Shown: positions 1 through 64,000 of the stretch, in pieces
Position numbering within the stretch: the first letter of the stretch is position 1
Layout of the letters: the number at the start of each line of letters is the position of its first letter
NCBI RefSeq assembly: GCF_009834535.1
Contig: NC_045717.1
Coordinates: forward strand, 17,732,001-17,796,000
Source: Camelus ferus
Taxonomy: Eukaryota
Length of the DNA stretch: 64,000 nucleotides
Direction of reading: 5' to 3'
The notes under the pieces: model-generated
Seen by the model: the letters and a program-made list of their open reading frames with translations, nothing else
Told to the model about the DNA's origin: nothing
The model's database searches: none
Made by a program: the position numbers and the translations under genes

Positions 1-920
1 AAGAACTCATACAACTCAACAACAAAAAAACAAACAACCTGATTAAAAAATGTGCAGAGAAGCTGAATAGACATTTTCCAAGCTACCAGGCACATGAAAA
101 GATGTTCAACACTACTAATTATTAGGGAAATGCAAATCAAAACCGCAGTGAGGTATTACCTCACACCTGTTATGTTAACCTATTATCAAAAAGGGGGAAA
201 ATAACAAGTGTTGGTAAGGATGTGGAGCAAAGGGAACCCTCATGCATTTTTGTTGTAATGTAAGCTAGTGAAGCAATTATGGAAGAGAATGTGGATAGTT
301 CTTAAAAAATTAAAACTAGAACTAGCATATGATCCAGCTATGATCCAAGATGTCCTTGAGTAGGTAAATGCATAGTTAAACTGTGGTACATCCTGACAAT
401 GGAATATTATTTAGAGCCGAAGAAGTAAGCTATTAAGCCATAAAAAGATACCGAGGAACATTAAATGCACATTACTAAGCGAAAGAAGACCCTCTAAAAA
501 TGCTACATACTGTACAATTCCAACTATATGACATTCTGAAAAAGGCAAAACTATGAAGAGAGTAAAAAAATAAATGAGTGGTTGACAGATATTAGGGGAG
601 AGGGGTGGATGAGTAGGCAGAGCATAGAGGCAGTGAAAGCACTCCAAATGATACCTTAACAATGGATTAATCTCATAATACATTATCTAAAGCCCATAGG
701 AGGAACAACGGGAGTGAACCACAACGTAACCTATGCACTTAGGTGATGATAACGTGTCAATGTAGGTTCATCGATTGTGACAAACGTACCACTCCAGTGG
801 AGAATGTTGATAATGGGAAACTGTTCATGTGTGGGGGGCAGAGGGTATATGGGAAATCTATGTACCTTCCTCTCATTTTCACTGTGAACCTAAAACTGCT
901 CTAAAAATAGTCTTAAAAAT
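1..920 (+). mobile_element. L1 (LINE-1) 3' portion, old L1M/L1MC-type, cut by the window edge
   Basis: L1 ORF2 C-terminal signature (gaaatgcaaatcaaaac...tacctcacacctgtt) followed by an L1MC-like 3'UTR ending gtgaacctaaaactgctctaaaaatag. Degenerate. Confidence 0.8.
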
Positions 921-989
921 AATAAGCTGAAACCCAATCTGAGATATTTGCACAATATTTTTTTTTGGGTAAAATACAGTTTAAGAGCT

Positions 990-1170
990 TGGCAAACTTA
1001 AGTGTAAATGGCTAAATGGTAAACATTTTTGACTTTGCAGGCCGCACTATCTCTGTCACAAAGGCTCAACTCTGCTGTTGTAGCACAAAAACAGTCACAG
1101 ACAATATATCAATGAGTGGGTATGACTGTGTTCCAACAAATATATATATAAACAGGCAGTGGACCCACAT
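990..1170. mobile_element. MER58A-like hAT DNA transposon remnant (paralogous copy about 42690-42880)
   Basis: Motif actttgcaggccgcactatctctgtcacaa...ctcaactctgctgttgtagc...gactgtgttccaacaaa resembles the MER58A consensus (from recall). Confidence 0.7.
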
Positions 1171-1849
1171 GCTGTAGTTTTTCACCCCTAAAACTGTAGT
1201 ATAAAGGCATTAGAAGAAATTAAGTAGGATGTTTCTGATTAGAACAATATTAAGGTACAAGAAACAGAAAGCAAAGGAAAAAGGTAAAAAAAATTAGTAT
1301 TTAGAATCTCTTTTTAAACGCCTGCAAATCAGTAAGAACAAGATAATCTAACAGAAAAACGAGGAAAGACTTTGAACAGGCATGTGACAAAAAGGAAACC
1401 CACACGGCTAATAAACGATGGAGATTTTGAATCCCACTAGTAATTAGGGAAATGCAATTTAAAGTGACAATGGGAGCTCGCTTGGCAACCATATTGGCAA
1501 AATTAAGTTTCACATTGTCAAGCGTTAGAAAGGACGTGGGGAAACAGATCCCCTGATACACAAGTGCCAAGGGTGTAAATCAGCACAGCCACCTGAGAGT
1601 TGAATTTGGCAATTCTTCTTAAATTTAAGAATCGTATTTTTTATGACCTGATCATCTCACTACTCAATTTGTATTTGAATCAGGGAGTTCCTGATTGTAG
1701 CAAAAGACATATAAAGATGTGTATTGTATAATTCCTAACAATGGTGAAAAATTGGAAGCAAATCGAGATGTCTAATAGTTAAACATACACCACATATATT
1801 TATAATATTGACTATTAAATTAATTTTATAAAAATGAGGTGTTTCTATA

Positions 1850-2075
1850 GGTGCAGTTCTCACCTGGGGGCGATTTTGGGGGTGATTTTGTCCCTAAGGG
1901 GATATTTGGCCATGTCTGGAGACATTTATGTCATGGCTAGTGTGGGGAGGCTCTTGGAATCTAGTGGGTAGAGGGCAAAGAAGCTGTTAAACATCCAGCA
2001 GTGTTCAGACAGCCCCCACTGCAAAGGGTGAGCCAACCCAAATGTCAACACTGACAAGGTTGAGAAAACTTATTC
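1850..2075. mobile_element. MER20 DNA transposon remnant (paralogues about 43550-43750 and 61995-62195)
   Basis: ggcgattttg...atttggccatgtctggagacattt...gctgttaaacatcc...aatgtcaacactgacaaggttgagaa, typical of MER20. Confidence 0.75.
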
Positions 2076-2179
2076 TATATAAACTAACATGAATATCACT
2101 CCAAAATGATGAGTAAAAAAGCCAAGCTGCAGAAAGGTACCTACAGAATAATCAAATTGTGTTAAATCACGTGGTATGA

Positions 2180-2770
2180 AAAGCAGCCTGGTGGTTCATC
2201 AAAAAATTGAATATAGAATTACTATATGACTAAGGACTTTCCTGGGAATGTACCCCAAAGAAATTAAAAGAATTCAAAAAAAATCCTTGTACACAGATAT
2301 CCATGGCAACACTACTTACGTGGCCAGAAGGTGGAAATAACCCAAATGCCCGTCAGTGGGTGAACAAGTAAACAAAACATGGTCCAGCCATAAAATGACA
2401 TATTAACTCAGTTATTAAAAGGAATGAAGCACTGATAACATGCTATCTGACAGGTGAATCTCAAAAATACTATGCTGAGTGAAAAAAGCCAGACCTCATA
2501 GGTCTACAAATTGTATGATTCCATTTTTATGGGATGTCCAGATCAGGCAAACCCACAGGGGCAGAAAGCAGATAAGTGATTGCCAGGGGCTGAGGGAGGA
2601 AGACCGCTAATGGGATGGGATCTCCCATTTTTGGGGGGTGATGAAAATGTTCTGGAACTAGGAAGAGACGGTGGTTGAATAACATTGTGAATGTGCTAAA
2701 TGCCACTGAATTGTTCACTTTAAAGTGGTTAATTTTAAGTTATGTGAATTTCACCTCAAAAATAAAACAA
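2180..2770 (+). mobile_element. L1MB-type 3' end (paralogues about 43860-44440 + and 61310-61890 -)
   Basis: aattgaatatagaattactatatgac...aatgtgctaaatgccactgaattgttcacttt...atgtgaatttcacctcaaaaataaaa. Confidence 0.75.
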
Positions 2771-3149
2771 AACAAGCAAGCAAAAAGCACAACAAAGCTC
2801 TACAGCAGTATCTTATTTGATGTGTTTGTGTCTGTTCACACCCTCCTGCATACAAAGTTCTGCAAGGATGCCCATCAAATTCACCATCATGATCCCATAG
2901 CTGGCCATTGCAAGACTTTTAGCCTTATTTGTAGCATCTCAATGATTTAATAGGAAGAAACATATTTATGTATTGATGTAAAAAAATTTTAAACACATGT
3001 AATTAGACAAATGATCCGATCAGGGAAGAAAGGAGATGGAGAGGCATGTGGGGCAGCCTCCTCAGCCCCAGCAGGCAATGGCAGGACTGCTTTCCTGCCA
3101 AAGTCAGGAACCAGGGCCTCAAATGCCAAATTTGTGAAGCATTAAACTC

Positions 3150-3270
3150 TGCTCAAGCCCCTGAGAAGCCCAGGTAATTGACTCACACCTGGCAGGCAGG
3201 GAGGGATGGAAGGAAAGTGAGAAAGTCTCCCTGAGGTTGTCCAACACCTTGCAGGGTCCCCAGGGGTCCC
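3150..3270 (+). promoter_or_regulatory. Putative OR promoter of OR10H1-like gene A: homeodomain site plus O/E (EBF) site
   Basis: TAATTG at 3175-3180 and TCCCCAGGGG at 3257-3266, both conserved in the paralogous copies (44845-44850/44926-44935 and 60902-60907/60817-60826). HD plus O/E sites are the established OR promoter architecture. Confidence 0.5.
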
Positions 3271-3509
3271 AGCATCCTTGTAGCAGAGGGAAGATGCAGA
3301 GGCAGTGGGACCACAGCAAGAGAAGGCAGCAGGCAGGGAGCAGAGGCAACATAAATAATGATGGTGAGGTTCAGGTAGCCCTTCCCTCTCTACCCTGCTG
3401 GCACACTCAGGGTGGCAGGCTCTTGCCTTGCAGCCCTCACCTGCAAGGAAACATCAAACCAGGACCTCCAACTGGAGTGAGGCAGAAGGAGGTGCAGAGC
3501 CTGGAGCCC

Positions 3510-3518
3510 CAGGTGAGT
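3510..3518 (+). other. Splice donor of a putative 5'UTR exon of OR10H1-like gene A (CAG|GTGAGT)
   Basis: Perfect donor consensus with GT at 3513-3514, identical in copies B (GT 45172-45173) and C (GT 60594-60593, minus). Would pair with the acceptor ...cctcacttcag| at 7463. Confidence 0.55.
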
Positions 3519-4084
3519 CATCGTCCCTCCCTCCCACTTGACCAGGAGAGACCTGGGGAACCAGCAACTGCCACAGACTCAGAGAAGCCACCCTGTCTAT
3601 ATAAATCCTTGGGCAATTCGAGTCTACGGGATGGGAGCAGAAGGCAGGGCTCCACTTCCTATCTTCAAGGTGATGGGATGATTGCTTCTCAGGACAGGTG
3701 AAGAAACTGAGGTGCAGAGAGGGGAGCTACTGCTCTCAGTTACCAGAACACCTGCTTGCGTTTTAACTTCTCTCCCCTCTCCGTCCTGGCCAGAAAAACA
3801 GTGGTAAAAGGATTGAGGGGAGGCAGAGAAAAGAGACAAGAGGATTTAGGACTGAGAGGCTCCAGTCACCCACCAAGGGTGTAATGTATCCGGGGGCACC
3901 AGGGCGGACAGGTGTGGTGACGGTAAGGAGTTAGGAATGAAAATGGGGAGAGAAAAGGGAGGCGATGGTGGCAGAGATGGGAGGGAGGATGCAGAAGGGC
4001 ATCCTAAAGAACTCCACTGAGAAGAGAGAGCCAGGATGGGGGCAGATGGGTAAGGCAAGATGGAGGCAACACAGACCTCGCTTG

Positions 4085-4290
4085 TGGTACTCAACCAGGG
4101 GCAGTTCTGCTCCCTAGGGGACATGAGACAGTATGTGAGGATACTTTTGATTGTCACAATTGGGAGAAGCTACCTGCACGTAGTGGGCGACAAGGATGCT
4201 GCTCAACATCTTATACTGCACAGGACAGCCCACAACCACAAAAATTATAAGCCCCCAAAGTCCCTAAGGCTGAGGTTGGAAAACCCTGCT
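4085..4290. mobile_element. MER20 remnant (paralogues about 45790-45990 and 59820-60030)
   Basis: ctcaaccaggggcagttctgctccctaggggacat...cttttgattgtcacaat...gatgctgctcaacatctta...ctgaggttggaaaacc. Confidence 0.7.
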
Positions 4291-4544
4291 GCAGGGGTAT
4301 ACGAGAACAAGATTTGTTCACAGGTGGCCTTGGCCCCTGTGTTCCTTGGTGGAGAGCTGGCCCCGCTGTGGATTCCACTAAGTGTCAGACAGCCAGATCG
4401 CACTCTCTCTGGGGCTGTTCAAACGCTTGCAGAGGAAACCACTACGTATTCTGGTGGATCAGTGCCAGGTTTCAGTCCATTTCATCCTGAACCCACACCC
4501 TCCATGGTCCTAAGGCTCTTTGTTTACTTTAAAAAATAGACAGA

Positions 4545-4935
4545 CTTTACTTTTCAGAGCTTTAGGTTTACTGAAAATTGAGCAGATAGCGCAGAGGATT
4601 TCCACATATCCTCTCCCTCCCCGACCACAGCTTCCCCTGTTATCAACCTTCTGCATTCCAGAGGTAACTGTGCTACAGTTGCTGGACTTACATTGACATG
4701 TTCTTATTAACCACAGCCCACAGTTTACATGAGGGTTCACTTTTAGTGCTGTACATCCTATGAATTTTGACAAACGCACAATGTCATGTAGCCACCATTA
4801 TAGTATCACACAGAATTGTTTCCACCCCTTAAAAAAACCCGAGTTCCACCTATTCATCTTTCCCTCTCTCTCTTCCCGAGGTCCTGACAACCACCAATCT
4901 TTTTACTGACTTTACAGTTTTGCCTTTTTCCAGAA
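4545..4935 (-). mobile_element. L1MC-type 3' end (paralogues about 46280-46650 and 59170-59560)
   Basis: The reverse strand reads aaccctcatgtaaactgtggg...gtggaaatcctctg...ctgctcaattttcagtaaacctaaagct, typical of L1MC 3' ends. Confidence 0.7.
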
Positions 4936-6039
4936 TGAACAGACACCAGTCTTAGCTGCCTCTGCATCCCCCTCATCCCAGAAGATGGATACGCAGCCCT
5001 GGACCACCTCCCCCAGACATGGTGAGCTCTTATCTCCTCACAGTGCCTCTCCCTTTCTTTATTCATGGCTGTGGAGTTTTGTGCTCTTAATTAATACAGG
5101 GAGGGAGTGTGTGGATGGTCTGGTGTGGTGAAGCTAACAGCTCTTTGGTCCTGGGAGTGGCTCTGACATTCATTAACAGCCACCAGTAAGTGGTGAGTGT
5201 GACAGAGAGGTTAGGAAATGGTAGGCTTTTGGGTCATTCAGGTGCAGGTTCAGATCCTGGCTCCCCCACTCAGAAGCCACGGTCCTTTGGGCAAGTAATG
5301 TGTCTTGTGTGGGATGCAGCTGCCACTTCTGTAAAACAGGGATCAGAGTAGTGCCTCACAATATTGGGGTAAATACTTAACAGGAAACATATGAGCACAG
5401 GTGCCATGTCCAATAGAGGGTAGCTGTTCTCATCCAGAACTCAAAATCCAGTGCCAGAGATAGTTGCATCTCCAACATGACACATTATTACATTGGTCAT
5501 GAAAAAGTTAAGATGCTAGGTCCTTCAAACTCACTCAGAAGTTTGGAAGAACACAGGAATGAGTAACTAAATCTATTTGGGGAAGAGATGTCCAGAAAGG
5601 CTGCACTGTGCAGGTGACATTTAAATTGAGTCTTAAAGATGAACAGGTGTTTGCCAGTTGGAGAAGGGAAGAACTGAGATCCTGTCAGACAGAACATGCT
5701 GACTGTACTCTCCAGATCATGTCTCACCCATTCAATCTTTTCTTGGAGGTTCTTGTTTCTACATCATTGACTTTGACTCACCCTCTGCAATATCTCAGAG
5801 TATCTGGACTGAGTGGGGCTTTTGGAGCTATCACCCTGGAAACCTAGGGCAGGTACTGACCCAGAAGTGAGGGAAAGAAACAAGGGACTCCAAAGGAGGG
5901 AGGCCAAGAACTCTGGAAACTGATGATATTTGGGGAATGCAGCTTCCACTCACCAAACGTCTGGTTGTGTCTTGTTCTCAAACTGTCGGGGCTTGATCTA
6001 GGACAAGAGCCCACTTAATAGGGTATTCATTACATTTTC

Positions 6040-6490
6040 CTATTTTTTTCTTTACTGTGGTAAAATACACAGAACATAAAATTGACTATTTTCTCCTTCT
6101 TACAACAATTCAGTGACATTAAATACATTCAATGTTCTGCAACCCCCACCTCCACCTAGTTCCAGAACCTTCTCAGCACATCTAAAGGAAACCCAACACC
6201 TATTAGCAGTCACTCCCTGTCTCCCCTTTCCCCGGCACCTGGAAACCACTGCTATGCTTTAAACTCCTGCATGAATGTTCATAGCAGCGCGATTCAGAAG
6301 AGTGAAAAATGAAAACAACCTCAATGTCTATCAGTGGGTGAATAGATAAAGAAAATGTGGTCTAACCATAAAGGAACATTGATTGGCTGTGAAAAGGAAT
6401 GACGTTCTCATACACACTACGACATGGAAGAGCCTCGAAAACATCATGCTGAGTGAAAGAAGCCAGACCCCAAAGGCCACAGATTAGTGG
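6040..6490. mobile_element. L1MB-type fragment with internal inversion (paralogues about 47925-48430 and 57355-57805)
   Basis: 6040-6255 is an L1MB 3' end on the minus strand. 6256-6490 is the adjacent more-5' L1MB part on the plus strand. Both meet at the ...agtggtt... motif. Confidence 0.6.
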
Positions 6491-7474
6491 TTTACTGCCT
6501 TTTAAGCTTACCTAATAAAAATCACTTAAAAACAGTTATTTATAAAGAAAGATTGAAATCTCATTAAACAAAAGTTACTGACTGAGCACAGACCATGTGC
6601 ATTTGCTCACTTAGTGTATTGATTTCATTATCACAGGCCGTGCCTACTGTTTTCCAGATCACAGTCCCAGAATAGCTCATTTAGTTCCCACAACAGTTCT
6701 CTGAGGCAGGTAGAGAGAAATGGAGGTGCAGAGTGGTGAAGAAAGTGGCTCAGGTTTACACAGTGGGCAGAGCAGGAATTTGCACCCAGTGGACTGACTC
6801 CCACATCCCTTTGTCTGATGGCTATGTTGCATTGCCTCAGGAGGGGCAGGTGGGCCTCATGGGAGCTGGAAAATAACCAGAACATCATCTCTACATCATC
6901 CTTCCTTGAATTTCTTGCATGGATGACTCCAGAGGAAGAATCTGCTTGATTCATATTAAGTTAGAGGTGCACACTACAAAGTGTTGTAGACCCCGGGTAG
7001 GGACGTCTTGTGGTATCTGAAGCTCTGGGAGGATCAGGATTTATCAGAAGGGAGGAGAGGAGAAGAGTAGCAATAGCTGGAAACTCAGTGAAGGAACATT
7101 TTCATGTTTGGAAGCAAAATCCCTAGAAGGATAGAAGGGTAGAGTCTTTGGGGACAGCCAGCCATGGGTTCAGGTTTCGGATCTGCCATTTTGACAACTT
7201 CACCTTGAACAAGCTGCTTGGCCTCTCTGCACCCCAATATTCTTAATAAGTATTCTAAAAATTCTCAAAACAAGGTGAAAAAAACAGCACCTCCCCCACT
7301 ATATTGATGAGAGGATTAAATCATAGGAGGCACAGAGTAAGAACTCAACTGATGTTACCTGTCATTTACCAGGAGCAGCCCCTTGGGCAGGGCCAGCAGT
7401 GGTGGAAGCTGATGGCCGCCCTCCACCCAGGAGCTGAGCTCTCCATGTCACACCTCACTTCAGGCACAGCCTCC

Positions 7475-8422
7475 ATGCAGGGAGCCAACCTCTCAGCAGT
7501 GACTGAATTCATCCTCATCGGCTTCTCCACCTTCCCCCACCTCCAGCTGATGTTCTTCCTGCTCTTCCTGCTCATGTACCTGTTCACGCTGCTGGGGAAC
7601 GTGCTCATCATGGCCACCATCTGGAGCGAGCGCAGCCTCCACACCCCCATGTACCTCTTCCTCTGCGCCCTCTCCATCTCTGAGGTCTTCTACACTTTTG
7701 CTGTCATCCCACGCATGCTGGCCGACCTGCTCTCCACTGATCGCTACATCTCCTTCANNNNNNNNNNNNNNNNNNNNNNNNNNNNNNNNNNNNNNNNNNN
7801 NNNNNNNNNNNNNNNNNNNNNNNNNNNNNNNNNNNNNNNNNNNNNNNNNNNNNNNNNNNNNNNNNNNNNNNNNNNNNNNNNNNNNNNNNNNNNCTGTGCC
7901 TGTCTGGTGGCCTGGTCCTGGGTTGGAGGCTCAGTCATGGGGCTGGTGGTGACATCAGCCATTTTCCAGCTCACCTTCTGTGGCTCTAATGTGATCCATT
8001 ATTTTGGCTGCCACGTGCTACCTCTCCTGAAGTTGGCCTGTGGGGACAATGTCTCCACAGTGGCCATGGGCGTGGACCTAGTGTGTATCACGGCCTTGCT
8101 GGGCTGCTGTCTCCTCATCCTCCTCTCTTACGCCTTCATTGTGGCCACCATCTTGAGGATCCCCTCTGCTGAGGGCCGGCACAAGGCCTTCTCCACCTGT
8201 GCGTCCCACCTCACCGTGGTGGTCGTGCACTATAGCTTCGCCTCCATCATCTACCTCAAGCCCAAGATTCCCCAGTCTCTGGAAGGAGACACGCTCATGG
8301 GCATCACCTACACGGTCCTCACTCCCTTCCTCAGCCCCATCATCTTCAGTCTCAGGAACAAGGAGCTGAAGAATGCCATGAAGAAGACCTTTCTCAGCAT
8401 GCTTTACCCAGAAAAAATGTGA
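7475..8422 (+). CDS. OR10H1: Olfactory receptor, subfamily 10H, OR10H1-like (gene A), 315 aa; codons about 95-140 lie in a 136-N gap
   Basis: MQGANLSAVTEFILIGFS, LHTPMYLFL, KAFSTCASHL, PFLSPIIFSLRNKEL and C-terminal LYPEK as in human OR10H1. ATG is 11 nt after the acceptor cctcacttcag|. The gap length (136) equals the homologous length in gene B, so the frame is kept. The 372-aa ORF in the track runs upstream into the probable intron. Confidence 0.85.
   Translation: MQGANLSAVTEFILIGFSTFPHLQLMFFLLFLLMYLFTLLGNVLIMATIWSERSLHTPMYLFLCALSISEVFYTFAVIPRMLADLLSTDRYISFXXXXXXXXXXXXXXXXXXXXXXXXXXXXXXXXXXXXXXXXXXXXXXCACLVAWSWVGGSVMGLVVTSAIFQLTFCGSNVIHYFGCHVLPLLKLACGDNVSTVAMGVDLVCITALLGCCLLILLSYAFIVATILRIPSAEGRHKAFSTCASHLTVVVVHYSFASIIYLKPKIPQSLEGDTLMGITYTVLTPFLSPIIFSLRNKELKNAMKKTFLSMLYPEKM
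7758..7893. other. Assembly gap or mask (136 N) inside TM3 of OR gene A
   Basis: Run of N seen directly. Confidence 0.99.
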
Positions 8423-9229
8423 TTACTGGGAGGAATTCCTTGGACATAGCTAAACTGGGTTACCAGGTGCTACCATTAAAGATGGCCCCCTGTAAACATG
8501 TAATACCATATTTGTCTGATGCTTTAAATTTTATAAGGACCCTTGTCTGCAACATCCAAAGGTGCCCACAATGGTTAAGCAGCATCATGCCTGTACTCAG
8601 GGTGGAAAGCTGTATGAGGTGATCGATCACTCAGAGAAAATACGATTCGATGATTCCTATCTGTTGCAGGACACTTTGTCAGGTAGCGGTAAAGCCAGAA
8701 TCTGTTCTTCTTCTGCCGGAAGCAGGGGTGGTGTGATTACTCCCATCCCAGAAACCCACACTGCAAAGAGAAATGGAACACAGCAGACCTTCCCCCTGTG
8801 CTAGGCAGCACCGGGTAGCTACAACACAGGTTTGGCAAGGCTGTAGGAGACTAACCCAGGTTACAGGGGAGGAGAGCAAAGCACCGTAAATCCTAGCATT
8901 GCTCATCTCTGTAATAATCAGCCTCAGAAAAAGTTGAGAAAACCTCCACATTTTCAGTGTGAATCTTGAGCAGCTGCAGAGAGTCACTGGGAAGTCGCTA
9001 TTGTTAGGTCAAGGAAAGAAGTCCCACCGTGGAAATGGCCTGCTGTGTCAGAGTGACTCGGCTCATGGGCCAGCAGTGAACTCTTTGGTCTCACTAATGA
9101 GTGCAGAACCCAGAATGAAGGTGTATCCCATGGTCACACTGATTCAATGCTCCCCCTTGGTACGAGGGGGGATTTAAGGTTCATCATATTTCATAGTGCT
9201 TATAATCTTTTGAAAATACGTGTACTTGA

Positions 9230-9655
9230 GACAATGACAAATATGGTGTGATATCCCTTAAAAGTGGGATCAGAGAAAGATAAACTCATAAAAACAGATT
9301 GCAATGGTAGTTACCAGAGACTGAGGGGTGGGGGAACTGGGGAGATTTTTTTTAAGGGCACAAACTTTTAACCGTAAGCTCAACCAGTAGATGAGTAGAC
9401 CTGGAGGTCTGATGCACAGCCTATAGACAATAAGACTGTATTATAAACTTCAGAGTTGCTAAGAGACTAGATCTTAATTGTTCCCACCACAAGAAAGATG
9501 TGAAGGTTATGTGACATGATAGAGGTGTTGCTAATACTAACTGGTAGCTAACACTGTAGTGGTCATCAAACTGCAAATTATAAATGTATCACACCAGCAT
9601 TTTATATATATTAAAGTTACACATTGGTATATGTCAGTTATAACTCAATTAAAAA
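9230..9655 (+). mobile_element. L1MA-type 3' end (mirror copy about 54190-54620 -)
   Basis: gacaaatatggtgtgatatccctt...ggtagttaccagagactg...tagatcttaattgttcccaccac...gtcagttataactcaattaaaaa. Confidence 0.75.
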
Positions 9656-10835
9656 GTTTTCTTGACAAATGTATATTGTTTCAGAATGTGGATTCATCCA
9701 TTTATTTTAAAATAGCAATTTATAAAACTTAATGGGCACTAGTTGATGGTGGTACTGTTGTGTACAAAACGAACATAATTAAAACACACAAGCAATAAAT
9801 TAATCACCCTAACTCTTTCACAGTGAGCCACAGTAATGAGAAAGTAATGTTTTACCTAATGTTGTGTGTAGGAGAGGGGGCAAGGGATTTGCAATCAGCT
9901 AGACACAGCCTTTAAGCATGCTTTGTGTTCTTACTTAAGCGATGATCCCTCTTCTTTTTTCTCTCCCTCTCCTGTCTCTCTCTTTCTCACTATCTTTCCT
10001 TTCTCTCACTCACTCTCTATTTCACTCCATCACCCTCTCCAGCCCCATTTCTAACTCCCTTACATTTCTTCTCTTTCCTCTTCCTCCTATGCAAATAGAC
10101 CTATTATAGACAGCCTCCTTCTACTTTCCTTTCCCAGATGTTTCCCCATTTCTTACTTTATCCAATTTACTTTACAGATCAATTTTAAGGATTTCTGTCT
10201 CACTAGCTCATTATCTTTCAGTCTTTCTCTCTCCATTTGCATTCTAACATCCTTCACTCAACTCCACTCAGCATAGAAAACCCCGCTTTGGTTCTATCCC
10301 TTCCAGAGGCAATTAGGAACTGTAAATAATAAACCATTATCTTGAAACAAATAATTTTCTTATTTTACATTTATTATAACTAAGATGATAATAATTAAAA
10401 AAATCGGACACTGTGTTTCATATATAAAGCTACTCAGTGTTAGGGTGGTATTTATTATTTTTAATGTTATTCTTTTTATTCTTATATGGGGAAGAGGGAA
10501 ATAAAATATACTCTTGCTTGTTTATTTGGAAAGAAACATGGGCATCAGTGCCTAGACACATCCATCTGGGGCTTCCCACCTGCCTATAGACAGATAGCAA
10601 TTCTAAGGCACAAATAATAAGATGAAGTTCACCACACCAGGTATAAACAAGAGCTCATGATGGTTCAGGTCTATGCAAAAAAGAGATAAACATGTTGAGG
10701 ATAAAGAAATAGCTAGTATGCATCAAACTCCTATGGGGTGTGGATAGATTCACACACCTGAATCTTTACAACAGTTTTGAGACAGATTTATTATCCTAGG
10801 CTTTCTTTCAAATTTCTTCATCACCATACTGGCCA

Positions 10836-11786
10836 TCAGGAGCTTAGAGGAGAGAATTTTCTGTGGAAATTTCTCTTTATGGCATTCTTCAGCTCCTTAT
10901 TCCTGAGGCTGAAAATGATTGGGCTGAGAAAGGGGGTGAAGACTGTATAGGTGGTGGCCATCAGAGTGTTACTGTCCATGGAACGGGGGCCCTTGGGCTT
11001 GAGGTAGATGATGGAGGCAAAACCGTAGTGCACAATCACTATGGTGAGGTGGGATACACATGTGGAGAAGGTCTTGTGCCGGCCCTCAGCTGAGGGGATC
11101 CTCAAGATAGCAGCCACGATGAAGACATAGGAGAGGACAATGAGGAATAAACACCCCAGTAGGGCTGTGACACAAACCAGGATGACACCCATGGTGACAG
11201 ATGATGTCTCCTTCCCACAGGCCAACTTCAAGAGGGCAAGCACATGACAACCAAAATGGTGGATCTCATTAGACCCACAGAAGGTGAGATGAAAAACTAT
11301 CAGTGTCAACATCATCCCCATGACTGAGCCACCAGCCCAGGACCAGGACACGAGACGGGCACAGTCACGTGTGCTCATGAGCACGTTGTAGTGCAGAGGG
11401 TGGCAGATGGCCACGTAGCGGTCATAGCCCATGATCATGAGCAGGAAGGAGTGGGTGTAGCCAAACGTGAAGGAGAAGAACATCTGGCTGGCACAGGCCA
11501 CGAAGGAGATGGAGCGGTGGGTGGAGAGCATGTCGACCAGCATTTGAGGGGTGACGGCAACAGTGAACAGAATCTCGGAGATGGAGAGGGCGCACAGGAA
11601 GAGGTACATGGGGGTGTGGAGGCTGTGCTCGCTCCAGATGGTGGCCATGATGAGCAGGTTGCCCAGGAGTGTGAACAGGTACATGAGCAGGTACAGCAGG
11701 AAGAAGGCAGGCAGGAGATGCTGAGGGAAGGTGGAGAAGCCGATGAGGATGAATTCAGACACTGTGCTATAGTTCTGACCAGACAA
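10836..11786 (-). CDS. OR10H4: Olfactory receptor OR10H3/OR10H4-like (copy 1), intact 316-codon frame beginning with TTG, no ATG at the canonical start
   Basis: (L)SGQNYSTVSEFILIGFSTFPQHLLP, MGYDRYVAICHPLHY, KTFSTCVSHL, SLRNKELKNAIKRNFHRKFSPLSS match human OR10H3/H4. The first codon is TTG (plus-strand caa at 11784-11786). Main exon probably starts at 11797. Confidence 0.88.
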   Translation of the reverse strand: MSGQNYSTVSEFILIGFSTFPQHLLPAFFLLYLLMYLFTLLGNLLIMATIWSEHSLHTPMYLFLCALSISEILFTVAVTPQMLVDMLSTHRSISFVACASQMFFSFTFGYTHSFLLMIMGYDRYVAICHPLHYNVLMSTRDCARLVSWSWAGGSVMGMMLTLIVFHLTFCGSNEIHHFGCHVLALLKLACGKETSSVTMGVILVCVTALLGCLFLIVLSYVFIVAAILRIPSAEGRHKTFSTCVSHLTIVIVHYGFASIIYLKPKGPRSMDSNTLMATTYTVFTPFLSPIIFSLRNKELKNAIKRNFHRKFSPLSS

Positions 11787-13189
11787 GGATGCTGCATCTG
11801 GTGAGATCAGGAACAGAATGAAGGCAGAGTGGTTAAAACAGAGGTTCTAACATAGATTAAACAGCAGTTGAAGAAGTCTATACTATATAACTATTTGCTT
11901 AACTTGTCTGAGTCAAAATCTTCATCAGTAAGATGGATTAAATCATAGCAGTTCCTACCATTCAGCATTGTGATAAAGATAAAGTGGATCAGTATATTAA
12001 GTGCTTAAAACATAATTTGACCACTGGTTTCTTATTAACAGTGTCAAAAATAAAGAAATGCTCCCATTTTTGAAACCACTAAAGATAGACATGCAAGATA
12101 AAGGTCACATGCTATTGAACAGTGTGCCTGTTCTAGAAAATGTATTTGGATCTTGGGGTTAAAAAATTCCTTCAGTGTCCTGTGTTTTAAGTGATTGTTG
12201 AACCCATTACATGTATTTTATTGGTAATCATTTATGTCATCTTATTTCATATTTGATTTATTTATAGTAAAGGAACTGAACAGAAAGTTTCAAAGTAAAA
12301 GGATGGACAAATATATGCTAGGCAAATATGTACAAAAGGAAGGCTGAAGCAGCAATCTTCAAAACAGAAAAAAATGAGATTGAAAAAAACAACAATTACA
12401 ATAACTGTATTGCCGTATTCCACTAAAAGGACCAGTGTTCCTGGAGAGATGGTCTGGGCAAGGAGCACGCCTTGTACATCTTGTGCCAGAGTGAAATAAA
12501 ACTTTCACTGTGAAAGGTTAATGTTAAAAGCATGCAGCAACCGGATTGAAAACGTGTCCATTGGCTTAAGCTGATCATCAAAGCAAATGATCGTTGTACG
12601 GATGATGGAGGAGAAAAGTAAATGACACCACAAGGAAGCAACCAGACAAATCCAAAGGTGGAACATTCCACAGAACAATTGGTTTAGTCTCAACAATGAG
12701 ACAACGTCATGAAAAGAATGACCAGAATTCCAAGCGACATAACAACCGGATGCAATATAGGGTACCAGATTGAATCTTGATTTAGATAAACCAGCTATAA
12801 AGTATTGTTAAAGGAATAGAGACAACATTGTTTATGATATGAATGAATGATGAGGCATGAATAATATTAAGGGGTTCTTATTTATTCAGTTATTAGTTTT
12901 ATGTGTGATCTTGTTATTTTGGCTGGGAAGGAAAATATTCTTAGTTTAAGTGCATCCCTGAAATGTACAAATCACACATGTACGTGTGCCAAGGGACAAA
13001 GAGGATTATTTCATACAGGTTAGAAGAACATCATAGTTTCCATCATAAATACGATTAATCAATGTAACAATATACTCTGGCATATTAAGTGACAAGTAAT
13101 CGGTACAATTCTAGTGAAAGAGATGTAAAATAAAAATAGTTAATGAATAATAGACAGAATTAAAAATTTAGCTAGAAATTTAAATACAT

Positions 13190-13990
13190 GCTATGGAAAA
13201 CAGTATGGAAATTCCTCAAAAAATTAAAAATAGAACTATCAGATGATCCAGCAATTCCACTTCTGGGTATATATTAAAAAGGAAACCAAATCACTGTGTG
13301 GAAGAGGTATCTGTATCCTTTGTTAATTGCAGCATTATGGACAATAGTCAAGAGATGAAAACAGCCTAAATGCCTATTGACAGATGAATGAAAAAAAGAA
13401 AATGTGACATATATATTGAACATATATAATGGAATGCTCCTTGGCCATAAGTAAGAAGGAGATCATGCATTTGCAATGACTCAGATTGGCCTTGATGGCA
13501 TCCTGCTAAGTGAAGTAAGTGAGACAAAGACTATATGATCTCACTTAAATGAAAAAAGTGACACGTGAAAAAACAAAAAGTGGATATGAAACAAACCAAC
13601 CAACCCAAAATCAAAAAAAGACATCATATTTGTTGGGGTGTGGATTGGAGGTTGGTAGGGGAACTGGATGAAGGTGTTCAAAAGGTACAGGCTTCCGGCT
13701 ATAAGAGAAGTAAGTCCTGGGCATGTGATGGACAACATGATGACTATAGTTAACGCTGCTGCATTGTAGATTTGAAAGCTGCTAAGAGAATAGATTCTAA
13801 GATTTCTCATCACAAGTAAAGACAACTTTTTTCTTTTTCTTTTTGATATCTATATGAGATAATGCATTAACTGAACTTACATTGGTAATCATTGTGCAAT
13901 ATATGTAAGTCAAGACATTATGCTGTACACCTTAAACTTACACAATGTTGTATGTCGGCTACATCTCAATAAAACCAAAAGGGAAAAAAC
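13190..13990 (+). mobile_element. L1MA-type 3' end, specific to unit 1
   Basis: ggaaaacagtatggaaattcctcaaaaaattaaaaatagaactatc...gcaattccacttctgggtata...cttaaacttacacaatgttgtatgtc...ctcaataaaacc. Confidence 0.8.
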
Positions 13991-13999
13991 GAACTTTAG

Positions 14000-15600
14000 T
14001 GGAGCTCAGAATTCAACTTATGTAATAGTAATTACTACAATGCAATTAATAATATTCAAACATTAACTGACAAATATTTTTAGACTCCTCAAACAACAGA
14101 AATATTTTTTAAGCACTCAGAAGACTCTCATAAAAACTGACCTGACATTAGATATAAAATAATCTTCCATCAATTCCAAAGTATAAATATTATATATATT
14201 ATAATGCACTAAAATTACAATTCAGTGGATAAGGAATAGCTTTTCAAACCCCACATATTTAAAAGCAAAATAATTTAGTAAATAAACTTTTCTTTCAATG
14301 GTTAATCATGAAATAAATTAAGAAATATTTCTAATTAAATAATTCAAGCATCTCATGTTAGAAGATCAGGCTAAAATAACATTGAAGGGAAATACACAAG
14401 TTTAAATATATTTATCAAGCAATTTTATCCAGAAAAAAATCATGCTTAAAAAAAGTTAAGATTAGGTTATCGAAAAAGATTAATAAGATAGAGAGAAATA
14501 AGGAGAAGATACCAATAACCAAATATGAAATTAAAATTGGGGAATAAATGCAACAATAATGGGTATTTGAAATTAATTTAAAAATAGTAAGAAAATACAT
14601 TGACAAATATGAAACTGTAGATGAAATGAATGAATTCTTAGAAGAATATAAAATTCCAAAACTGGCACAAGAAAAAATAGGGGTCCCAAATACACAAATA
14701 CGTTATTTTTTAATTGAAAGTTTTAGTTAAAGACCTTCCTTCTCTATAATCATCAGCCCCAGTGAGTTTGCAAGTGAGCTCTCCTAAACGTCTAAGGAAT
14801 AGCTGCTGAGTATCTTACACATGTTGTTCAACAAACAGAAAAATACATGAAGTTGCCCAGCTCATTTCATTAAATTGATGTAATCTTGATTCTAACACCA
14901 GGTAAGAATATTTGTAAGAAAAAAATAATTATGGGTTCGTTTGATCTACACATGCAGGTTTTAAAAATCTGTAATAAGACATAACCTAGTAAAATTCTAT
15001 GGTAATTAAAAACAGTGCATTGTGATCACGTAGTTTTGGTTTATCCCATGAATGACAAGGATGGTTTAGCATCAGAAAACCTGTCATGTGAATCCTTACA
15101 GGAACACACTAAAAAAGAAAAATCATATACGCATTTCCTCCAAGGTAGGAATAATTTTCTAAAATTCAACTCCTACTCATGATTTTCAAAAAAGCCTCTT
15201 TGTAACATGCCGGGAAGGCAACTTTCTTAGCTAGTTAAAGAGCATATACCACAAAACTGGCAAGTATTATACTAATTGGGAAACTAGATGCATTATTTTA
15301 GGATCAGGAACAAGCCAAGGATACTCACTGCCTCTGCTGTTCTTTAACACGGAACTGAAAGTCATGAGCAGTGCTAAGGAAAGAAAAAGAAAGAACATGT
15401 GTAAAGATTGGAAGGGAAGAGAAAATGATCATCCACCCAGAAAAGATAAAAGAATTAGACGAATAAACTACAACCATAAGAGAGCGTAAGGCTGCCGAAT
15501 GTAAGATCAACTTCTGAAAGTCACAGTATTTCTCATAGTATTGCACCAGTAATAATCATTCAGAGTATATAACTGGAGTTAAAATTAGGACCCCCAATAG
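14000..15600 (+). mobile_element. Highly degenerate old L1 ORF2 remnant (homologous about 19630-22000 and 28050-29880)
   Basis: AT-rich sequence with recognisable L1 ORF2 motifs (aaattcaactcctactcatgatt, ggaaggcaactttcttag, aggaacaagccaaggatactcactg). Confidence 0.55.
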
Positions 15601-15619
15601 CGACACAAACTATAAAGAG

Positions 15620-16085
15620 AGAGCTCTCATGCATTTTGGCCTCGGGATCCCATTACACGCAAACATTATTGAGGTCCCTAAAAGGTTTTTGTCTGGGTGG
15701 ATTGTAACTATCAATTTTTTACTATATTAGAAATTAAAACTGAGAATCTTTGAAAATATTCAGTCATTAGTACATTTAAAAGAACAATAATAAACCTAGT
15801 ATACGTTAATATAAGCAACATTTTTAGTAAAGTAACTACATTTTCAAAAAAACCTTTATTGAGAAGAGTGGCTTCATTTTTCATTTTTGCAAATACGTCT
15901 AATGTAAAGACAACACGATGCTCATGTCTGCTTCTTCACTCAGTCTGTGGCTACATGTTGTAGTTGACGTGGATGATGAAAAATATCCTCATATGTAATT
16001 GGAAGAGTAAGGACCTCGTGGACACCCCAGAAAAGGTCCCAGGGACCCCCAAGTGTCCTCATATCACACTTTGAAAACCCCTGTT
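15620..16085. mobile_element. Charlie1-family hAT DNA transposon remnant (copies about 21835-22295 and 29890-30370)
   Basis: ttttggcctcgggatccc...tattagaaattaaaactgagaa...gagaagagtggc...cacactttgaaaaccc, resembling Charlie1 termini. Confidence 0.65.
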
Positions 16086-16328
16086 ATAAAATACCTGAGA
16101 ACTAACTAGAAGCATAAATACCTTCAGAGACCCTGGTCTGAGAACAACTGACATAGAAGCAGCAAAGGGCACCTACGCTGGGTGAACCCAGAGACCCAGA
16201 AGGGAAAACTAAAAAGACCCCGACAGCATTGAAGGTTGAGATCTTCTCTTACTACCCTTCTCCCCAGCCCTGACCCCATTCCCAGGCTGGGCAGCACTAC
16301 CCACAGCTGCAGGATTCTTCCTTCCTAC

Positions 16329-16371
16329 CCTCTCCCTCCTGGTCCCCCTCACCCTGGCCTGGCTCTTCCAT
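16329..16371 (-). CDS. Candidate upstream coding mini-exon for OR10H4-like copy 1 (MEEPGQGEGDQEGE plus phase-1 G)
   Basis: ATG GAA GAG ... GAG G|GTAGGA. The 43 nt give phase 1, matching the acceptor ctcaccag|AT GCA GCA TCC TTG at 11797. Conserved in four copies. Splicing is inferred, not observed. Confidence 0.5.
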
Positions 16372-17020
16372 GAAGTGGCCAGCAGAGGAGAGCAGAAGAA
16401 ACGCTCCTGCTTGATGCTGTCAGCAGTACCCACAGGTGGGTGTGGGGTGAAACCTCCTAAAACAGATACAGTCTGCTTTATCCCTGCTGTATCCTTCCCT
16501 GCTGGCTGCTCCCAAGGGCATCTTCAAGATGCTAACCTAAAAGATCCGTCCTCAGGGTCTAGAGAAGCTGGGAAGGACCTCAAGGGGCTTTCAGGGACCT
16601 GCTGCCTCTAAACCCTCCCCCAGCTATCCACACAGAAAAAGACTGTTGCTGTCGCTCTTCGCCCAGAGAGACTCAAGCCCATGCTGAGGGCTGCAGAGCT
16701 CCCAGTTACTGGAGAGACTGAGTTGGACACAGATGCCCTCATCACCTTGGGGTCAAGGCAGGGTCAGAGGGAAGGTGAGAGCTGGAGGGGTCCCAAGTGG
16801 GAACTGAGGGCTCTTCCCTGGGTTGAGAGCAGCTGGAGGACTTCCCAGACAAGGATAATTTGGAGCTGGGTCTTAGAGACTGGTTTCTTTTGGGCAATAT
16901 AAGTGTTCAGTGTCTTCTGGCCAATTGGATAGCCTCACCTCTATTCCCAATCAAATTCTACCCTAACTCCCATGGTCCTGGTGATCCAGCCAGACAGTCT
17001 GACATGCACACATGCCTCCC

Positions 17021-17145
17021 TGTGGTATATAATAAAACATAAGTATTTGGTCTTTTGGTATTGCCCTTGGTTCCTGACTCCCTGATAAGAGGGCCTTTTG
17101 TAGGCTAATGAGATGACTGGTGGCTGTGAGTTTATCCTTATAAAA
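17021..17145 (+). mobile_element. Truncated MER21-type LTR at the unit1/unit2 junction (second copy 24835-24969)
   Basis: tgtg...tatttggtcttttggt...ggttcctgac...gctaatgagatgactggtggct matches the 5' part of the longer LTR at 34442. Confidence 0.65.
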
Positions 17146-18209
17146 TATCTCTGCCTCCAGCTCAATTATTTGGCCTCAACTTTGAGTTAGCAATTTACAC
17201 TCCACAGAGGACCCACGTCCTGGATCCTCACTCATATATTCCAAAAACCAGCATAGGAGTCAGACAGACATAAAGGTCCATGGGACTCCATTTATTCACA
17301 TGTTATGTGACCTCCACCTACATTTCCCATCTGCATAATGAAGGTACCCATAGGTAGGTAACCTCTGATCTCTCTCTGTGCCATCTTGAAACAGCACTCT
17401 GCCCTTCAACACACTCCCCAAATTAGTGCAGCTTTAACACAGTAATGAGAAATTGATGTTTCATTGAAAGTTATATGTGGGAAAAGGGGAAAAGATTTCC
17501 ATAAGATGTGAGATAACAACACCCTTTAATATGTCTATGTTCTTACCTAAGCACTGGTCCCTCTTCCTTCTCCCAGTCCCTCATCTCTCTTGGTGTCTCT
17601 CTTTCTCTCCTTCAAATCACTCTTTCTGTTTCTCTTTTATTTCCCCTCCCTTATCTTCCTTTCTACTTCTTCTTTCTCATATCTCATATGCAAACAACCT
17701 TATAATTAGCAAATGATTTCCTTGGAGACAGATAGCTTATTACTTTTTACATTTGTTATAACTAAAAGGATAATTATAAAACACTGGACACAATGCTTGA
17801 TATGTAGAAAATTCTCAATTCTTGGTGGGTTTTATTATAATTTTATGTCATTTTAATCTTATATTGGTGAGGGGAGGGGAAAATGAAGTCTTCTCTTGCT
17901 TCTCCATTCAGAAAGAACCATGGGCATCAAGGCCAAAACTCATTCACATGATGCTCCTACCTGCCCATAGATAAAGTAAATTCTAGAGCATAGATAATAA
18001 GATGGAGTTCATCACACTGGGTCATACGTGAGAGATCATGATGGCAAAGGGGTGGCAAACAAACTGAGGAAAAACAAATAGCTAGTATGCATCAAACTCC
18101 TATGAAGTGTAGGTATTTTAACACAACTGAAGCCTTACCATAGTTCTATGGAGACAAATGTTATTATCTCCAGCCCTTCTATCATATTTCTCCACCATCA
18201 AACTGGCCA

Positions 18210-19160
18210 TTAGTAGCTTAGGGGACAGAATGTTCTGTAGAAGCTTCTCTTTATGGAATTCTTCAGCTCCTTATTCCTGAGGCTGAAAATGATTGGGCTA
18301 AGAAAGGGGGTGAAGACTGTATAGGTGGTGGCCATCAGAGTGTTACTGTCCATGGAACGGGGGCCCTTGGGCTTGAGGTAGATGATGGAGGCAAAACCAT
18401 AGTGCACAATCACTATGGTGAGGTGGGATACACATGTGGAGAAGGTCTTGTGCCGGCCCTCAGCTGAGGGGATCCTCAAGATGGCGGCCACGATGAAGAC
18501 ATAGGAGAGGACGATGAGGAATAAACACCCCAGTAGGGCTGTGACACAAACCAGGATCACACTCATGGTGACAGATGATGTCTCCTTCCCACAGGCCAAC
18601 TTCAAGAGGGCAAGCACATGACAGGCAAAATGGTGGATCTCATTAGACCCACAGAAGGTGAGATGAAAAACTGTCAATGTCAACATCATTCCCACGACTG
18701 AGCCACCAGCCCAGGACCAGGACACAAGACGAGCACAACCACCAGGGCTCATGAGCATGTTGTAGCGCAGAGGGTGGCAGATGGCCACGTAGCGGTCATA
18801 GCCCATGATCATGAGCAGGAAGGAGTGGGTGAAACCAAACGTGAAGGAGAAGAACATCTGGCTGGCACAGGCAGTGAAGGAGATGGAGTGGTGGATGGAG
18901 AGCATGTCGACCAGCATTCGAGGGGTGACGGCAACAGTGAACAGAATCTCGGAGATGGAGAGGGCGCACAGGAAGAGGTACATGGGGGTGTGGAGGCTGT
19001 GCTCGCTCCAGATGGTGGCCATGATGAGCAGGTTGCCCAGGAGTGTGAACAGGTACATGAGCAGGTACAGCAGGAAGAAGGCAGGCAGGAGATGCTGAGG
19101 GAAGGTGGAGAAGCCGATGAGGATGAATTCAGACACTGTGCTATAGTTCTGACCAGACAA
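18210..19160 (-). CDS. OR10H4: Olfactory receptor OR10H3/OR10H4-like (copy 2), intact 316-codon frame beginning with TTG
   Basis: Same motifs as copy 1 (MGYDRYVAICHPLRY, KTFSTCVSHL, SLRNKEL). TTG at 19160-19158. Acceptor ctcaccag| before 19171. Confidence 0.88.
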   Translation of the reverse strand: MSGQNYSTVSEFILIGFSTFPQHLLPAFFLLYLLMYLFTLLGNLLIMATIWSEHSLHTPMYLFLCALSISEILFTVAVTPRMLVDMLSIHHSISFTACASQMFFSFTFGFTHSFLLMIMGYDRYVAICHPLRYNMLMSPGGCARLVSWSWAGGSVVGMMLTLTVFHLTFCGSNEIHHFACHVLALLKLACGKETSSVTMSVILVCVTALLGCLFLIVLSYVFIVAAILRIPSAEGRHKTFSTCVSHLTIVIVHYGFASIIYLKPKGPRSMDSNTLMATTYTVFTPFLSPIIFSLRNKELKNSIKRSFYRTFCPLSY

Positions 19161-19459
19161 GGATGCTGCATCTGGTGAGATCAGAAATAGGATGAAGTCA
19201 CTGCAGTTAAATCAGAGGCTCTAACATAGATTAAATGGCAATTAAAGACCTCCATACTATATAACTATTTGCTTAACTTGTCTGAGTCTCACAATCTTCA
19301 TCAGTGAGATGGAATAAATGATAATACTTCTTACCAGAATAAGCATATGAAATCTGCTCACTTCATTTCATTAGCTTAATGCAATCTTGATTTTAAACCA
19401 GGTAAATTGTTAATAAGAAAAGAAAATTACGGGCCCACCATTTCATCTGTCCGTGCAGA

Positions 19460-19615
19460 TTTTTTTTTAACATTTTTTTTATTGAGTTATAGTCATTTTA
19501 CAATGTTGTGTCAAATTCCAGTGTAGAGCACAATTTTTCAGTTATACATGACATACATATATTCATTGTCACATTTTTTTTCGCTGTGAGCTAACACAAG
19601 ATCTTGTATATATTT
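19460..19615 (-). mobile_element. Short 3' end of a young lineage-specific L1, with approximate TSD tcc(a/g)tgcagattttt
   Basis: Poly-T, then tattgagttatagtcattttacaatgttgtgtcaaattccagtgtagagcac. The flanks repeat tccgtgcagat / tccatgcagat. Confidence 0.7.
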
Positions 19616-20003
19616 CTCACTATCCATGCAGATTTTTAAAGTCATAAGAAGACATAACCTAGTAAAACCCAATGGTTTTTCAAAAATGGTATATTATAAG
19701 CAAGTGGCTTTTGTTTCTCTCATAAATGACATGGATGGTTCAGCATCAGAAAACCTATCGTGACTCATCAAGTGAATACACTAAAACAGAGAAACCATAT
19801 AATTATTTCAATTAAGGCAAGAATATAATTTTTAAAATTCACGTCCTATTTATGATTTTAGAAATTGGTGCGCAATATTATTTTAGTTTTATACCTGCAA
19901 CATAATGATATGATAGATGTACAACTATTACGCTTTCTAAAAAAAACTCTTTGCAACATGTTACGGAAGGGGACTTTCTTAACTAAGTGAAGAATATATA
20001 CTA

Positions 20004-21454
20004 TTGATTATGGCACAAAAACAGACACATAGATCAATGGAACAGAACAGAGAGTGCAGAAATAAACCCATGCACCTATATTCAAATAATCTACTACAAA
20101 AGAAGCAAGAATATACAATGGAGAAAAGACAATCTCTTCAACAAGTGGTGCTGGGAAAACTGGACAGCTGCATGTAAAAAATGAGATTAGTACATTTCCT
20201 CACAATATATTCAAAAATAAACTCCAGATGGATTAAAGAGTTAAATGTAAGACCTAAAACCATGAAACTCCTAGAAGAAAGCACAGGCAGAACAGTCCGA
20301 CATAAATTGTAGCAATATTTTTTTGGATCTGCCTCCTAAAGCAAAAGAAATAAACACAGAAATAAATGGAATCTAATTAATCTTAAAATCATTTACATAG
20401 AGAAGGAAACCATCAACAAAACAAAAAAAGAACCTATGGAATGGGAGAAAATGTTTGCAAAGATTATGACCAACAAGGAGTTAATATCCAAAATATATAA
20501 ACAGCTCATAGAACTCGATTTCAGAAAACAATCTATCAAAAATGTGCAGAAGACAAGAATAGACATTTTTCCAAAGAAGACATACAAATGGCTAACAGGA
20601 ACATGAAAAGATGCTCAACACTGTTAATTATTAGAGAAATGCAAATCAGTAACAACAGTGAGACACCACCTCATACCTGTCAGAATGGCTATCATCAAAA
20701 AGTCTATAAANNNNNNNNNNNNNNNNNNNNNNNNNNNNNNNNNNNNNNNNNNNNNNNNNNNNNNNNNNNNNNNNNNNNNNNNNNNNNNNNNNNNNNNNNN
20801 NNNNNNNNNNNNNNNNNNNNNNNNNNNNNNNNNNNNNNNNNNNNNNNNNNNNNNNNNNNNNNGGTACTTATTTGGTAGAAATGAAAACACTAATTTGAAA
20901 AGATACATGCACCTCAGTGATCATAGCAGTACTATTTACAATAATCAAGATTTGAAAGCAACCCAAGTGCCCATCAGCAGAAGGATGATTGGCTTAAGAA
21001 GATGTGGTATATATAGTATTCAGCCATAAAAAAGAATAAAAATTCTTCAATTTGCAGCAACGTGGACGGACCTAGAGAATATTATGCTAGTGAAATAGAC
21101 AAAGATAAATACTGTATGATATCACGCATATGTGGAATCTGTAAAACAGTGCAAACGAGTGTATATGCAAAACAGAAACAGACTCACAATATAGAAAACA
21201 ACTAGCAGTTACCAAAGGGAAGGAAGATAGGGAACAGGAAAATTCAGGGTATGGGATTAAGAGATACAAACTACTATGTATAAAATAGATGAGCAGCAAA
21301 GATGTATTGTATAGCACAGGGAGTTACAGCTACTATCTTGTAATAACCTTGAATGGAGTATAATTTGTAAAAATACTGAATCACTATGCTGTACACCAGA
21401 AACTAATATAATATTGTAAATCAACCATACTTCAGTTTTAAAAAACCTTAAAAA
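20004..21454 (+). mobile_element. 5'-truncated L1 (ORF2 C-terminus plus 3'UTR) inserted in unit 2 with about 14-bp TSD; contains a 152-N gap (20711-20862)
   Basis: [12 protein letters not shown]-type ORF2 segment through the A-rich tail. Flanked by aagaatatatacta / aagaatatgtgcta. The empty site aaagaatatatactacaaaac is present in unit 3 (about 29491). Confidence 0.85.
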
Positions 21455-23054
21455 AGAATATGTGCTACAAAACTAGCAGGTAGCTTACTAATGGGGAACT
21501 TTTGATGCATTATTTTAGGATCAAGACTCCAAGGTTACTTACTGTCTAGGCTGTTCTTTAAAACTGAACTGAAAGCCATGAGCAGTGCTCTAAGGAAAGG
21601 AAAAGAGAAGGTATATAAGGTTGGAAGGGAAGAAACATGGTCACGTACCTAGAGAGGGTGAAAGAATCAAGATGTAATATGTTAGAACAAAAAGAAGCAC
21701 AAAGCTGCGGAAGGCAAACCGACTTCCCCAAAACATAGTATTTCTCATGGTATTACACCAGCAATTATCTCTCAAAACATAGAACTGAAGTTAAGCAGGC
21801 GAAGACTCTTAAGAGTGACACAGACTATGAAGTAAAAGCCCTCAACCATTTGCTCTTAGGATCCTCTTACAATAAAACACTGAGTTCCCAAAGGGCTTTT
21901 GTTTGACGGGGGTCAGAACTATCAATCTTTCCCATTTTAGAAATCGAACCTGAGAATCTTTTAAAGGATTTGTATTAGTGTATCTAAAAGAACAACAATG
22001 AATCTATTACATTTTAATATAGTGACATTTTAAGGAAAGTAATCACATTTTCAAATAATAAGTAGTGATAATAGTGGTCCTGTTCTACATTTTCGCAAGT
22101 ACGTTCCTCGTCTGGCCTGGTGGTAGACAACTTAATGCTGTGTCTGATTCTTTGTCAGTCCGTGGCAGTATGTCGTTTTACTTAACGCATGTGACAAAAA
22201 TATATCCTCACGTGTACTGCCAAGGTAGGGACCTGGTGGACCCTCAGAAATGGTCTCAGGGAATCCCAGGGGTCCTCATATTATATTTTGAAAACCTTTG
22301 TTATAAAATATCTAGGATTCAACAACAAACATGTAATACCTCCAAAGACAAAAATGTTAGCCAATGATAAAAATGTAGAGGATGATCTGAATACATGTGG
22401 AAACTGTTTACTTTCCTGGATGGGATGATCTAATATGATAATGGTGTCACTTCTTCCCCCAAATTATACCATCAGTACAATTGCATTTAGGACTCCAGTG
22501 AGTGGACTGTAAATTTAGTAACTGTCCTAAATTTCCTCTGAAAAAAAGTCAGTGCACAATGATACTCATCTTATCATTATTATTGTGAGCAGGACAGATT
22601 TGTCTTCCCAGGGATTATGGCACATTCTAGAGTCATAGTCATTTTTAAAAATGTGAACCAGGAACAGACATACACATCCATTAAACTGACTGGATATCTC
22701 CGAAAATATCCCATTATTATTCATAATGTAATATATGATAAAGGTGGCAGCACAAATAAAGGAAAAGACGCATTGTTTCCCAGTTTGTGGTAGGAAAACT
22801 GTTCATTTTATGAAGCAAAGTAAATCCGAATTTCTGCCAAAGACCACATGCAAAGGTGGAATCCAGATGGATTCAAGACATAAATGTGAAACAAAGTATA
22901 AAGTTAACAGGAGAAAGTGAAAGAGAATTACTTTGTGGATCTTAGTAGTGGAGAAGGACTTCCTAAACCAAACTTCTAAAGCATAAACGTTAAGCTGATT
23001 TTTAAAAGACATGAAAACGTCAACGTTAAGAATTTCTGTTCCTGCTAACTACTA

Positions 23055-23238
23055 TACTTAGGCTAGATAAACAAGTTGATCCTATATAGCTCAGGGAACT
23101 ATATTCAATATCCTGTAGTAACCTATAATGAAAAAGAATATGAAAAGGAATATATGTATGTATCTGTATGACTGAAACATGATGCTGTACACCAGAAACT
23201 GACACAACATTGTAAACTGACTATACTTCAATTAAAAA
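23055..23238 (+). mobile_element. 3' end of a young lineage-specific L1
   Basis: cagggaactatattcaatatcctgta...tgtatgactgaaacatgatgctgtacaccagaaactgacacaacattgtaaactgactatacttcaattaaaaa. Confidence 0.75.
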
Positions 23239-24160
23239 TGGAAGAAAAGGAGAATTTCTGTTCCCCAAAGATATCCTTAATAAAGTTAACAGGCAGATGG
23301 AAAACTGGGACAAGATCATTTGCAGTGTGTAAAACCAACAAGAGAACACTCTCGAGAATGAACAAGGAGAAATAGGACCCTCAATACAGTTGTGAATGAA
23401 GGATATGAGCAGAAAAGTCACAGAAGGATTTACTCAGGCAAATGAAAGGATGCTCAAAAAAAAAAAAAAAGTTGGGGAGATGAATAAAGCAATGAAATTT
23501 TACTGCATATGTATTCAATTCCCCAGGTTAGAATTGCCTTCTTGATGTGCCAATGGGGAGAAAGGAATCCTCTTGCATTGCTGGTGAGAATGCAAAATGG
23601 TGAAGATCCAAACTACACCAGCAAATTCATACCATATCATTAAAAATTGGTTAAAATCCATAGAAATTACAGCACAAACAGTGAGCCAGAAGGTAAGCTA
23701 TGGACTTCAGTAATAATAATAATATATGTATTTTTTATATAGTAGTGTGTATCTATATAATAACAACAACAATAATAATAATGTCCATAATGGTTCATCA
23801 GTTGGAACAAATGTACCATGCTAACACATGTTTGTACAATATTTAACAGCATCCCTGGCATCAGCCACCAGATGTCTGTAGCATCCCCTCCCTCCCACAA
23901 TCATGACATGGAAAACTGCCTCCAGACACATCCAAACATCCACTGTGGGGCAGAATGACCCCAGGCTAAGAATCCCTGACGCACAAGCTGCAAAGGGCAC
24001 CTAGGCTTGGTGAGAACCTGGAAGTCAGAAGGGGTAAACAGAGAAGACCCCCAGCAGCCTCCCAAGCCTGAGATCCTCTCTTCTGGCCCTTCTCCCCAGC
24101 CCTGACCCCATCCCCAGGCTTGGCGGTGCTGCCCACAACCGTATGGTACTTCCTTCCTAC

Positions 24161-24203
24161 CCTCTCTGTCCTGGTTCCCCTCTCCCTGGCCTGCCTCTTC
24201 CAT
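24161..24203 (-). CDS. Candidate upstream coding mini-exon for OR10H4-like copy 2 (MEEAGQGEGNQDRE plus phase-1 G)
   Basis: ATG at 24203, 43 nt, then GTAGGA at 24160. Same phase as copy 1. Confidence 0.5.
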
Positions 24204-25331
24204 GAAGTGCCCAGCAGGAAAGGGCAGAAGAAGCTCTCCTGCTGGATGCTGTCAGCGGTACCCACAGGCAAGTGTGCGATTGGACCTAGGGGCTCCTAGA
24301 ACTCACCCTGTGTGCTTTATCCCTGCTGCGGGCTTCCAGCAGGCTGCTCCCTAGGGCCTCTCCAAGACAGCAACCTAGAATATCTGTCCTCAGGGTCTGG
24401 AGAGGCTGGGAGGGACCTCAAGGGTCCTTTGGGAACTTGCAGCCTCTACTCCTTCCTCCAACTATCCACACACAACAAAGGTCTCTGGTGTCACCTCTTC
24501 CCAGAAAGAACCCAGCCCTTGCTGAAGTCTGAGGAGCTCCCAGTCTAGGGGGTGGGGTTGGAGGACAGGGCTTGAAATAGATGCCCTTAGTCCCTTGGGG
24601 TGTAGGGATAAGGTCAGAGGGAATGCAGGAGCTGGGGGAGCCTAGAGTGAGATTCCAGGGCTGGATGGCTTTTCAGAATAAGAGTCATTTGGGACTGGGT
24701 CTTGGGGACTGGTTTCTAATGTGCAATATGTCTTCTGGCCAAACTAGACAGCCCCACCTCTCTTCCCAAATTCTGCTCTATTCGTATGGTCCTGGTAATC
24801 CAAGGAGACAGTCTGACATTTGCATATGCCTCCCTGTGATAAGATGTAACATAAAACAAACATAAAAAAATTTGGTCTTTCGGTGGTGTCCTTGGTTCCT
24901 GACCCTCTGAAAAGAGTGTCTTTTTATGCTAATGAGATGACTGGTGACTATGGGTTTATCTTTATAAAACCACTTCTGCCTCCAACTCAGATATTTGACC
25001 TCACCTTTGGGTTAATAGTTGACATGCCACAAAGGGCTCCCTTCCTGGATCCTCAGTGACATATATTCTCAAACACCAGTGTGGGAGTCAGATAGACATA
25101 AACCTCCCTGTGACTCCCTCCATTCACATTTGTGTGACCTCTGCCAACACTTCTCATCTTCATATGAAGGGACCATCTCTGACCTCTCTCTGTTCCATAT
25201 TGAGATAGCACTCTGCCTTTCAACTCACTCCCCAAACAGCTGCAACTTTAACACAGTAATAAAAATGGATGTTTTATTGAAAATTATGTGTGGGAAAAAT
25301 GAAAAGGGATTTCAATAAGATGTCAGCAGCA

Positions 25332-25471
25332 GCGGGGGAGGGTTTAGCTCAAGTGGTAGAGTGTGTGCTTAGCATGCATGAGGTCCTGGGTTCCTTCCCC
25401 AGTATTTCCTCTAGAATAAATAAATAAATAAGTAAACCTAATTATCGCCCCCCCAAGCAAAACAAAAGAAA
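25332..25471 (+). mobile_element. tRNA-derived SINE of camelid Vic-1 type with 15-bp TSD
   Basis: ggggagggtttagctcaagtggtagag (A box)...gaggtcctgggttcc (B-box-like), (TAAA)n-cctaattatcgccccccc tail. TSD aagatgtcagcagca at 25317-25331 and 25472-25486. Confidence 0.85.
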
Positions 25472-26397
25472 AAGATGTCAGCAGCACACTTTTACATGCC
25501 TGTGTTCTTACCTAAGCACTGACCCCCTCTTCCCTTTCTCTCTCCTCCCTTTTTTTCTTCCCTCTTCCCCTTCTTACCTCCATCATCTTCCCTTCTTCCC
25601 CATCCTCATATGCATATTGCCTTAGTACCAACCTCCTTCTCCTTCCTCCCATCTTGCCCAGATTCTGCCCCATATATTTTTTAAATGATCAATTAAATAA
25701 TCAATTAAATGATCAGGTCTCTCTATAGGACTTTATTCCTACTAACCTAGCACTCTGTCTCTCTCTCTCTGTCTCTCTCTCTCCCTCTTGCTCCCTCTAC
25801 ACTTTGCATTCTAACATTCTTCACCCAGTTCAGCTCAACAGAAAAACATGTCTTACGGTCTATAGCTCCAAAACCTAGCACAAAACTATAAAGAACACAC
25901 CATTTTCTCTAAGACAAGTACTTTATTTTCTTTTGCACATTTGTTGTAATTAAAATATAATAATAATAAAACATTAGGCACAGTACTTTATAAATAAAGA
26001 CTCAATTCTAGTGGCACTTGTTACTATCCTTGTTATTTTGTTTATTTTTATTTTGAGGGGTGGGGGAACAAAGCCTTCTTGTGCTAGTCCATTCAAGAAG
26101 AATCATGTGCATCAGGGGCCTGACACTTCCCTGTGATGCTCTCCACCTGCCTATAGATAGATAATGCATTCTAAGGCACAGATAATGTGATGGAATTCAT
26201 CTCATTGGGTATAAATTAGAGACTTTGATGACTTGGGCCTATGCAAGAGGGGAAAGCAAGTTGGAGAAAAGCAAATATCTAGTACACATCTAACTCTTAT
26301 GGAGTGGAGGTATTTTCAAATACTTGAATCACCACAAGAGCTCTATGGACACAGACATTATTAAACCCAAATCATCTGTCACATTTCCATGCCACCA

Positions 26398-27348
26398 TCA
26401 GGAGCTTGAGGGACAGAATGTTCTGTGGAAGGTTCTCTTCATGGCATTCTTCAGCTCCTTATTCCTGAGGCTGAAGATGATCGGGCTAAGAAAGGGGGTG
26501 AAGACTGTATAGGTGGTGGCCATCAGAGTGTTACTGTCCATGGAACGGGAGCCCTTGGGCTTGAGGTAGATGATGGAGGCAAAACCGTAGTGCACAATCA
26601 CTATGGTGAGGTGGGACACACATGTGGAGAAGGTCTTGTGCCGGCCCTCAGCTGAGGGGATCCTCAAGATGGCGGCCACGATGAAGACATAGGAGAGGAC
26701 GATGAGGAATAAGCACCCCATCAGGGCTGTGACACAAACCAGGATGACACCCATGGTGACATACAATGTCTCCTTCTCACAGGCCAACTTCAAGAGAGAA
26801 AGCACATGGCAGACAAAGTGGTGGATCTCATTAGACCCACAGAAGGTGAGATGAAAAACTATCAGTGTCAACATCATCCCCATGACTGAGCCACCAGCCC
26901 AGGACCAGGACACGAGACGGGCACAGTCACGTGTGCTCATGAGCACGTTGTAGTGCAGAGGGTGGCAGATGGCCACGTAGCGGTCATAGCCCATGATCAT
27001 GAGCAGGAAGGAGTGGGTGAAGCCAAACGTGAAGGAGAAGAACATCTGGCTGGCACAGGCCACGAAGGAGATGGAGCGGTGGGTGGAGAGCATGTCGACC
27101 AGCATTCGAGGGGTGACAGCAACAGTGAACAGAATCTCGGAGATGGAGAGGGCGCACAGGAAGAGGTACATGGGCGTGTGGAGGCTGCGCTCCCTCCAGA
27201 TGGTGGCCATGATGAGCAGGTTGCCCAGGAGTGTGAACAGGTACATGAGCAGGTACAGCAGGAAGAAGGCAGGCAGGAGATGCTGAGGGAAGGTGGAGAA
27301 GCCGATGAGGATGAATTCAGACACTGTGCTATAGTTCTGACCAGACAA
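26398..27348 (-). CDS. OR10H4: Olfactory receptor OR10H3/OR10H4-like (copy 3), intact 316-codon frame beginning with TTG
   Basis: Same motifs. LLKLACEKET resembles OR10H4 LKLACENKT. TTG at 27348-27346. Acceptor ctcaccag| before 27359. Confidence 0.88.
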   Translation of the reverse strand: MSGQNYSTVSEFILIGFSTFPQHLLPAFFLLYLLMYLFTLLGNLLIMATIWRERSLHTPMYLFLCALSISEILFTVAVTPRMLVDMLSTHRSISFVACASQMFFSFTFGFTHSFLLMIMGYDRYVAICHPLHYNVLMSTRDCARLVSWSWAGGSVMGMMLTLIVFHLTFCGSNEIHHFVCHVLSLLKLACEKETLYVTMGVILVCVTALMGCLFLIVLSYVFIVAAILRIPSAEGRHKTFSTCVSHLTIVIVHYGFASIIYLKPKGSRSMDSNTLMATTYTVFTPFLSPIIFSLRNKELKNAMKRTFHRTFCPSSS

Positions 27349-30300
27349 GGATGCTGCATCTGGTGAGATCAGAAATAGGATGAAGTCACTGCAGTTAAAT
27401 CAGAGGCTCTAACATAGATTAAATGGCAATTAAAGACCTCCATACTATATGATCTGGCTATACAAATGTGCCCATAGGCCACAGCTGAGCACCAAAGTGT
27501 GATAATATGCAGGATGGAGGAACAAGCTAAATGACACCATGAAGAAGCAATTAGAAAATCCAGAAGGCGAAATGTTCTATAGAACAACTGGTCTGGTCTC
27601 AGCAAGTCAGGATGAAGAAGAGGGTGAAGAGGAATTCAAGGGACATAACAACCATGTGCAATATTGGGTATCAGATATTTAGATAAGCTAGTTGTAAGGT
27701 AGTTTTAAGGAAACAGATAAGATTTTGATTGTGGTATGAGTGAATGATGAGTTAAAATAATATGAAGAGATTATTCTTAATCTAGTTGTTAATTTTAAGT
27801 GTGATCTTATTATTTTGGCTTTGAAGGAAAATATTACTAGTTTAAATGCATATTGAAATTTAAAATGTACACACACATGCACACAACAAGAGACAAAGAA
27901 GACCATTTTATGAAGATTATTGGAACATTGTAGAACCTGTATGAATATAATTAACCTATAGAACAATATACCCTAGATTATTAGTAATAAATAAAGAACA
28001 CCACTTCTGTGAAACAGATATGAGATAGGAATAGCTAAATCAATACTAGATAAACTGGCTAAAAACTTGAAATTACAAATTTTAACAGAATTCAGAAATG
28101 TAATTTGGGAATTATCAGTTATAATGCAATTAATAATATTCAGACATTAGCTCCTGGATATAATTGGGCTCCTCTCCAGAGATCAAACATTTTTTTTTTC
28201 AACCAGAAAGAGGGGTTTAACAAAATTTGACCTTGTTTTGGACTCAGAGAAATTCCCCATCCACTTCGAAGTGTATGTGTGTGTATATATATATATTTAT
28301 AAATATATATATAATATATATATATTATATAGATTACAGTATACAAAAGTTGGAAATCAATAGAGAAAGAATTCCAAATTCCATAAGTTGGAAACTCAAT
28401 ATAGTGCTAAATAATACTTTATTTCAAGAGTAAATCTTTGACACAGCATTGTAAAATGAGTATTACTCATTAAAAAAAGTTTTAAAAAAGATTAAATCAT
28501 AAAATGAATAAAGAAATACTTATAATTAAATCATTTAAGCATCAAATGTCAAGTTTTTAAGCTAAAACAGTTCTATGTTGGGGAACATACTGCTTTAAAT
28601 ATATATATCAAGAAATTTTACCCAGAAAAATTGTGCTTAATACAACAAAAATCAGCAATTATAAAAAATTAATAAGATAGAAACAAGGACAAGATGCCAA
28701 GAAAATATAACATTAAAACATGGAAACAATTAGAGAAATAAATGATATTTTTAAATTACTAAAAAGAGTAAGAAAAATATAAATGAAGAAATATGAAACA
28801 CTAAGTGAAATGACTAAATCATCAGAAACATGTAAAATTTCATAACTGGTAAAGGAACAAATAGAAACCCTGGATATTTTAAAAAGTTTTAGAGAAATTG
28901 AAGTGGTTAAAGACCTTCTCTTTTATAATCATCAGCCCCAGTGAATTTGTGGTGAGTGCTCCTAAATTTGTAACGAACAGTTGATGAATATCTTACACAT
29001 GTTCTTCAAAAACAAAAAACAGAAAAATATCTGAAACTGCCCAACTCATTTCACTGAGGTAATGCAGTCTTGGTATTAAAACTAGGTAAGAAAAGACAAA
29101 TTATGGGCTTTACCTATCCATGCAGATTTTAAAATCCATTAAAAGGCATCGTCTAGTCAAATAAAATGGTTACAATAGTATTTTATGATCAAGTGGTGTT
29201 TGTTTAGCCCAAGAGTGACAAGACGGGGCAGCATCAGATAACCTGTCATGTGATTCATCACATCAACAAACTAACCAAGAAAGATCATAGAATTCTTTTG
29301 ATCAAGGAAAGAAGATATTTTCCAAAATTCAACTACTTTTTATGATTTTTTAAATTTTATGTAATGTGACATATAACACTGTGTCAGTTTTAGGTATACA
29401 AGACAATGATTTCATATAGGTACACCTATTTATGATTTTTAAAAAAGCCTTTTTGCAACATGAAATCAAAGGGGACTTTCTTAGATACTCAAAGAATATA
29501 TACTACAAAACCAGCACATAGTATCTGAGAGGGGAAGTGTACTCGCATTATTTTACGATTAGGAACAAACCAAGGTTACTCACTGTCTCTGCTGTTCTTT
29601 GACATGGAGCTGGAAGTCATGAGCGGTGCTACAAGGAAAGAAAAGGACTAAGTTATATAAGGATTGGAAGGGAAGAGACTGGAGCATCTACCTAGAAAGA
29701 TAAAAGAATCAAGATGTGATATGTCAGAACAAGAGGGCACAGTACTGTAGAAGGCAGGGTCAGCCTCTGAAACTCATAGTATTTCTCACAGTATTTCTCA
29801 CACTATTACACCAGTAATAATCACTCAAAATACAGAATTTAAGTACAAGTAAGATAACATTTCCAATAATGGCCCAAACTATAAAGAAACAGCTCTCAAG
29901 CATTTTGGCTTCAGGATCATTTTACACTCAAAAACTTTTGAGCCCCCTACAGGGCTTTTGTTTGAGCGGGTTTGTAACTATCACTTTTTTAAAATCATAT
30001 TAGAAATTAAAACTGAGGTTCTTTAAAAGTATTTAGTAATTGGTATAATTAAAAGAATAATAATAAACCTATTACATATTCATATTAGAAACACATTTAT
30101 ATGGGAGTAACTACATTTTCAGAAAACATTGAGTGAGAAGAGTGGCCTTGTCTTACATTTTCACAAATATGCCTGATGTTTGCCTCGATAGGAGATAAAC
30201 TAAGCTCATACCTGCTTCTTCATTTAGTCAGTGGTGTTATGTTGCTTTAACTGAAGTGCATGATGAAAACACATCCACACGTGTAACCGGAAAAGTAAGG

Positions 30301-31379
30301 ACCTGATGGACCCCCAAGAACGCATCTCCAGGACCCCGAGTGCCCTCATATCACACTTTGAAAACCCCTATTATAGAATACGAGGAGGTAACCAAACAAT
30401 TCACGACCTCCAAAGACAACAATTTTAACCACTAATAAAAATGTAGAAGGTGACCTGAATATATTAAAATAGTCTACGATTTCGGATGAGTTGAGCTCGC
30501 GGTGTAATGGTGTCAGCTCTTCTGTGAATTATACCAGCAGTGCAACTGCAGCTACGATTCCAGTGTATTGGCTGTGAACTTGATACAATCTCCTTCTGAA
30601 AATAAAGTCAGTACAAAAGTATGCTAATCTTACAAAAATGAAGTAGACAGGAAAGCCGTGCACTCCCAGGTAGTGAGACATATTATAGAGTCATGGTCAT
30701 TCTTTTAAAGTGTGAAAATGGAATAGACATAGACACTGATTAAAATTGACTGGCCGTCTCAGAGAGTATCCCTTCATTATTCAATGCCTAATATATGATA
30801 AAGGTGGCAGGGCAAGTCAAAGGGAGAAAATGGATTGTTTACCTCTTTGTGGTGGGAAAAGTGTTCATTTTATGAAGCAAGATCAATCTGAATTTCTGCC
30901 CAAGAGCACATGCAAAGGTGAAAACCATTTGTTCCAGGACATAAATAGGAAATATAAACTATAAAGCTAATAGGAGAAAGTGTAAGAAAATTATTCTGTG
31001 GATTTTTAAAAGCACAAAGGTTAAGGTGATTTTTAGAAGGCATGAAAACATCAGCACTAATTTTGTTCCACATTATCAGGTAGATAGAAAGTTGGGGGAA
31101 AATAATTTGCATTGTGTAAAAGTGACAAAGGAACACTGTCTAGAAGAATAAACAAGAAGCAGAAACCTTAATACAGATATGAGCAAACGATATGAGCAGA
31201 GAGTTGACAGAAGAAGTTACCCAGGCAAATGAAAAGATGCTCAGTAAAAAGGGCAAGGAAAGTGTGGGGGTAGAATAGAAAACAGTAATGGAATTTTATT
31301 GTATATGTATTCAATTCCAAAAATTAGAAAATGCCATCTTGATTGGACTATGGGCTGAAAGAATTTTCTTATACTGCTG

Positions 31380-32000
31380 TTGAGAATGTAGAATCGTGAG
31401 AATTCAGAATATGCATGCTCTGTACACCAGCAAATTGGGTCCTAAATATTATCTCGACTTAAACCTATTTATAGGGGAGAACAGAAGAGGATGTTCCACG
31501 TAGCATTGCTGTAGTGGGGAAACTGGAAAAGCCTGCTTGTCACGATAGGGGAGAGCATAGGTAAGAGGGGATGGATGCAACACTGGAGCCACAGACAAGT
31601 GTTAGATGTACACATAGCAGTGTAAATGAAGTTTTTCAATAATACTGGCTGAAAAAAGAAAAATACGGCACCTTAAAAATATGGCACATGAAACCAGCCT
31701 GTAAAAACCTGGAACGGCAGATATATGTCATTACACATTCATCAAAACCAATAGAATGTACCACAGAAAGAGTGGAGCTTAATGAAAACTTGGACTTCAG
31801 TTAATTACAATGCATCTGTATTGACTCATCAGTTATAACACATGTACCACACAATGCAACATATAAATCATAGAGGAAATTGTGTGCAGGGAGAAGACGT
31901 AAGTGGGAACCTTCTGTATTATCTGATCAGTTTTTCTAAATCTAAAACTTCTCTAATAAATTAATGCCCATTAATTTTAAAAACTAAAAATAAATTTTAA
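31380..32000 (+). mobile_element. L1MC-type 3' remnant
   Basis: acattcatcaaaaccaatagaatgtaccacag...aatgaaaacttggacttcagttaatt...catgtaccacac...ggaaccttctgtattatctgatcagtttttctaaatctaaaact. Confidence 0.65.
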
Positions 32001-33745
32001 AACATATGCATATAGAAATAATACATAATGTGCAAAAACACATACAGATCTAAGAGTACACATGAAGTATTTTAAATGACTGTAAGAACAAAAAGGAAAT
32101 GAGGTGAAAGAAACGGAATATATTTATGAAACAAGAGAAGGACCTTGTGCAAACCAATGATGAGCAAAAGCTGCAAACTGGAAATGTCATTGACTCAAAC
32201 CTCTGCATCTGAAGTCCTTCATAAAATTAAAACTATATTCTTATGAATAACTTGAGCCAAGCTGCTGCCCAGAGCTCCTGAACTCCTTGTCTCTGAAACA
32301 GGGCCCCCTCATACTTGCACCCATTGCATTGCCTCTAAGTACTCTCCACAGTAGGGGGGTCAGCCTGGAACTTGGAGGACACAGATCTCCAGGACAGTGA
32401 GGACATTTGCAGGACTGAGGATGCTCTTTGGAGAGAGGAAGGTTGCATTTATGACCTGAAAAACAAATCTTATGAACACCGAAACACCCCACCCAGAAAC
32501 TAAGACACTGGCATCAACTGCTTTTTATGCCTCATCTCTCCCTCATCTCAGCATTTTTCTTCCCAAATTAACAGTTTCTGGCTTTTGCTTCTCAACATCC
32601 ATATGGCTCCATCTCCTCTCTCCTGGACCACTGCCCCAGGCTCCTCCCATGTCACCTTCTATGCCCCCTAACCACTCTGGCTTCCAGAGAGAATTTTCTG
32701 CAACATACATAAAGTATGCAGTCATCACACCCAAGGTTCAAATCCAAATGGCTTGTAAGCGCTGAGCCTCCTCACCCCAACTGAAAATGGGGTTACACAG
32801 AGAGCTGCCTTCAGTGGATCCATGAGGATTCCTGTAAAGGGCTGAGAGTTTGCCAAATAAATATCTCTGACATTGAGGTTATGCTCCTTGTTCTGATCTG
32901 ATTTAGTGCCTTCCTTCTGTTCCAGATGACACCAGCTGGCCTCAGTTTAAACTCATGGTCTCTGACCGAGATGGGGCACATAGTACCTCTGGTAAGCACA
33001 CAATGCAGCTTCCCCCCAGGAGGCTGATCCAACCTCCACTCTCTTCTCCAGCCCTCTCCTCACCCTTCCAGCCTACCTTCCCACCTCCTGCTTGGTGGGA
33101 TGTCCGTGATTCTTGAGGCAGCGCTCTCCCATCTCCCTAGCAAGTGGACAGAATTCTGTATCCTCTGGTCTCACGGAGGATGGCCCCACACACGTACTGA
33201 ACAAACATCCCACACATCACCAGAGTGCACCCAGTTCACACTCTGTCTTCCTCAGAGCCTCCGCTCCAGGTTAGCAGTGGCCACATTTGCCCCAGACCAG
33301 GACCCAGCGGCTAAGACAAAACACACCTAGAGCATGATTTCTCAAGCTCAGCACTGGTGACATATGGGGCAAGATCATTCTTTGGCTCTCTTTTTCATGG
33401 TATAATGTTTGGCAGAATCTCTGGTCTCAACCTACCGGATGCCTGTAGCATCCCTTCCCCGAAATGAGTCAGGGAAACCTAAAATGATCAAGACATGTCC
33501 AAATGTCCACTGTGGTGCAGAATTGCCCTCGGCTGAGAACCACTGATATAGAAGCTGCAAAGAGCATTTTGGGGTGAGGGGTGGAGTATGAAAACTATGG
33601 ACCCAGAGTGAGCAACCTAAGAAGACCCCAGGCAGTCTCCCAACAAAGCTGAGATCCACTCTTACTACCCCTTGCCCCAGCCCAGACCCCATCGCCAGGC
33701 TGGGCAGTGCTACCCACCCACAGCTGTACAACTCTGCCTTCCTAC

Positions 33746-33788
33746 CCTCTCTCTCCTGGTGCTCCCCTGCCTGGGGTGCCTCTTCCAT
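33746..33788 (-). CDS. Candidate upstream coding mini-exon for OR10H4-like copy 3 (MEEAPQAGEHQERE plus phase-1 G)
   Basis: ATG at 33788, 43 nt, then GTAGGA at 33745. Same phase. Confidence 0.5.
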
Positions 33789-34441
33789 GAAACAGCCAGC
33801 AGCAGAGGGCAGAAGAATCTCTCCTGCTTGCTGCTGTCAGCAGCGGCCACAGGCAGGTGTGGGGTCAGACCTAGTGCTTCTTGGATCTGATACAGTGTCC
33901 TTTATCCCTGCTGCAGGCTCCAACAGGCTGATCCCAACAGCCTCTCTAGGAACCAACTGGAAAGTATGGTTTTCAGATCCTAGAGAGGCTGGGAGGGACC
34001 TCAGGGGGCCTTCTGGGATCTGCAGTTTCTACTTCTTCCTCTAACTATTCACATGCAACAATGACTCCCTGCTGCTTCTATCTGCCCAGAGAGACACCAG
34101 CCCCTGTTAAGGGCTTAGAAGCTCCCAGTCTTGTGGGACACAGGGCTGGATACAGATGCCCTCAACCCCTTAGGTTCAAGGTATTGTCAGAGGGAAGGCA
34201 GGAGCTGGAGGAGCCCAGAGTGGGAGTCCAGGGCTGACCCCTTGGGTAAGGGCAGTGGGAAGGCATCCCAGAATAAGGGTAATTTGCAGCTGAGTCTGGA
34301 AGAATGGTGTCTCTTGGGTAATGTAAGTGCTCAAATTCTTCTACCCAAATGGAAAGCCTCACCTCTTCTTGGTTAAGTTCTACCAGATCCCTGTTGTTGT
34401 GGGGTGCAAGCCAGAAAGTTTGACATTACCATATGCTTCCC

Positions 34442-35890
34442 TGTGATAAAATATAAATATTTGATAGCTCAGTCTTTGTCCCTATCTCCTGACGCAGCTC
34501 CAGAAACTGAGCTTCGTATTCCAGGAGTGATAAAAGTGTCTATTACGCTGATGAGTTGACTATTGGCTGGGAGCTTCTAGGTAGCATCAGGATGGGGGCA
34601 GGTCTACAGAAAGACCAAGGCATGATAAAGGTTTGGAACTTACAGCCACACTCCCTAGACCTCCACGTAAAGGAAAGAGGTTGGAGATTGAGCTAATCAC
34701 CCATAGCCAATGATTTAATCAATCGTGGCTTTGTGATGGAATCTTTATAGAAACTCCCCCAAACAACAGGATTACAACAGGATTTGGAGAACTTCTAGGT
34801 GGGTGAACACATGAAGTTGTTTGGAGAGTGATGCATCCCAAAAGGGCATGTAAGCTCCTTACTCCTTCCTCTAACCCATGCCCTATGCATCCCTTCCATT
34901 TGTTCCTGAAATGTATCTTTTATAATAAGTTGGTAATAGTCTAATCAAGTAAGACCTCGTGGGGACTTCCTGCAGCAGACCCCTCCCCTCTGCCATGTCT
35001 TCACCTGCCTCTTGTCTGTAGAAAAACTTTTGCTTCCCTAGTTCCAAAGAGTAAATTTAATCAGAGAAGTGAGAAAATACAGAACGAGAAACAATCAAGC
35101 AAGAAAAAAAAATAGGTTTGCTATTAAACAAAGTCAAAGACCTTTAGTTCCTCCTCAAGGGCTGTAGATAATATGCTGAGCCATACCCTTTGAGCTGTTT
35201 TGCAGATACTGAAACCCCCACAGGTGAAATAAGTGAACTGTATGCTGCCCACAAGCAGGTAGACCCCAGACCAGTTGGAATCAGAAGGCTGATGATGCTG
35301 ACTCCTGATTATCTCAACACCAACGAATCAGAAGACTGTCCAGAAGATGATCATGCACTCCACAACCCCCCTCCTTCACCCTGTCTTCAAAACCTTTCAC
35401 TAAAAGCCTTCAGGGAGCTCAGATATTTTGAACACAAACTTCTGGGACTCCTTGCTTGGTGCCCTGCAATTAACGCTGCACTTTTCTTCACCACAACTTG
35501 CTGTCAGTAGACTAGCTTTACTGGGCATAGAGAAGCAGATTTGGTAACAATAACAATTAAAGCACTTCCCTGAAGTCTATGAGTCATTTTAGCAAAGCAT
35601 AGAACTTGAAGGGGCAGGAGGAGGGGAGGTTGGGTTGTAGAAACTTCCAAATGGTAGCCAGTTAGGACAGAAATGTAGCTACCACAGGCACCCAATACCT
35701 GTGACTGGTGTCTGAAGTGGGGGCAGTCTTGTGGGCCTGAGCCCTTTACTTGTGCAATCTGACACCGCCTCCAGATAATTAGGGTCAGAGTTGAATTGTA
35801 GGACACCGAGTTGGTGCCCAGAGAGTTGGAGAACTGATCCTTGGTGTAGAAAGAAACCATACATTTGATGTCATATGTATTCAGCAACAC
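34442..35890 (+). mobile_element. MER21-type solo LTR interrupted by a nested younger LTR
   Basis: tgtgataaaatataaatatttg...aggatgggggc...agaaagaccaaggcatgat...gagattgagctaatcacc...tcttttataataag. The element resumes at about 35555 (ttccctgaagtctatgagtcatttta...tctgaagtgggggcagtcttgtggg...cagagttgaattg). Confidence 0.7.
34945..35549 (+). mobile_element. Nested ERV1-type solo LTR (cetartiodactyl-like)
   Basis: About 600 bp that splits the MER21 sequence. Contains aatttaatcagagaagtgagaaaat, a gcaattaa poly(A)-signal-like motif and terminal ...ggtaaca. Exact left edge uncertain. Confidence 0.6.
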
Positions 35891-36657
35891 TGTCTGTTCC
35901 ACCTCTGTAATCAGCCTCAAATCTGACCACTCATCTCAGTCCTGGATGCCCTCACCTACCTCCCCCAACCTCTCCCCACGACTTCCTGGGTCTCCCCACA
36001 CCCATCCCTACCCTCAGCTGCCTGCTCCTCTCACAGCAGTCAGAAAGAGATCCCTACAAACAAGAATCTGACCATGCTGCCTGTGCTTGAAACCAACTCT
36101 TTGGTTTAACCGCTTTGGAAAACGTTTTGGCAGTATCTATTCAAGATGTACATAGATTTCTCTTATGACTCAGCAATTATACTCCTAGGTACAGACCCAG
36201 CCCAACACCACATAGGTATTGTCCCCTAAAGGGCGTGTACTAGTTGTTTACAGGAATGCCATTCAGACCAAGTGGACCCTCAGTTTCCACCACCCTCTCC
36301 TCCTGTTCAGAGCTGAGACATAAACCAGAATTAGCCTTTGTGAGTGTTTGAAAGAGCTCCTGGCTCTGGCTTTCATCTCACCAGCTTCATGAAGCCTTGT
36401 TGGAAGACTGGGCTGCATCTCTCCAAGCTCTTCCTGGACACTGGACCTGTTTTCAGCCATAGCAGCAGCTCGTTCTGGAGTCTGAGCTGCTCAAACCCCA
36501 CAGCAGTATTCTGGGAGACTCTTCTTAACCTTTGGAAGGAAACACAGACTACATTGTCCTGCTTCCATAAGCCTCACACATTACCCTTCCTAGCTCAGCA
36601 CGGGGCCCAGGATACAAGATATGAAGATGGCTGAGCATCACCTAATTTCATTGGTGG

Positions 36658-36661
36658 AAGA

Positions 36662-36712
<51 letters not shown>

Positions 36713-36760
36713 AATAATTACCCCCTCAAAAAACTAAATAAAGAAATACATAAATAAATA
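36658..36760 (+). repeat. (TAAA)n microsatellite, about 13 units, forming the tail of a 5'-truncated Vic-1-type SINE
   Basis: (taaa)n followed by aataattaccccctcaaaaaa, the same tail layout as the SINE at 25332. Confidence 0.7.
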
Positions 36761-38364
36761 ATTTTTTAAAAAGAAGGAAATCCTTCCATATGAGAGAATG
36801 TGGATGAACCTTGAGGACATTATGTTAAGTGAAATAAGCTGGGCACAGAAGGACACTAGTTGTTTACAGGAATGCCATTCAGACCAAGTGGACCCTCAGT
36901 CCAAATACAGTCCAAATACACTATTTAGTTTCCCTTCTATGAGGAATCTAACATAGTAAAATTCATAGAAGCAGAGAGTAGAAGGGTGATCACCATGGGC
37001 TGGGAGGAAGGGGAGATGGGTTGTTGCTTGCCTTATCTGGACATTTCAGTGCTATACCAGAACATTATACATTGCTGGTAGGAATGCAAAACAGTGCAGC
37101 CACTACGAAAAACAGGCAGTTCCTCAAAAGTGAAATAGAGTTACTATATGACCCAGAAATTCCATTTTGGATATATACAAAAAGAATTGAAAACAGGGAC
37201 TCAGACAAACATTTCTACATGAATATTCACAGAAGCATTATCCACAATAACCAAAAGGTGGAAATGACACAAATGTCCATCAACAGATGAATGGATAAAC
37301 AAATTAAGATGTATAAATACAATGCAATATTCTTCAGCCTTTTAAAGGGATAAATATCTCTTTAGGTGTGCTCAGAGTCATTTGTGTTCATTAGTTTATC
37401 CCTGGAGCCAAACTACATAGATTTGAATCCTAGATCTACCACTTCAAGCTGGGTGAATAATGGACCAGTGACATTCTCTATTACCTTCCTCATCAGGCTT
37501 TTCTAAGAATTACAGAATATTGCGTACTCAGCACAGCTCCAGTCACATTACAAATGCTTAATATATTGCAGCTATTACTAGGAATAACATTTAAAAGCTT
37601 CTTCATGGGAAATATTGAGTATCTTGCTATTCTTCTATCAACCAAGATGGACAGATCTAAAGAAAGGCAATACTCTTAGGACAAAACTACTTCCCACAAG
37701 GGTGCTAGACTCAAAGGCTCCAGTAGGGAAGATGAGCTAATTGTATTTGCTCTAACAAGGTTCTCTGGGGATCACGCCTGGAAGTCAGAGAGTCTGGTAT
37801 AAACCTGCTGATGGTGTTCCTGCTGTGTGCTCCCTGAGAAAGCATGATCCTCCTCCACAGCTGAGAGACACATTTGAGGCAACAGCCCCAAAGCCCTGGA
37901 AACAGGACACCTGGGGACTGAGAGGTCCTGGAATCCAACAGAGGTACAGTAGCCATTGGTTGAGTAAGTGAGTCTGGAAGACAAGCTGCAGCAGAGCTGG
38001 TCTCAGAGGAAACAATCCCTGAACTTCTCCTCAGAGATTGGGGATCTTCTGCTCAGTTTATCCACAAGGACTTAGGATGCTTGGCATCAGAGACTCATGG
38101 GTGGGTAGGGTTATAGTGAGCTGGTCAAGAGAGTGGATGCTGGAACCAGAGCTTGGGCTGGATCCTAGTTCCATGCAGGAGTTAGGTTTGGAGCCTCTGC
38201 TGTCTGCTTATGATGTGGTTGAGGGCTAAATGGGATGATATGTGTCAAGAGATTAGCTCATTGTGAATTACACTGAGTAAATGTCACTGTCTTGCTCAAA
38301 GTTAGCGGATCTGTACAGTTGCTGTGGAGAGGAGAGAGTTCAGTGGGGTTTAACCTAGATCAGT

Positions 38365-38580
38365 AATCTTTAACTGGGAGTGATTTCTACTCCTCCCCGA
38401 GGAGTCTCAAGATGTTTTTGATCATCGCAACTGGGGACAGGAAGGGTACCACTGGCATTCAGTGGGTCAAGGCCAGGAATGCTGTTCAACATCCTACAGT
38501 AATATACAAGGCAGTCACCACCACACACAGAAGTATGATCTTGCCTCAAATGTCAGTAGTACCCAGGTTTAGAACCCCTG
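38365..38580. mobile_element. MER20 remnant
   Basis: tttttgatcatcgcaactgggg...actggcattcagtgggtcaaggccaggaatgctgttcaacatcctaca...ctcaaatgtcagtagt. Confidence 0.65.
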
Positions 38581-40592
38581 GGCTCCACCCAGTAGGGAGG
38601 GGAACCAGGAAAGTGATCCTTGCAGAAGCGAAGGCAACATAAATCATGTAGAGCTGGAGTCTAGTGGCTTCAAGGCAGGAGTGAAAGCAGATGTAAAGGA
38701 CCTAAGGCAGGATGCAAAACCAGGAAGATGGAAACTGAAGACGCCTGGGAATAAGAAGAGCAGTGGTAAGCCATGAAATGGTGAACTTGGACAAGATTGG
38801 CATTTTCATTAAGTTGCTCTGGCTGCAGTGTGTAGAATGGACTGCAGGGGGCGAGAGTCGCCACGGGGAGACCAGGGAAGGTGGACCATCCAGGTGAGAT
38901 TAGATGGTGGCCTGGATTAGTGTACTCATTCTGGAGATGAATGATCCTTCTGTCCAAGAGGTGAAGACAATGCTGAAAATGCATGAATTAGGAATTGATG
39001 AGATATGAGAGGTAAGGGAGGAGTTGAGGGCAATGCCTAGTCTTTGTCTTGGTGGCTGCTGGCTGGGGTTGTGCCAGTTGTGTGCTCCAAGGAATTGTGC
39101 AGTGCTTGATTCCCATGACCAACAACAGCAACCCTGGTGGAGGACACCTCTTTTGGACTTCGTGAGACTGGAGTGCCTGGGGCGGGTTCTGGAAGTGATG
39201 TCTGGGAAGCAACAAGATAGTCAAGTAGAAGACTGGAGAGGGTGGGTGCTAGAGCCAGAATTTCAGAGCCATTGAATGAAAGATGCTTCAAGACACCTGC
39301 CATCTAATATTTCACACCTCAGGTGTACACTGAGCAAATGGTGGCATACCATGAGTGGACTGTAGGGTAAACAGCATTCCTGGGTTCTGAGCATGGGGGT
39401 CCAGAGATACAAAAACAGGCAGATTGTCTCACAGAGAAACACATGCACTCTTTCTCCTCAGCCTTCAGTAGACGAGAAAGGTGAGTGGAAACTTTGGAGA
39501 GTCTATTATTTTCCACAGATATTTACTGCTCGGAGAGATTTCTATCTGTCCAAGCCCCTCGATACCAGGTTTGGCTGCTGAATTGTGAGTGGAGGGAGAG
39601 GCAGCCCTTAGGAGCCGGCATACAATTCACCTTTCCTGCTGCTGCAATAACTGGCAATATCCCAGACAAAGATTTATGGAACTTCCTGAGTCCTGGAGTG
39701 TGGTCATTATGCAGCCCAGCCATAGCAAACCTGTGATGGACATGTAGCCTGAGTGAGAAACAAGCTTTCATTGCTGCCAGCCACCGAGATTTGGGCGTAT
39801 ACATTACTGCACCATGATTTAGCCTAAATTGATGGATATGAGGCAGTGGGCTGCCCAGTGGAGGCCAGGCTCAGGATAACACAAGCCTCAGCTAAGACAT
39901 AGGGCCAGAATTTGTGGACGTATTAAGATTGTTGATCTCAGTATTTAATCTGTACGTGCTGCCACAGCCCCACAAGGGGACTGATGTAAAAGATACCTGC
40001 CATTGTAAAAACAGTCCTTTTTTAAAGTTTCCTTTATAGAGCTCCAAACTATTGTCTAATTAATCGTACCAGGAAACTGAGGCTTTGGGAGTTTTGGTCA
40101 GTGGCTCACAAAGCTAGTAAAGGTCAGAGATATCATTCAAACAGGGTCTGTCTGACCAGCCCTTGTTCTCAACTGCTAAGAGATTTAATCTCTCAGAAAT
40201 ATACATAAGGTTCAGCCTTTTACATATTAATCCATCACATCTTCACAACTACTCTATGGAGCAGGTACTATTATTATTTTTAATTAATAGATAAGTAAAC
40301 TAAGGCACAGAAGGTTAAGTATCTTGGCCAAATCACACAGCTAATTAATAAGTGGCAGAGCTGGATTTAAACTCAGGCTGTCTGTCATCAGAGTTCTTGT
40401 CTTTAATCACTTTTTATTATTTATTTTTATTTAAAAAAATCAAATCCTAGAAGTATTAACCCCATGTACAGATGAGGAAACTGAGGCTCAGCATGGTTAT
40501 GTGAGATGCATCTTCAAGGAAGTGACTTGTTTTGACCCCAGGAATCCACCCACTGTTGACACCCCTGTTTCTGCCCTTAGAACGGCCTGGCC

Positions 40593-41528
40593 ATGGGCAA
40601 TCACACCCAAGTCTCTGAATTCATCCTTCTCGGCCTCTCTGAGCAACCACTGCACAGGCAGATACTCTTTGGTTTATCCTTCGGCCTGTATCTAATTGGG
40701 TGCACAGGGAATCTGCTCACCATCCTGGCCATCGTCAGGGACCCTCACCTCCACAGCCCCATGTACTTCTTCCTCAGCAACTTGTCTCTTCTCGACATCT
40801 GCTTTACATCCACCACCATCCCCAAGATGCTGGTAAACCACCTGTGCGGGAACACCACCATCTCCTTCTCAGCTTGCCTGGCTCAGATGTATTTCTTCAT
40901 TGCCTTTGGGGCAGCTGACAGCATCCTTCTATCAGCCATGGCTTATGACCGCTACCTGGCCATCTGCTGCCCACTGCACTACGTGACAATCATGAGCATC
41001 CTTCGGTGTGCCTCGCTGGTGCTGATACCCTGGATCTCAGCCAACCTCGTCTCCATGGTCCACACTATCCTGATGACCCGCTTGTCCTTTTGCACCAATA
41101 GGATCCCACACTTCCTCTGTGACCTCAATGCCTTGATCAAGCTCTCCTGCTCAGATACTCAAGTCAATGAGATGCTGGTGTTGGTCCTTGGGGGCTCAGT
41201 AGTTCTGATCCCTTTTGTGTACATCATGGCCTCTTACACACCTATTGCTGTGGCTGTGTGGAAGGTGCCCTCTGCCCAGGGCAGGTGGAAAGCGTTCTCC
41301 ACCTGTGGCTCTCACCTTTGTGTTGTCTCTCTGTTCTATGGGACTATCATTGGAGTCTACTTCAACCCTGCATCCACACACACCACTCAGAAGGACATGG
41401 CCGCCACAGTGATGTACACCATGGTCACCCCCATGCTGAACCCCTTCATCTACAGCCTGCGGAACCGAGATCTGAAGGGTGCCCTCAGGAGACTTCTCAG
41501 TAGGAATTCCTTTGCTAAGCCTCTTTGA
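40593..41528 (+). CDS. Olfactory receptor family 1 (probably the OR1AB-type neighbour of the OR10H cluster), intact 311 aa
   Basis: MGNHTQVSEFILLG, HLHSPMYFFLSNLS, MAYDRYLAICCPLHY, KAFSTCGSHL, PMLNPFIYSLRNRD. ATG in gccATGG context 12 nt after the acceptor tttctgcccttag| (40580). The subfamily assignment is inferred from synteny. Confidence 0.92.
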   Translation: MGNHTQVSEFILLGLSEQPLHRQILFGLSFGLYLIGCTGNLLTILAIVRDPHLHSPMYFFLSNLSLLDICFTSTTIPKMLVNHLCGNTTISFSACLAQMYFFIAFGAADSILLSAMAYDRYLAICCPLHYVTIMSILRCASLVLIPWISANLVSMVHTILMTRLSFCTNRIPHFLCDLNALIKLSCSDTQVNEMLVLVLGGSVVLIPFVYIMASYTPIAVAVWKVPSAQGRWKAFSTCGSHLCVVSLFYGTIIGVYFNPASTHTTQKDMAATVMYTMVTPMLNPFIYSLRNRDLKGALRRLLSRNSFAKPL

Positions 41529-41639
41529 AGACTTTTTAGACCCAATTGATTTTGTAAGAAACTAATGCTTTCCAAAGTTAGAACTCACACTGGTTTTTCT
41601 TTTTTATTTTAAAGGGAGAAACAAAACTGTTATTATTCA

Positions 41640-42612
41640 TGTAATTTATTTTTATTGAATATATTTACATATAACCTTGAGTAACTTTAAGGTGTACAAG
41701 CATTAATCCAATACATTTATACAGTATAATATGATTTCCATTGTAGTGATATTTAGCACCTCTATCACATGACATACTTGTTCTTTCTTTTTACTGGATG
41801 GGATAATTCAGTTTTAGTCTTTCAGCAAGTTGGAGGATTGTAGTACAATATTGTTGTCTATGTTAATTAAACTGTGCATTAGCTCTCCATGGCTTATTTA
41901 CCACTCAATGCAAGTTTGTACCCTTAAACAACATCAATCAATCTTGTCACCCTGCTCCCCATCCCCTGGTAACTACCATTCTATATTTCACCAGTTTAAC
42001 TTTTTTAGATTCCACATACAAGTGATATCACATGGTACTTGCCTTTCTCTTTCTGACTTATCCCACTTAGCAAAATGTGCTCAAGTTGCATCCATGTTGA
42101 TGCAAATGACAGGCTATCCACCTTTATCATGACAGCATTTTATATATATATATGTATATATATATATATGTCTGCAATTATAAATATATATCACATCTTT
42201 TTAATCTATTCATCCATTGATGTGCACTTAGATTATTTCTGTATCTTGGCTATAATGAATAATGCTGCAATAAACATGGGAGTTTATATATATATTGAAA
42301 TTCTGTTTTCATTTCCTCTGAGTATACACCCAAAAGTGGAACTGCTGGATTGTACTGATCTATTTATAATCTTCTGAGGAATCTCCATGTTGTTTTCCAC
42401 AGTGATTGGACCAATTTACATTCCCATCAACAGTGTGTAAGGGCCCCTTTCACCGCATCCTTGCCAGTGTCTGTTACCTCTTGTCTTCTTGATGATGGCA
42501 GTTCTAACAGATGTGAGGTGTTATTACCTTGTGGTTTTGATTTACATTTCCCTGATGATTAGTGATGCTGAGCATCTTCTTATGTGCCTGTTGGCTATTT
42601 TGATGTTCTCTA
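41640..42612 (-). mobile_element. L1MA-type 3' portion
   Basis: Reverse-strand L1 3' end (ttttagattccacatacaagtgatatca...ttcatccattgatgtgcacttag...tgtgaggtgttattaccttgtggttttgatttacatttccctgatg) with an internal (TA)n. Confidence 0.8.
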
Positions 42613-42619
42613 AAAAAAA

Positions 42620-45600
42620 TTAAGTCTTAGAAAAATGAGTTGAAACCCAACCTGAAATATTTGCACAATGCTTTTTGTAGATTAATATTTGAGAGTTTGG
42701 CAAACTTGTGTAAATGCCCAGCTGGTAAATATTTTCAAATTTGCAGGTCACGCTATCTCTGCCGCAATTATGCAACTCGCCATTGTAGCACAAAAACAGC
42801 CATAGACAATATGTCACACAGGCATGACTGTGTTCCAATAAAACTTTATTCATAAAAACAGGCAGTGGACCCATATGCTCTAGTTTTCACCACTAAACCT
42901 GTAATATAAATTCTTTAGAAGAAACCAAAAGGAATGTTTCTGGTAGAAACAGTATTAAGGCACAAGAAAGAGAAGGCAAAGCAAAAAGACTGGTAGGCTA
43001 AATTAGTATTTAGAACCTCTAATAACATGCCTGCAAAGCAGTAAGAACAAAAGAATCTTAAAAAAATGAGCAATGGCTTTAAATGGGCATATCAAAAAGG
43101 CAACCCATATGGCAAATGAACAATAGAGATTTTCCAATCCCACTAGTAATTAGGGAAATGCAACTTAAAGGACAGTGGGAAACCACTCGGCAACCATGTT
43201 GGCAAAATTAAGTTTCACACTGTCAAGTGCTCATGAGGGCGTGGGGAAACAGATCTCCTGACACACAAGTGCTGAGAGTGCCCAGCTACTTGGGGGTTGA
43301 ATTTGACAATTCTCGTTATAGTTAAGATTCACATTTCTTACAACCTGTTCATCTCACTACTCATTTTGTGTTTGAATCAGATAGTGCCTGTTTGTAGTAG
43401 AAAACATACAAGGATATGTATTGTATTATTCCTAATAATGGAGAAAAATTGGATGCAAACTGAGATGTCTAACAGTTAAATGTACACTATATATATTTAT
43501 AAATTTGAATATTAAATTGATTTTATAACAATGAGATGTTTCTATGTGGTTAGAAACCTAGATGTGATTTTGCCCCAGAAGGGACATTTGGCTATGTCTG
43601 GAGACTTTGATGTCATGGCTGGTGTGGGGAGCCTACTGGCATCTAGTAGTTGAGATCTGGGATGCTGTTAGACATCCAGCAATGTTCAGACAGCCCCCAC
43701 CACAAAGGACGATCCAACCCCAAAAGTCAACACCGCCAAGGCTGAGAACCTTTAGTCTGTATAAACCAACATGAATATCACTCCAAAATGATGAATGAAA
43801 AAGCCAAGTTGCAGAAAGGTACCTACAGGACAATCAGATCTGTGTTAAAACACAAAGTATGGAAAACAGTTTGGTGGTTCATCAAAAAATTGAAGATAGA
43901 ATTACTATATGACCCAGCAATTTCACTCAGGTGAATTGAAAGGATTGAAAGGAATTCAATCCAATCTTTGTATGCAAATATTCATAGCAGCACTATTCAC
44001 ATAGCCAAAAGATGAAAACAATCTAAATGCTCATCAATGAGTGAACGAGTAAACAAAAGTGGTCTATCCATTCAGTGGAATATTCTCAGCTATCAAAAGG
44101 AAGCATGCTATATGACAGATGAATCTCAAAAATATTATGCTGAGTGAAAAAAGCCAGACCCCATAGGCTACATTTTGTATGATTCCATTTATATGAGATG
44201 TCCAGATCAGGCGAATCTGTAGGAACAAAAAGCAGATTCATGCTTGCCACTAATCTAAAGCTGGGGTTGGAGGGAGGACTGCTAATGAGATGAGATCTCC
44301 CATTTTGTGGGGGATGATTAAAATGTTCTAGACTTAGATAAAGATGGTGGTTGAGCAACATTGTGAATGTGCTAAATGCCTCTGAATCGTTCACTTTAAA
44401 GTGCTTAATTTTATGTTACATGAATTTCATCTCAAAAATAAAACAAACCCACAAAAAAGCACAACCAACCCCCAAAACAGTACTCTTATTTTATGTGTTT
44501 GTTCACTTGCCCCATGCGTACAATGGTCTGCAACGATGTCCATCAGATTCACCATCATGCTAGCATGGCTGGTCAACACATAGCTTTTATCCTGATTGGT
44601 AGAATTTCAATTATTTAATAAGAAAAAACAAATATATGTGTGCTGATTTTAAAAAAGTTTAAAGATATTGAATTAGGCAAATGACCTGAACGGGGAAGAA
44701 AGAAGGTGGACAGGCAAGTTGCGCAGCCTTGTCAGCCCCAGTGGACAATGGCAGGACTGCTTTCCTGCTGATGTCAGGAACCAGGGCCCCAAATCCCAGA
44801 TTTGCTAAGCATTAGACTCTGCTCCAGTCCCTGGGAAGCTCAGGTAATTGACTCAGCCCTGGCAGGCAGGGAGGGAGGGAAAGTGAGGACAGATTCTCCC
44901 TGAGGTTGCCCAATGCCTTGAAGTGTCCCCAGGGGTCCCCGCATCCCTGTAGCAGAGGCAGAGGCAGAAGGACTGCAGTGAGAGAAGGCAGCAGGCAGGA
45001 AAGCAGAGGCAGCATAAATAATGGAGGTCTAGCACAGGCAAAGGCCCCCACATGGCTGGCACACTCAGGGTGGCAGGCTCATTGCCTTGCAGCCTCCACC
45101 TGCAAGGAAACATCAAACCAGGACCTCCAACTGGAGTGAGGCAGAAGGAGGTGCAGAGCCTGGAGCCCCAGGTGAGTCATCATCCCTCTCTTCCACTTGA
45201 CCAGGAGAGTCCTGGGGAACTAGCATTTGCCAGACTAGGAGAAGCCACCCTGTTCACACAACTCTTTGTGCAATTTGAGTCTGGGGGTGAGGGAAGCAGG
45301 GCTCCACTTCCTATCTTCAAGGTAATGGGATGATTGCTTTGCTGGCATTACCCTTTTTGGAACTCGCTTTACCTAAGAGGTAGATTCATTGGAGAGCTGA
45401 GAAAACTGAGATGCAGAGAGAAAAGAGCTGCCACTTAAAGTTACCCAGAGCACCTGCCTGAATTTTAACCTCTTTCCCCTCTCTGTTCTGGCCAGGAACC
45501 AATGGTGAAAAGGATGTGGAGAGGCAGAGGAAAGAGATAGACAAGCAGATTCAGGGTTGAGAGGCTCAGTCACCCACCCACCCCAGGGGGATGGAAAATA

Positions 45601-48600
45601 TCAGGAAGGCACCAGACCGACAGGTGTGGTGATGGTAAGAAGTCAAGGACAAAAGAGGGAGAGAAAAGGGAGGGAGTAAGTGGCAAGATGAGAGGGAGGA
45701 TGCAGAGAGGGAAACTAACCCAGCTTCACTGAGGAGAGAGAGCCAGGATGGGGGCAGACAGGTAAGGCAAGATGGAGACCACACAGAGCTCATCTGCGGT
45801 TCTCAGCCGGGGCAGTTCTGCTCCCTAGGGGACATTAGACAATGTGTGAGGACACTTTTGATTGTCACAACTGAGAAAATGCAACTGGTATCAAGGGATG
45901 CCAGGATGCTGCTCTATACCTTACAATGCACAAGACAGCCCCAACACAAGGAAAGATCCATCCCCAATTGTCCCTAATGCTGACGCTGGGAAACTCTCCA
46001 CTCGGAATATATGCAGACATAACCTATCCACAGAATGGCTTGGGCCCTGAGTTCCCGGGTAGGGAGCTGGCCCCACCGTGGGTTCCTCTAAGTGCCAGAT
46101 AACCAGGTCACACACTCTCTCTAGGGCCGTTCAGTTTCTTTACAGAGGAACACACTAGGTGTTCACCTGGCGGAACATTGCCAGGAGACTTCTGCCTACC
46201 TTTCTGCTGTCCTGGTTCCATGCCCACCATGGTTCTATGTTTTGTTTCGTTTTTTTTTTGTCTTACTTTTTAAAAAAATTAATAGATTTTATCTTTAAGA
46301 GTAGTTTTAGGTTTACAGAAAATTGAGCAGATAATACAGAAATTTGATACCCTCTCTCCTTGACCTCAACTTCCCCTATTGTCAACATCCTACATTAGAG
46401 AGGTAACTGTGTTACAGTNNNNNNNNNNNNNNNNNNNNNNNNNNNNNNNNNNNNNNNNNNNNNNNNNNNNNNNNNNNNNNNNNNNNNNNNNNNNNNNNNN
46501 NNNNNNNNNNNNNNNNNNNNNNNNNNNNNNNNNNNNNNNNNNNNNNNNNNNNNNNNNNNNNNNNNNNNNNNNNNAAGGCCTAGGTCCACCTATTCATCCA
46601 TTCCTCTCTCCCTCTGAGCCCCTGGCAACCACCAATCTTTTACTGTCACAGAGCTTTGCTTCTTTCAGAATGAACAGACACCCCTCTTAGCTGCATTCTG
46701 CATCCCGATCACCCAAGAAGGTATATATGCAGCCCTGGACCACTTCCCCAGGACATGGTGAGCTCTTGTCTTCTTACAGTTCCTCTTTCTTTCTTGATGG
46801 CTATGGCTTTTGTGATCTTAATTAATACAAGGAGGAGTGTGTGAATGGGCTGCTATGGTGAAGCTGACATCTCCCCGGTCCTGGGATTGGCCCTGACATT
46901 CATTAACAGCCACCAGTAAGTGGTGAGTGTAACAGAGAGATTAAGTAAAGACAGGGTTTGAGAACATTCAGATGTAGGTTCAGATCCTGGTTATTGCACC
47001 CAGAAGCCATGGTCCCTTTGGCAAATAATGTGTCTTCTGTGGCAGAAGCAGCTGCCACTTCTGTAAAACGGATATCATAGCAGATGCCTCATAATATTGG
47101 GGTAAACACTTAATAAGAAACATGTGAACACAGGTGCCATGTCCAATAGAGGGTGGCTATTCTCATCAAGAACTCAAAATCCAGTGCCAGAGACAGCTGC
47201 ATCTCCAACATGACCAGTATAATGAAGATCATGAAAAAGTAAGATAAAGAACTTTTAAACCCAGTCAGGCATTGTTATTTTGGAGCACATGGGAACAAGT
47301 GACTAAATCTGTTTTGGGAAAAGATGTCCAAGAAGGCTGAGTCTTAAAGATAAACAGGCATTTGCTGGTTGGAGGAAAGGAGGCACTGATATTCAGGCAG
47401 AGGAATGGCTAAGGAATTGCAACTTTTACTCTCTAGATCATTGGCTCACAGTTGGGGGATACAGTGAACAGCTTGACTCCCTATAAACACAACAACAAAA
47501 AAGATGTGGCCCCCAAAGTTGCTAAACTTTGCACTAGACTTTGGAGAGCTAGTGGAAGCTGAGAGCACAGCCCGCAGGATACTGGTCTTACCCATTCAGC
47601 CTCTTCTTGGAGGCTCTTGTTTCCAAGTCATTGACTTTGACTCATATTCTCCAGGATCTCAGCGTACCGGGGCTGAGTGGGGCTTTTGGAGCTATCATTC
47701 ACTATCATTCTTGGGACCTACGGGCAGATGCTGACTAGAAGTGAGGGGAAAACACAAGTGACGCCAAGGGAGGGAGGCCAAGTAACTCTGGGAAATGGTG
47801 ATATTTGGGGAATGCAGCCGCTGGTTCTCCGAGTGTCTGGTTCTCCCACTGTGTCTTTTTCTCCGCCTGTCAGGAATTGATCTAGGACATGAGCTCACTT
47901 AAGAGGGCACTTACTACTTTTCCTGTTTTTTTATTGTGATAAAATACACATAACATAAAATTTACCATTTTAGCCATTTTATAGCATACAATTTGGTGGC
48001 ATTAAGTACTTTCACATGTTGTGCAACCACCACTTCTATCTAGCTCCAGAACGTTCTCACCACCCCAAAAGGAGACCCGAAACCCATTACGTTTACTACC
48101 CCTTCTGCCTCACCCCCAGCCCCTGGCAACCACTGAAATGCCTTAAACTCCTACATGATATGTTCACAGCAGCTCTATTCACAAGAGTGAAAAACAACCT
48201 AAATGTCTATCAGTGNNNNNNNNNNNNNNNNNNNNNNNNNNNNNNNNNNNNNNNNNNNNNNNNNNNNNNNNNNNNNNNNNNNNNNNNNNNNNNNNNNNNN
48301 NNNNNNNNNNNNNNNNNNNNNNNNNNNNNNNNNNNNNNNNNNNNNNNNNNNNNNNNNNNNNNNNNGTTGAGTCCACTTAGACGACTTGTCCAGAGCAGAC
48401 AAGTCCATACAGATAGAAAGCAGATTAGTGGTTTACTGCCTTTTAAACTTGACATAGCCTATTTAAAAATGCTTAAGTTATTCATAAAGAGTCATTGGAC
48501 ACCCATTGAATTGAACTTATTTACTGAGTACAGACCATGCACATTTGCTCGCGTGTTGATTTAATTATCACAGGTAGCACCTACTGTTTTCCAGGTAACA

Positions 48601-50340
48601 GTCCAAGAAGAACTCACTTAATTATCACAATAACTATTTAGGCTAGGTAGGGGGAAATGGAGGTACACAGAGGCAAAGAAACTTGCTCAAGTTTACACCA
48701 CAGGTAGAGCAGGGGTTCTAACTCAGATCATCTGTCTCCTCACAACTTTTGGTTGGACAGTTATGTTGCATTGCCCCAGAAGGTGCAGATGCACCTCAGG
48801 ATAGCTGGGAAACAACCAGGACATTACTGCTACGCGGTCTCCTGCCTCTGATTCATTGCACAACTCCAGAGGAAGAATCGGTTGATGCAGGTTAAGTTAA
48901 CGATGCACACAGGTCCAGGGATTTACAGACCTGGGATAAGGACATATTGTGGTATCTGAAGCTCTGGGGACAACAGGACATATCAGATGGGAGCAGGAGG
49001 GCAGAGGAGCAATGGCTGGAAGCTCTGGTGAAGGAAATTTCATTTTGGGGAAGCAACCTAGAGGGATAGAAGGGTAGAGTCTTTGGGGACAGCCAGCCAT
49101 GGGGTCAGGTTTTGGATCTGCCATTTTGACAACTTCACCTTGAACAAGCTGCTTGGCCTCTCTGCACCCCGACATTCTCAGTGAGTATTCTCAAAATACT
49201 CACGACAAGGTGACAGAAACAGCACCTCCCCCACTACATTAGGAGAGGACTAACTCACAAGAAGCACAGAGTAAGAACTACAGCAATGCCACCTGTCATT
49301 TACCAGGAGCAGCAGCCCCTTGGGCAGGGCCAGCAGTGGTGGAAGCTGATGGCCGCCCTCCACCCAGGAGCTGAGCTCTCCATGTCACACCTCACTTCAG
49401 GCACAGCCTCCATGCAGGCAGCCAACCTCTCAGCAGTGACTGAATTCATCCTCATCGGCTTCTCCAACTTCCCCCACCTCCAGCTGATGTTCTTCCTGCT
49501 CTTCCTGCTCATGTACCTGTTCATGCTGCTGGGGAACGTGCTCATCATGGCCACCATCTGGAGTGAGCGCAGCCTCCACACCCCCATGTACCTCTTCCTC
49601 TGCACCCTCTCCATCTCTGAGATCCTCTACACTTTTACCATCATCCCACGCATGCTGGCCGACCTGTTCTCCACCCACCGCTCCATCTCCTTCATGGCCT
49701 GTGCCAGCCAGATGTTCTTCTCCTTCATGTTCGGCTTCACCCACTCCTTCCTGCTCACTGTCATGGGCTACGACCGCTATGTGGCCATCTGCCACCCCCT
49801 GCGCTACAACGTGCTCATGAGCCCCCATGGCTGTGCCTGTCTGGTGGCCTGGTCCTGGGTTGGAGGCTCGGTCATGGGGCTGGTGGTGACATCAGCCATT
49901 TTCCAGCTCACCTTCTGTGGACCCAATGAGGTCCGCCATTTCTTCTGCCATGTGCCACCTCTCTTGAAATTGGCCTGTGGAGTCAATGTCTCCACAGTGG
50001 CCATGAGCGTGGGCCTGGTGTGTATCATGGCCCTGCTGGGCTGCTGTCTCCTCATCCTCCTCTCTTACGCCTTCATTGTGGCCACCATCTTGAGGATCCC
50101 CTCCGCTGAGGGCCGGCACAAGGCCTTCTCCACCTGTGCGTCCCACCTCACTGTGGTGGTTGTGCACTATGGCTTCGCCTCCGTCATCTACCTCAAGCCC
50201 AAGATTCCCCAGTCTCTGGAAGGAGACACGCTGATGGGCATCACCTACACGGTCCTCACTCCCTTCCTCAGCCCCATCATCTTCAGTCTCAGGAGCAAGG
50301 AGCTGACGAATGCCATGAGGAAGACCTTCCTCAGCAAGCT
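42620..50340 (+). repeat. Segmental duplicate arm B, an older direct paralogue of 900-8400; part 42957-45060 is near-identical in reverse to 60680-62794
   Basis: Same order of MER58A, MER20, L1MB, promoter block, MER20, L1MC, inverted L1MB and OR as arm A, but visibly more diverged. ORF 43297-43479 is nearly identical to 62271-62453. Confidence 0.88.
44826..44935 (+). promoter_or_regulatory. Putative OR promoter of gene B (O/E-like TCCCTGGGAA, HD site TAATTG, O/E TCCCCAGGGG)
   Basis: Motifs seen directly and conserved with arms A and C. The donor CAG|GTGAGT follows at 45171/45172. Confidence 0.5.
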
Positions 50341-50359
50341 CTTTCTCCGAAGCTCCTGA
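49412..50359 (+). CDS. OR10H1: Olfactory receptor, subfamily 10H, OR10H1/OR10H5-like (gene B), intact 315 aa
   Basis: MQAANLSAVTEFILIGFS, MGYDRYVAICHPLRY, HVPPLLKLACG, KAFSTCASHL, PFLSPIIFSLRSKEL. C-terminal SKLF resembles OR10H5. ATG is 11 nt after the acceptor at 49400. Exact 1:1 orthology is not resolvable by eye. Confidence 0.88.
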   Translation: MQAANLSAVTEFILIGFSNFPHLQLMFFLLFLLMYLFMLLGNVLIMATIWSERSLHTPMYLFLCTLSISEILYTFTIIPRMLADLFSTHRSISFMACASQMFFSFMFGFTHSFLLTVMGYDRYVAICHPLRYNVLMSPHGCACLVAWSWVGGSVMGLVVTSAIFQLTFCGPNEVRHFFCHVPPLLKLACGVNVSTVAMSVGLVCIMALLGCCLLILLSYAFIVATILRIPSAEGRHKAFSTCASHLTVVVVHYGFASVIYLKPKIPQSLEGDTLMGITYTVLTPFLSPIIFSLRSKELTNAMRKTFLSKLFLRSS

Positions 50360-51414
50360 AGTGGCTGGTTTTGTGACAGGGGATGTGGCAGGCAGAGGCA
50401 CTTCAGTCCATTGTCTGTAAAATGGGAACAATCATGATGCACTGGTGATGATTCCTGTCTGTGCATTTCCCATCCTTCCCTCTCAGCGACTGCTCTATAA
50501 ATTCTAGATGTTTGTTTTCTCTCCTCTCCCCCAATCTGCTTGGCCCTCATTCCTCCTGAGTTCAGTGGGGTCATGGCCTCCCCCAATTTGATGCTGTGTC
50601 ACGAAGGAAGGGACCCCTCTCCGTGTTGGGGAGCCTACGTGCATAGTTTGTCCTCAGCGTGTGAGGGAGGGACGCTTGCTCTGCCCCAGTGACGACGTAA
50701 ACAGCAACAGAGATTTGGAGCCTGCTGTGCACCAAGCACCAAGTTCCATGCTTTGGACACTTCACCTCTCTCATTTTATCATATTGAGGGAAGGAAAGCA
50801 TTGTTGGAGAAATGGTTTTCCATTTCGAGTCTTCACATTTTTGGAAGTCTCCTATGATTTGCTTTTGGCGACTGAACCAAATGATGGGTCGAAGGATACA
50901 AATTAAAGAAAGAAGAGAAAGGGGATCTGAACTTCTCCTTCTAAGATAAGAAATATGGAAAGTGTTGGGGCAAAGATGTGAGAGAGGGAAGAGGAAGTGG
51001 TGGCAGGTTTGAGGGATGAGGAGGAACAGGTAGAGAACAAGATTGCTGGCAGTTGACAGGGAGCTAGGGGAGATGATGGGCTTGGTGGCTGGTGAAGAAA
51101 TTTAGGGGAAAAGCAGGGACATAAGCTGTAGTTTTATAAGGTTAATAAGGTTTCCGTAAAGTACCTGATATAAATTGCCTTTCCTGACTCCCTTGAAATC
51201 CTCAGTAAAAATCCATTGCACTTTCATGGGTTGTGGAGCCAGACAGATTTGGGGAGTGGGGGCTGGGCCTGCTTCAAGGAAGGTGCTCAGGCAGAGTCAC
51301 TAGCCCCTTTGGGTTACACCCCATTTTTAAATGAGGTTTGGTGCTTGCCCAGAATCAAGAAGTCAGCTAGGTTCAGGGATGCAGAATGGAGTCAGCCAAG
51401 TGAGTCCTCTGTGT

Positions 51415-51602
51415 CAATGGGTCTCCAACCTAAGGGCACATCAGAATCACCTGGAAAACTGGTTAAGTCAGGATGCTCGGCCCCACCTCAGAGTGTCTCA
51501 TTCAGCAGGTCTGGGGGCAGGACGACTCTAGAATCTGCATTTCTAGCAAGCTCCCAGGTGATGCTACAGCTGAGGATGACACTCTGTGAAACACTGCTCT
51601 AA
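51415..51602. mobile_element. MER5A hAT DNA transposon remnant
   Basis: gcacatcagaatcacctgg...ccccacctcaga...gaatctgcatttctagcaagctcccaggtgatgct...gaaacactgctcta. Confidence 0.75.
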
Positions 51603-51764
51603 AGAATCCTTAACTCAAAGACGAAGCCACATATTTGAGTCAGAGACAAAAGTAACATTCTCTCTCTCTCTCTCTTCCTCCCTCCCTCCCTCCTTCCTTT
51701 CTTTTTAATAGTTATGAAGATAACAGTTTCCCATTTTTTGATCATTTAACATCAGCTAGGTTTT

Positions 51765-52340
51765 TTTTTTTTAAAAAATAATTTTATTGAAATGCACTTC
51801 ACGTACCATATAACACACCCACATAAAGATATGTGTAATCATCACCACAGCCAATTTAGAACATTTTCATCACCTACAAAAGAAACCTGTGCCCTTTAAC
51901 ACCTCTCTTTCCTCCCTTCCTTCCAGTCCTAAGACACCACTAATCGACTGTCTCTATAGATTTACCTTATCTGGAAATTTCATGTACATGGAATCCTGTG
52001 ATATTCATCCTTTTGTGTCTGGCTTCTTTCATCTTAGCATGCTTTCAAGGTTTACCCGTGTTGTAGTATGTATCACTAATTTCATTCCTTTTTATGGTTG
52101 AATATGTTGCATTGTTTGGATATACCACATTTTGTTTATCCATTCATCTGTTGCTACTTTTTCTGGTAGTTTCCACATTTTGGCTCTCATGAATATTTTG
52201 CTATAAACATTCATGTACAAGTTTTTGGGTGAACCAATATTTTCATTTTGGCGGGTATATACCCAGGAGTAGAATGGTTGGATCATATGGTAACTCTATG
52301 TTTAATCATGTGAGGAACTGCTAGACAGTTTTCCAAAGTG
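51765..52340 (-). mobile_element. L1MB-type 3' end
   Basis: Poly-T, then attttattgaaatgcacttcacgtacc...ttttagaacattttcatcacc...ggtaactctatgtttaatc...ttttccaaagtggctg. Confidence 0.75.
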
Positions 52341-52439
52341 GCTGAACCTTTCAAAGTTGGTGATTCCGAATGAACAGTTCCTCAACTGATGCTTTTCTCT
52401 GTTCCCAAACTCATTAAACAAAAATTGAAATTATAATAT

Positions 52440-53500
52440 CATCCTAACTACTGATTACTGAGTGTATCCATGTGCCAGGCACCATGCTAAGCCCTTCACA
52501 AACATTATTTTACTTCAGTCTCTTAACTGTGTTAGAAGCTCTGTGCTTTTTCTTTCCTACAAGGTAGGCTCAGAGAGTGGATGTGACCTACCTAAGGACA
52601 CACAGAATTACATGAGAGCCAATTTCCTCACACCCACTCCAACAGTGTTAACATACATGAAAATTTTTTGCACATCCTATTGGATGGGCAGAAACAACAC
52701 CTCGCAGTTACCTTCATTTACCCTCATTCTTCTGAATTAATTTATTCAACAAATATTTGAGAGCACACTATATGCTTTGTAGACATACAGCAGTGGACAA
52801 AATGGACCAAGAGTCCCTGACCTTCTCAAAGCAACATTCCAGTGGGCGGAGACAGACAGTATCCAACAAGCAGATATGGCAGGTGGTAATAAGCATATGG
52901 GAGACAAGGGAAAGCAGATCAAGAGAGAAAAGACATGGCCAGAGGTGTTTCTACTTTCTGTAGTATGGCAACGGAAAGGCTCTGTGACATTTGAGTAGAA
53001 ACGTCTCGAGGGTAAGAAAGATCGTAGGAGAATGAAGTGTGTGTGTTTGCGTGTGTATGTGTGAGGGTGGGGGGAGCAGGAGAGGGGAAGAGAGAGAGTG
53101 GAAGAGGAAAAGAGAAAAAGAGCAAGAGAAAGGCAAAGGGAAGGAGCGAAAGAGGGACAGACCAAGGGAGGGAGAAATAGAGTGAAAGGATGATAATGTC
53201 TACATGAATATCCAAGGATTTGGGCACATTCAGTTTGAGGTGCCTCCAAGATACCTACCTGGAGATACTGAGTAGGCAGTCGAAAGGGATAAAGATAGGA
53301 ATTTTGGGATCACTTGTGTGCATAAGGTACATGAAGCTATGATATTTGAGGGTAGCCCCAAAGAGAGAGGACGCTGATGAAGTCCAAGGATTGAATGGCT
53401 TTAATGGCTGCCTTGTGATCCATGAATGAATGAACCAACATTTGTTTAACAGTCCTTTATTAATAAATAAATAATGTGATGTATTGTCACAGCTCTGAAC
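52440..53500. mobile_element. MIR and L2 remnants
   Basis: ctgagtgtatccatgtgccaggcaccatgctaag (MIR), tttattcaacaaatatttgagagcac and ttcagtttgaggtgcctccaagatacc (L2). Confidence 0.6.
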
Positions 53501-55421
53501 ATCTTATTATTTACATAGATGCAGAATGTATCTCTAAGATGTCCATCTAATTAGGTGGAAAAATAAGAGGCAAGATTTAAACCCAGGTTAGCCTGACCTC
53601 AACACAGCCTCCCACACACTGTTTCCCACTTCTCTGGGGACAATAAGGTTTCTCACAGTAAACGTTATAAGCCAACATTCTGGTTTGTTCAGTATGATTG
53701 GGATTATATTGATCCACCCAAGAAATATCTGTTAATCAATTATATCTTCCAAGTGCCATGTTGGCACTGGGTGTGATGGTGAGCAAAATGGACAGACTTC
53801 CTGACCTCAGGAAAATGACAGCTGAAGGAATAAGCTAGCATAAGACATGGGAAGCCGGACCTATTGTGGATCCCCAGTAATACTCCAGCTTCTCTTTCCA
53901 TTTGGATGTTAGTAGGAGCAGAGGCCAAGTTTGCCTTTAATAAAAAAAAATGAAAGAGTTTAGCTTGTATTCTTGTCCAGACAGGATTTGTTGTCAGAGG
54001 AGGGGAGCATCTTGACTCACTGTGAGTTAGTGTGATTAATTTATTGCTTGTGTGTTTTAATTATGTTCGTTGTTGTACACCACAGTATCACCATCAACTA
54101 GTGTCCAGTAAGTTTTATAAATTGCTATTTTAAAATAAATGGATGAATTCACACTCTGAAACAATATACATTTGTCAAGAAAACTTTTTAATTGAGTTAT
54201 AATTGACATATAACAATGTGTAACTTTAAGATAAATAAAATGCTGATGTGATACATTTATAATTTGCAGTTTAATTGCCACTAAAGTGTTAGCTGACTGT
54301 TAGTAGCAGCTAACACCTCTATCATGTCACATAACCATCACATCTTTCTTGTGGTGGGAACAATTAAGATCTAGTCTCTTAGCAACTCTGAAGTTTATAA
54401 TACAGTCTTATTGTCTATAGGCTGTGCATCAGACCTCCAGGTCTACTCATCTACTGGTTGATCTACTGGTTGAAAATTTGTGCCCTTAAACAACATCTCC
54501 CCAGTTCCCCCACCTCTCAGTCTCTGGCAACAACCATTGCAATCTGTTTTTATGAGTTTATCTTTCTTTGATCCCACTTTTAAGGGATATCACACCATAT
54601 TTGTCATTGTTTTGAGTACACATATTTTCAACAAATTATAAGCACTATGAAGTATGATGAATCTTAAATCCATCCTCGTACCAAGGGGGAGCATTGAATC
54701 AGTGTGACCATGGGATACACCTTCATTCTGGGTTCTGCACTCATTAGTGAGACCAAAGAGTTCACCACTGGCCCATGAGCCGAGTCACTCTGACACAGCA
54801 GGCCATTTCCACGGTGGGACTTCTTTCCTTGACCTAACAATAGTGACTTCCCAGTGACTCTCTGCAGCTGCTCAAGATTCACACTGAAAATGTGGAGGTT
54901 TTCTCAACTTTTTCTGAGGCTGATTATTACAGAGATGAGTGAGCAATGCTAGGGTTTATGGTGCTTTGCTCTCCTCCCCTGTAACCTGGGTAGTCTCCTG
55001 CAGCCTTGCCAAACCTGTGTTGTAGCTACCCGGTGCTGCCTAGCACAGGGGGAAGGTCTGCTGTGTTCCATTTCTCTTTGCAGTGTGGGTTTCTGGGATG
55101 GGAGTAATCACACCACCCCTGCTTCCGGCAGAAGAAGAACAGATTCTGGCTTTACCGCTACCTGACAAAGTGTCCTGCAACAGATAGGAATCATCGAATC
55201 GTATTTTCTCTGAGTGATCGATCACCTCATACAGCTTTCCACCCTGAGTACAGGCATGATGCTGCTTAACCATTGTGGGCACCTTTGGATGTTGCAGACA
55301 AGGGTCCTTATAAAATTTAAAGCATCAGACAAATATGGTATTACATGTTTACAGGGGGCCATCTTTAATGGTAGCACCTGGTAACCCAGTTTAGCTATGT
55401 CCAAGGAATTCCTCCCAGTAA

Positions 55422-56369
55422 TCACATTTTTTCTGGGTAAAGCATGCTGAGGAAGGTCTTCTTCATGGCATTCTTCAGCTCCTTGTTCCTGAGACTGAAG
55501 ATGATGGGGCTGAGGAAGGGAGTGAGGACCGTGTAGGTGATGCCCATCAGCGTGTCTCCTTCCAGAGACTGGGGAATCTTGGGCTTGAGGTAGATGACGG
55601 AGGCGAAGCTATAGTGCACGACCACCACGGTGAGGTGGGACGCACAGGTGGAGAAGGCCTTGTGCCGGCCCTCAGCAGAGGGGATCCTCAAGATGGTGGC
55701 CACAATGAAGGCGTAAGAGAGGAGGATGAGGAGACAGCAGCCCAGCAGGGCCGTAATACACACTAGGACCACGCCCATGGCCACTGTGGAGACATTGTCC
55801 CCACAGGCCAACTTCAGGAGAGGTAGCACGTGGCAGACAAAATGATGGATCACATTAGAGCCACAGAAGGTGAGCTGGAAAATGGCTGATGTCACCACCA
55901 GCCCCATAACTGAGCCTCCAACCCAGGACCAGGCCACCAGACAGGCACAGNNNNNNNNNNNNNNNNNNNNNNNNNNNNNNNNNNNNNNNNNNNNNNNNNN
56001 NNNNNNNNNNNNNNNNNNNNNNNNNNNNNNNNNNNNNNNNNNNNNNNNNNNNNNNNNNNNNNNNNNNNNNNNNNNNNNNNNNNNNNTGAAGGAGATGGAG
56101 CGATCAGTGGAGAGCAGGTCAGCCAGCATGCGTGGGATGACAGCAAAAGTGTAGAAGACCTCAGAGATGGAGAGGGCGCAGAGGAAGAGGTACATGGGGG
56201 TGTGGAGGCTGCGCTCGCTCCAGATGGTGGTCATGATGAGCACGTTCCCCAGCAGCGTGAACAGGTACATGAGCAGGAAGAGCAGGAAGAACATCAGCTG
56301 AAGGTGGGGGAAGGTGGAGAAGCCGATGAGGATGAATTCAGTCACTGCTGAGAGGTTGGCTCCCTGCAT
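55422..56369 (-). CDS. OR10H1: Olfactory receptor OR10H1-like (gene C), 315 aa, near-identical inverted paralogue of gene A; 136-N gap in TM3 (55951-56086)
   Basis: Same motifs as gene A. About 13 nucleotide differences counted by eye over about 812 resolved bases (6 amino-acid changes). ATG at 56369, acceptor at 56381. Confidence 0.85.
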   Translation of the reverse strand: MQGANLSAVTEFILIGFSTFPHLQLMFFLLFLLMYLFTLLGNVLIMTTIWSERSLHTPMYLFLCALSISEVFYTFAVIPRMLADLLSTDRSISFXXXXXXXXXXXXXXXXXXXXXXXXXXXXXXXXXXXXXXXXXXXXXXCACLVAWSWVGGSVMGLVVTSAIFQLTFCGSNVIHHFVCHVLPLLKLACGDNVSTVAMGVVLVCITALLGCCLLILLSYAFIVATILRIPSAEGRHKAFSTCASHLTVVVVHYSFASVIYLKPKIPQSLEGDTLMGITYTVLTPFLSPIIFSLRNKELKNAMKKTFLSMLYPEKM

Positions 56370-59300
56370 GGAGGCTGTGCCTGAAGTGAGGTGTGACATG
56401 GAGAGCTCAGCTCCTGGGTGGAGGGCGGCCATCAGCTTCCACCATTGCTGTCTCTGCCCAAGGGGCTGCTGCTCCTGGTAAATGACAGGTGGCATTGCTG
56501 TAGTTCTTACTCTGTGCTTCTTGTGAGTTAGTCCTCTCCTAATGTAGTGGGGGAGGTGCTGTTTCTGTCACCCCGTTTTGAGTATTTTGAGAATACTCAC
56601 TGAGAATGTCGGGGTGCAGAGAGGCCAAGCAGCTTGTTCAAGGTGAAGTTGTCAAAATGGCAGATCCAAAACCTGACCCCATGGCTGGCTGTCCCCAAAG
56701 ACTCTACCCTTCTATCCTTCTAGGGATTTTGCTTCCAAACATGAAAATGTTCCTTCACTGAGTTTCCAGCTGTTGCTACACTGCTCCTCTCCTCCCTTCT
56801 GATAAATCCTGATCCTCTCAGAGCTTCAGATACTGCTAGACGTCCCTACCTGGGGTCTACAACACTTTGGACCAGTGTGTACCTCTAACTTAATGTGATC
56901 AAGTAGATTCTTCCTCTGGAGTCATCCATGCAAGAAATTCAAGGAAGGACGCTGTGTAGAAATAATGTTCTGATTATTTTCCAGCTCCCATGAGGCCCAC
57001 CTGCCCCTCCTGAGGCAATGCAACATAGCCATCAGACAAAGGGATGTGGGAGTCAGTCCACTGGGTGCAAATTCCTGCTCTGCCCACTGTGTAAACCTGA
57101 GCCACTTCCTTCACCTCTCTGCACCTCCATTTCTCTCTACCTGCCTCAGAGAACTGTTGTGGGAACTAAATGAACTATTCTGGGACTGTGACCTGGAAAA
57201 CAGTAGGCGCGGCCTGTGATAATGAAATCAATACACTAAGTGAGCAGATGCACATGGTCTGTGCTCAGTCAGTAACTTTCGTTTAATGAGATTTCAATCT
57301 TTCTTTATAAATAACTGTTTTTAAGTGATTTTTATTAGGTAACTTTAAAAGGCAGTAAACCACTAATCTGTGGCCTTTGGGGTCTGGCTTCTTTCACTCA
57401 GCATGATGTTTTCGAGGCTCTTCCATGTCGTAGTGTGTATGAGAACGTCATTCCTTTTCACAGCCAATCAATGTTCCTTTATGGATAGACCACATTTTCT
57501 TTATCTATTCACCCACTGATAGACATTGAGGTTGTTTTCATTTTTCACTCTTCTGAATCGCGCTGCTATGAACATTCATGCAGGAGTTTAAAGCATAGCA
57601 GTGGTTTCCAGGTGCCGGGGGAAGGGGAGATGGGGAGTGATTGCTAATATGTGTTGGGTTTCCTTTAGACATGCTGAGAAAGTTCTGGAACTAGGTGGAG
57701 GTGGTGGTTGCAGAACATTGAATGTATTTAATGTCACTGAATTGTTGTAAGAAGGAGAAAATAGTCAATTTTATGTTCTGTGTATTTTACCACAGTAAAG
57801 AAAAAATTAGGAAAATGTAATGAATACCCTATTAAGTGGGTTCTTGTCCTAGATCAAGCCCTGACACTTTGAGAACAAGACACAACCAGACGTTTGGTGA
57901 CTGGAAGCTGCATTCCCCAAATATCATCAGTTTCCAGAGTTCCTTGGCCTCCCTCCTTTGGAGTCCCTTGTTTCTTTCCCTCACTTCTTGGTCAGTACCT
58001 GCCCTAGGTTTCCAGGGTGATAGCTCCAAAAGCCCCACTCAGTCCAGATACTCTGAGATATTGCAGAGGGTAAGTCAAAGTCAATGATGTGGAAACAAGA
58101 ACCTCCAAGAAAAGGTTGAATGGGTGAGAGCAGGATCCTGTTGGCTGTGCTCTCAGCTTCCCATAGCTCTCCAACATCTAGTGCAAGGGTTCTCAATATT
58201 TGGGGCCAGGTCATTCTTTGCTGTGGGGGTGGGGGTTCGTCCCGTGCACTGAAAGGTGTTTAGCAGCATCCCTGGCCTCTACCAGCTGGACGCCAGTCGC
58301 CGCTGCTCAGTAGTGACAACCAAAAATGTCTCCAGACTTTGCTAATGGCCCATGGGGAGCAAAGCTCCCAGTTAGAAAAAATGGTCTAGAGAGTACAGAC
58401 AGCATGCTCTGTCTGACAGGATCTCAGTTCTTCCCTTCTCCAACTGGCAAACACCTGTTCATCTTTAAGACTCAGTTTAAATGTCACCTGCACAGTGCAG
58501 CCTTTCTGGACATCTCTTCCCCAAATAGATTTAGTTACTCATTCCTGTGTTCTTCCAAACTTCTGAGTGAGTTTGAAGGACCTAGCATCTTAACTTTTTC
58601 ATGACCAATGTAATAATGTATCATGTTGGAGATGCAACTATCTCTGGCACTGGATTTTGAGTTCTGGATGAGAACAGCTACCCTCTATTGGACATGGCAC
58701 CTGTGCTCATATGTTTCCTGTTAAGTATTTACCCCAATATTGTGAGGCACTACTCTGATCCCTGTTTTACAGAAGTGGCAGCTGCATCCCACACAAGACA
58801 CATTACTTGCCCAAAGGACCGTGGCTTCTGAGTGGGGGAGCCAGGATCTGAACCTGCACCTGAATGACCCAAAAGCCTACCTTTTCCTAACCTCTCTGTT
58901 ACACTCACCACTTACTGGTGGCTGTTAATGAATGTCAGAGCCACTCCCAGGACCAAAGAGCTGTTAGCTTCACCACACCAGACCATCCACACACTCCCTC
59001 CCTGTATTAATTAAGAGCACAAAACTCCACAGCCATGAATAAAGAAAGGGAGAGGCACTGTGAGGAGATAAGAGCTCACCATGTCTGGGGGAGGTGGTCC
59101 AGGGCTGCGTATCCATCTTCTGGGATGAGGGGGATGCAGAGGCAGCTAAGACTGGTGTCTGTTCATTCTGGAAAAAGGCAAAACTGTAAAGTCAGTAAAA
59201 AGATTGGTGGTTGTCAGGACCTCGGGAAGAGAGAGAGGGAAAGATGAATAGGTGGAACTCGGGTTTTTTTAAGGGGTGGAAACAATTCTGTGTGATACTA

Positions 59301-60816
59301 TAATGGTGGCTACATGACATTGTGCGTTTGTCAAAATTCATAGGATGTACAGCACTAAAAGTGAACCCTCATGTAAACTGTGGGCTGTGGTTAATAAGAA
59401 CATGTCAATGTAAGTCCAGCAACTGTAGCACAGTTACCTCTGGAATGCAGAAGGTTGATAACAGGGGAAGCTGTGGTCGGGGAGGGAGAGGATATGTGGA
59501 AATCCTCTGTGCTATCTGCTCAATTTTCAGTAAACCTAAAGCTCTTAAAGTAAAGTCTGTCTATTTTTTAAAGTAAACAAAGAGCCTTTGGAACATGGAG
59601 GGTGTGGGTTCAGGATGAAATGGACTGAAACCTGGCACTAATCCACCAGGAGTGTACCTAGTGGTTTCCTCTGCAAGCGTTTGAACAGCCCCAGAGAGAG
59701 AGAGTGAGATCTGGCCGTCTGGCACTTAGAGGAATCCACAGCGGGGCCAGCTCTCCACCAAGGAACACAGGGGCCAAGGCCACCTGTGGACAGATCTTCT
59801 TCTCGTATACCCCTGCAGCAGGGTTTTCCAACCTCAGCCTTAGGGACTTTGGGAGCTGATAGTTTTTGTGGTTGGGGGCTGTCCTGTGCAGTATAAGATG
59901 TTGAGAAGCATCCTTGTTGCCCACTACATGCCAGTAGCTTCTCCCAATTGTGACAATCAAAAGTGTCCTCACACAGTGTCTCATGTACCCTGGGAAGCAG
60001 AACTGCCCCTAGTTGAGAACCACAAGCGAGGTCTGTGTTGTCTCCATTTTGCCTTACCTGTCTGCCCCCATCCTGGCTCTCTCTTCTCAGTGAAGTTCTT
60101 TAGGATGCCCTTCTGCATCCTCCCTCCCATCTCTGCCACCATCGCCTCCCTTTTCTCTCCCCATTTTCAACCCTAACTCCTTACCGTCACCACACCTGTC
60201 CGCCCTGGTGCCCCCGGATGCATTACACCCTTGGTGGGTGACTGGAGCCTCTCAGTCCTAAATCCTCTTGTCTCTTTTCTCTGCCTCCCCTCAATCCTTT
60301 TACCACTGTTTTTCTGGCCAGGACGGAGAGGGGAGAGAAGTTAAAACGCAAGCAGTGTTCTGGGTAACTAAGAGCAATAGCTCCCCTCTCTGCACCTCAG
60401 TTTCTTCACCTGTCCTGAGAAGCAATCATCCCATCACCTTGAAGATAGGAAGTGGAGCCCTGCCTTCTGCTCCCATCCCGTAGACTCGAATTGCCCAAGG
60501 AGTTATATAGACAGGGTGGCTTCTCTGAGTCTGTGGCAGTTGCTGGTTCCCCAGGTCTCTCCTGGTCAAGTGGGAGGGAGGGATGATGACTCACCTGGGG
60601 CTCCAGGCTCTGCACCTCCTTCTGCCTCACTCCAGTTGGAGGTCCTGGTTTGATGTTTCCTTGCAGGTGAGGGCTGCAAGGCAAGGAGTGTGCCAGCCAC
60701 GTGGGGGCCTTTGCCTGAGCTTGATCTCCATTATTTATGCTGCCTCTGCTTTCCTGCCTGCTGCCTTCTCTCACTGCAGTCCTTCTGCCTCTGCCTCTGC
60801 TACAGGGATGCGGGGA

Positions 60817-60907
60817 CCCCTGGGGACACTTCAAGGCATTGGGCAACCTCAGGGAGAATCTGTCCTCACTTTCCCTCCCTCCCTGCCTGCCAGGGCTGAG
60901 TCAATTA
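60817..60907 (-). promoter_or_regulatory. Putative OR promoter of gene C (HD TAATTG plus O/E TCCCCAGGGG)
   Basis: Plus strand shows caatta at 60902-60907 and cccctgggga at 60817-60826. Donor at 60595/60594. Confidence 0.5.
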
Positions 60908-63594
60908 CCTGAGCTTCTCAGGGACTCGAGCAGAGTCTGATGCTTAGTGAATCTGGGATTTGGGGCCCTGGTTCCTGACATCAGCAGGAAAGCAGTCCTG
61001 CCATTGTCCACTGGGGCTGACGAGGCTGCCCGACTTACCTGTCTAACTTCTTTCTTCCCCGTTCAGGTCATTTGCCTAATTCAATATCTTTAAAGTTTTT
61101 AAAAATCAGCACACATATATCTGTTTTTTCTTATTAAATAATTGAAATTCTACCAATCAGGATAAAAGCTATGTGTTGACCAGCCATGCTAGCATGATGG
61201 TGAATCTGATGGACATCGTTGCAGACCATTGTACGCATGGGGCAAGTGAACAAACACATAAAATAAGAGTACTGTTTTGGGGGTTGGTTGTGCTTTTTTG
61301 TGGGTTTGTTTTATTTTTGAGATGAAATTCATATAACATAAAATTAAGCACTTTAAGTTCAGAGGCATTTAGCACTTTCACAATTTTGCTCAATCCCCAT
61401 CTTTATCTAAGTCTAGAACATTTTAATCATCCCCCACAAAATGGGAGATCCCATCTCATTAGCAGTCCTCCCTCCAACCCCAGCTTTAGATTAGTGGCAA
61501 CCACGAATCTGCTTTTTGTTCCTACGGATTCGCCTGATCTGGACATCTCATATAAGTGGAATCATGCAAAATGTAGCCTATAGGGTCCAGCTTTTTCCAC
61601 CCAGCATAATATTTTTGAGATTCGTCTGTCATGTAGCATGCATCAGTGCTTCATTCCTTTTGATAGCTGAGTAATATTCCACTGAATGGATAGACCACCT
61701 CATGTTTACTCGTTCACTCATTGATGGGCATTTGGTTGTTTTCATCTTTTGGCTATGTGAATTGTGCTGCAATGAATATTTATGTACAAAGATTTGATTG
61801 AATTCCTTTCAATTCACCTAAGAGTGAAATTGCTGAGTCATATAGTAATTCTACCTTTAATTTTTTGATAAACCACCAAACTGTTTTCCATACTTTGTGT
61901 TTTAACACAGATCTGATTGTCCTGTAGGTACCTTTCTGCAACTTGGCTTTTTCACTCATCATTTTGGAGTGATATTCATGTTGGTTTATACAGACTAAAG
62001 GTTCTCAGCCTTGGCGGTGTTGACATTTGGGGTTGGATCGTCCTTTGAGGTGGGGGCTGTCTGAACATTGCTGGATGTCTAACAGCATCCCAGATCTCAA
62101 CCACTAGATGCCAGTAGGCTCCCCACACCAGCCATGACATCAAAGTCTCCAGACATAGCCAAATGTCCCTTCTGGGGCAAAATCACATCTAGGTTTCTAA
62201 CCACATAGAAACATCTCATTGTTATAAAATCAATTTAATATTCAAATTTATAAATATATATAGTGTACATTTAACTGTTAGACATCTCAGTTTGCATCCA
62301 ATTTTTCTCCATTATTAGGAATAATACACTACATATCCTTGTATGTTTTCTACTACAAACAGGCACTATCTGATTCAAACACAAAATGAGTAGTGAGATG
62401 AACAGGTTGTAAGAAATGTGAATCTTAACTATAACGAGAATTGTCAAATTCAACCCCCAAGTAGCTGGGCACTCTCAGCACTTGTGTATCAGGAGATCTG
62501 TTTCCCCACGCCCTCATGAGCACTTGACAGTGTGAAACTTAATTTTGCCAACATGGTTGCCGAGTGGTTTCCCACTGTCCTTTAAGTTGCATTTCCCTAA
62601 TTACTAGTGGGATTGGAAAATCTCTATTGTTCATTTGCCATATGGGTTGCCTTTTTGATATGCCCATTTAAAGCCATTGCTCATCTTTTTAAAGATTCTT
62701 TTATTCTTACTGCTTTGCAGGCATGTTATTATAGGTTCTAAATACTAATTTAGCCTACCAGTCTTTTTGCTTTGCCTTCTCTTTCTTGTGCCTTGAAGCT
62801 ACTTAGAAGCTCCCAGTTAATAGTCATCTCATCGGCATAATAAAGACACTCTTATCACTCCTGGAATAGGAGGCTCAGTTTCTGGAGCTGCGTCAGGAGC
62901 TAGGGACAAAGACTGAGCTAGCAAATATTTATATTTTATCACAGGGAAGCATATAGTAATGTCAAATTTTCTGGCTTGTATCCCACAACAACAGGGATCT
63001 GGTAGAGCTTAATCAAGAAGAGGTGAGGCTTCCCAGTTTGGGTAGAAGAATTTGAGCACTTACATTACCCAAGAGACACCGTTCTCCCAGACTCAGCTGC
63101 AAATTACCCTTATTCTAGGATGCCTTCCCACTGCCCTTGCCCAAGGGCACAGCCCTGGATTCCCACTCTGGGCTCCGCCAGCTCCTGCCTTCGCTCTGAC
63201 AGTACCTTGACCCCAAGGGGTTGAGGGCATCTGTATCCAGCCCTGTGTCCCACAAGACCGGGAGCTTCTTAGCCCTTAGCAGGGGCTGGTGTCTCTCTGG
63301 GCAGATAGAAGCAGCAGGGAGTCATTGTTGCATGTGAATAGTTAGAGGAAGAAGTAGACTGCAGATCCCAGAAGGCCCTTGAGGTCCCTCCCAGACTGTC
63401 TAGAATCTGAAAACCATACTTTCCAGTTGGTTCCTAGAGAGGCTGTTGGGATCAGCCTGTTGGAGCCTGCAGCAGGGATAAAGGACACTGTATCAGATCC
63501 AAGAAGTACTAGGTCTGACCCCACACCTGCCTGTGGCCGATGCTGACAGCAGCAAGCAGGAGAGATTCTTCTGCCCTCTGCTGCTGGCTGTTTC

Positions 63595-63637
63595 ATGGAA
63601 GAGGCACCCCAGGCAGGGGAGCACCAGGAGAGAGAGG
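63595..63637 (+). CDS. Fourth copy of the candidate OR10H4-type coding mini-exon (MEEAPQAGEHQERE plus G), pointing out of the window
   Basis: Identical to 33746-33788 in reverse. GTAGGA follows at 63638. Confidence 0.4.
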
Positions 63638-64000
63638 GTAGGAAGGCAGAGTTGTACAGCTGTGGGTGGGTAGCACTGCCCAGCCTGGCGATGGGGTCTG
63701 GGCTGGGGCAAGGGGTAGTAAGAGTGGATCTCAGCTTTGTTGGGAGGCTGCCTGGGGTCTTCTTAGTTTGTTCACTCTGGGTCCATAGTTTTCACGCTCC
63801 ACCCCTCACCCCAAAATGCCCTTTGCAGCTTCTATATCAGTGGTTCTCAGCCGAGGGCAATTCTGCACCACAGTGGACATTTCGGACATGTCTTGATCAT
63901 TTTAGGTTTCCCTGACTCATTTCGGGGAAGGGATGCTACAGGCATCTGGTAGGTTGAGACCAGAGATTCTGCCAAACATTATACCATGAAAAAGAGAGCC

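Follow-up and report, generated by a model that had tools for sequence, protein, structure and literature searches.

Three olfactory receptor genes of the OR10H3/H4 clade, found on the minus strand of a 64,000-nucleotide stretch of Camelus ferus DNA (GCF_009834535.1 NC_045717.1:17732001-17796000, the whole of which is called the window here), are likely to be split genes whose coding sequence starts at an ATG in a small upstream exon, termed exon B. In this model, which is drawn from comparison of genomic sequences, the main exon would have lost its own ATG and initiation would have moved to the exon B ATG 2.2-3.5 kb upstream. Exon B would end after the first base of a codon and would be spliced to a cag/ acceptor (a slash marks the splice junction) located 11 nt before a TTG codon. 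The predicted product is a 332-aa receptor beginning with M-x11-N-A-A-S-L-S-G-Q-N-Y-S..., in which the TTG would be an ordinary Leu codon at residue 17, and the "out-of-frame ATG" at the start of the main exon would represent the last two bases of the junction codon (A/AT = Asn) together with the G of a GCA codon. There is good reason for confidence that the start codon is located in some upstream exon; its identity with the exon B ATG is favoured with distinctly less assurance, at somewhat better than even.

The main exons of the three copies and the initiation codons of the OR10H1-type genes used for comparison are located as follows:

10836..11797, minus strand: main (last) exon of copy 1, with the 11-nt leader ATGCAGCATCC, TTG at 11786-11784, 316 codons, stop codon at 10838-10836 and a Pfam 7tm_4 match of E 1e-51
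18210..19171, minus strand: main exon of copy 2, with TTG at 19160-19158 and a frame of 316 codons at 18210-19160
26398..27359, minus strand: main exon of copy 3, with TTG at 27348-27346 and a frame of 316 codons at 26398-27348
7475..7477, plus strand: normal ATG of an OR10H1-type comparator, 11 nt after cag/
49412-49414, plus strand: ATG of the second OR10H1-type comparator
56369-56367, minus strand: ATG of the third OR10H1-type comparator

At 11797, 19171 and 27359 the minus strand reads ...ctcaccag/ATGCAGCATCC TTG TCT GGT CAG AAC TAT AGC, and the 316-codon frames (10836-11786 in copy 1) contain neither stops nor frameshifts in any of the copies, as a first-pass annotation of this DNA had described; an ORF tool lists the three frames only since TTG was permitted as a start. 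Without splicing, a TAG 21 codons upstream of the TTG in copy 1 and a TGA 18 codons upstream in copies 2 and 3 close the frame, with no in-frame ATG in between. In all three copies the exon begins with an off-frame ATG, and no in-frame Met follows before residue 35, so that the earlier account of copy 1 holds on each of these points. Its comparison with OR10H1-type genes is equally correct, with all three such genes in the window showing cag/GCACAGCCTCC ATG and the same 11-nt spacing as the TTG copies. The annotation had also named other camelid assemblies as one place to check the codon, and TTG is indeed present in independent assemblies of alpaca (four copies) and dromedary (two copies), as well as in donkey. 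An assembly error as the source of the TTG is therefore ruled out.

All three copies match the Pfam family PF13853 7tm_4 over 277-279 of 280 profile positions (E 1e-49 to 1e-51), and their translations contain NYS (residues 5-7), LHTPMY, MGYDRYVAICHPL, KTFSTCVSHL and PIIFSLRNKE. The best database matches are olfactory receptor 10H3-like and 10H4-like proteins, 83-100% identical, from camels, pig, cattle, horse, carnivores and primates, with one Bactrian camel entry being 100% identical to copy 1.

The region upstream of each copy was scanned for an ATG followed by an in-frame GT donor whose phase suits the acceptor, with one codon base ahead of the intron. This gave 22-27 candidates per copy, of which two, exon A and exon B, were common to all three; the remaining 20-odd in each copy were not common between copies and were rejected. 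Exon B was found at these positions:

15329..15373, minus strand: exon B of copy 1, 45 nt, ag/CACTGCTC ATG...GGC A/gtgagt, with the ATG at 15365-15363 and an intron of 3531 nt to the main exon
21543..21587, minus strand: exon B of copy 2, MAFSSVLKNSLD, with the donor gtaagt and an intron of about 2371 nt including a run of N at 20711-20862
29584..29628, minus strand: exon B of copy 3, MTSSSMSKNSRD, with the donor gtgagt and an intron of 2224 nt

In the three copies, a pyrimidine tract and an AG acceptor are followed by CACYGCTC ATG plus 34 nt and by the donor A/GTGAGT or A/GTAAGT. When exon B and the main exon are joined, every copy has an uninterrupted 332-aa ORF, with the predicted N-termini MTFSSVLKNSRG-N-AAS-L-SGQNYS... 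in copy 1, MAFSSVLKNSLD-N-AAS-L-... in copy 2 and MTSSSMSKNSRD-N-AAS-L-... in copy 3. Camel transcripts probably use this junction and the exon B AUG, the Kozak context of which is weak with C at -3.

The same arrangement is seen beyond the window. All units that were compared, comprising five of alpaca, three of dromedary, two of dingo and one each of yak and donkey, show the order exon A, exon B, main exon; at the main exon, both the cag/ acceptor and the 11-nt leader persist in all five of these species. Conservation of exon B itself was measured on eight lineages with intron differences of about 20% or more. Exon B is 45 nt long without indel in all eight, while there are 86 gap cells in each 35-nt flank, and its mean pairwise identity is 0.79 versus 0.67 and 0.71 in the flanks. 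Both the GT donor and an in-frame ATG occur in 8/8 lineages, the AG acceptor in 7/8; in two dingo units the in-frame ATG sits at codon 6, not at codon 1. A coding-type substitution pattern was not found in the exon B peptide, with variable columns distributed 9/9/4 by codon position. Conservation in exon B lies in the frame, the ATG and the splice signals, with statistics that are modest for an element of only 45 nt. The dromedary locus (L005) contributed little, with one main exon interrupted, another carrying a premature stop and a third unit full of small indels, and it looks like low-quality sequence.

Predicted proteins starting with the exon B peptide followed by xAAS-[L/S/V/T/M]-xGQNYS are found in dromedary, yak, Aotus, Nycticebus, macaque, Eulemur and dingo. 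The 332-aa "olfactory receptor 10H4-like" model of yak (P0020) has the same exon B-main exon junction and the same 332-aa architecture (MTFSSMLKNSKD-S-AAS-S-SGQNYS...), but differs from the camel proteins in having Ser (TCG or TCA) where these have Leu (TTG). The dromedary "Olfactory receptor 10H4" model (P0001) has the exon B junction at its N-terminus too, within a 406-aa chimera over a gap-ridden stretch. All these exon B models in the databases are predictions, and different models of one and the same gene are mutually inconsistent.

Split OR genes have been defined by an initiator Met and a splice junction that are conserved in other mammals, and the published list contains 41 mouse and 13 human genes, OR10H4 included (Barnes et al. 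2020, BMC Genomics 21:196, PMC7055050). The human OR10H4 transcript ENST00000641275 has an ORF of 305 aa with an intron of 3367 bp after aa 7, and an additional single-exon isoform exists (PMC7055050, Supplementary File 3). The 305-aa proteins of baboon, gelada and marmoset begin with MLKNSRD/TFPQQ..., of which MLKNSRD matches codons 6-12 of exon B. These primate proteins suggest that the curated primate isoform combines the second Met of exon B with an acceptor inside the main exon. The human split isoform is thus similar to the camel genes in belonging to the same clade, in apparently using the same upstream exon and in having an intron of comparable length (3367 bp vs 3531 bp in copy 1). 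In contrast to the camel genes, human OR10H4 has an ordinary single-exon isoform with an in-exon ATG in addition, and its split isoform apparently uses the inner acceptor of the main exon, by which the NYS site would be lost. At the place of this inner acceptor the camel sequence is ...ttctccacc..., which would leave no AG; the camel would therefore only have the acceptor 11 nt before the TTG, and the split ORF would be the only full-length one. The human entry, the one transcript in favour of the exon, supports exon B as a real exon, not the exact junction proposed for the camel.

A parallel to the loss of the ATG is provided by the class 1 split ORs of mouse and human, such as Olfr1174-ps, Olfr1175-ps and Olfr1177-ps/OR5D3P; in these, an ORF of about 320 aa is regained through the ATG of the adjacent upstream exon (Barnes et al. 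2020, PMC7055050). Like the camel genes, these were called pseudogenes or truncated genes, have a main exon without the conserved initiator ATG and carry an intron of a few kb in the N-terminal tail. Unlike the camel genes, they belong to other OR families and have an independent origin, and junction RNA-seq reads exist for them, whereas the camel genes are known from sequence alone. The camel genes show an ATG-less main exon, an intact spliced ORF, and a Met and junction conserved in other mammals. They behave as class 1 split ORs, with an ATG-less main exon that would be rescued by the upstream exon. A literature search on start-codon problems of camel ORs and on other split-OR papers returned nothing besides Barnes et al. 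2020.

The second element common to all three copies, exon A, lies about 1 kb upstream of exon B, as judged from copy 1:

16329..16371, minus strand: exon A of copy 1, 43 nt from ATG to the donor AGG/gtagga, within a conserved block of about 200 nt
24161..24203, minus strand: equivalent block of copy 2, with the ATG at 24203
33746..33788, minus strand: equivalent block of copy 3, with the ATG at 33788

The AGG/GTAGG donor of exon A and the surrounding 100 nt or so are strongly conserved from camel to dog, which fits a first exon with promoter-proximal sequence; exon A is probably an untranslated first exon. A start in an upstream exon could also be placed at the exon A ATG (16371, 24203 and 33788), which is the alternative that survives best, even if it is unlikely. 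This reading is a sub-variant that is contained in the confidence given above to an upstream-exon start. The ATG is found, in frame with exon B, in all camel copies and in a single donkey unit, exactly 43 nt before the conserved AGG/GTAGG donor, and it would be the first AUG of any transcript that starts upstream of it. With an exon B of 45 nt, the frame would stay open whether exon B is included (349 aa, three coding exons) or skipped (334 aa). Against this, the ATG is replaced by CTG in both dingo units, by ATA in the second donkey unit and by ATT in an alpaca unit, a 1-nt deletion puts it out of frame in yak, and the 14-aa acidic peptide encoded by exon A is poorly conserved. Exon A was rejected as a general coding start on the grounds of these missing or off-frame ATGs. 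If the reading were true, exon A would be coding in camelids and equids and would yield a 349-aa three-exon receptor with a 33-residue acidic N-terminal extension. A mammalian OR with three coding exons would be unusual.

The first-pass annotation had regarded the intact frames as a sign of retained function rather than decay and had pointed to dN/dS as the relevant measure. The values are far under 1, both among the three window copies (0.26-0.38 by Nei-Gojobori; binomial test against neutrality, p 9e-5 to 3e-3) and against relatives from alpaca, yak, donkey and dingo (0.16-0.31), with all p<0.004. All 36 pairs give dN/dS values of 0.16-0.38, the p values lying between 3e-3 and 2e-19. These results support retention, and the three camel genes are very probably functional.

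It is improbable that the genes are dead relics of a start-codon loss which look intact only as a consequence of gene conversion between paralogues, even though conversion is clearly active at this locus. The upstream non-coding DNA of the paralogues is separated by a JC distance of 0.21-0.23, as compared with only 0.041 for orthologous introns of camel and alpaca (copy 2 with alpaca b, copy 3 with alpaca a). The age of the paralogues is therefore about five times that of the separation of camel and alpaca. A yak unit can be aligned to copy 1 over several kb with 78% identity. The synonymous divergence of the coding exon, on the other hand, is only 0.08-0.10, and copies 1-3 do not differ at all over the first 150 nt of the main exon, nor do copies 1 and 2 over the first 250 nt. 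The introns of the copies differ by about 20%, and the divergence jumps at both borders of the main exon. This is exon-limited gene conversion among the three copies. The premature TAG at codon 22 of one alpaca copy also speaks for relics. Yet the converted tract carries the TTG, which means that the conversion donor was also without an in-exon ATG. Furthermore, the ATG-less copies of yak, donkey and dingo are intact, with dN/dS of 0.16-0.33 between lineages that are dS 0.25-0.5 apart, and such divergence far exceeds what an unconstrained 951-nt frame would survive.

Gene conversion has a further consequence, as the three shared TTGs are therefore one observation and not three independent ones. 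The three copies do not bear out the earlier claim of a TTG older than the triplication, as in them 150 identical nt at the 5' end next to an intron difference of about 20% reflect conversion. The loss of the in-exon ATG is old nevertheless, because yak, donkey and dingo are also without it. In a paralogous Bactrian cluster (L008), a related copy has retained the in-exon ATG (ccag/GTGCAGATTCC ATG AAC GGT...); over the first 17 nt it has seven differences from the window copies, and the remainder is 95.7% identical.

Translation could also begin at the TTG itself, as the first-pass annotation had preferred while giving an upstream exon as an alternative only. Non-AUG initiation at this UUG would produce a 316-aa single-exon receptor from a near-cognate codon that stands exactly at the position of the ancestral ATG and has been retained in camelids and donkey. 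In intact and constrained relatives, the codon homologous to the ATG is TTG in camelids and donkey, TCA or TCG in yak and GTG in dingo; in database proteins, cats and most primates have M at this residue, pig has L, horse W or L, seals V and Aotus T. Of the codons used in near-cognate initiation, UUG is one of the weakest and needs a purine at -3 and a G at +4, while TCA, TCG and TGG are not near-cognate codons at all. The variation of this codon among intact relatives implies that the TTG position is not a general start, since yak genes under equal constraint carry TCA or TCG, dingo genes carry GTG, and W and T are predicted in horse and Aotus. The context is unfavourable, being GCATCC TTG T in all three copies with T at both -3 and +4, and the off-frame AUG 11 nt upstream would capture scanning ribosomes in any transcript beginning within the intron. 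Initiation at the UUG is for these reasons very improbable, and the conserved upstream exon with its in-frame ATG reverses the earlier preference in favour of the upstream-exon model.

The least credible reading, translation from Met35 into a 282-aa protein as in the alpaca and some Bactrian models, can appeal to Met35 being the first in-frame AUG of the main exon and to a Pfam 7tm_4 match that begins nearby, but the product would be missing half of TM1 as well as the NYS glycosylation site of the N-terminus, and the off-frame AUG at the exon start comes before Met35. The 33 codons between the TTG and Met35 are free of indels and stops in 9/10 genes, and codons 2-34 show fewer nonsynonymous than synonymous changes per site, as in the comparison of camel with dingo (dN 0.07 vs dS 0.37); they are identical across the three camel copies. 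Such constraint means that the segment is translated, and a start at Met35 is therefore unlikely. The alpaca copy L004, which has its premature TAG at codon 22, is an example of decay within the OR10H3/H4 family.

Two other N-termini from database models were discarded. Read-through of the acceptor (...FLISPDAAS...), which occurs in some cattle, tiger and seal models, is blocked in camel by the TAG or TGA 18-21 codons upstream with no ATG. The other is a mini-exon close to the main exon:

11959..11968, minus strand: proximal mini-exon ATGCTGAATG/gtagga, used by the Bactrian Gnomon model P0002 (MLN-D-AAS...) and in frame in copy 1 only

The mini-exon has a positional homologue in donkey (MLHD...) and was judged ad hoc, as its counterpart in copy 2 comprises 12 nt and is thus out of frame, and the region of copy 3 is not homologous.

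With initiation at exon B as the preferred model, the simplest reading of the history of the clade is an OR10H3/H4 ancestor with an in-exon ATG as well as exon B, a state still seen in primates; the ATG of the main exon would then have been lost several times because exon B supplies initiation. A more elaborate version is rather doubtful: an optional split isoform like that of primates would have turned obligatory through repeated independent losses of the ATG (to TTG, GTG and ACG), and the coding sequence of camelids and equids would possibly extend into exon A. The ACG is proposed where the predicted Aotus protein has Thr.

Public databases contain at least five incompatible N-termini for the camelid genes. 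The alpaca models and one Bactrian model are 282 aa long and start at Met35, while other camel models have 297, 304, 323 (MLND...), 332, 334 or 341 aa with unrelated ad hoc first exons; among the camel and yak models, only those of dromedary and yak use exon B. The expectation that automatic pipelines would truncate such genes is borne out by the 282-aa alpaca and Bactrian models from Met35 and by the ad hoc exons of the others. Likewise, repertoire counts that demand a single exon with an ATG would call these genes pseudogenes or truncated. The split arrangement was already known, and gene-prediction pipelines cope badly with split start exons. The finding is mainly an annotation issue: the described class of split ORs gains a further member, and no new mechanism is revealed. 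The locus is also a clear case of exon-limited gene conversion and a warning against counting paralogues as independent evidence. Once the 45-nt start exon is recognised, one consistent 332-aa model would serve the subfamily in ungulates and carnivores, in which several losses of the in-exon ATG have left genes still intact and constrained.

The comparison loci carry units of the same build, each composed of exon A (a conserved block that is probably untranslated), exon B (the proposed initiator exon) and a main exon:

L008:9990-10951, paralogous cluster of the Bactrian camel (Camelus bactrianus GCA_048773025.1, CM109927.1, ~22.33 Mb)
L005:22998-24138, third dromedary unit (GCA_000803125.3), its exons A and B
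L004:9888-10840, alpaca copy with TAG at codon 22 (numbered from TTG)
L006:5978-6175, dingo unit in which just ~150 nt separate exon B from the main exon downstream

The Bactrian camel cluster is 90-96% identical to the window and holds one unit fewer, with exons A and B like those of copy 2 followed by a main exon like that of copy 1. This copy-1-like main exon retains an in-exon ATG (MNGQNYS..., protein P0007), and it differs from the window copies at 7 positions in its first 17 nt, while the remainder is 95.7% identical. In the third dromedary unit, exons A and B show many small indels and substitutions, with ~84-88% identity to the window; as this divergence is far above the expectation between Camelus species, the stretch looks like low-quality consensus sequence. 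The dromedary protein P0001 (406 aa) is a chimera that spans this region.

In the alpaca copy the exon A ATG is replaced by ATT, and the exon B donor reads GTGACT. Its annotated product is a 279-aa protein that begins at Met35, the next in-frame Met of the main exon; this copy is probably decayed. Exon B of the dingo unit has lost its AG acceptor and first ATG, but its donor and second ATG are retained. The main exon of this unit follows a tandem acceptor, cag|cag, of which the Gnomon model uses the upstream cag.

Further features of the window concern the surroundings of the three copies:

7304-8422, plus strand, OR10H1-type gene
49286-50359, plus strand, OR10H1-type gene
55422-56495, minus strand, OR10H1-type gene
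40593-41528, plus strand, unrelated olfactory receptor ORF of 311 aa with a normal ATG, beginning MGNHTQVSEFILLGLS...
20711-20862, N run within copy 2's last intron
63546-63688, plus strand, exon-A-like block

The open frame of the OR10H1-type genes extends 40-odd codons upstream across the apparent cag| acceptor (MPPVIYQEQQ...), and this extension contains additional in-frame ATGs. Nearly identical to each other and inverted are the genes at 7304 and 55422, each with a 136-nt N run; the 311-aa ORF is positioned between the H3/H4-type and H1-type genes. The N run leaves the 2371-nt length given for the last intron of copy 2 uncertain; in alpaca the orthologous intron measures ~4.6 kb. The exon-A-like block is one base apart from copy 3 exon A (33695-33837, minus strand) over the aligned stretch and opposite to it in orientation, and probably marks where an inverted duplicate unit begins, the rest of which lies past the window end. 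Alpaca clusters are likewise present in both orientations.

Splicing of exon B to the main exon creates an out-of-frame AUG at the junction (11797-11795 with 15329 in copy 1; likewise at the junctions with 21543 and 29584 in the other two copies). The sequence there is GGCA|AUGC in copy 1 and GACA|AUGC in copies 2 and 3, and in yak unit b the AUG is replaced by GTG. The camel AUG has a purine at -3 and lies 37 nt downstream of the exon B AUG, the context of which is weak. The junction AUG would capture ribosomes leaking past the exon B AUG.

Follow-up and report, generated by a model that had tools for sequence, protein, structure and literature searches.

How can an olfactory receptor gene be translated once the start codon of its receptor exon has gone? 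Three OR10H3/4-like genes raise this question on the minus strand of the window analysed here, a stretch of 64,000 nucleotides of Camelus ferus DNA that spans an OR10H cluster. In all three copies, the main receptor exon carries TTG where relatives carry ATG, no ATG precedes TM1 in that exon alone, and only the joining of an upstream exon to the main exon yields an intact ORF for the full-length receptor. The first-pass annotation had proposed that a 43-nt block with its own ATG, several kilobases upstream, supplies the missing start. The general idea of a start codon in an upstream exon is almost certainly right for these intact ATG-less genes; the choice of exon is probably wrong, because a 45-nt exon between the block and the receptor exon appears to serve instead. 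With the block placed in exon 1, the 45-nt segment as exon 2, and the receptor exon as exon 3, the three camel genes are probably obligate split-CDS receptors of three exons in which translation starts in exon 2 and exon 1 is essentially untranslated.

Receptor exons without a start codon

Exon 3 of each copy starts after ...ctcaccag/ (slashes mark splice junctions throughout), with the TTG 11 nt further on, and the sequence agrees with the acceptors given in the first-pass annotation (Table 1). The receptor frame of copy 1 is 100% identical to the nearest public protein, an OR10H3-like protein of Camelus bactrianus, and Pfam 7tm_4 is present on homologues of the camel receptor exons. The ATG-less frames are intact in all species examined, those of 316 codons being found in camel (three copies), alpaca, yak, sheep, whale, donkey, and dingo, and pairwise dN/dS for eight such frames plus lion ranges from 0.18 to 0.41. 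The receptor frames are under purifying selection and are functional, non-pseudogene ORFs.

The gene units are tandem duplicates with a flank identity of 72–78%, joined by a fourth, partial unit in inverted orientation; at this divergence the paralogous units are old. The three receptor exons differ by a dS of only 0.08–0.10, about equal to that between camel and alpaca, and copies 2 and 3 do not differ at all over the 140 nt that surround their acceptors. Because the exons are so much more alike than their flanks, gene conversion among the coding exons is suggested. The window additionally contains a large inverted segmental duplication (1252-9815 versus 62794-54024, and 33384-34589 versus 64000-62794, at 88–97% identity); the fourth exon 1 copy falls within it, as do two OR10H1-like genes, at 7304-8422 (+) and 55422-56495 (-). 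In these two genes and in a third OR10H1-like gene at 49286-50359 (+), a predicted extension of about 40 codons, MPPVIYQEQ..., continues the ORF in frame ahead of the MQGANLS start that is usual, in the same exon. Between the OR10H units, at 40593-41528 (+), lies an intact 311-aa receptor of another type (MGNHTQVSEFILLGLS...) with an ordinary ATG.

Table 1. Positions in the window of the exons and promoter elements discussed in the text.
Feature	Position	Strand	Remarks
TATA-like box, copy 1	16476..16490	-	ACAGCAGGGATAAAG; upstream of exon 1
TATA-like box, copy 2	24315-24329	-	equivalent of copy 1 box
TATA-like box, copy 3	33900-33914	-	equivalent of copy 1 box
TATA-like box, fourth copy	63469-63483	+	equivalent of copy 1 box
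Putative exon 1, copy 1	16329..16450	-	5' end placed about 31 nt after the box
43-nt ATG block, copy 1	16371-16329	-	ATG..G, then donor AGG/GTAGGA
43-nt ATG block, copy 2	24161..24203	-	
43-nt ATG block, copy 3	33746..33788	-	
43-nt ATG block, fourth copy	63595..63637	+	inverted duplicate of copy 3; receptor exon would fall past the window end
Candidate exon 2, copy 1	15329..15373	-	45 nt; ATG at 15365; encodes MTFSSVLKNSRG + first base of next codon
Candidate exon 2, copy 2	21543..21587	-	ATG at 21579; encodes MAFSSVLKNSLD
Candidate exon 2, copy 3	29584..29628	-	ATG at 29620; encodes MTSSSMSKNSRD
Acceptor of exon 3, copy 1	11798	-	cag/, then 11 conserved nt ATGCAGCATCC; TTG at 11786
Exon 3 (main receptor exon), copy 1	10836..11797	-	to stop; 316 codons; stop codon 10838-10836
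Exon 3, copy 2	18210..19171	-	TTG at 19160
Exon 3, copy 3	26398..27359	-	TTG at 27348

A candidate start exon and the block upstream of it

A translated search of the window located, between block and receptor exon in each copy, a short segment with a strong pyrimidine tract, an AG acceptor, and a GTGAGT or GTAAGT donor, splice sites being judged against the MAG/GTRAGT consensus. In copy 1, where exon 1 lies about 1 kb further upstream, it reads ccttag/CACTGCTC ATG ACT TTC AGT TCC GTG TTA AAG AAC AGC AGA GGC A/GTGAGT, flanked by tctttctttttctttccttag before the acceptor and by GTGAGTAT from the donor on. Copy 2 has a tandem acceptor, TAG/AG/, and its exon is 45 nt long or, counted from 21589, 47 nt. 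From ATG to donor there are 37 nt, which gives phase 1 and matches the phase of the receptor-exon acceptor. The computed join of exons 2 and 3 is 332 aa long in all three copies and begins M-T-F-S-S-V-L-K-N-S-R-G-N-A-A-S-L-S-G-Q-N-Y-S...; the introns that it spans measure 3531, 2371, and 2224 bp in copies 1, 2, and 3. A further tblastn match, MTFSYTLRHGR at 6399 (+) and 57451 (-) near the OR10H1-like genes, was rejected as an exon 2 homologue for lack of alignment to exon 2; judged by eye, it is presumably interspersed-repeat sequence.

The three exons were aligned across camel and 11 other mammals (yak, cattle, bison, sheep, minke whale, alpaca, donkey, dingo, lion, pangolin, and slow loris), with 21 sequences for exon 1, 20 for exon 2, and 21 for exon 3. 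The exon 3 acceptor and the 11 nt behind it are free of indels in 21 of 21 sequences, as expected if these nucleotides are translated. In camelids, donkey, whale, and one bison copy, the old start codon that follows reads TTG; bovids and sheep have TCG or TCA, dingo has GTG, and lion, pangolin, and loris have ATG. Exon 2, for which all 12 species are represented, is indel-free in 19 of its 20 sequences, and every one of the 17 that belong to genes without an exon 3 ATG has a GTRAGT donor and an in-frame ATG as its first and/or sixth codon. Initiator Met and splice junction are thereby conserved across mammals, as expected of a split-CDS receptor gene under the criteria of Barnes et al. 2020. 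The sole frameshifted exon 2, with a 1-nt deletion and a donor weakened to GTGGGC, is that of pangolin (locus L009, 9263-9413), where the exon 3 ATG is present; such a pattern is expected if exon 2 is dispensable only where that ATG remains. The acceptor AG of exon 2 is absent at the aligned site in loris and in one dingo gene (dingo_a). Variable sites of exon 2 number 12, 9, and 6 of the 13, 12, and 12 sites at codon positions 1, 2, and 3, with no enrichment of third positions; constraint would seem to spare the residues of the peptide, which is not strongly conserved, and to act instead on start codon, exon length, and splice sites. Exon 2 and the receptor exon are separated by an intron of just about 70–130 nt in one dingo gene (L002, 9915-10163) and in lion (L004, 9760-9977), as against 2–3.5 kb in camel.

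A separate feature of exon 3 concerns its first three bases (11797-11795, 19171-19169, and 27359-27357), which spell an ATG outside the receptor frame, the start of a +1 frame of 120 codons. This out-of-frame ATG is kept in 19 of the 21 sequences, from 12 species, including those with a canonical ATG 11 nt downstream. It would be expected to handicap that canonical ATG, and its retention fits translation that enters from exon 2.

Among the 120 best homologues in public protein models, N-termini are highly varied, and one motif recurs in distant species. Models spliced from exon 2 begin MTFSSMLRNNRDN-AASLSGQNYS in dromedary (P0001), MTFSSMLKNSKDS-AASSSGQNYS in yak (P0023), MLKNSRNTD-AASVAGQNYS in dingo (P0034), MLKNSRVN-AVSMPGQNYS in macaque (P0056), MISSSMLKNSRVGT-APMPSQNYS in slow loris (P0070), and MTFSSTLKNSRFNT-VSTLGQNYS in owl monkey (P0073). 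The 305-aa models of baboon and gelada begin MLKNSRD and then continue inside the receptor; they start at the sixth-codon Met of exon 2, in keeping with the split isoform of human OR10H4 in the curation of Barnes et al. 2020. An upstream start exon occurs from primates to Laurasiatheria, and many lineages lack the main-exon ATG, so that the switch "in this lineage" put forward in the first-pass annotation is too narrow a description. Public models of camel and alpaca have unrelated patch starts (MLND..., MCGMFAQ..., MMVNLMD..., MTKDKVD...) or an internal Met (282 aa). The NCBI model of copy 1 (P0002) starts at a 10-nt piece, ATGCTGAATG/GT, at 11968-11959 (-), about 160 nt upstream of the acceptor; copies 2 and 3 have no MLN match in the equivalent position nearby, and this mini-exon is treated as a gene-prediction patch. 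Further camel models have other unrelated start pieces, for example at 33217-33176 (-) and 44558 (-)/61194 (+), and public start exons are inconsistent.

The 43-nt block itself, with its ATG and G/GTAGGA donor, is present in copies 1–3 exactly as first described, and a fourth copy had been missed. It encodes MEEPGQGEGDQEGE, MEEAGQGEGNQDRE, and MEEAPQAGEHQERE in copies 1–3; the second donor noted for copy 1, CAGG/GTGAGG, occurs in that copy alone. A GCAGGGATAAAG box lies about 105–110 nt upstream of the block ATG, and exon 1 as modelled from 31 nt past this box contains no earlier ATG, in agreement with the claim that the block holds the first AUG after the box. In the window, the TATA-like box has 4 matches against 0.15 expected by chance, and box and block motifs occur 4 times each against 0.01–0.2 expected. 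From TATA spacing, transcription of copy 1 would start at about 16450. About 45 nt upstream of the box is an CCCTNGGGAGCAGCC element that we take to resemble an O/E site. The GGGATAAAGCA box is conserved in alpaca, sheep, donkey, lion, one cattle paralogue (cattle_B), one bison copy (bison_m), and slow loris, and a variant of it occurs in whale, pangolin, yak, and dingo. Box and AGG/GTAGG donor are in this sense conserved from camel to loris, as a promoter with a non-coding first exon would be.

Conservation of the block as coding sequence is another matter. The 300–500 nt around it align among the camel copies at 84% mean column identity, gap-free through the block, with variable sites at 4, 5, and 3 of the 15, 14, and 14 sites at codon positions 1–3, nearly all of which change the peptide; the codon-position distribution of these sites in the camel copies gives no coding signature. 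Because the four copies share ancestry within duplicated units, the ATG, the 43 nt, and the GT that they have in common are no more than descent would give. Across the 21 exon 1 sequences, an ATG with 43 nt is found only in camel (four copies), alpaca (two), donkey_a, and cattle_B. Yak and its cattle orthologue (cattle_C), from two independent assemblies, have the ATG with 42 nt and a GTTGGA donor, and their frame stops at TCA TGA inside exon 2. In 11 of the 21 the ATG is replaced or deleted: TTG stands in its place in the two bison copies, in whale, and in sheep, where 12 nt are inserted as well; it is CTG in dingo (three copies) and lion, CCG in pangolin, and ATA in donkey_b, and it is deleted in loris. 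The block measures 42, 44, 55, or 25 nt in 7 of 21 sequences. The first-pass annotation itself named the lack of the ATG or of the phase-1 donor in TTG orthologues as a ground for refutation, and the ATG or its phase does fail in 8 of 10 non-camelid genes without an exon 3 ATG (sheep, whale, two of bison, two of dingo, yak, and cattle_C); the 21 sequences give the block no conserved combination of initiator and junction such as a split receptor gene would be expected to have. By this comparison it is exon 2, and not the block, that goes with ATG-less receptor exons, and the block is most likely a promoter-proximal, essentially untranslated first exon.

Where translation would begin

In the proposed gene structure, exon 1 would follow the TATA-like GGGATAAAGCA box, end at the AGG/GTAGGA donor, and be in essence 5' untranslated. 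Exon 2 would be a 45-nt cassette that carries the evolutionarily conserved start codon (MTFSSVLKNSRG in copy 1), and splicing to exon 3 would match its 37 nt of phase 1 to the 11 nt between acceptor and old start. The old exon 3 ATG would then be a mere internal Met of a longer frame and, for that reason, could be lost, as it is to TTG in camel. The exon 1 ATG would be a lineage-restricted upstream ATG, in frame by chance in camelids and not what rescues the genes, although it may add a variable acidic extension, giving 349 aa through exon 2 or 334 aa with exon 2 skipped. Both ATGs have a pyrimidine at -3, which makes leaky scanning past the exon 1 ATG plausible. Against a start in exon 2 stands the exon 1 AUG itself, which copies 1 and 3 have in frame, as do donkey and one cattle paralogue, each with 43 nt. 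Transcription from upstream of 16371 would make this AUG the first of the message, and by scanning it should start some protein.

The same argument speaks for a camelid long form in which exons 1, 2, and 3 are joined and translation proceeds mainly from the exon 1 AUG. Scanning ribosomes as a rule start at the first AUG; the 45-nt exon 2 preserves phase, and it interrupts the frame from 16371 neither in copy 1 nor in copy 3, nor in copy 2 with the GAG/ acceptor (the second AG of TAG/AG/), nor, by alignment, in donkey_a. The copy 1 join reads MEEPGQGEGDQEGE-ALL-MTFSSVLKNSRG-N-AAS-LSGQNYS..., 349 aa with a 33-aa extension, and the exon 2 ATG becomes an internal Met. As the principal product this form is nonetheless unlikely: the exon 1 ATG has U at -3, a weak context that favours leaky scanning, the first AG of copy 2 yields a 24-codon uORF in which the frame fails, the frame fails as well in yak and cattle_C, and most other lineages have no exon 1 ATG. 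Somewhat more room is left, tentatively, for camelids and perhaps equids to have three-exon coding receptors with alternative N-termini, whose lineage-specific acidic extension might be 33 residues (349 aa) or, with exon 2 skipped, 18 residues (334 aa).

The model of the first-pass annotation, in which the block splices straight to the receptor exon, skips exon 2, and gives a main product of 334 aa (MEE...E-D-A-A-S-L-S-G-Q-N-Y), agrees with the computed join, whose frame is uninterrupted in each of the three copies; the camelid copies, donkey_a, and cattle_B retain ATG, 43 nt, and GT, and the ATG is the first after the TATA-like box. It is still very unlikely to describe the main transcript, for every copy has, between block and receptor exon, an exon whose acceptor and donor are better, the block is without a coding signature and loses its ATG or phase in the eight genes named above, whose main exons are also ATG-less, and no MEE start is found among the 120 nearest public protein models. 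Most improbable of all is that the genes are recent pseudogenes or that initiation occurs, without AUG, at the TTG itself. The canonical position does lack an ATG, and NCBI models of alpaca and camel do fall back on an internal Met or patch exons, but the intact 316-codon frames with their dN/dS values and the age of the paralogous units, seen in their flanks, speak against decay. For the TTG, the TCG or TCA of bovids and sheep differs from ATG at two positions, so that initiation at the old start codon is not a general solution. A start in exon 2 thus remains the preferred reading.

Relation to known split receptor genes

For the camel and alpaca genes, the value of a start in exon 2 lies mainly in annotation, since comparison across species indicates the same start exon for all of them. 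Pseudogene counts that rely on single-exon ORFs would miss receptor genes of this sort. The camel genes would fall in a known kind, their arrangement having already been curated for human OR10H4 by Barnes et al. 2020 (BMC Genomics 21:196, PMC7055050), whose set of split receptor genes comprises 13 from human and 41 from mouse. The same study found that the 5' UTRs of protein-coding receptors contain in-frame upstream ATGs in 13.6% of cases in human and 21.5% in mouse (PMC7055050). The camel ATG at 16371 resembles these in that only some lineages have it in frame, the others having it out of frame or not at all; it differs in reaching the receptor frame across one or two introns, with a phase-preserving exon between. 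Another parallel is offered by the first class of split receptor genes in that study, for example mouse Olfr1174-ps, Olfr1175-ps, and Olfr1177-ps, whose main exons lack a conserved initiator ATG and looked pseudogenic, whose upstream exon restores the frame, and whose intron falls in the extracellular N-terminal tail. The mouse junctions are backed by RNA-seq and single-cell expression, whereas the camel genes are known from sequence and comparison.

Human OR10H4, of the same subfamily, is the nearest known case. Its split transcript, ENST00000641275, encodes 305 aa with an intron after aa 7 that spans 3367 bp, and an additional single-exon isoform exists (PMC7055050, Supplementary File 3). 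By arithmetic on the coordinates of that supplement (transcript start 15944299, single-exon CDS 15949008), transcription starts about 1.4 kb upstream of the split-exon ATG, which implies a further upstream exon, as in the camel layout. In both species the start would lie in a short upstream exon, at a distance of 3367 bp in human as compared with 3531, 2371, and 2224 bp in camel. Judged from its 305 aa, the split form of human OR10H4 is spliced at an internal acceptor, with the loss of about 18 N-terminal codons, whereas the camel genes have an ordinary acceptor 11 nt before the old start; and where baboon and gelada start at the second Met of exon 2, the first Met (MTFSS...) is the sole one in camel copies 1 and 2. 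The human split form is optional, with a single-exon ATG present, whereas the main-exon ATG of camel is gone. Across the OR10H3/4 clade, the canonical ATG has been replaced by TTG, TCG, TCA, or GTG according to lineage while the upstream ATG has always been kept, so that an isoform optional in human would be obligatory in many other mammals, a modest evolutionary point.
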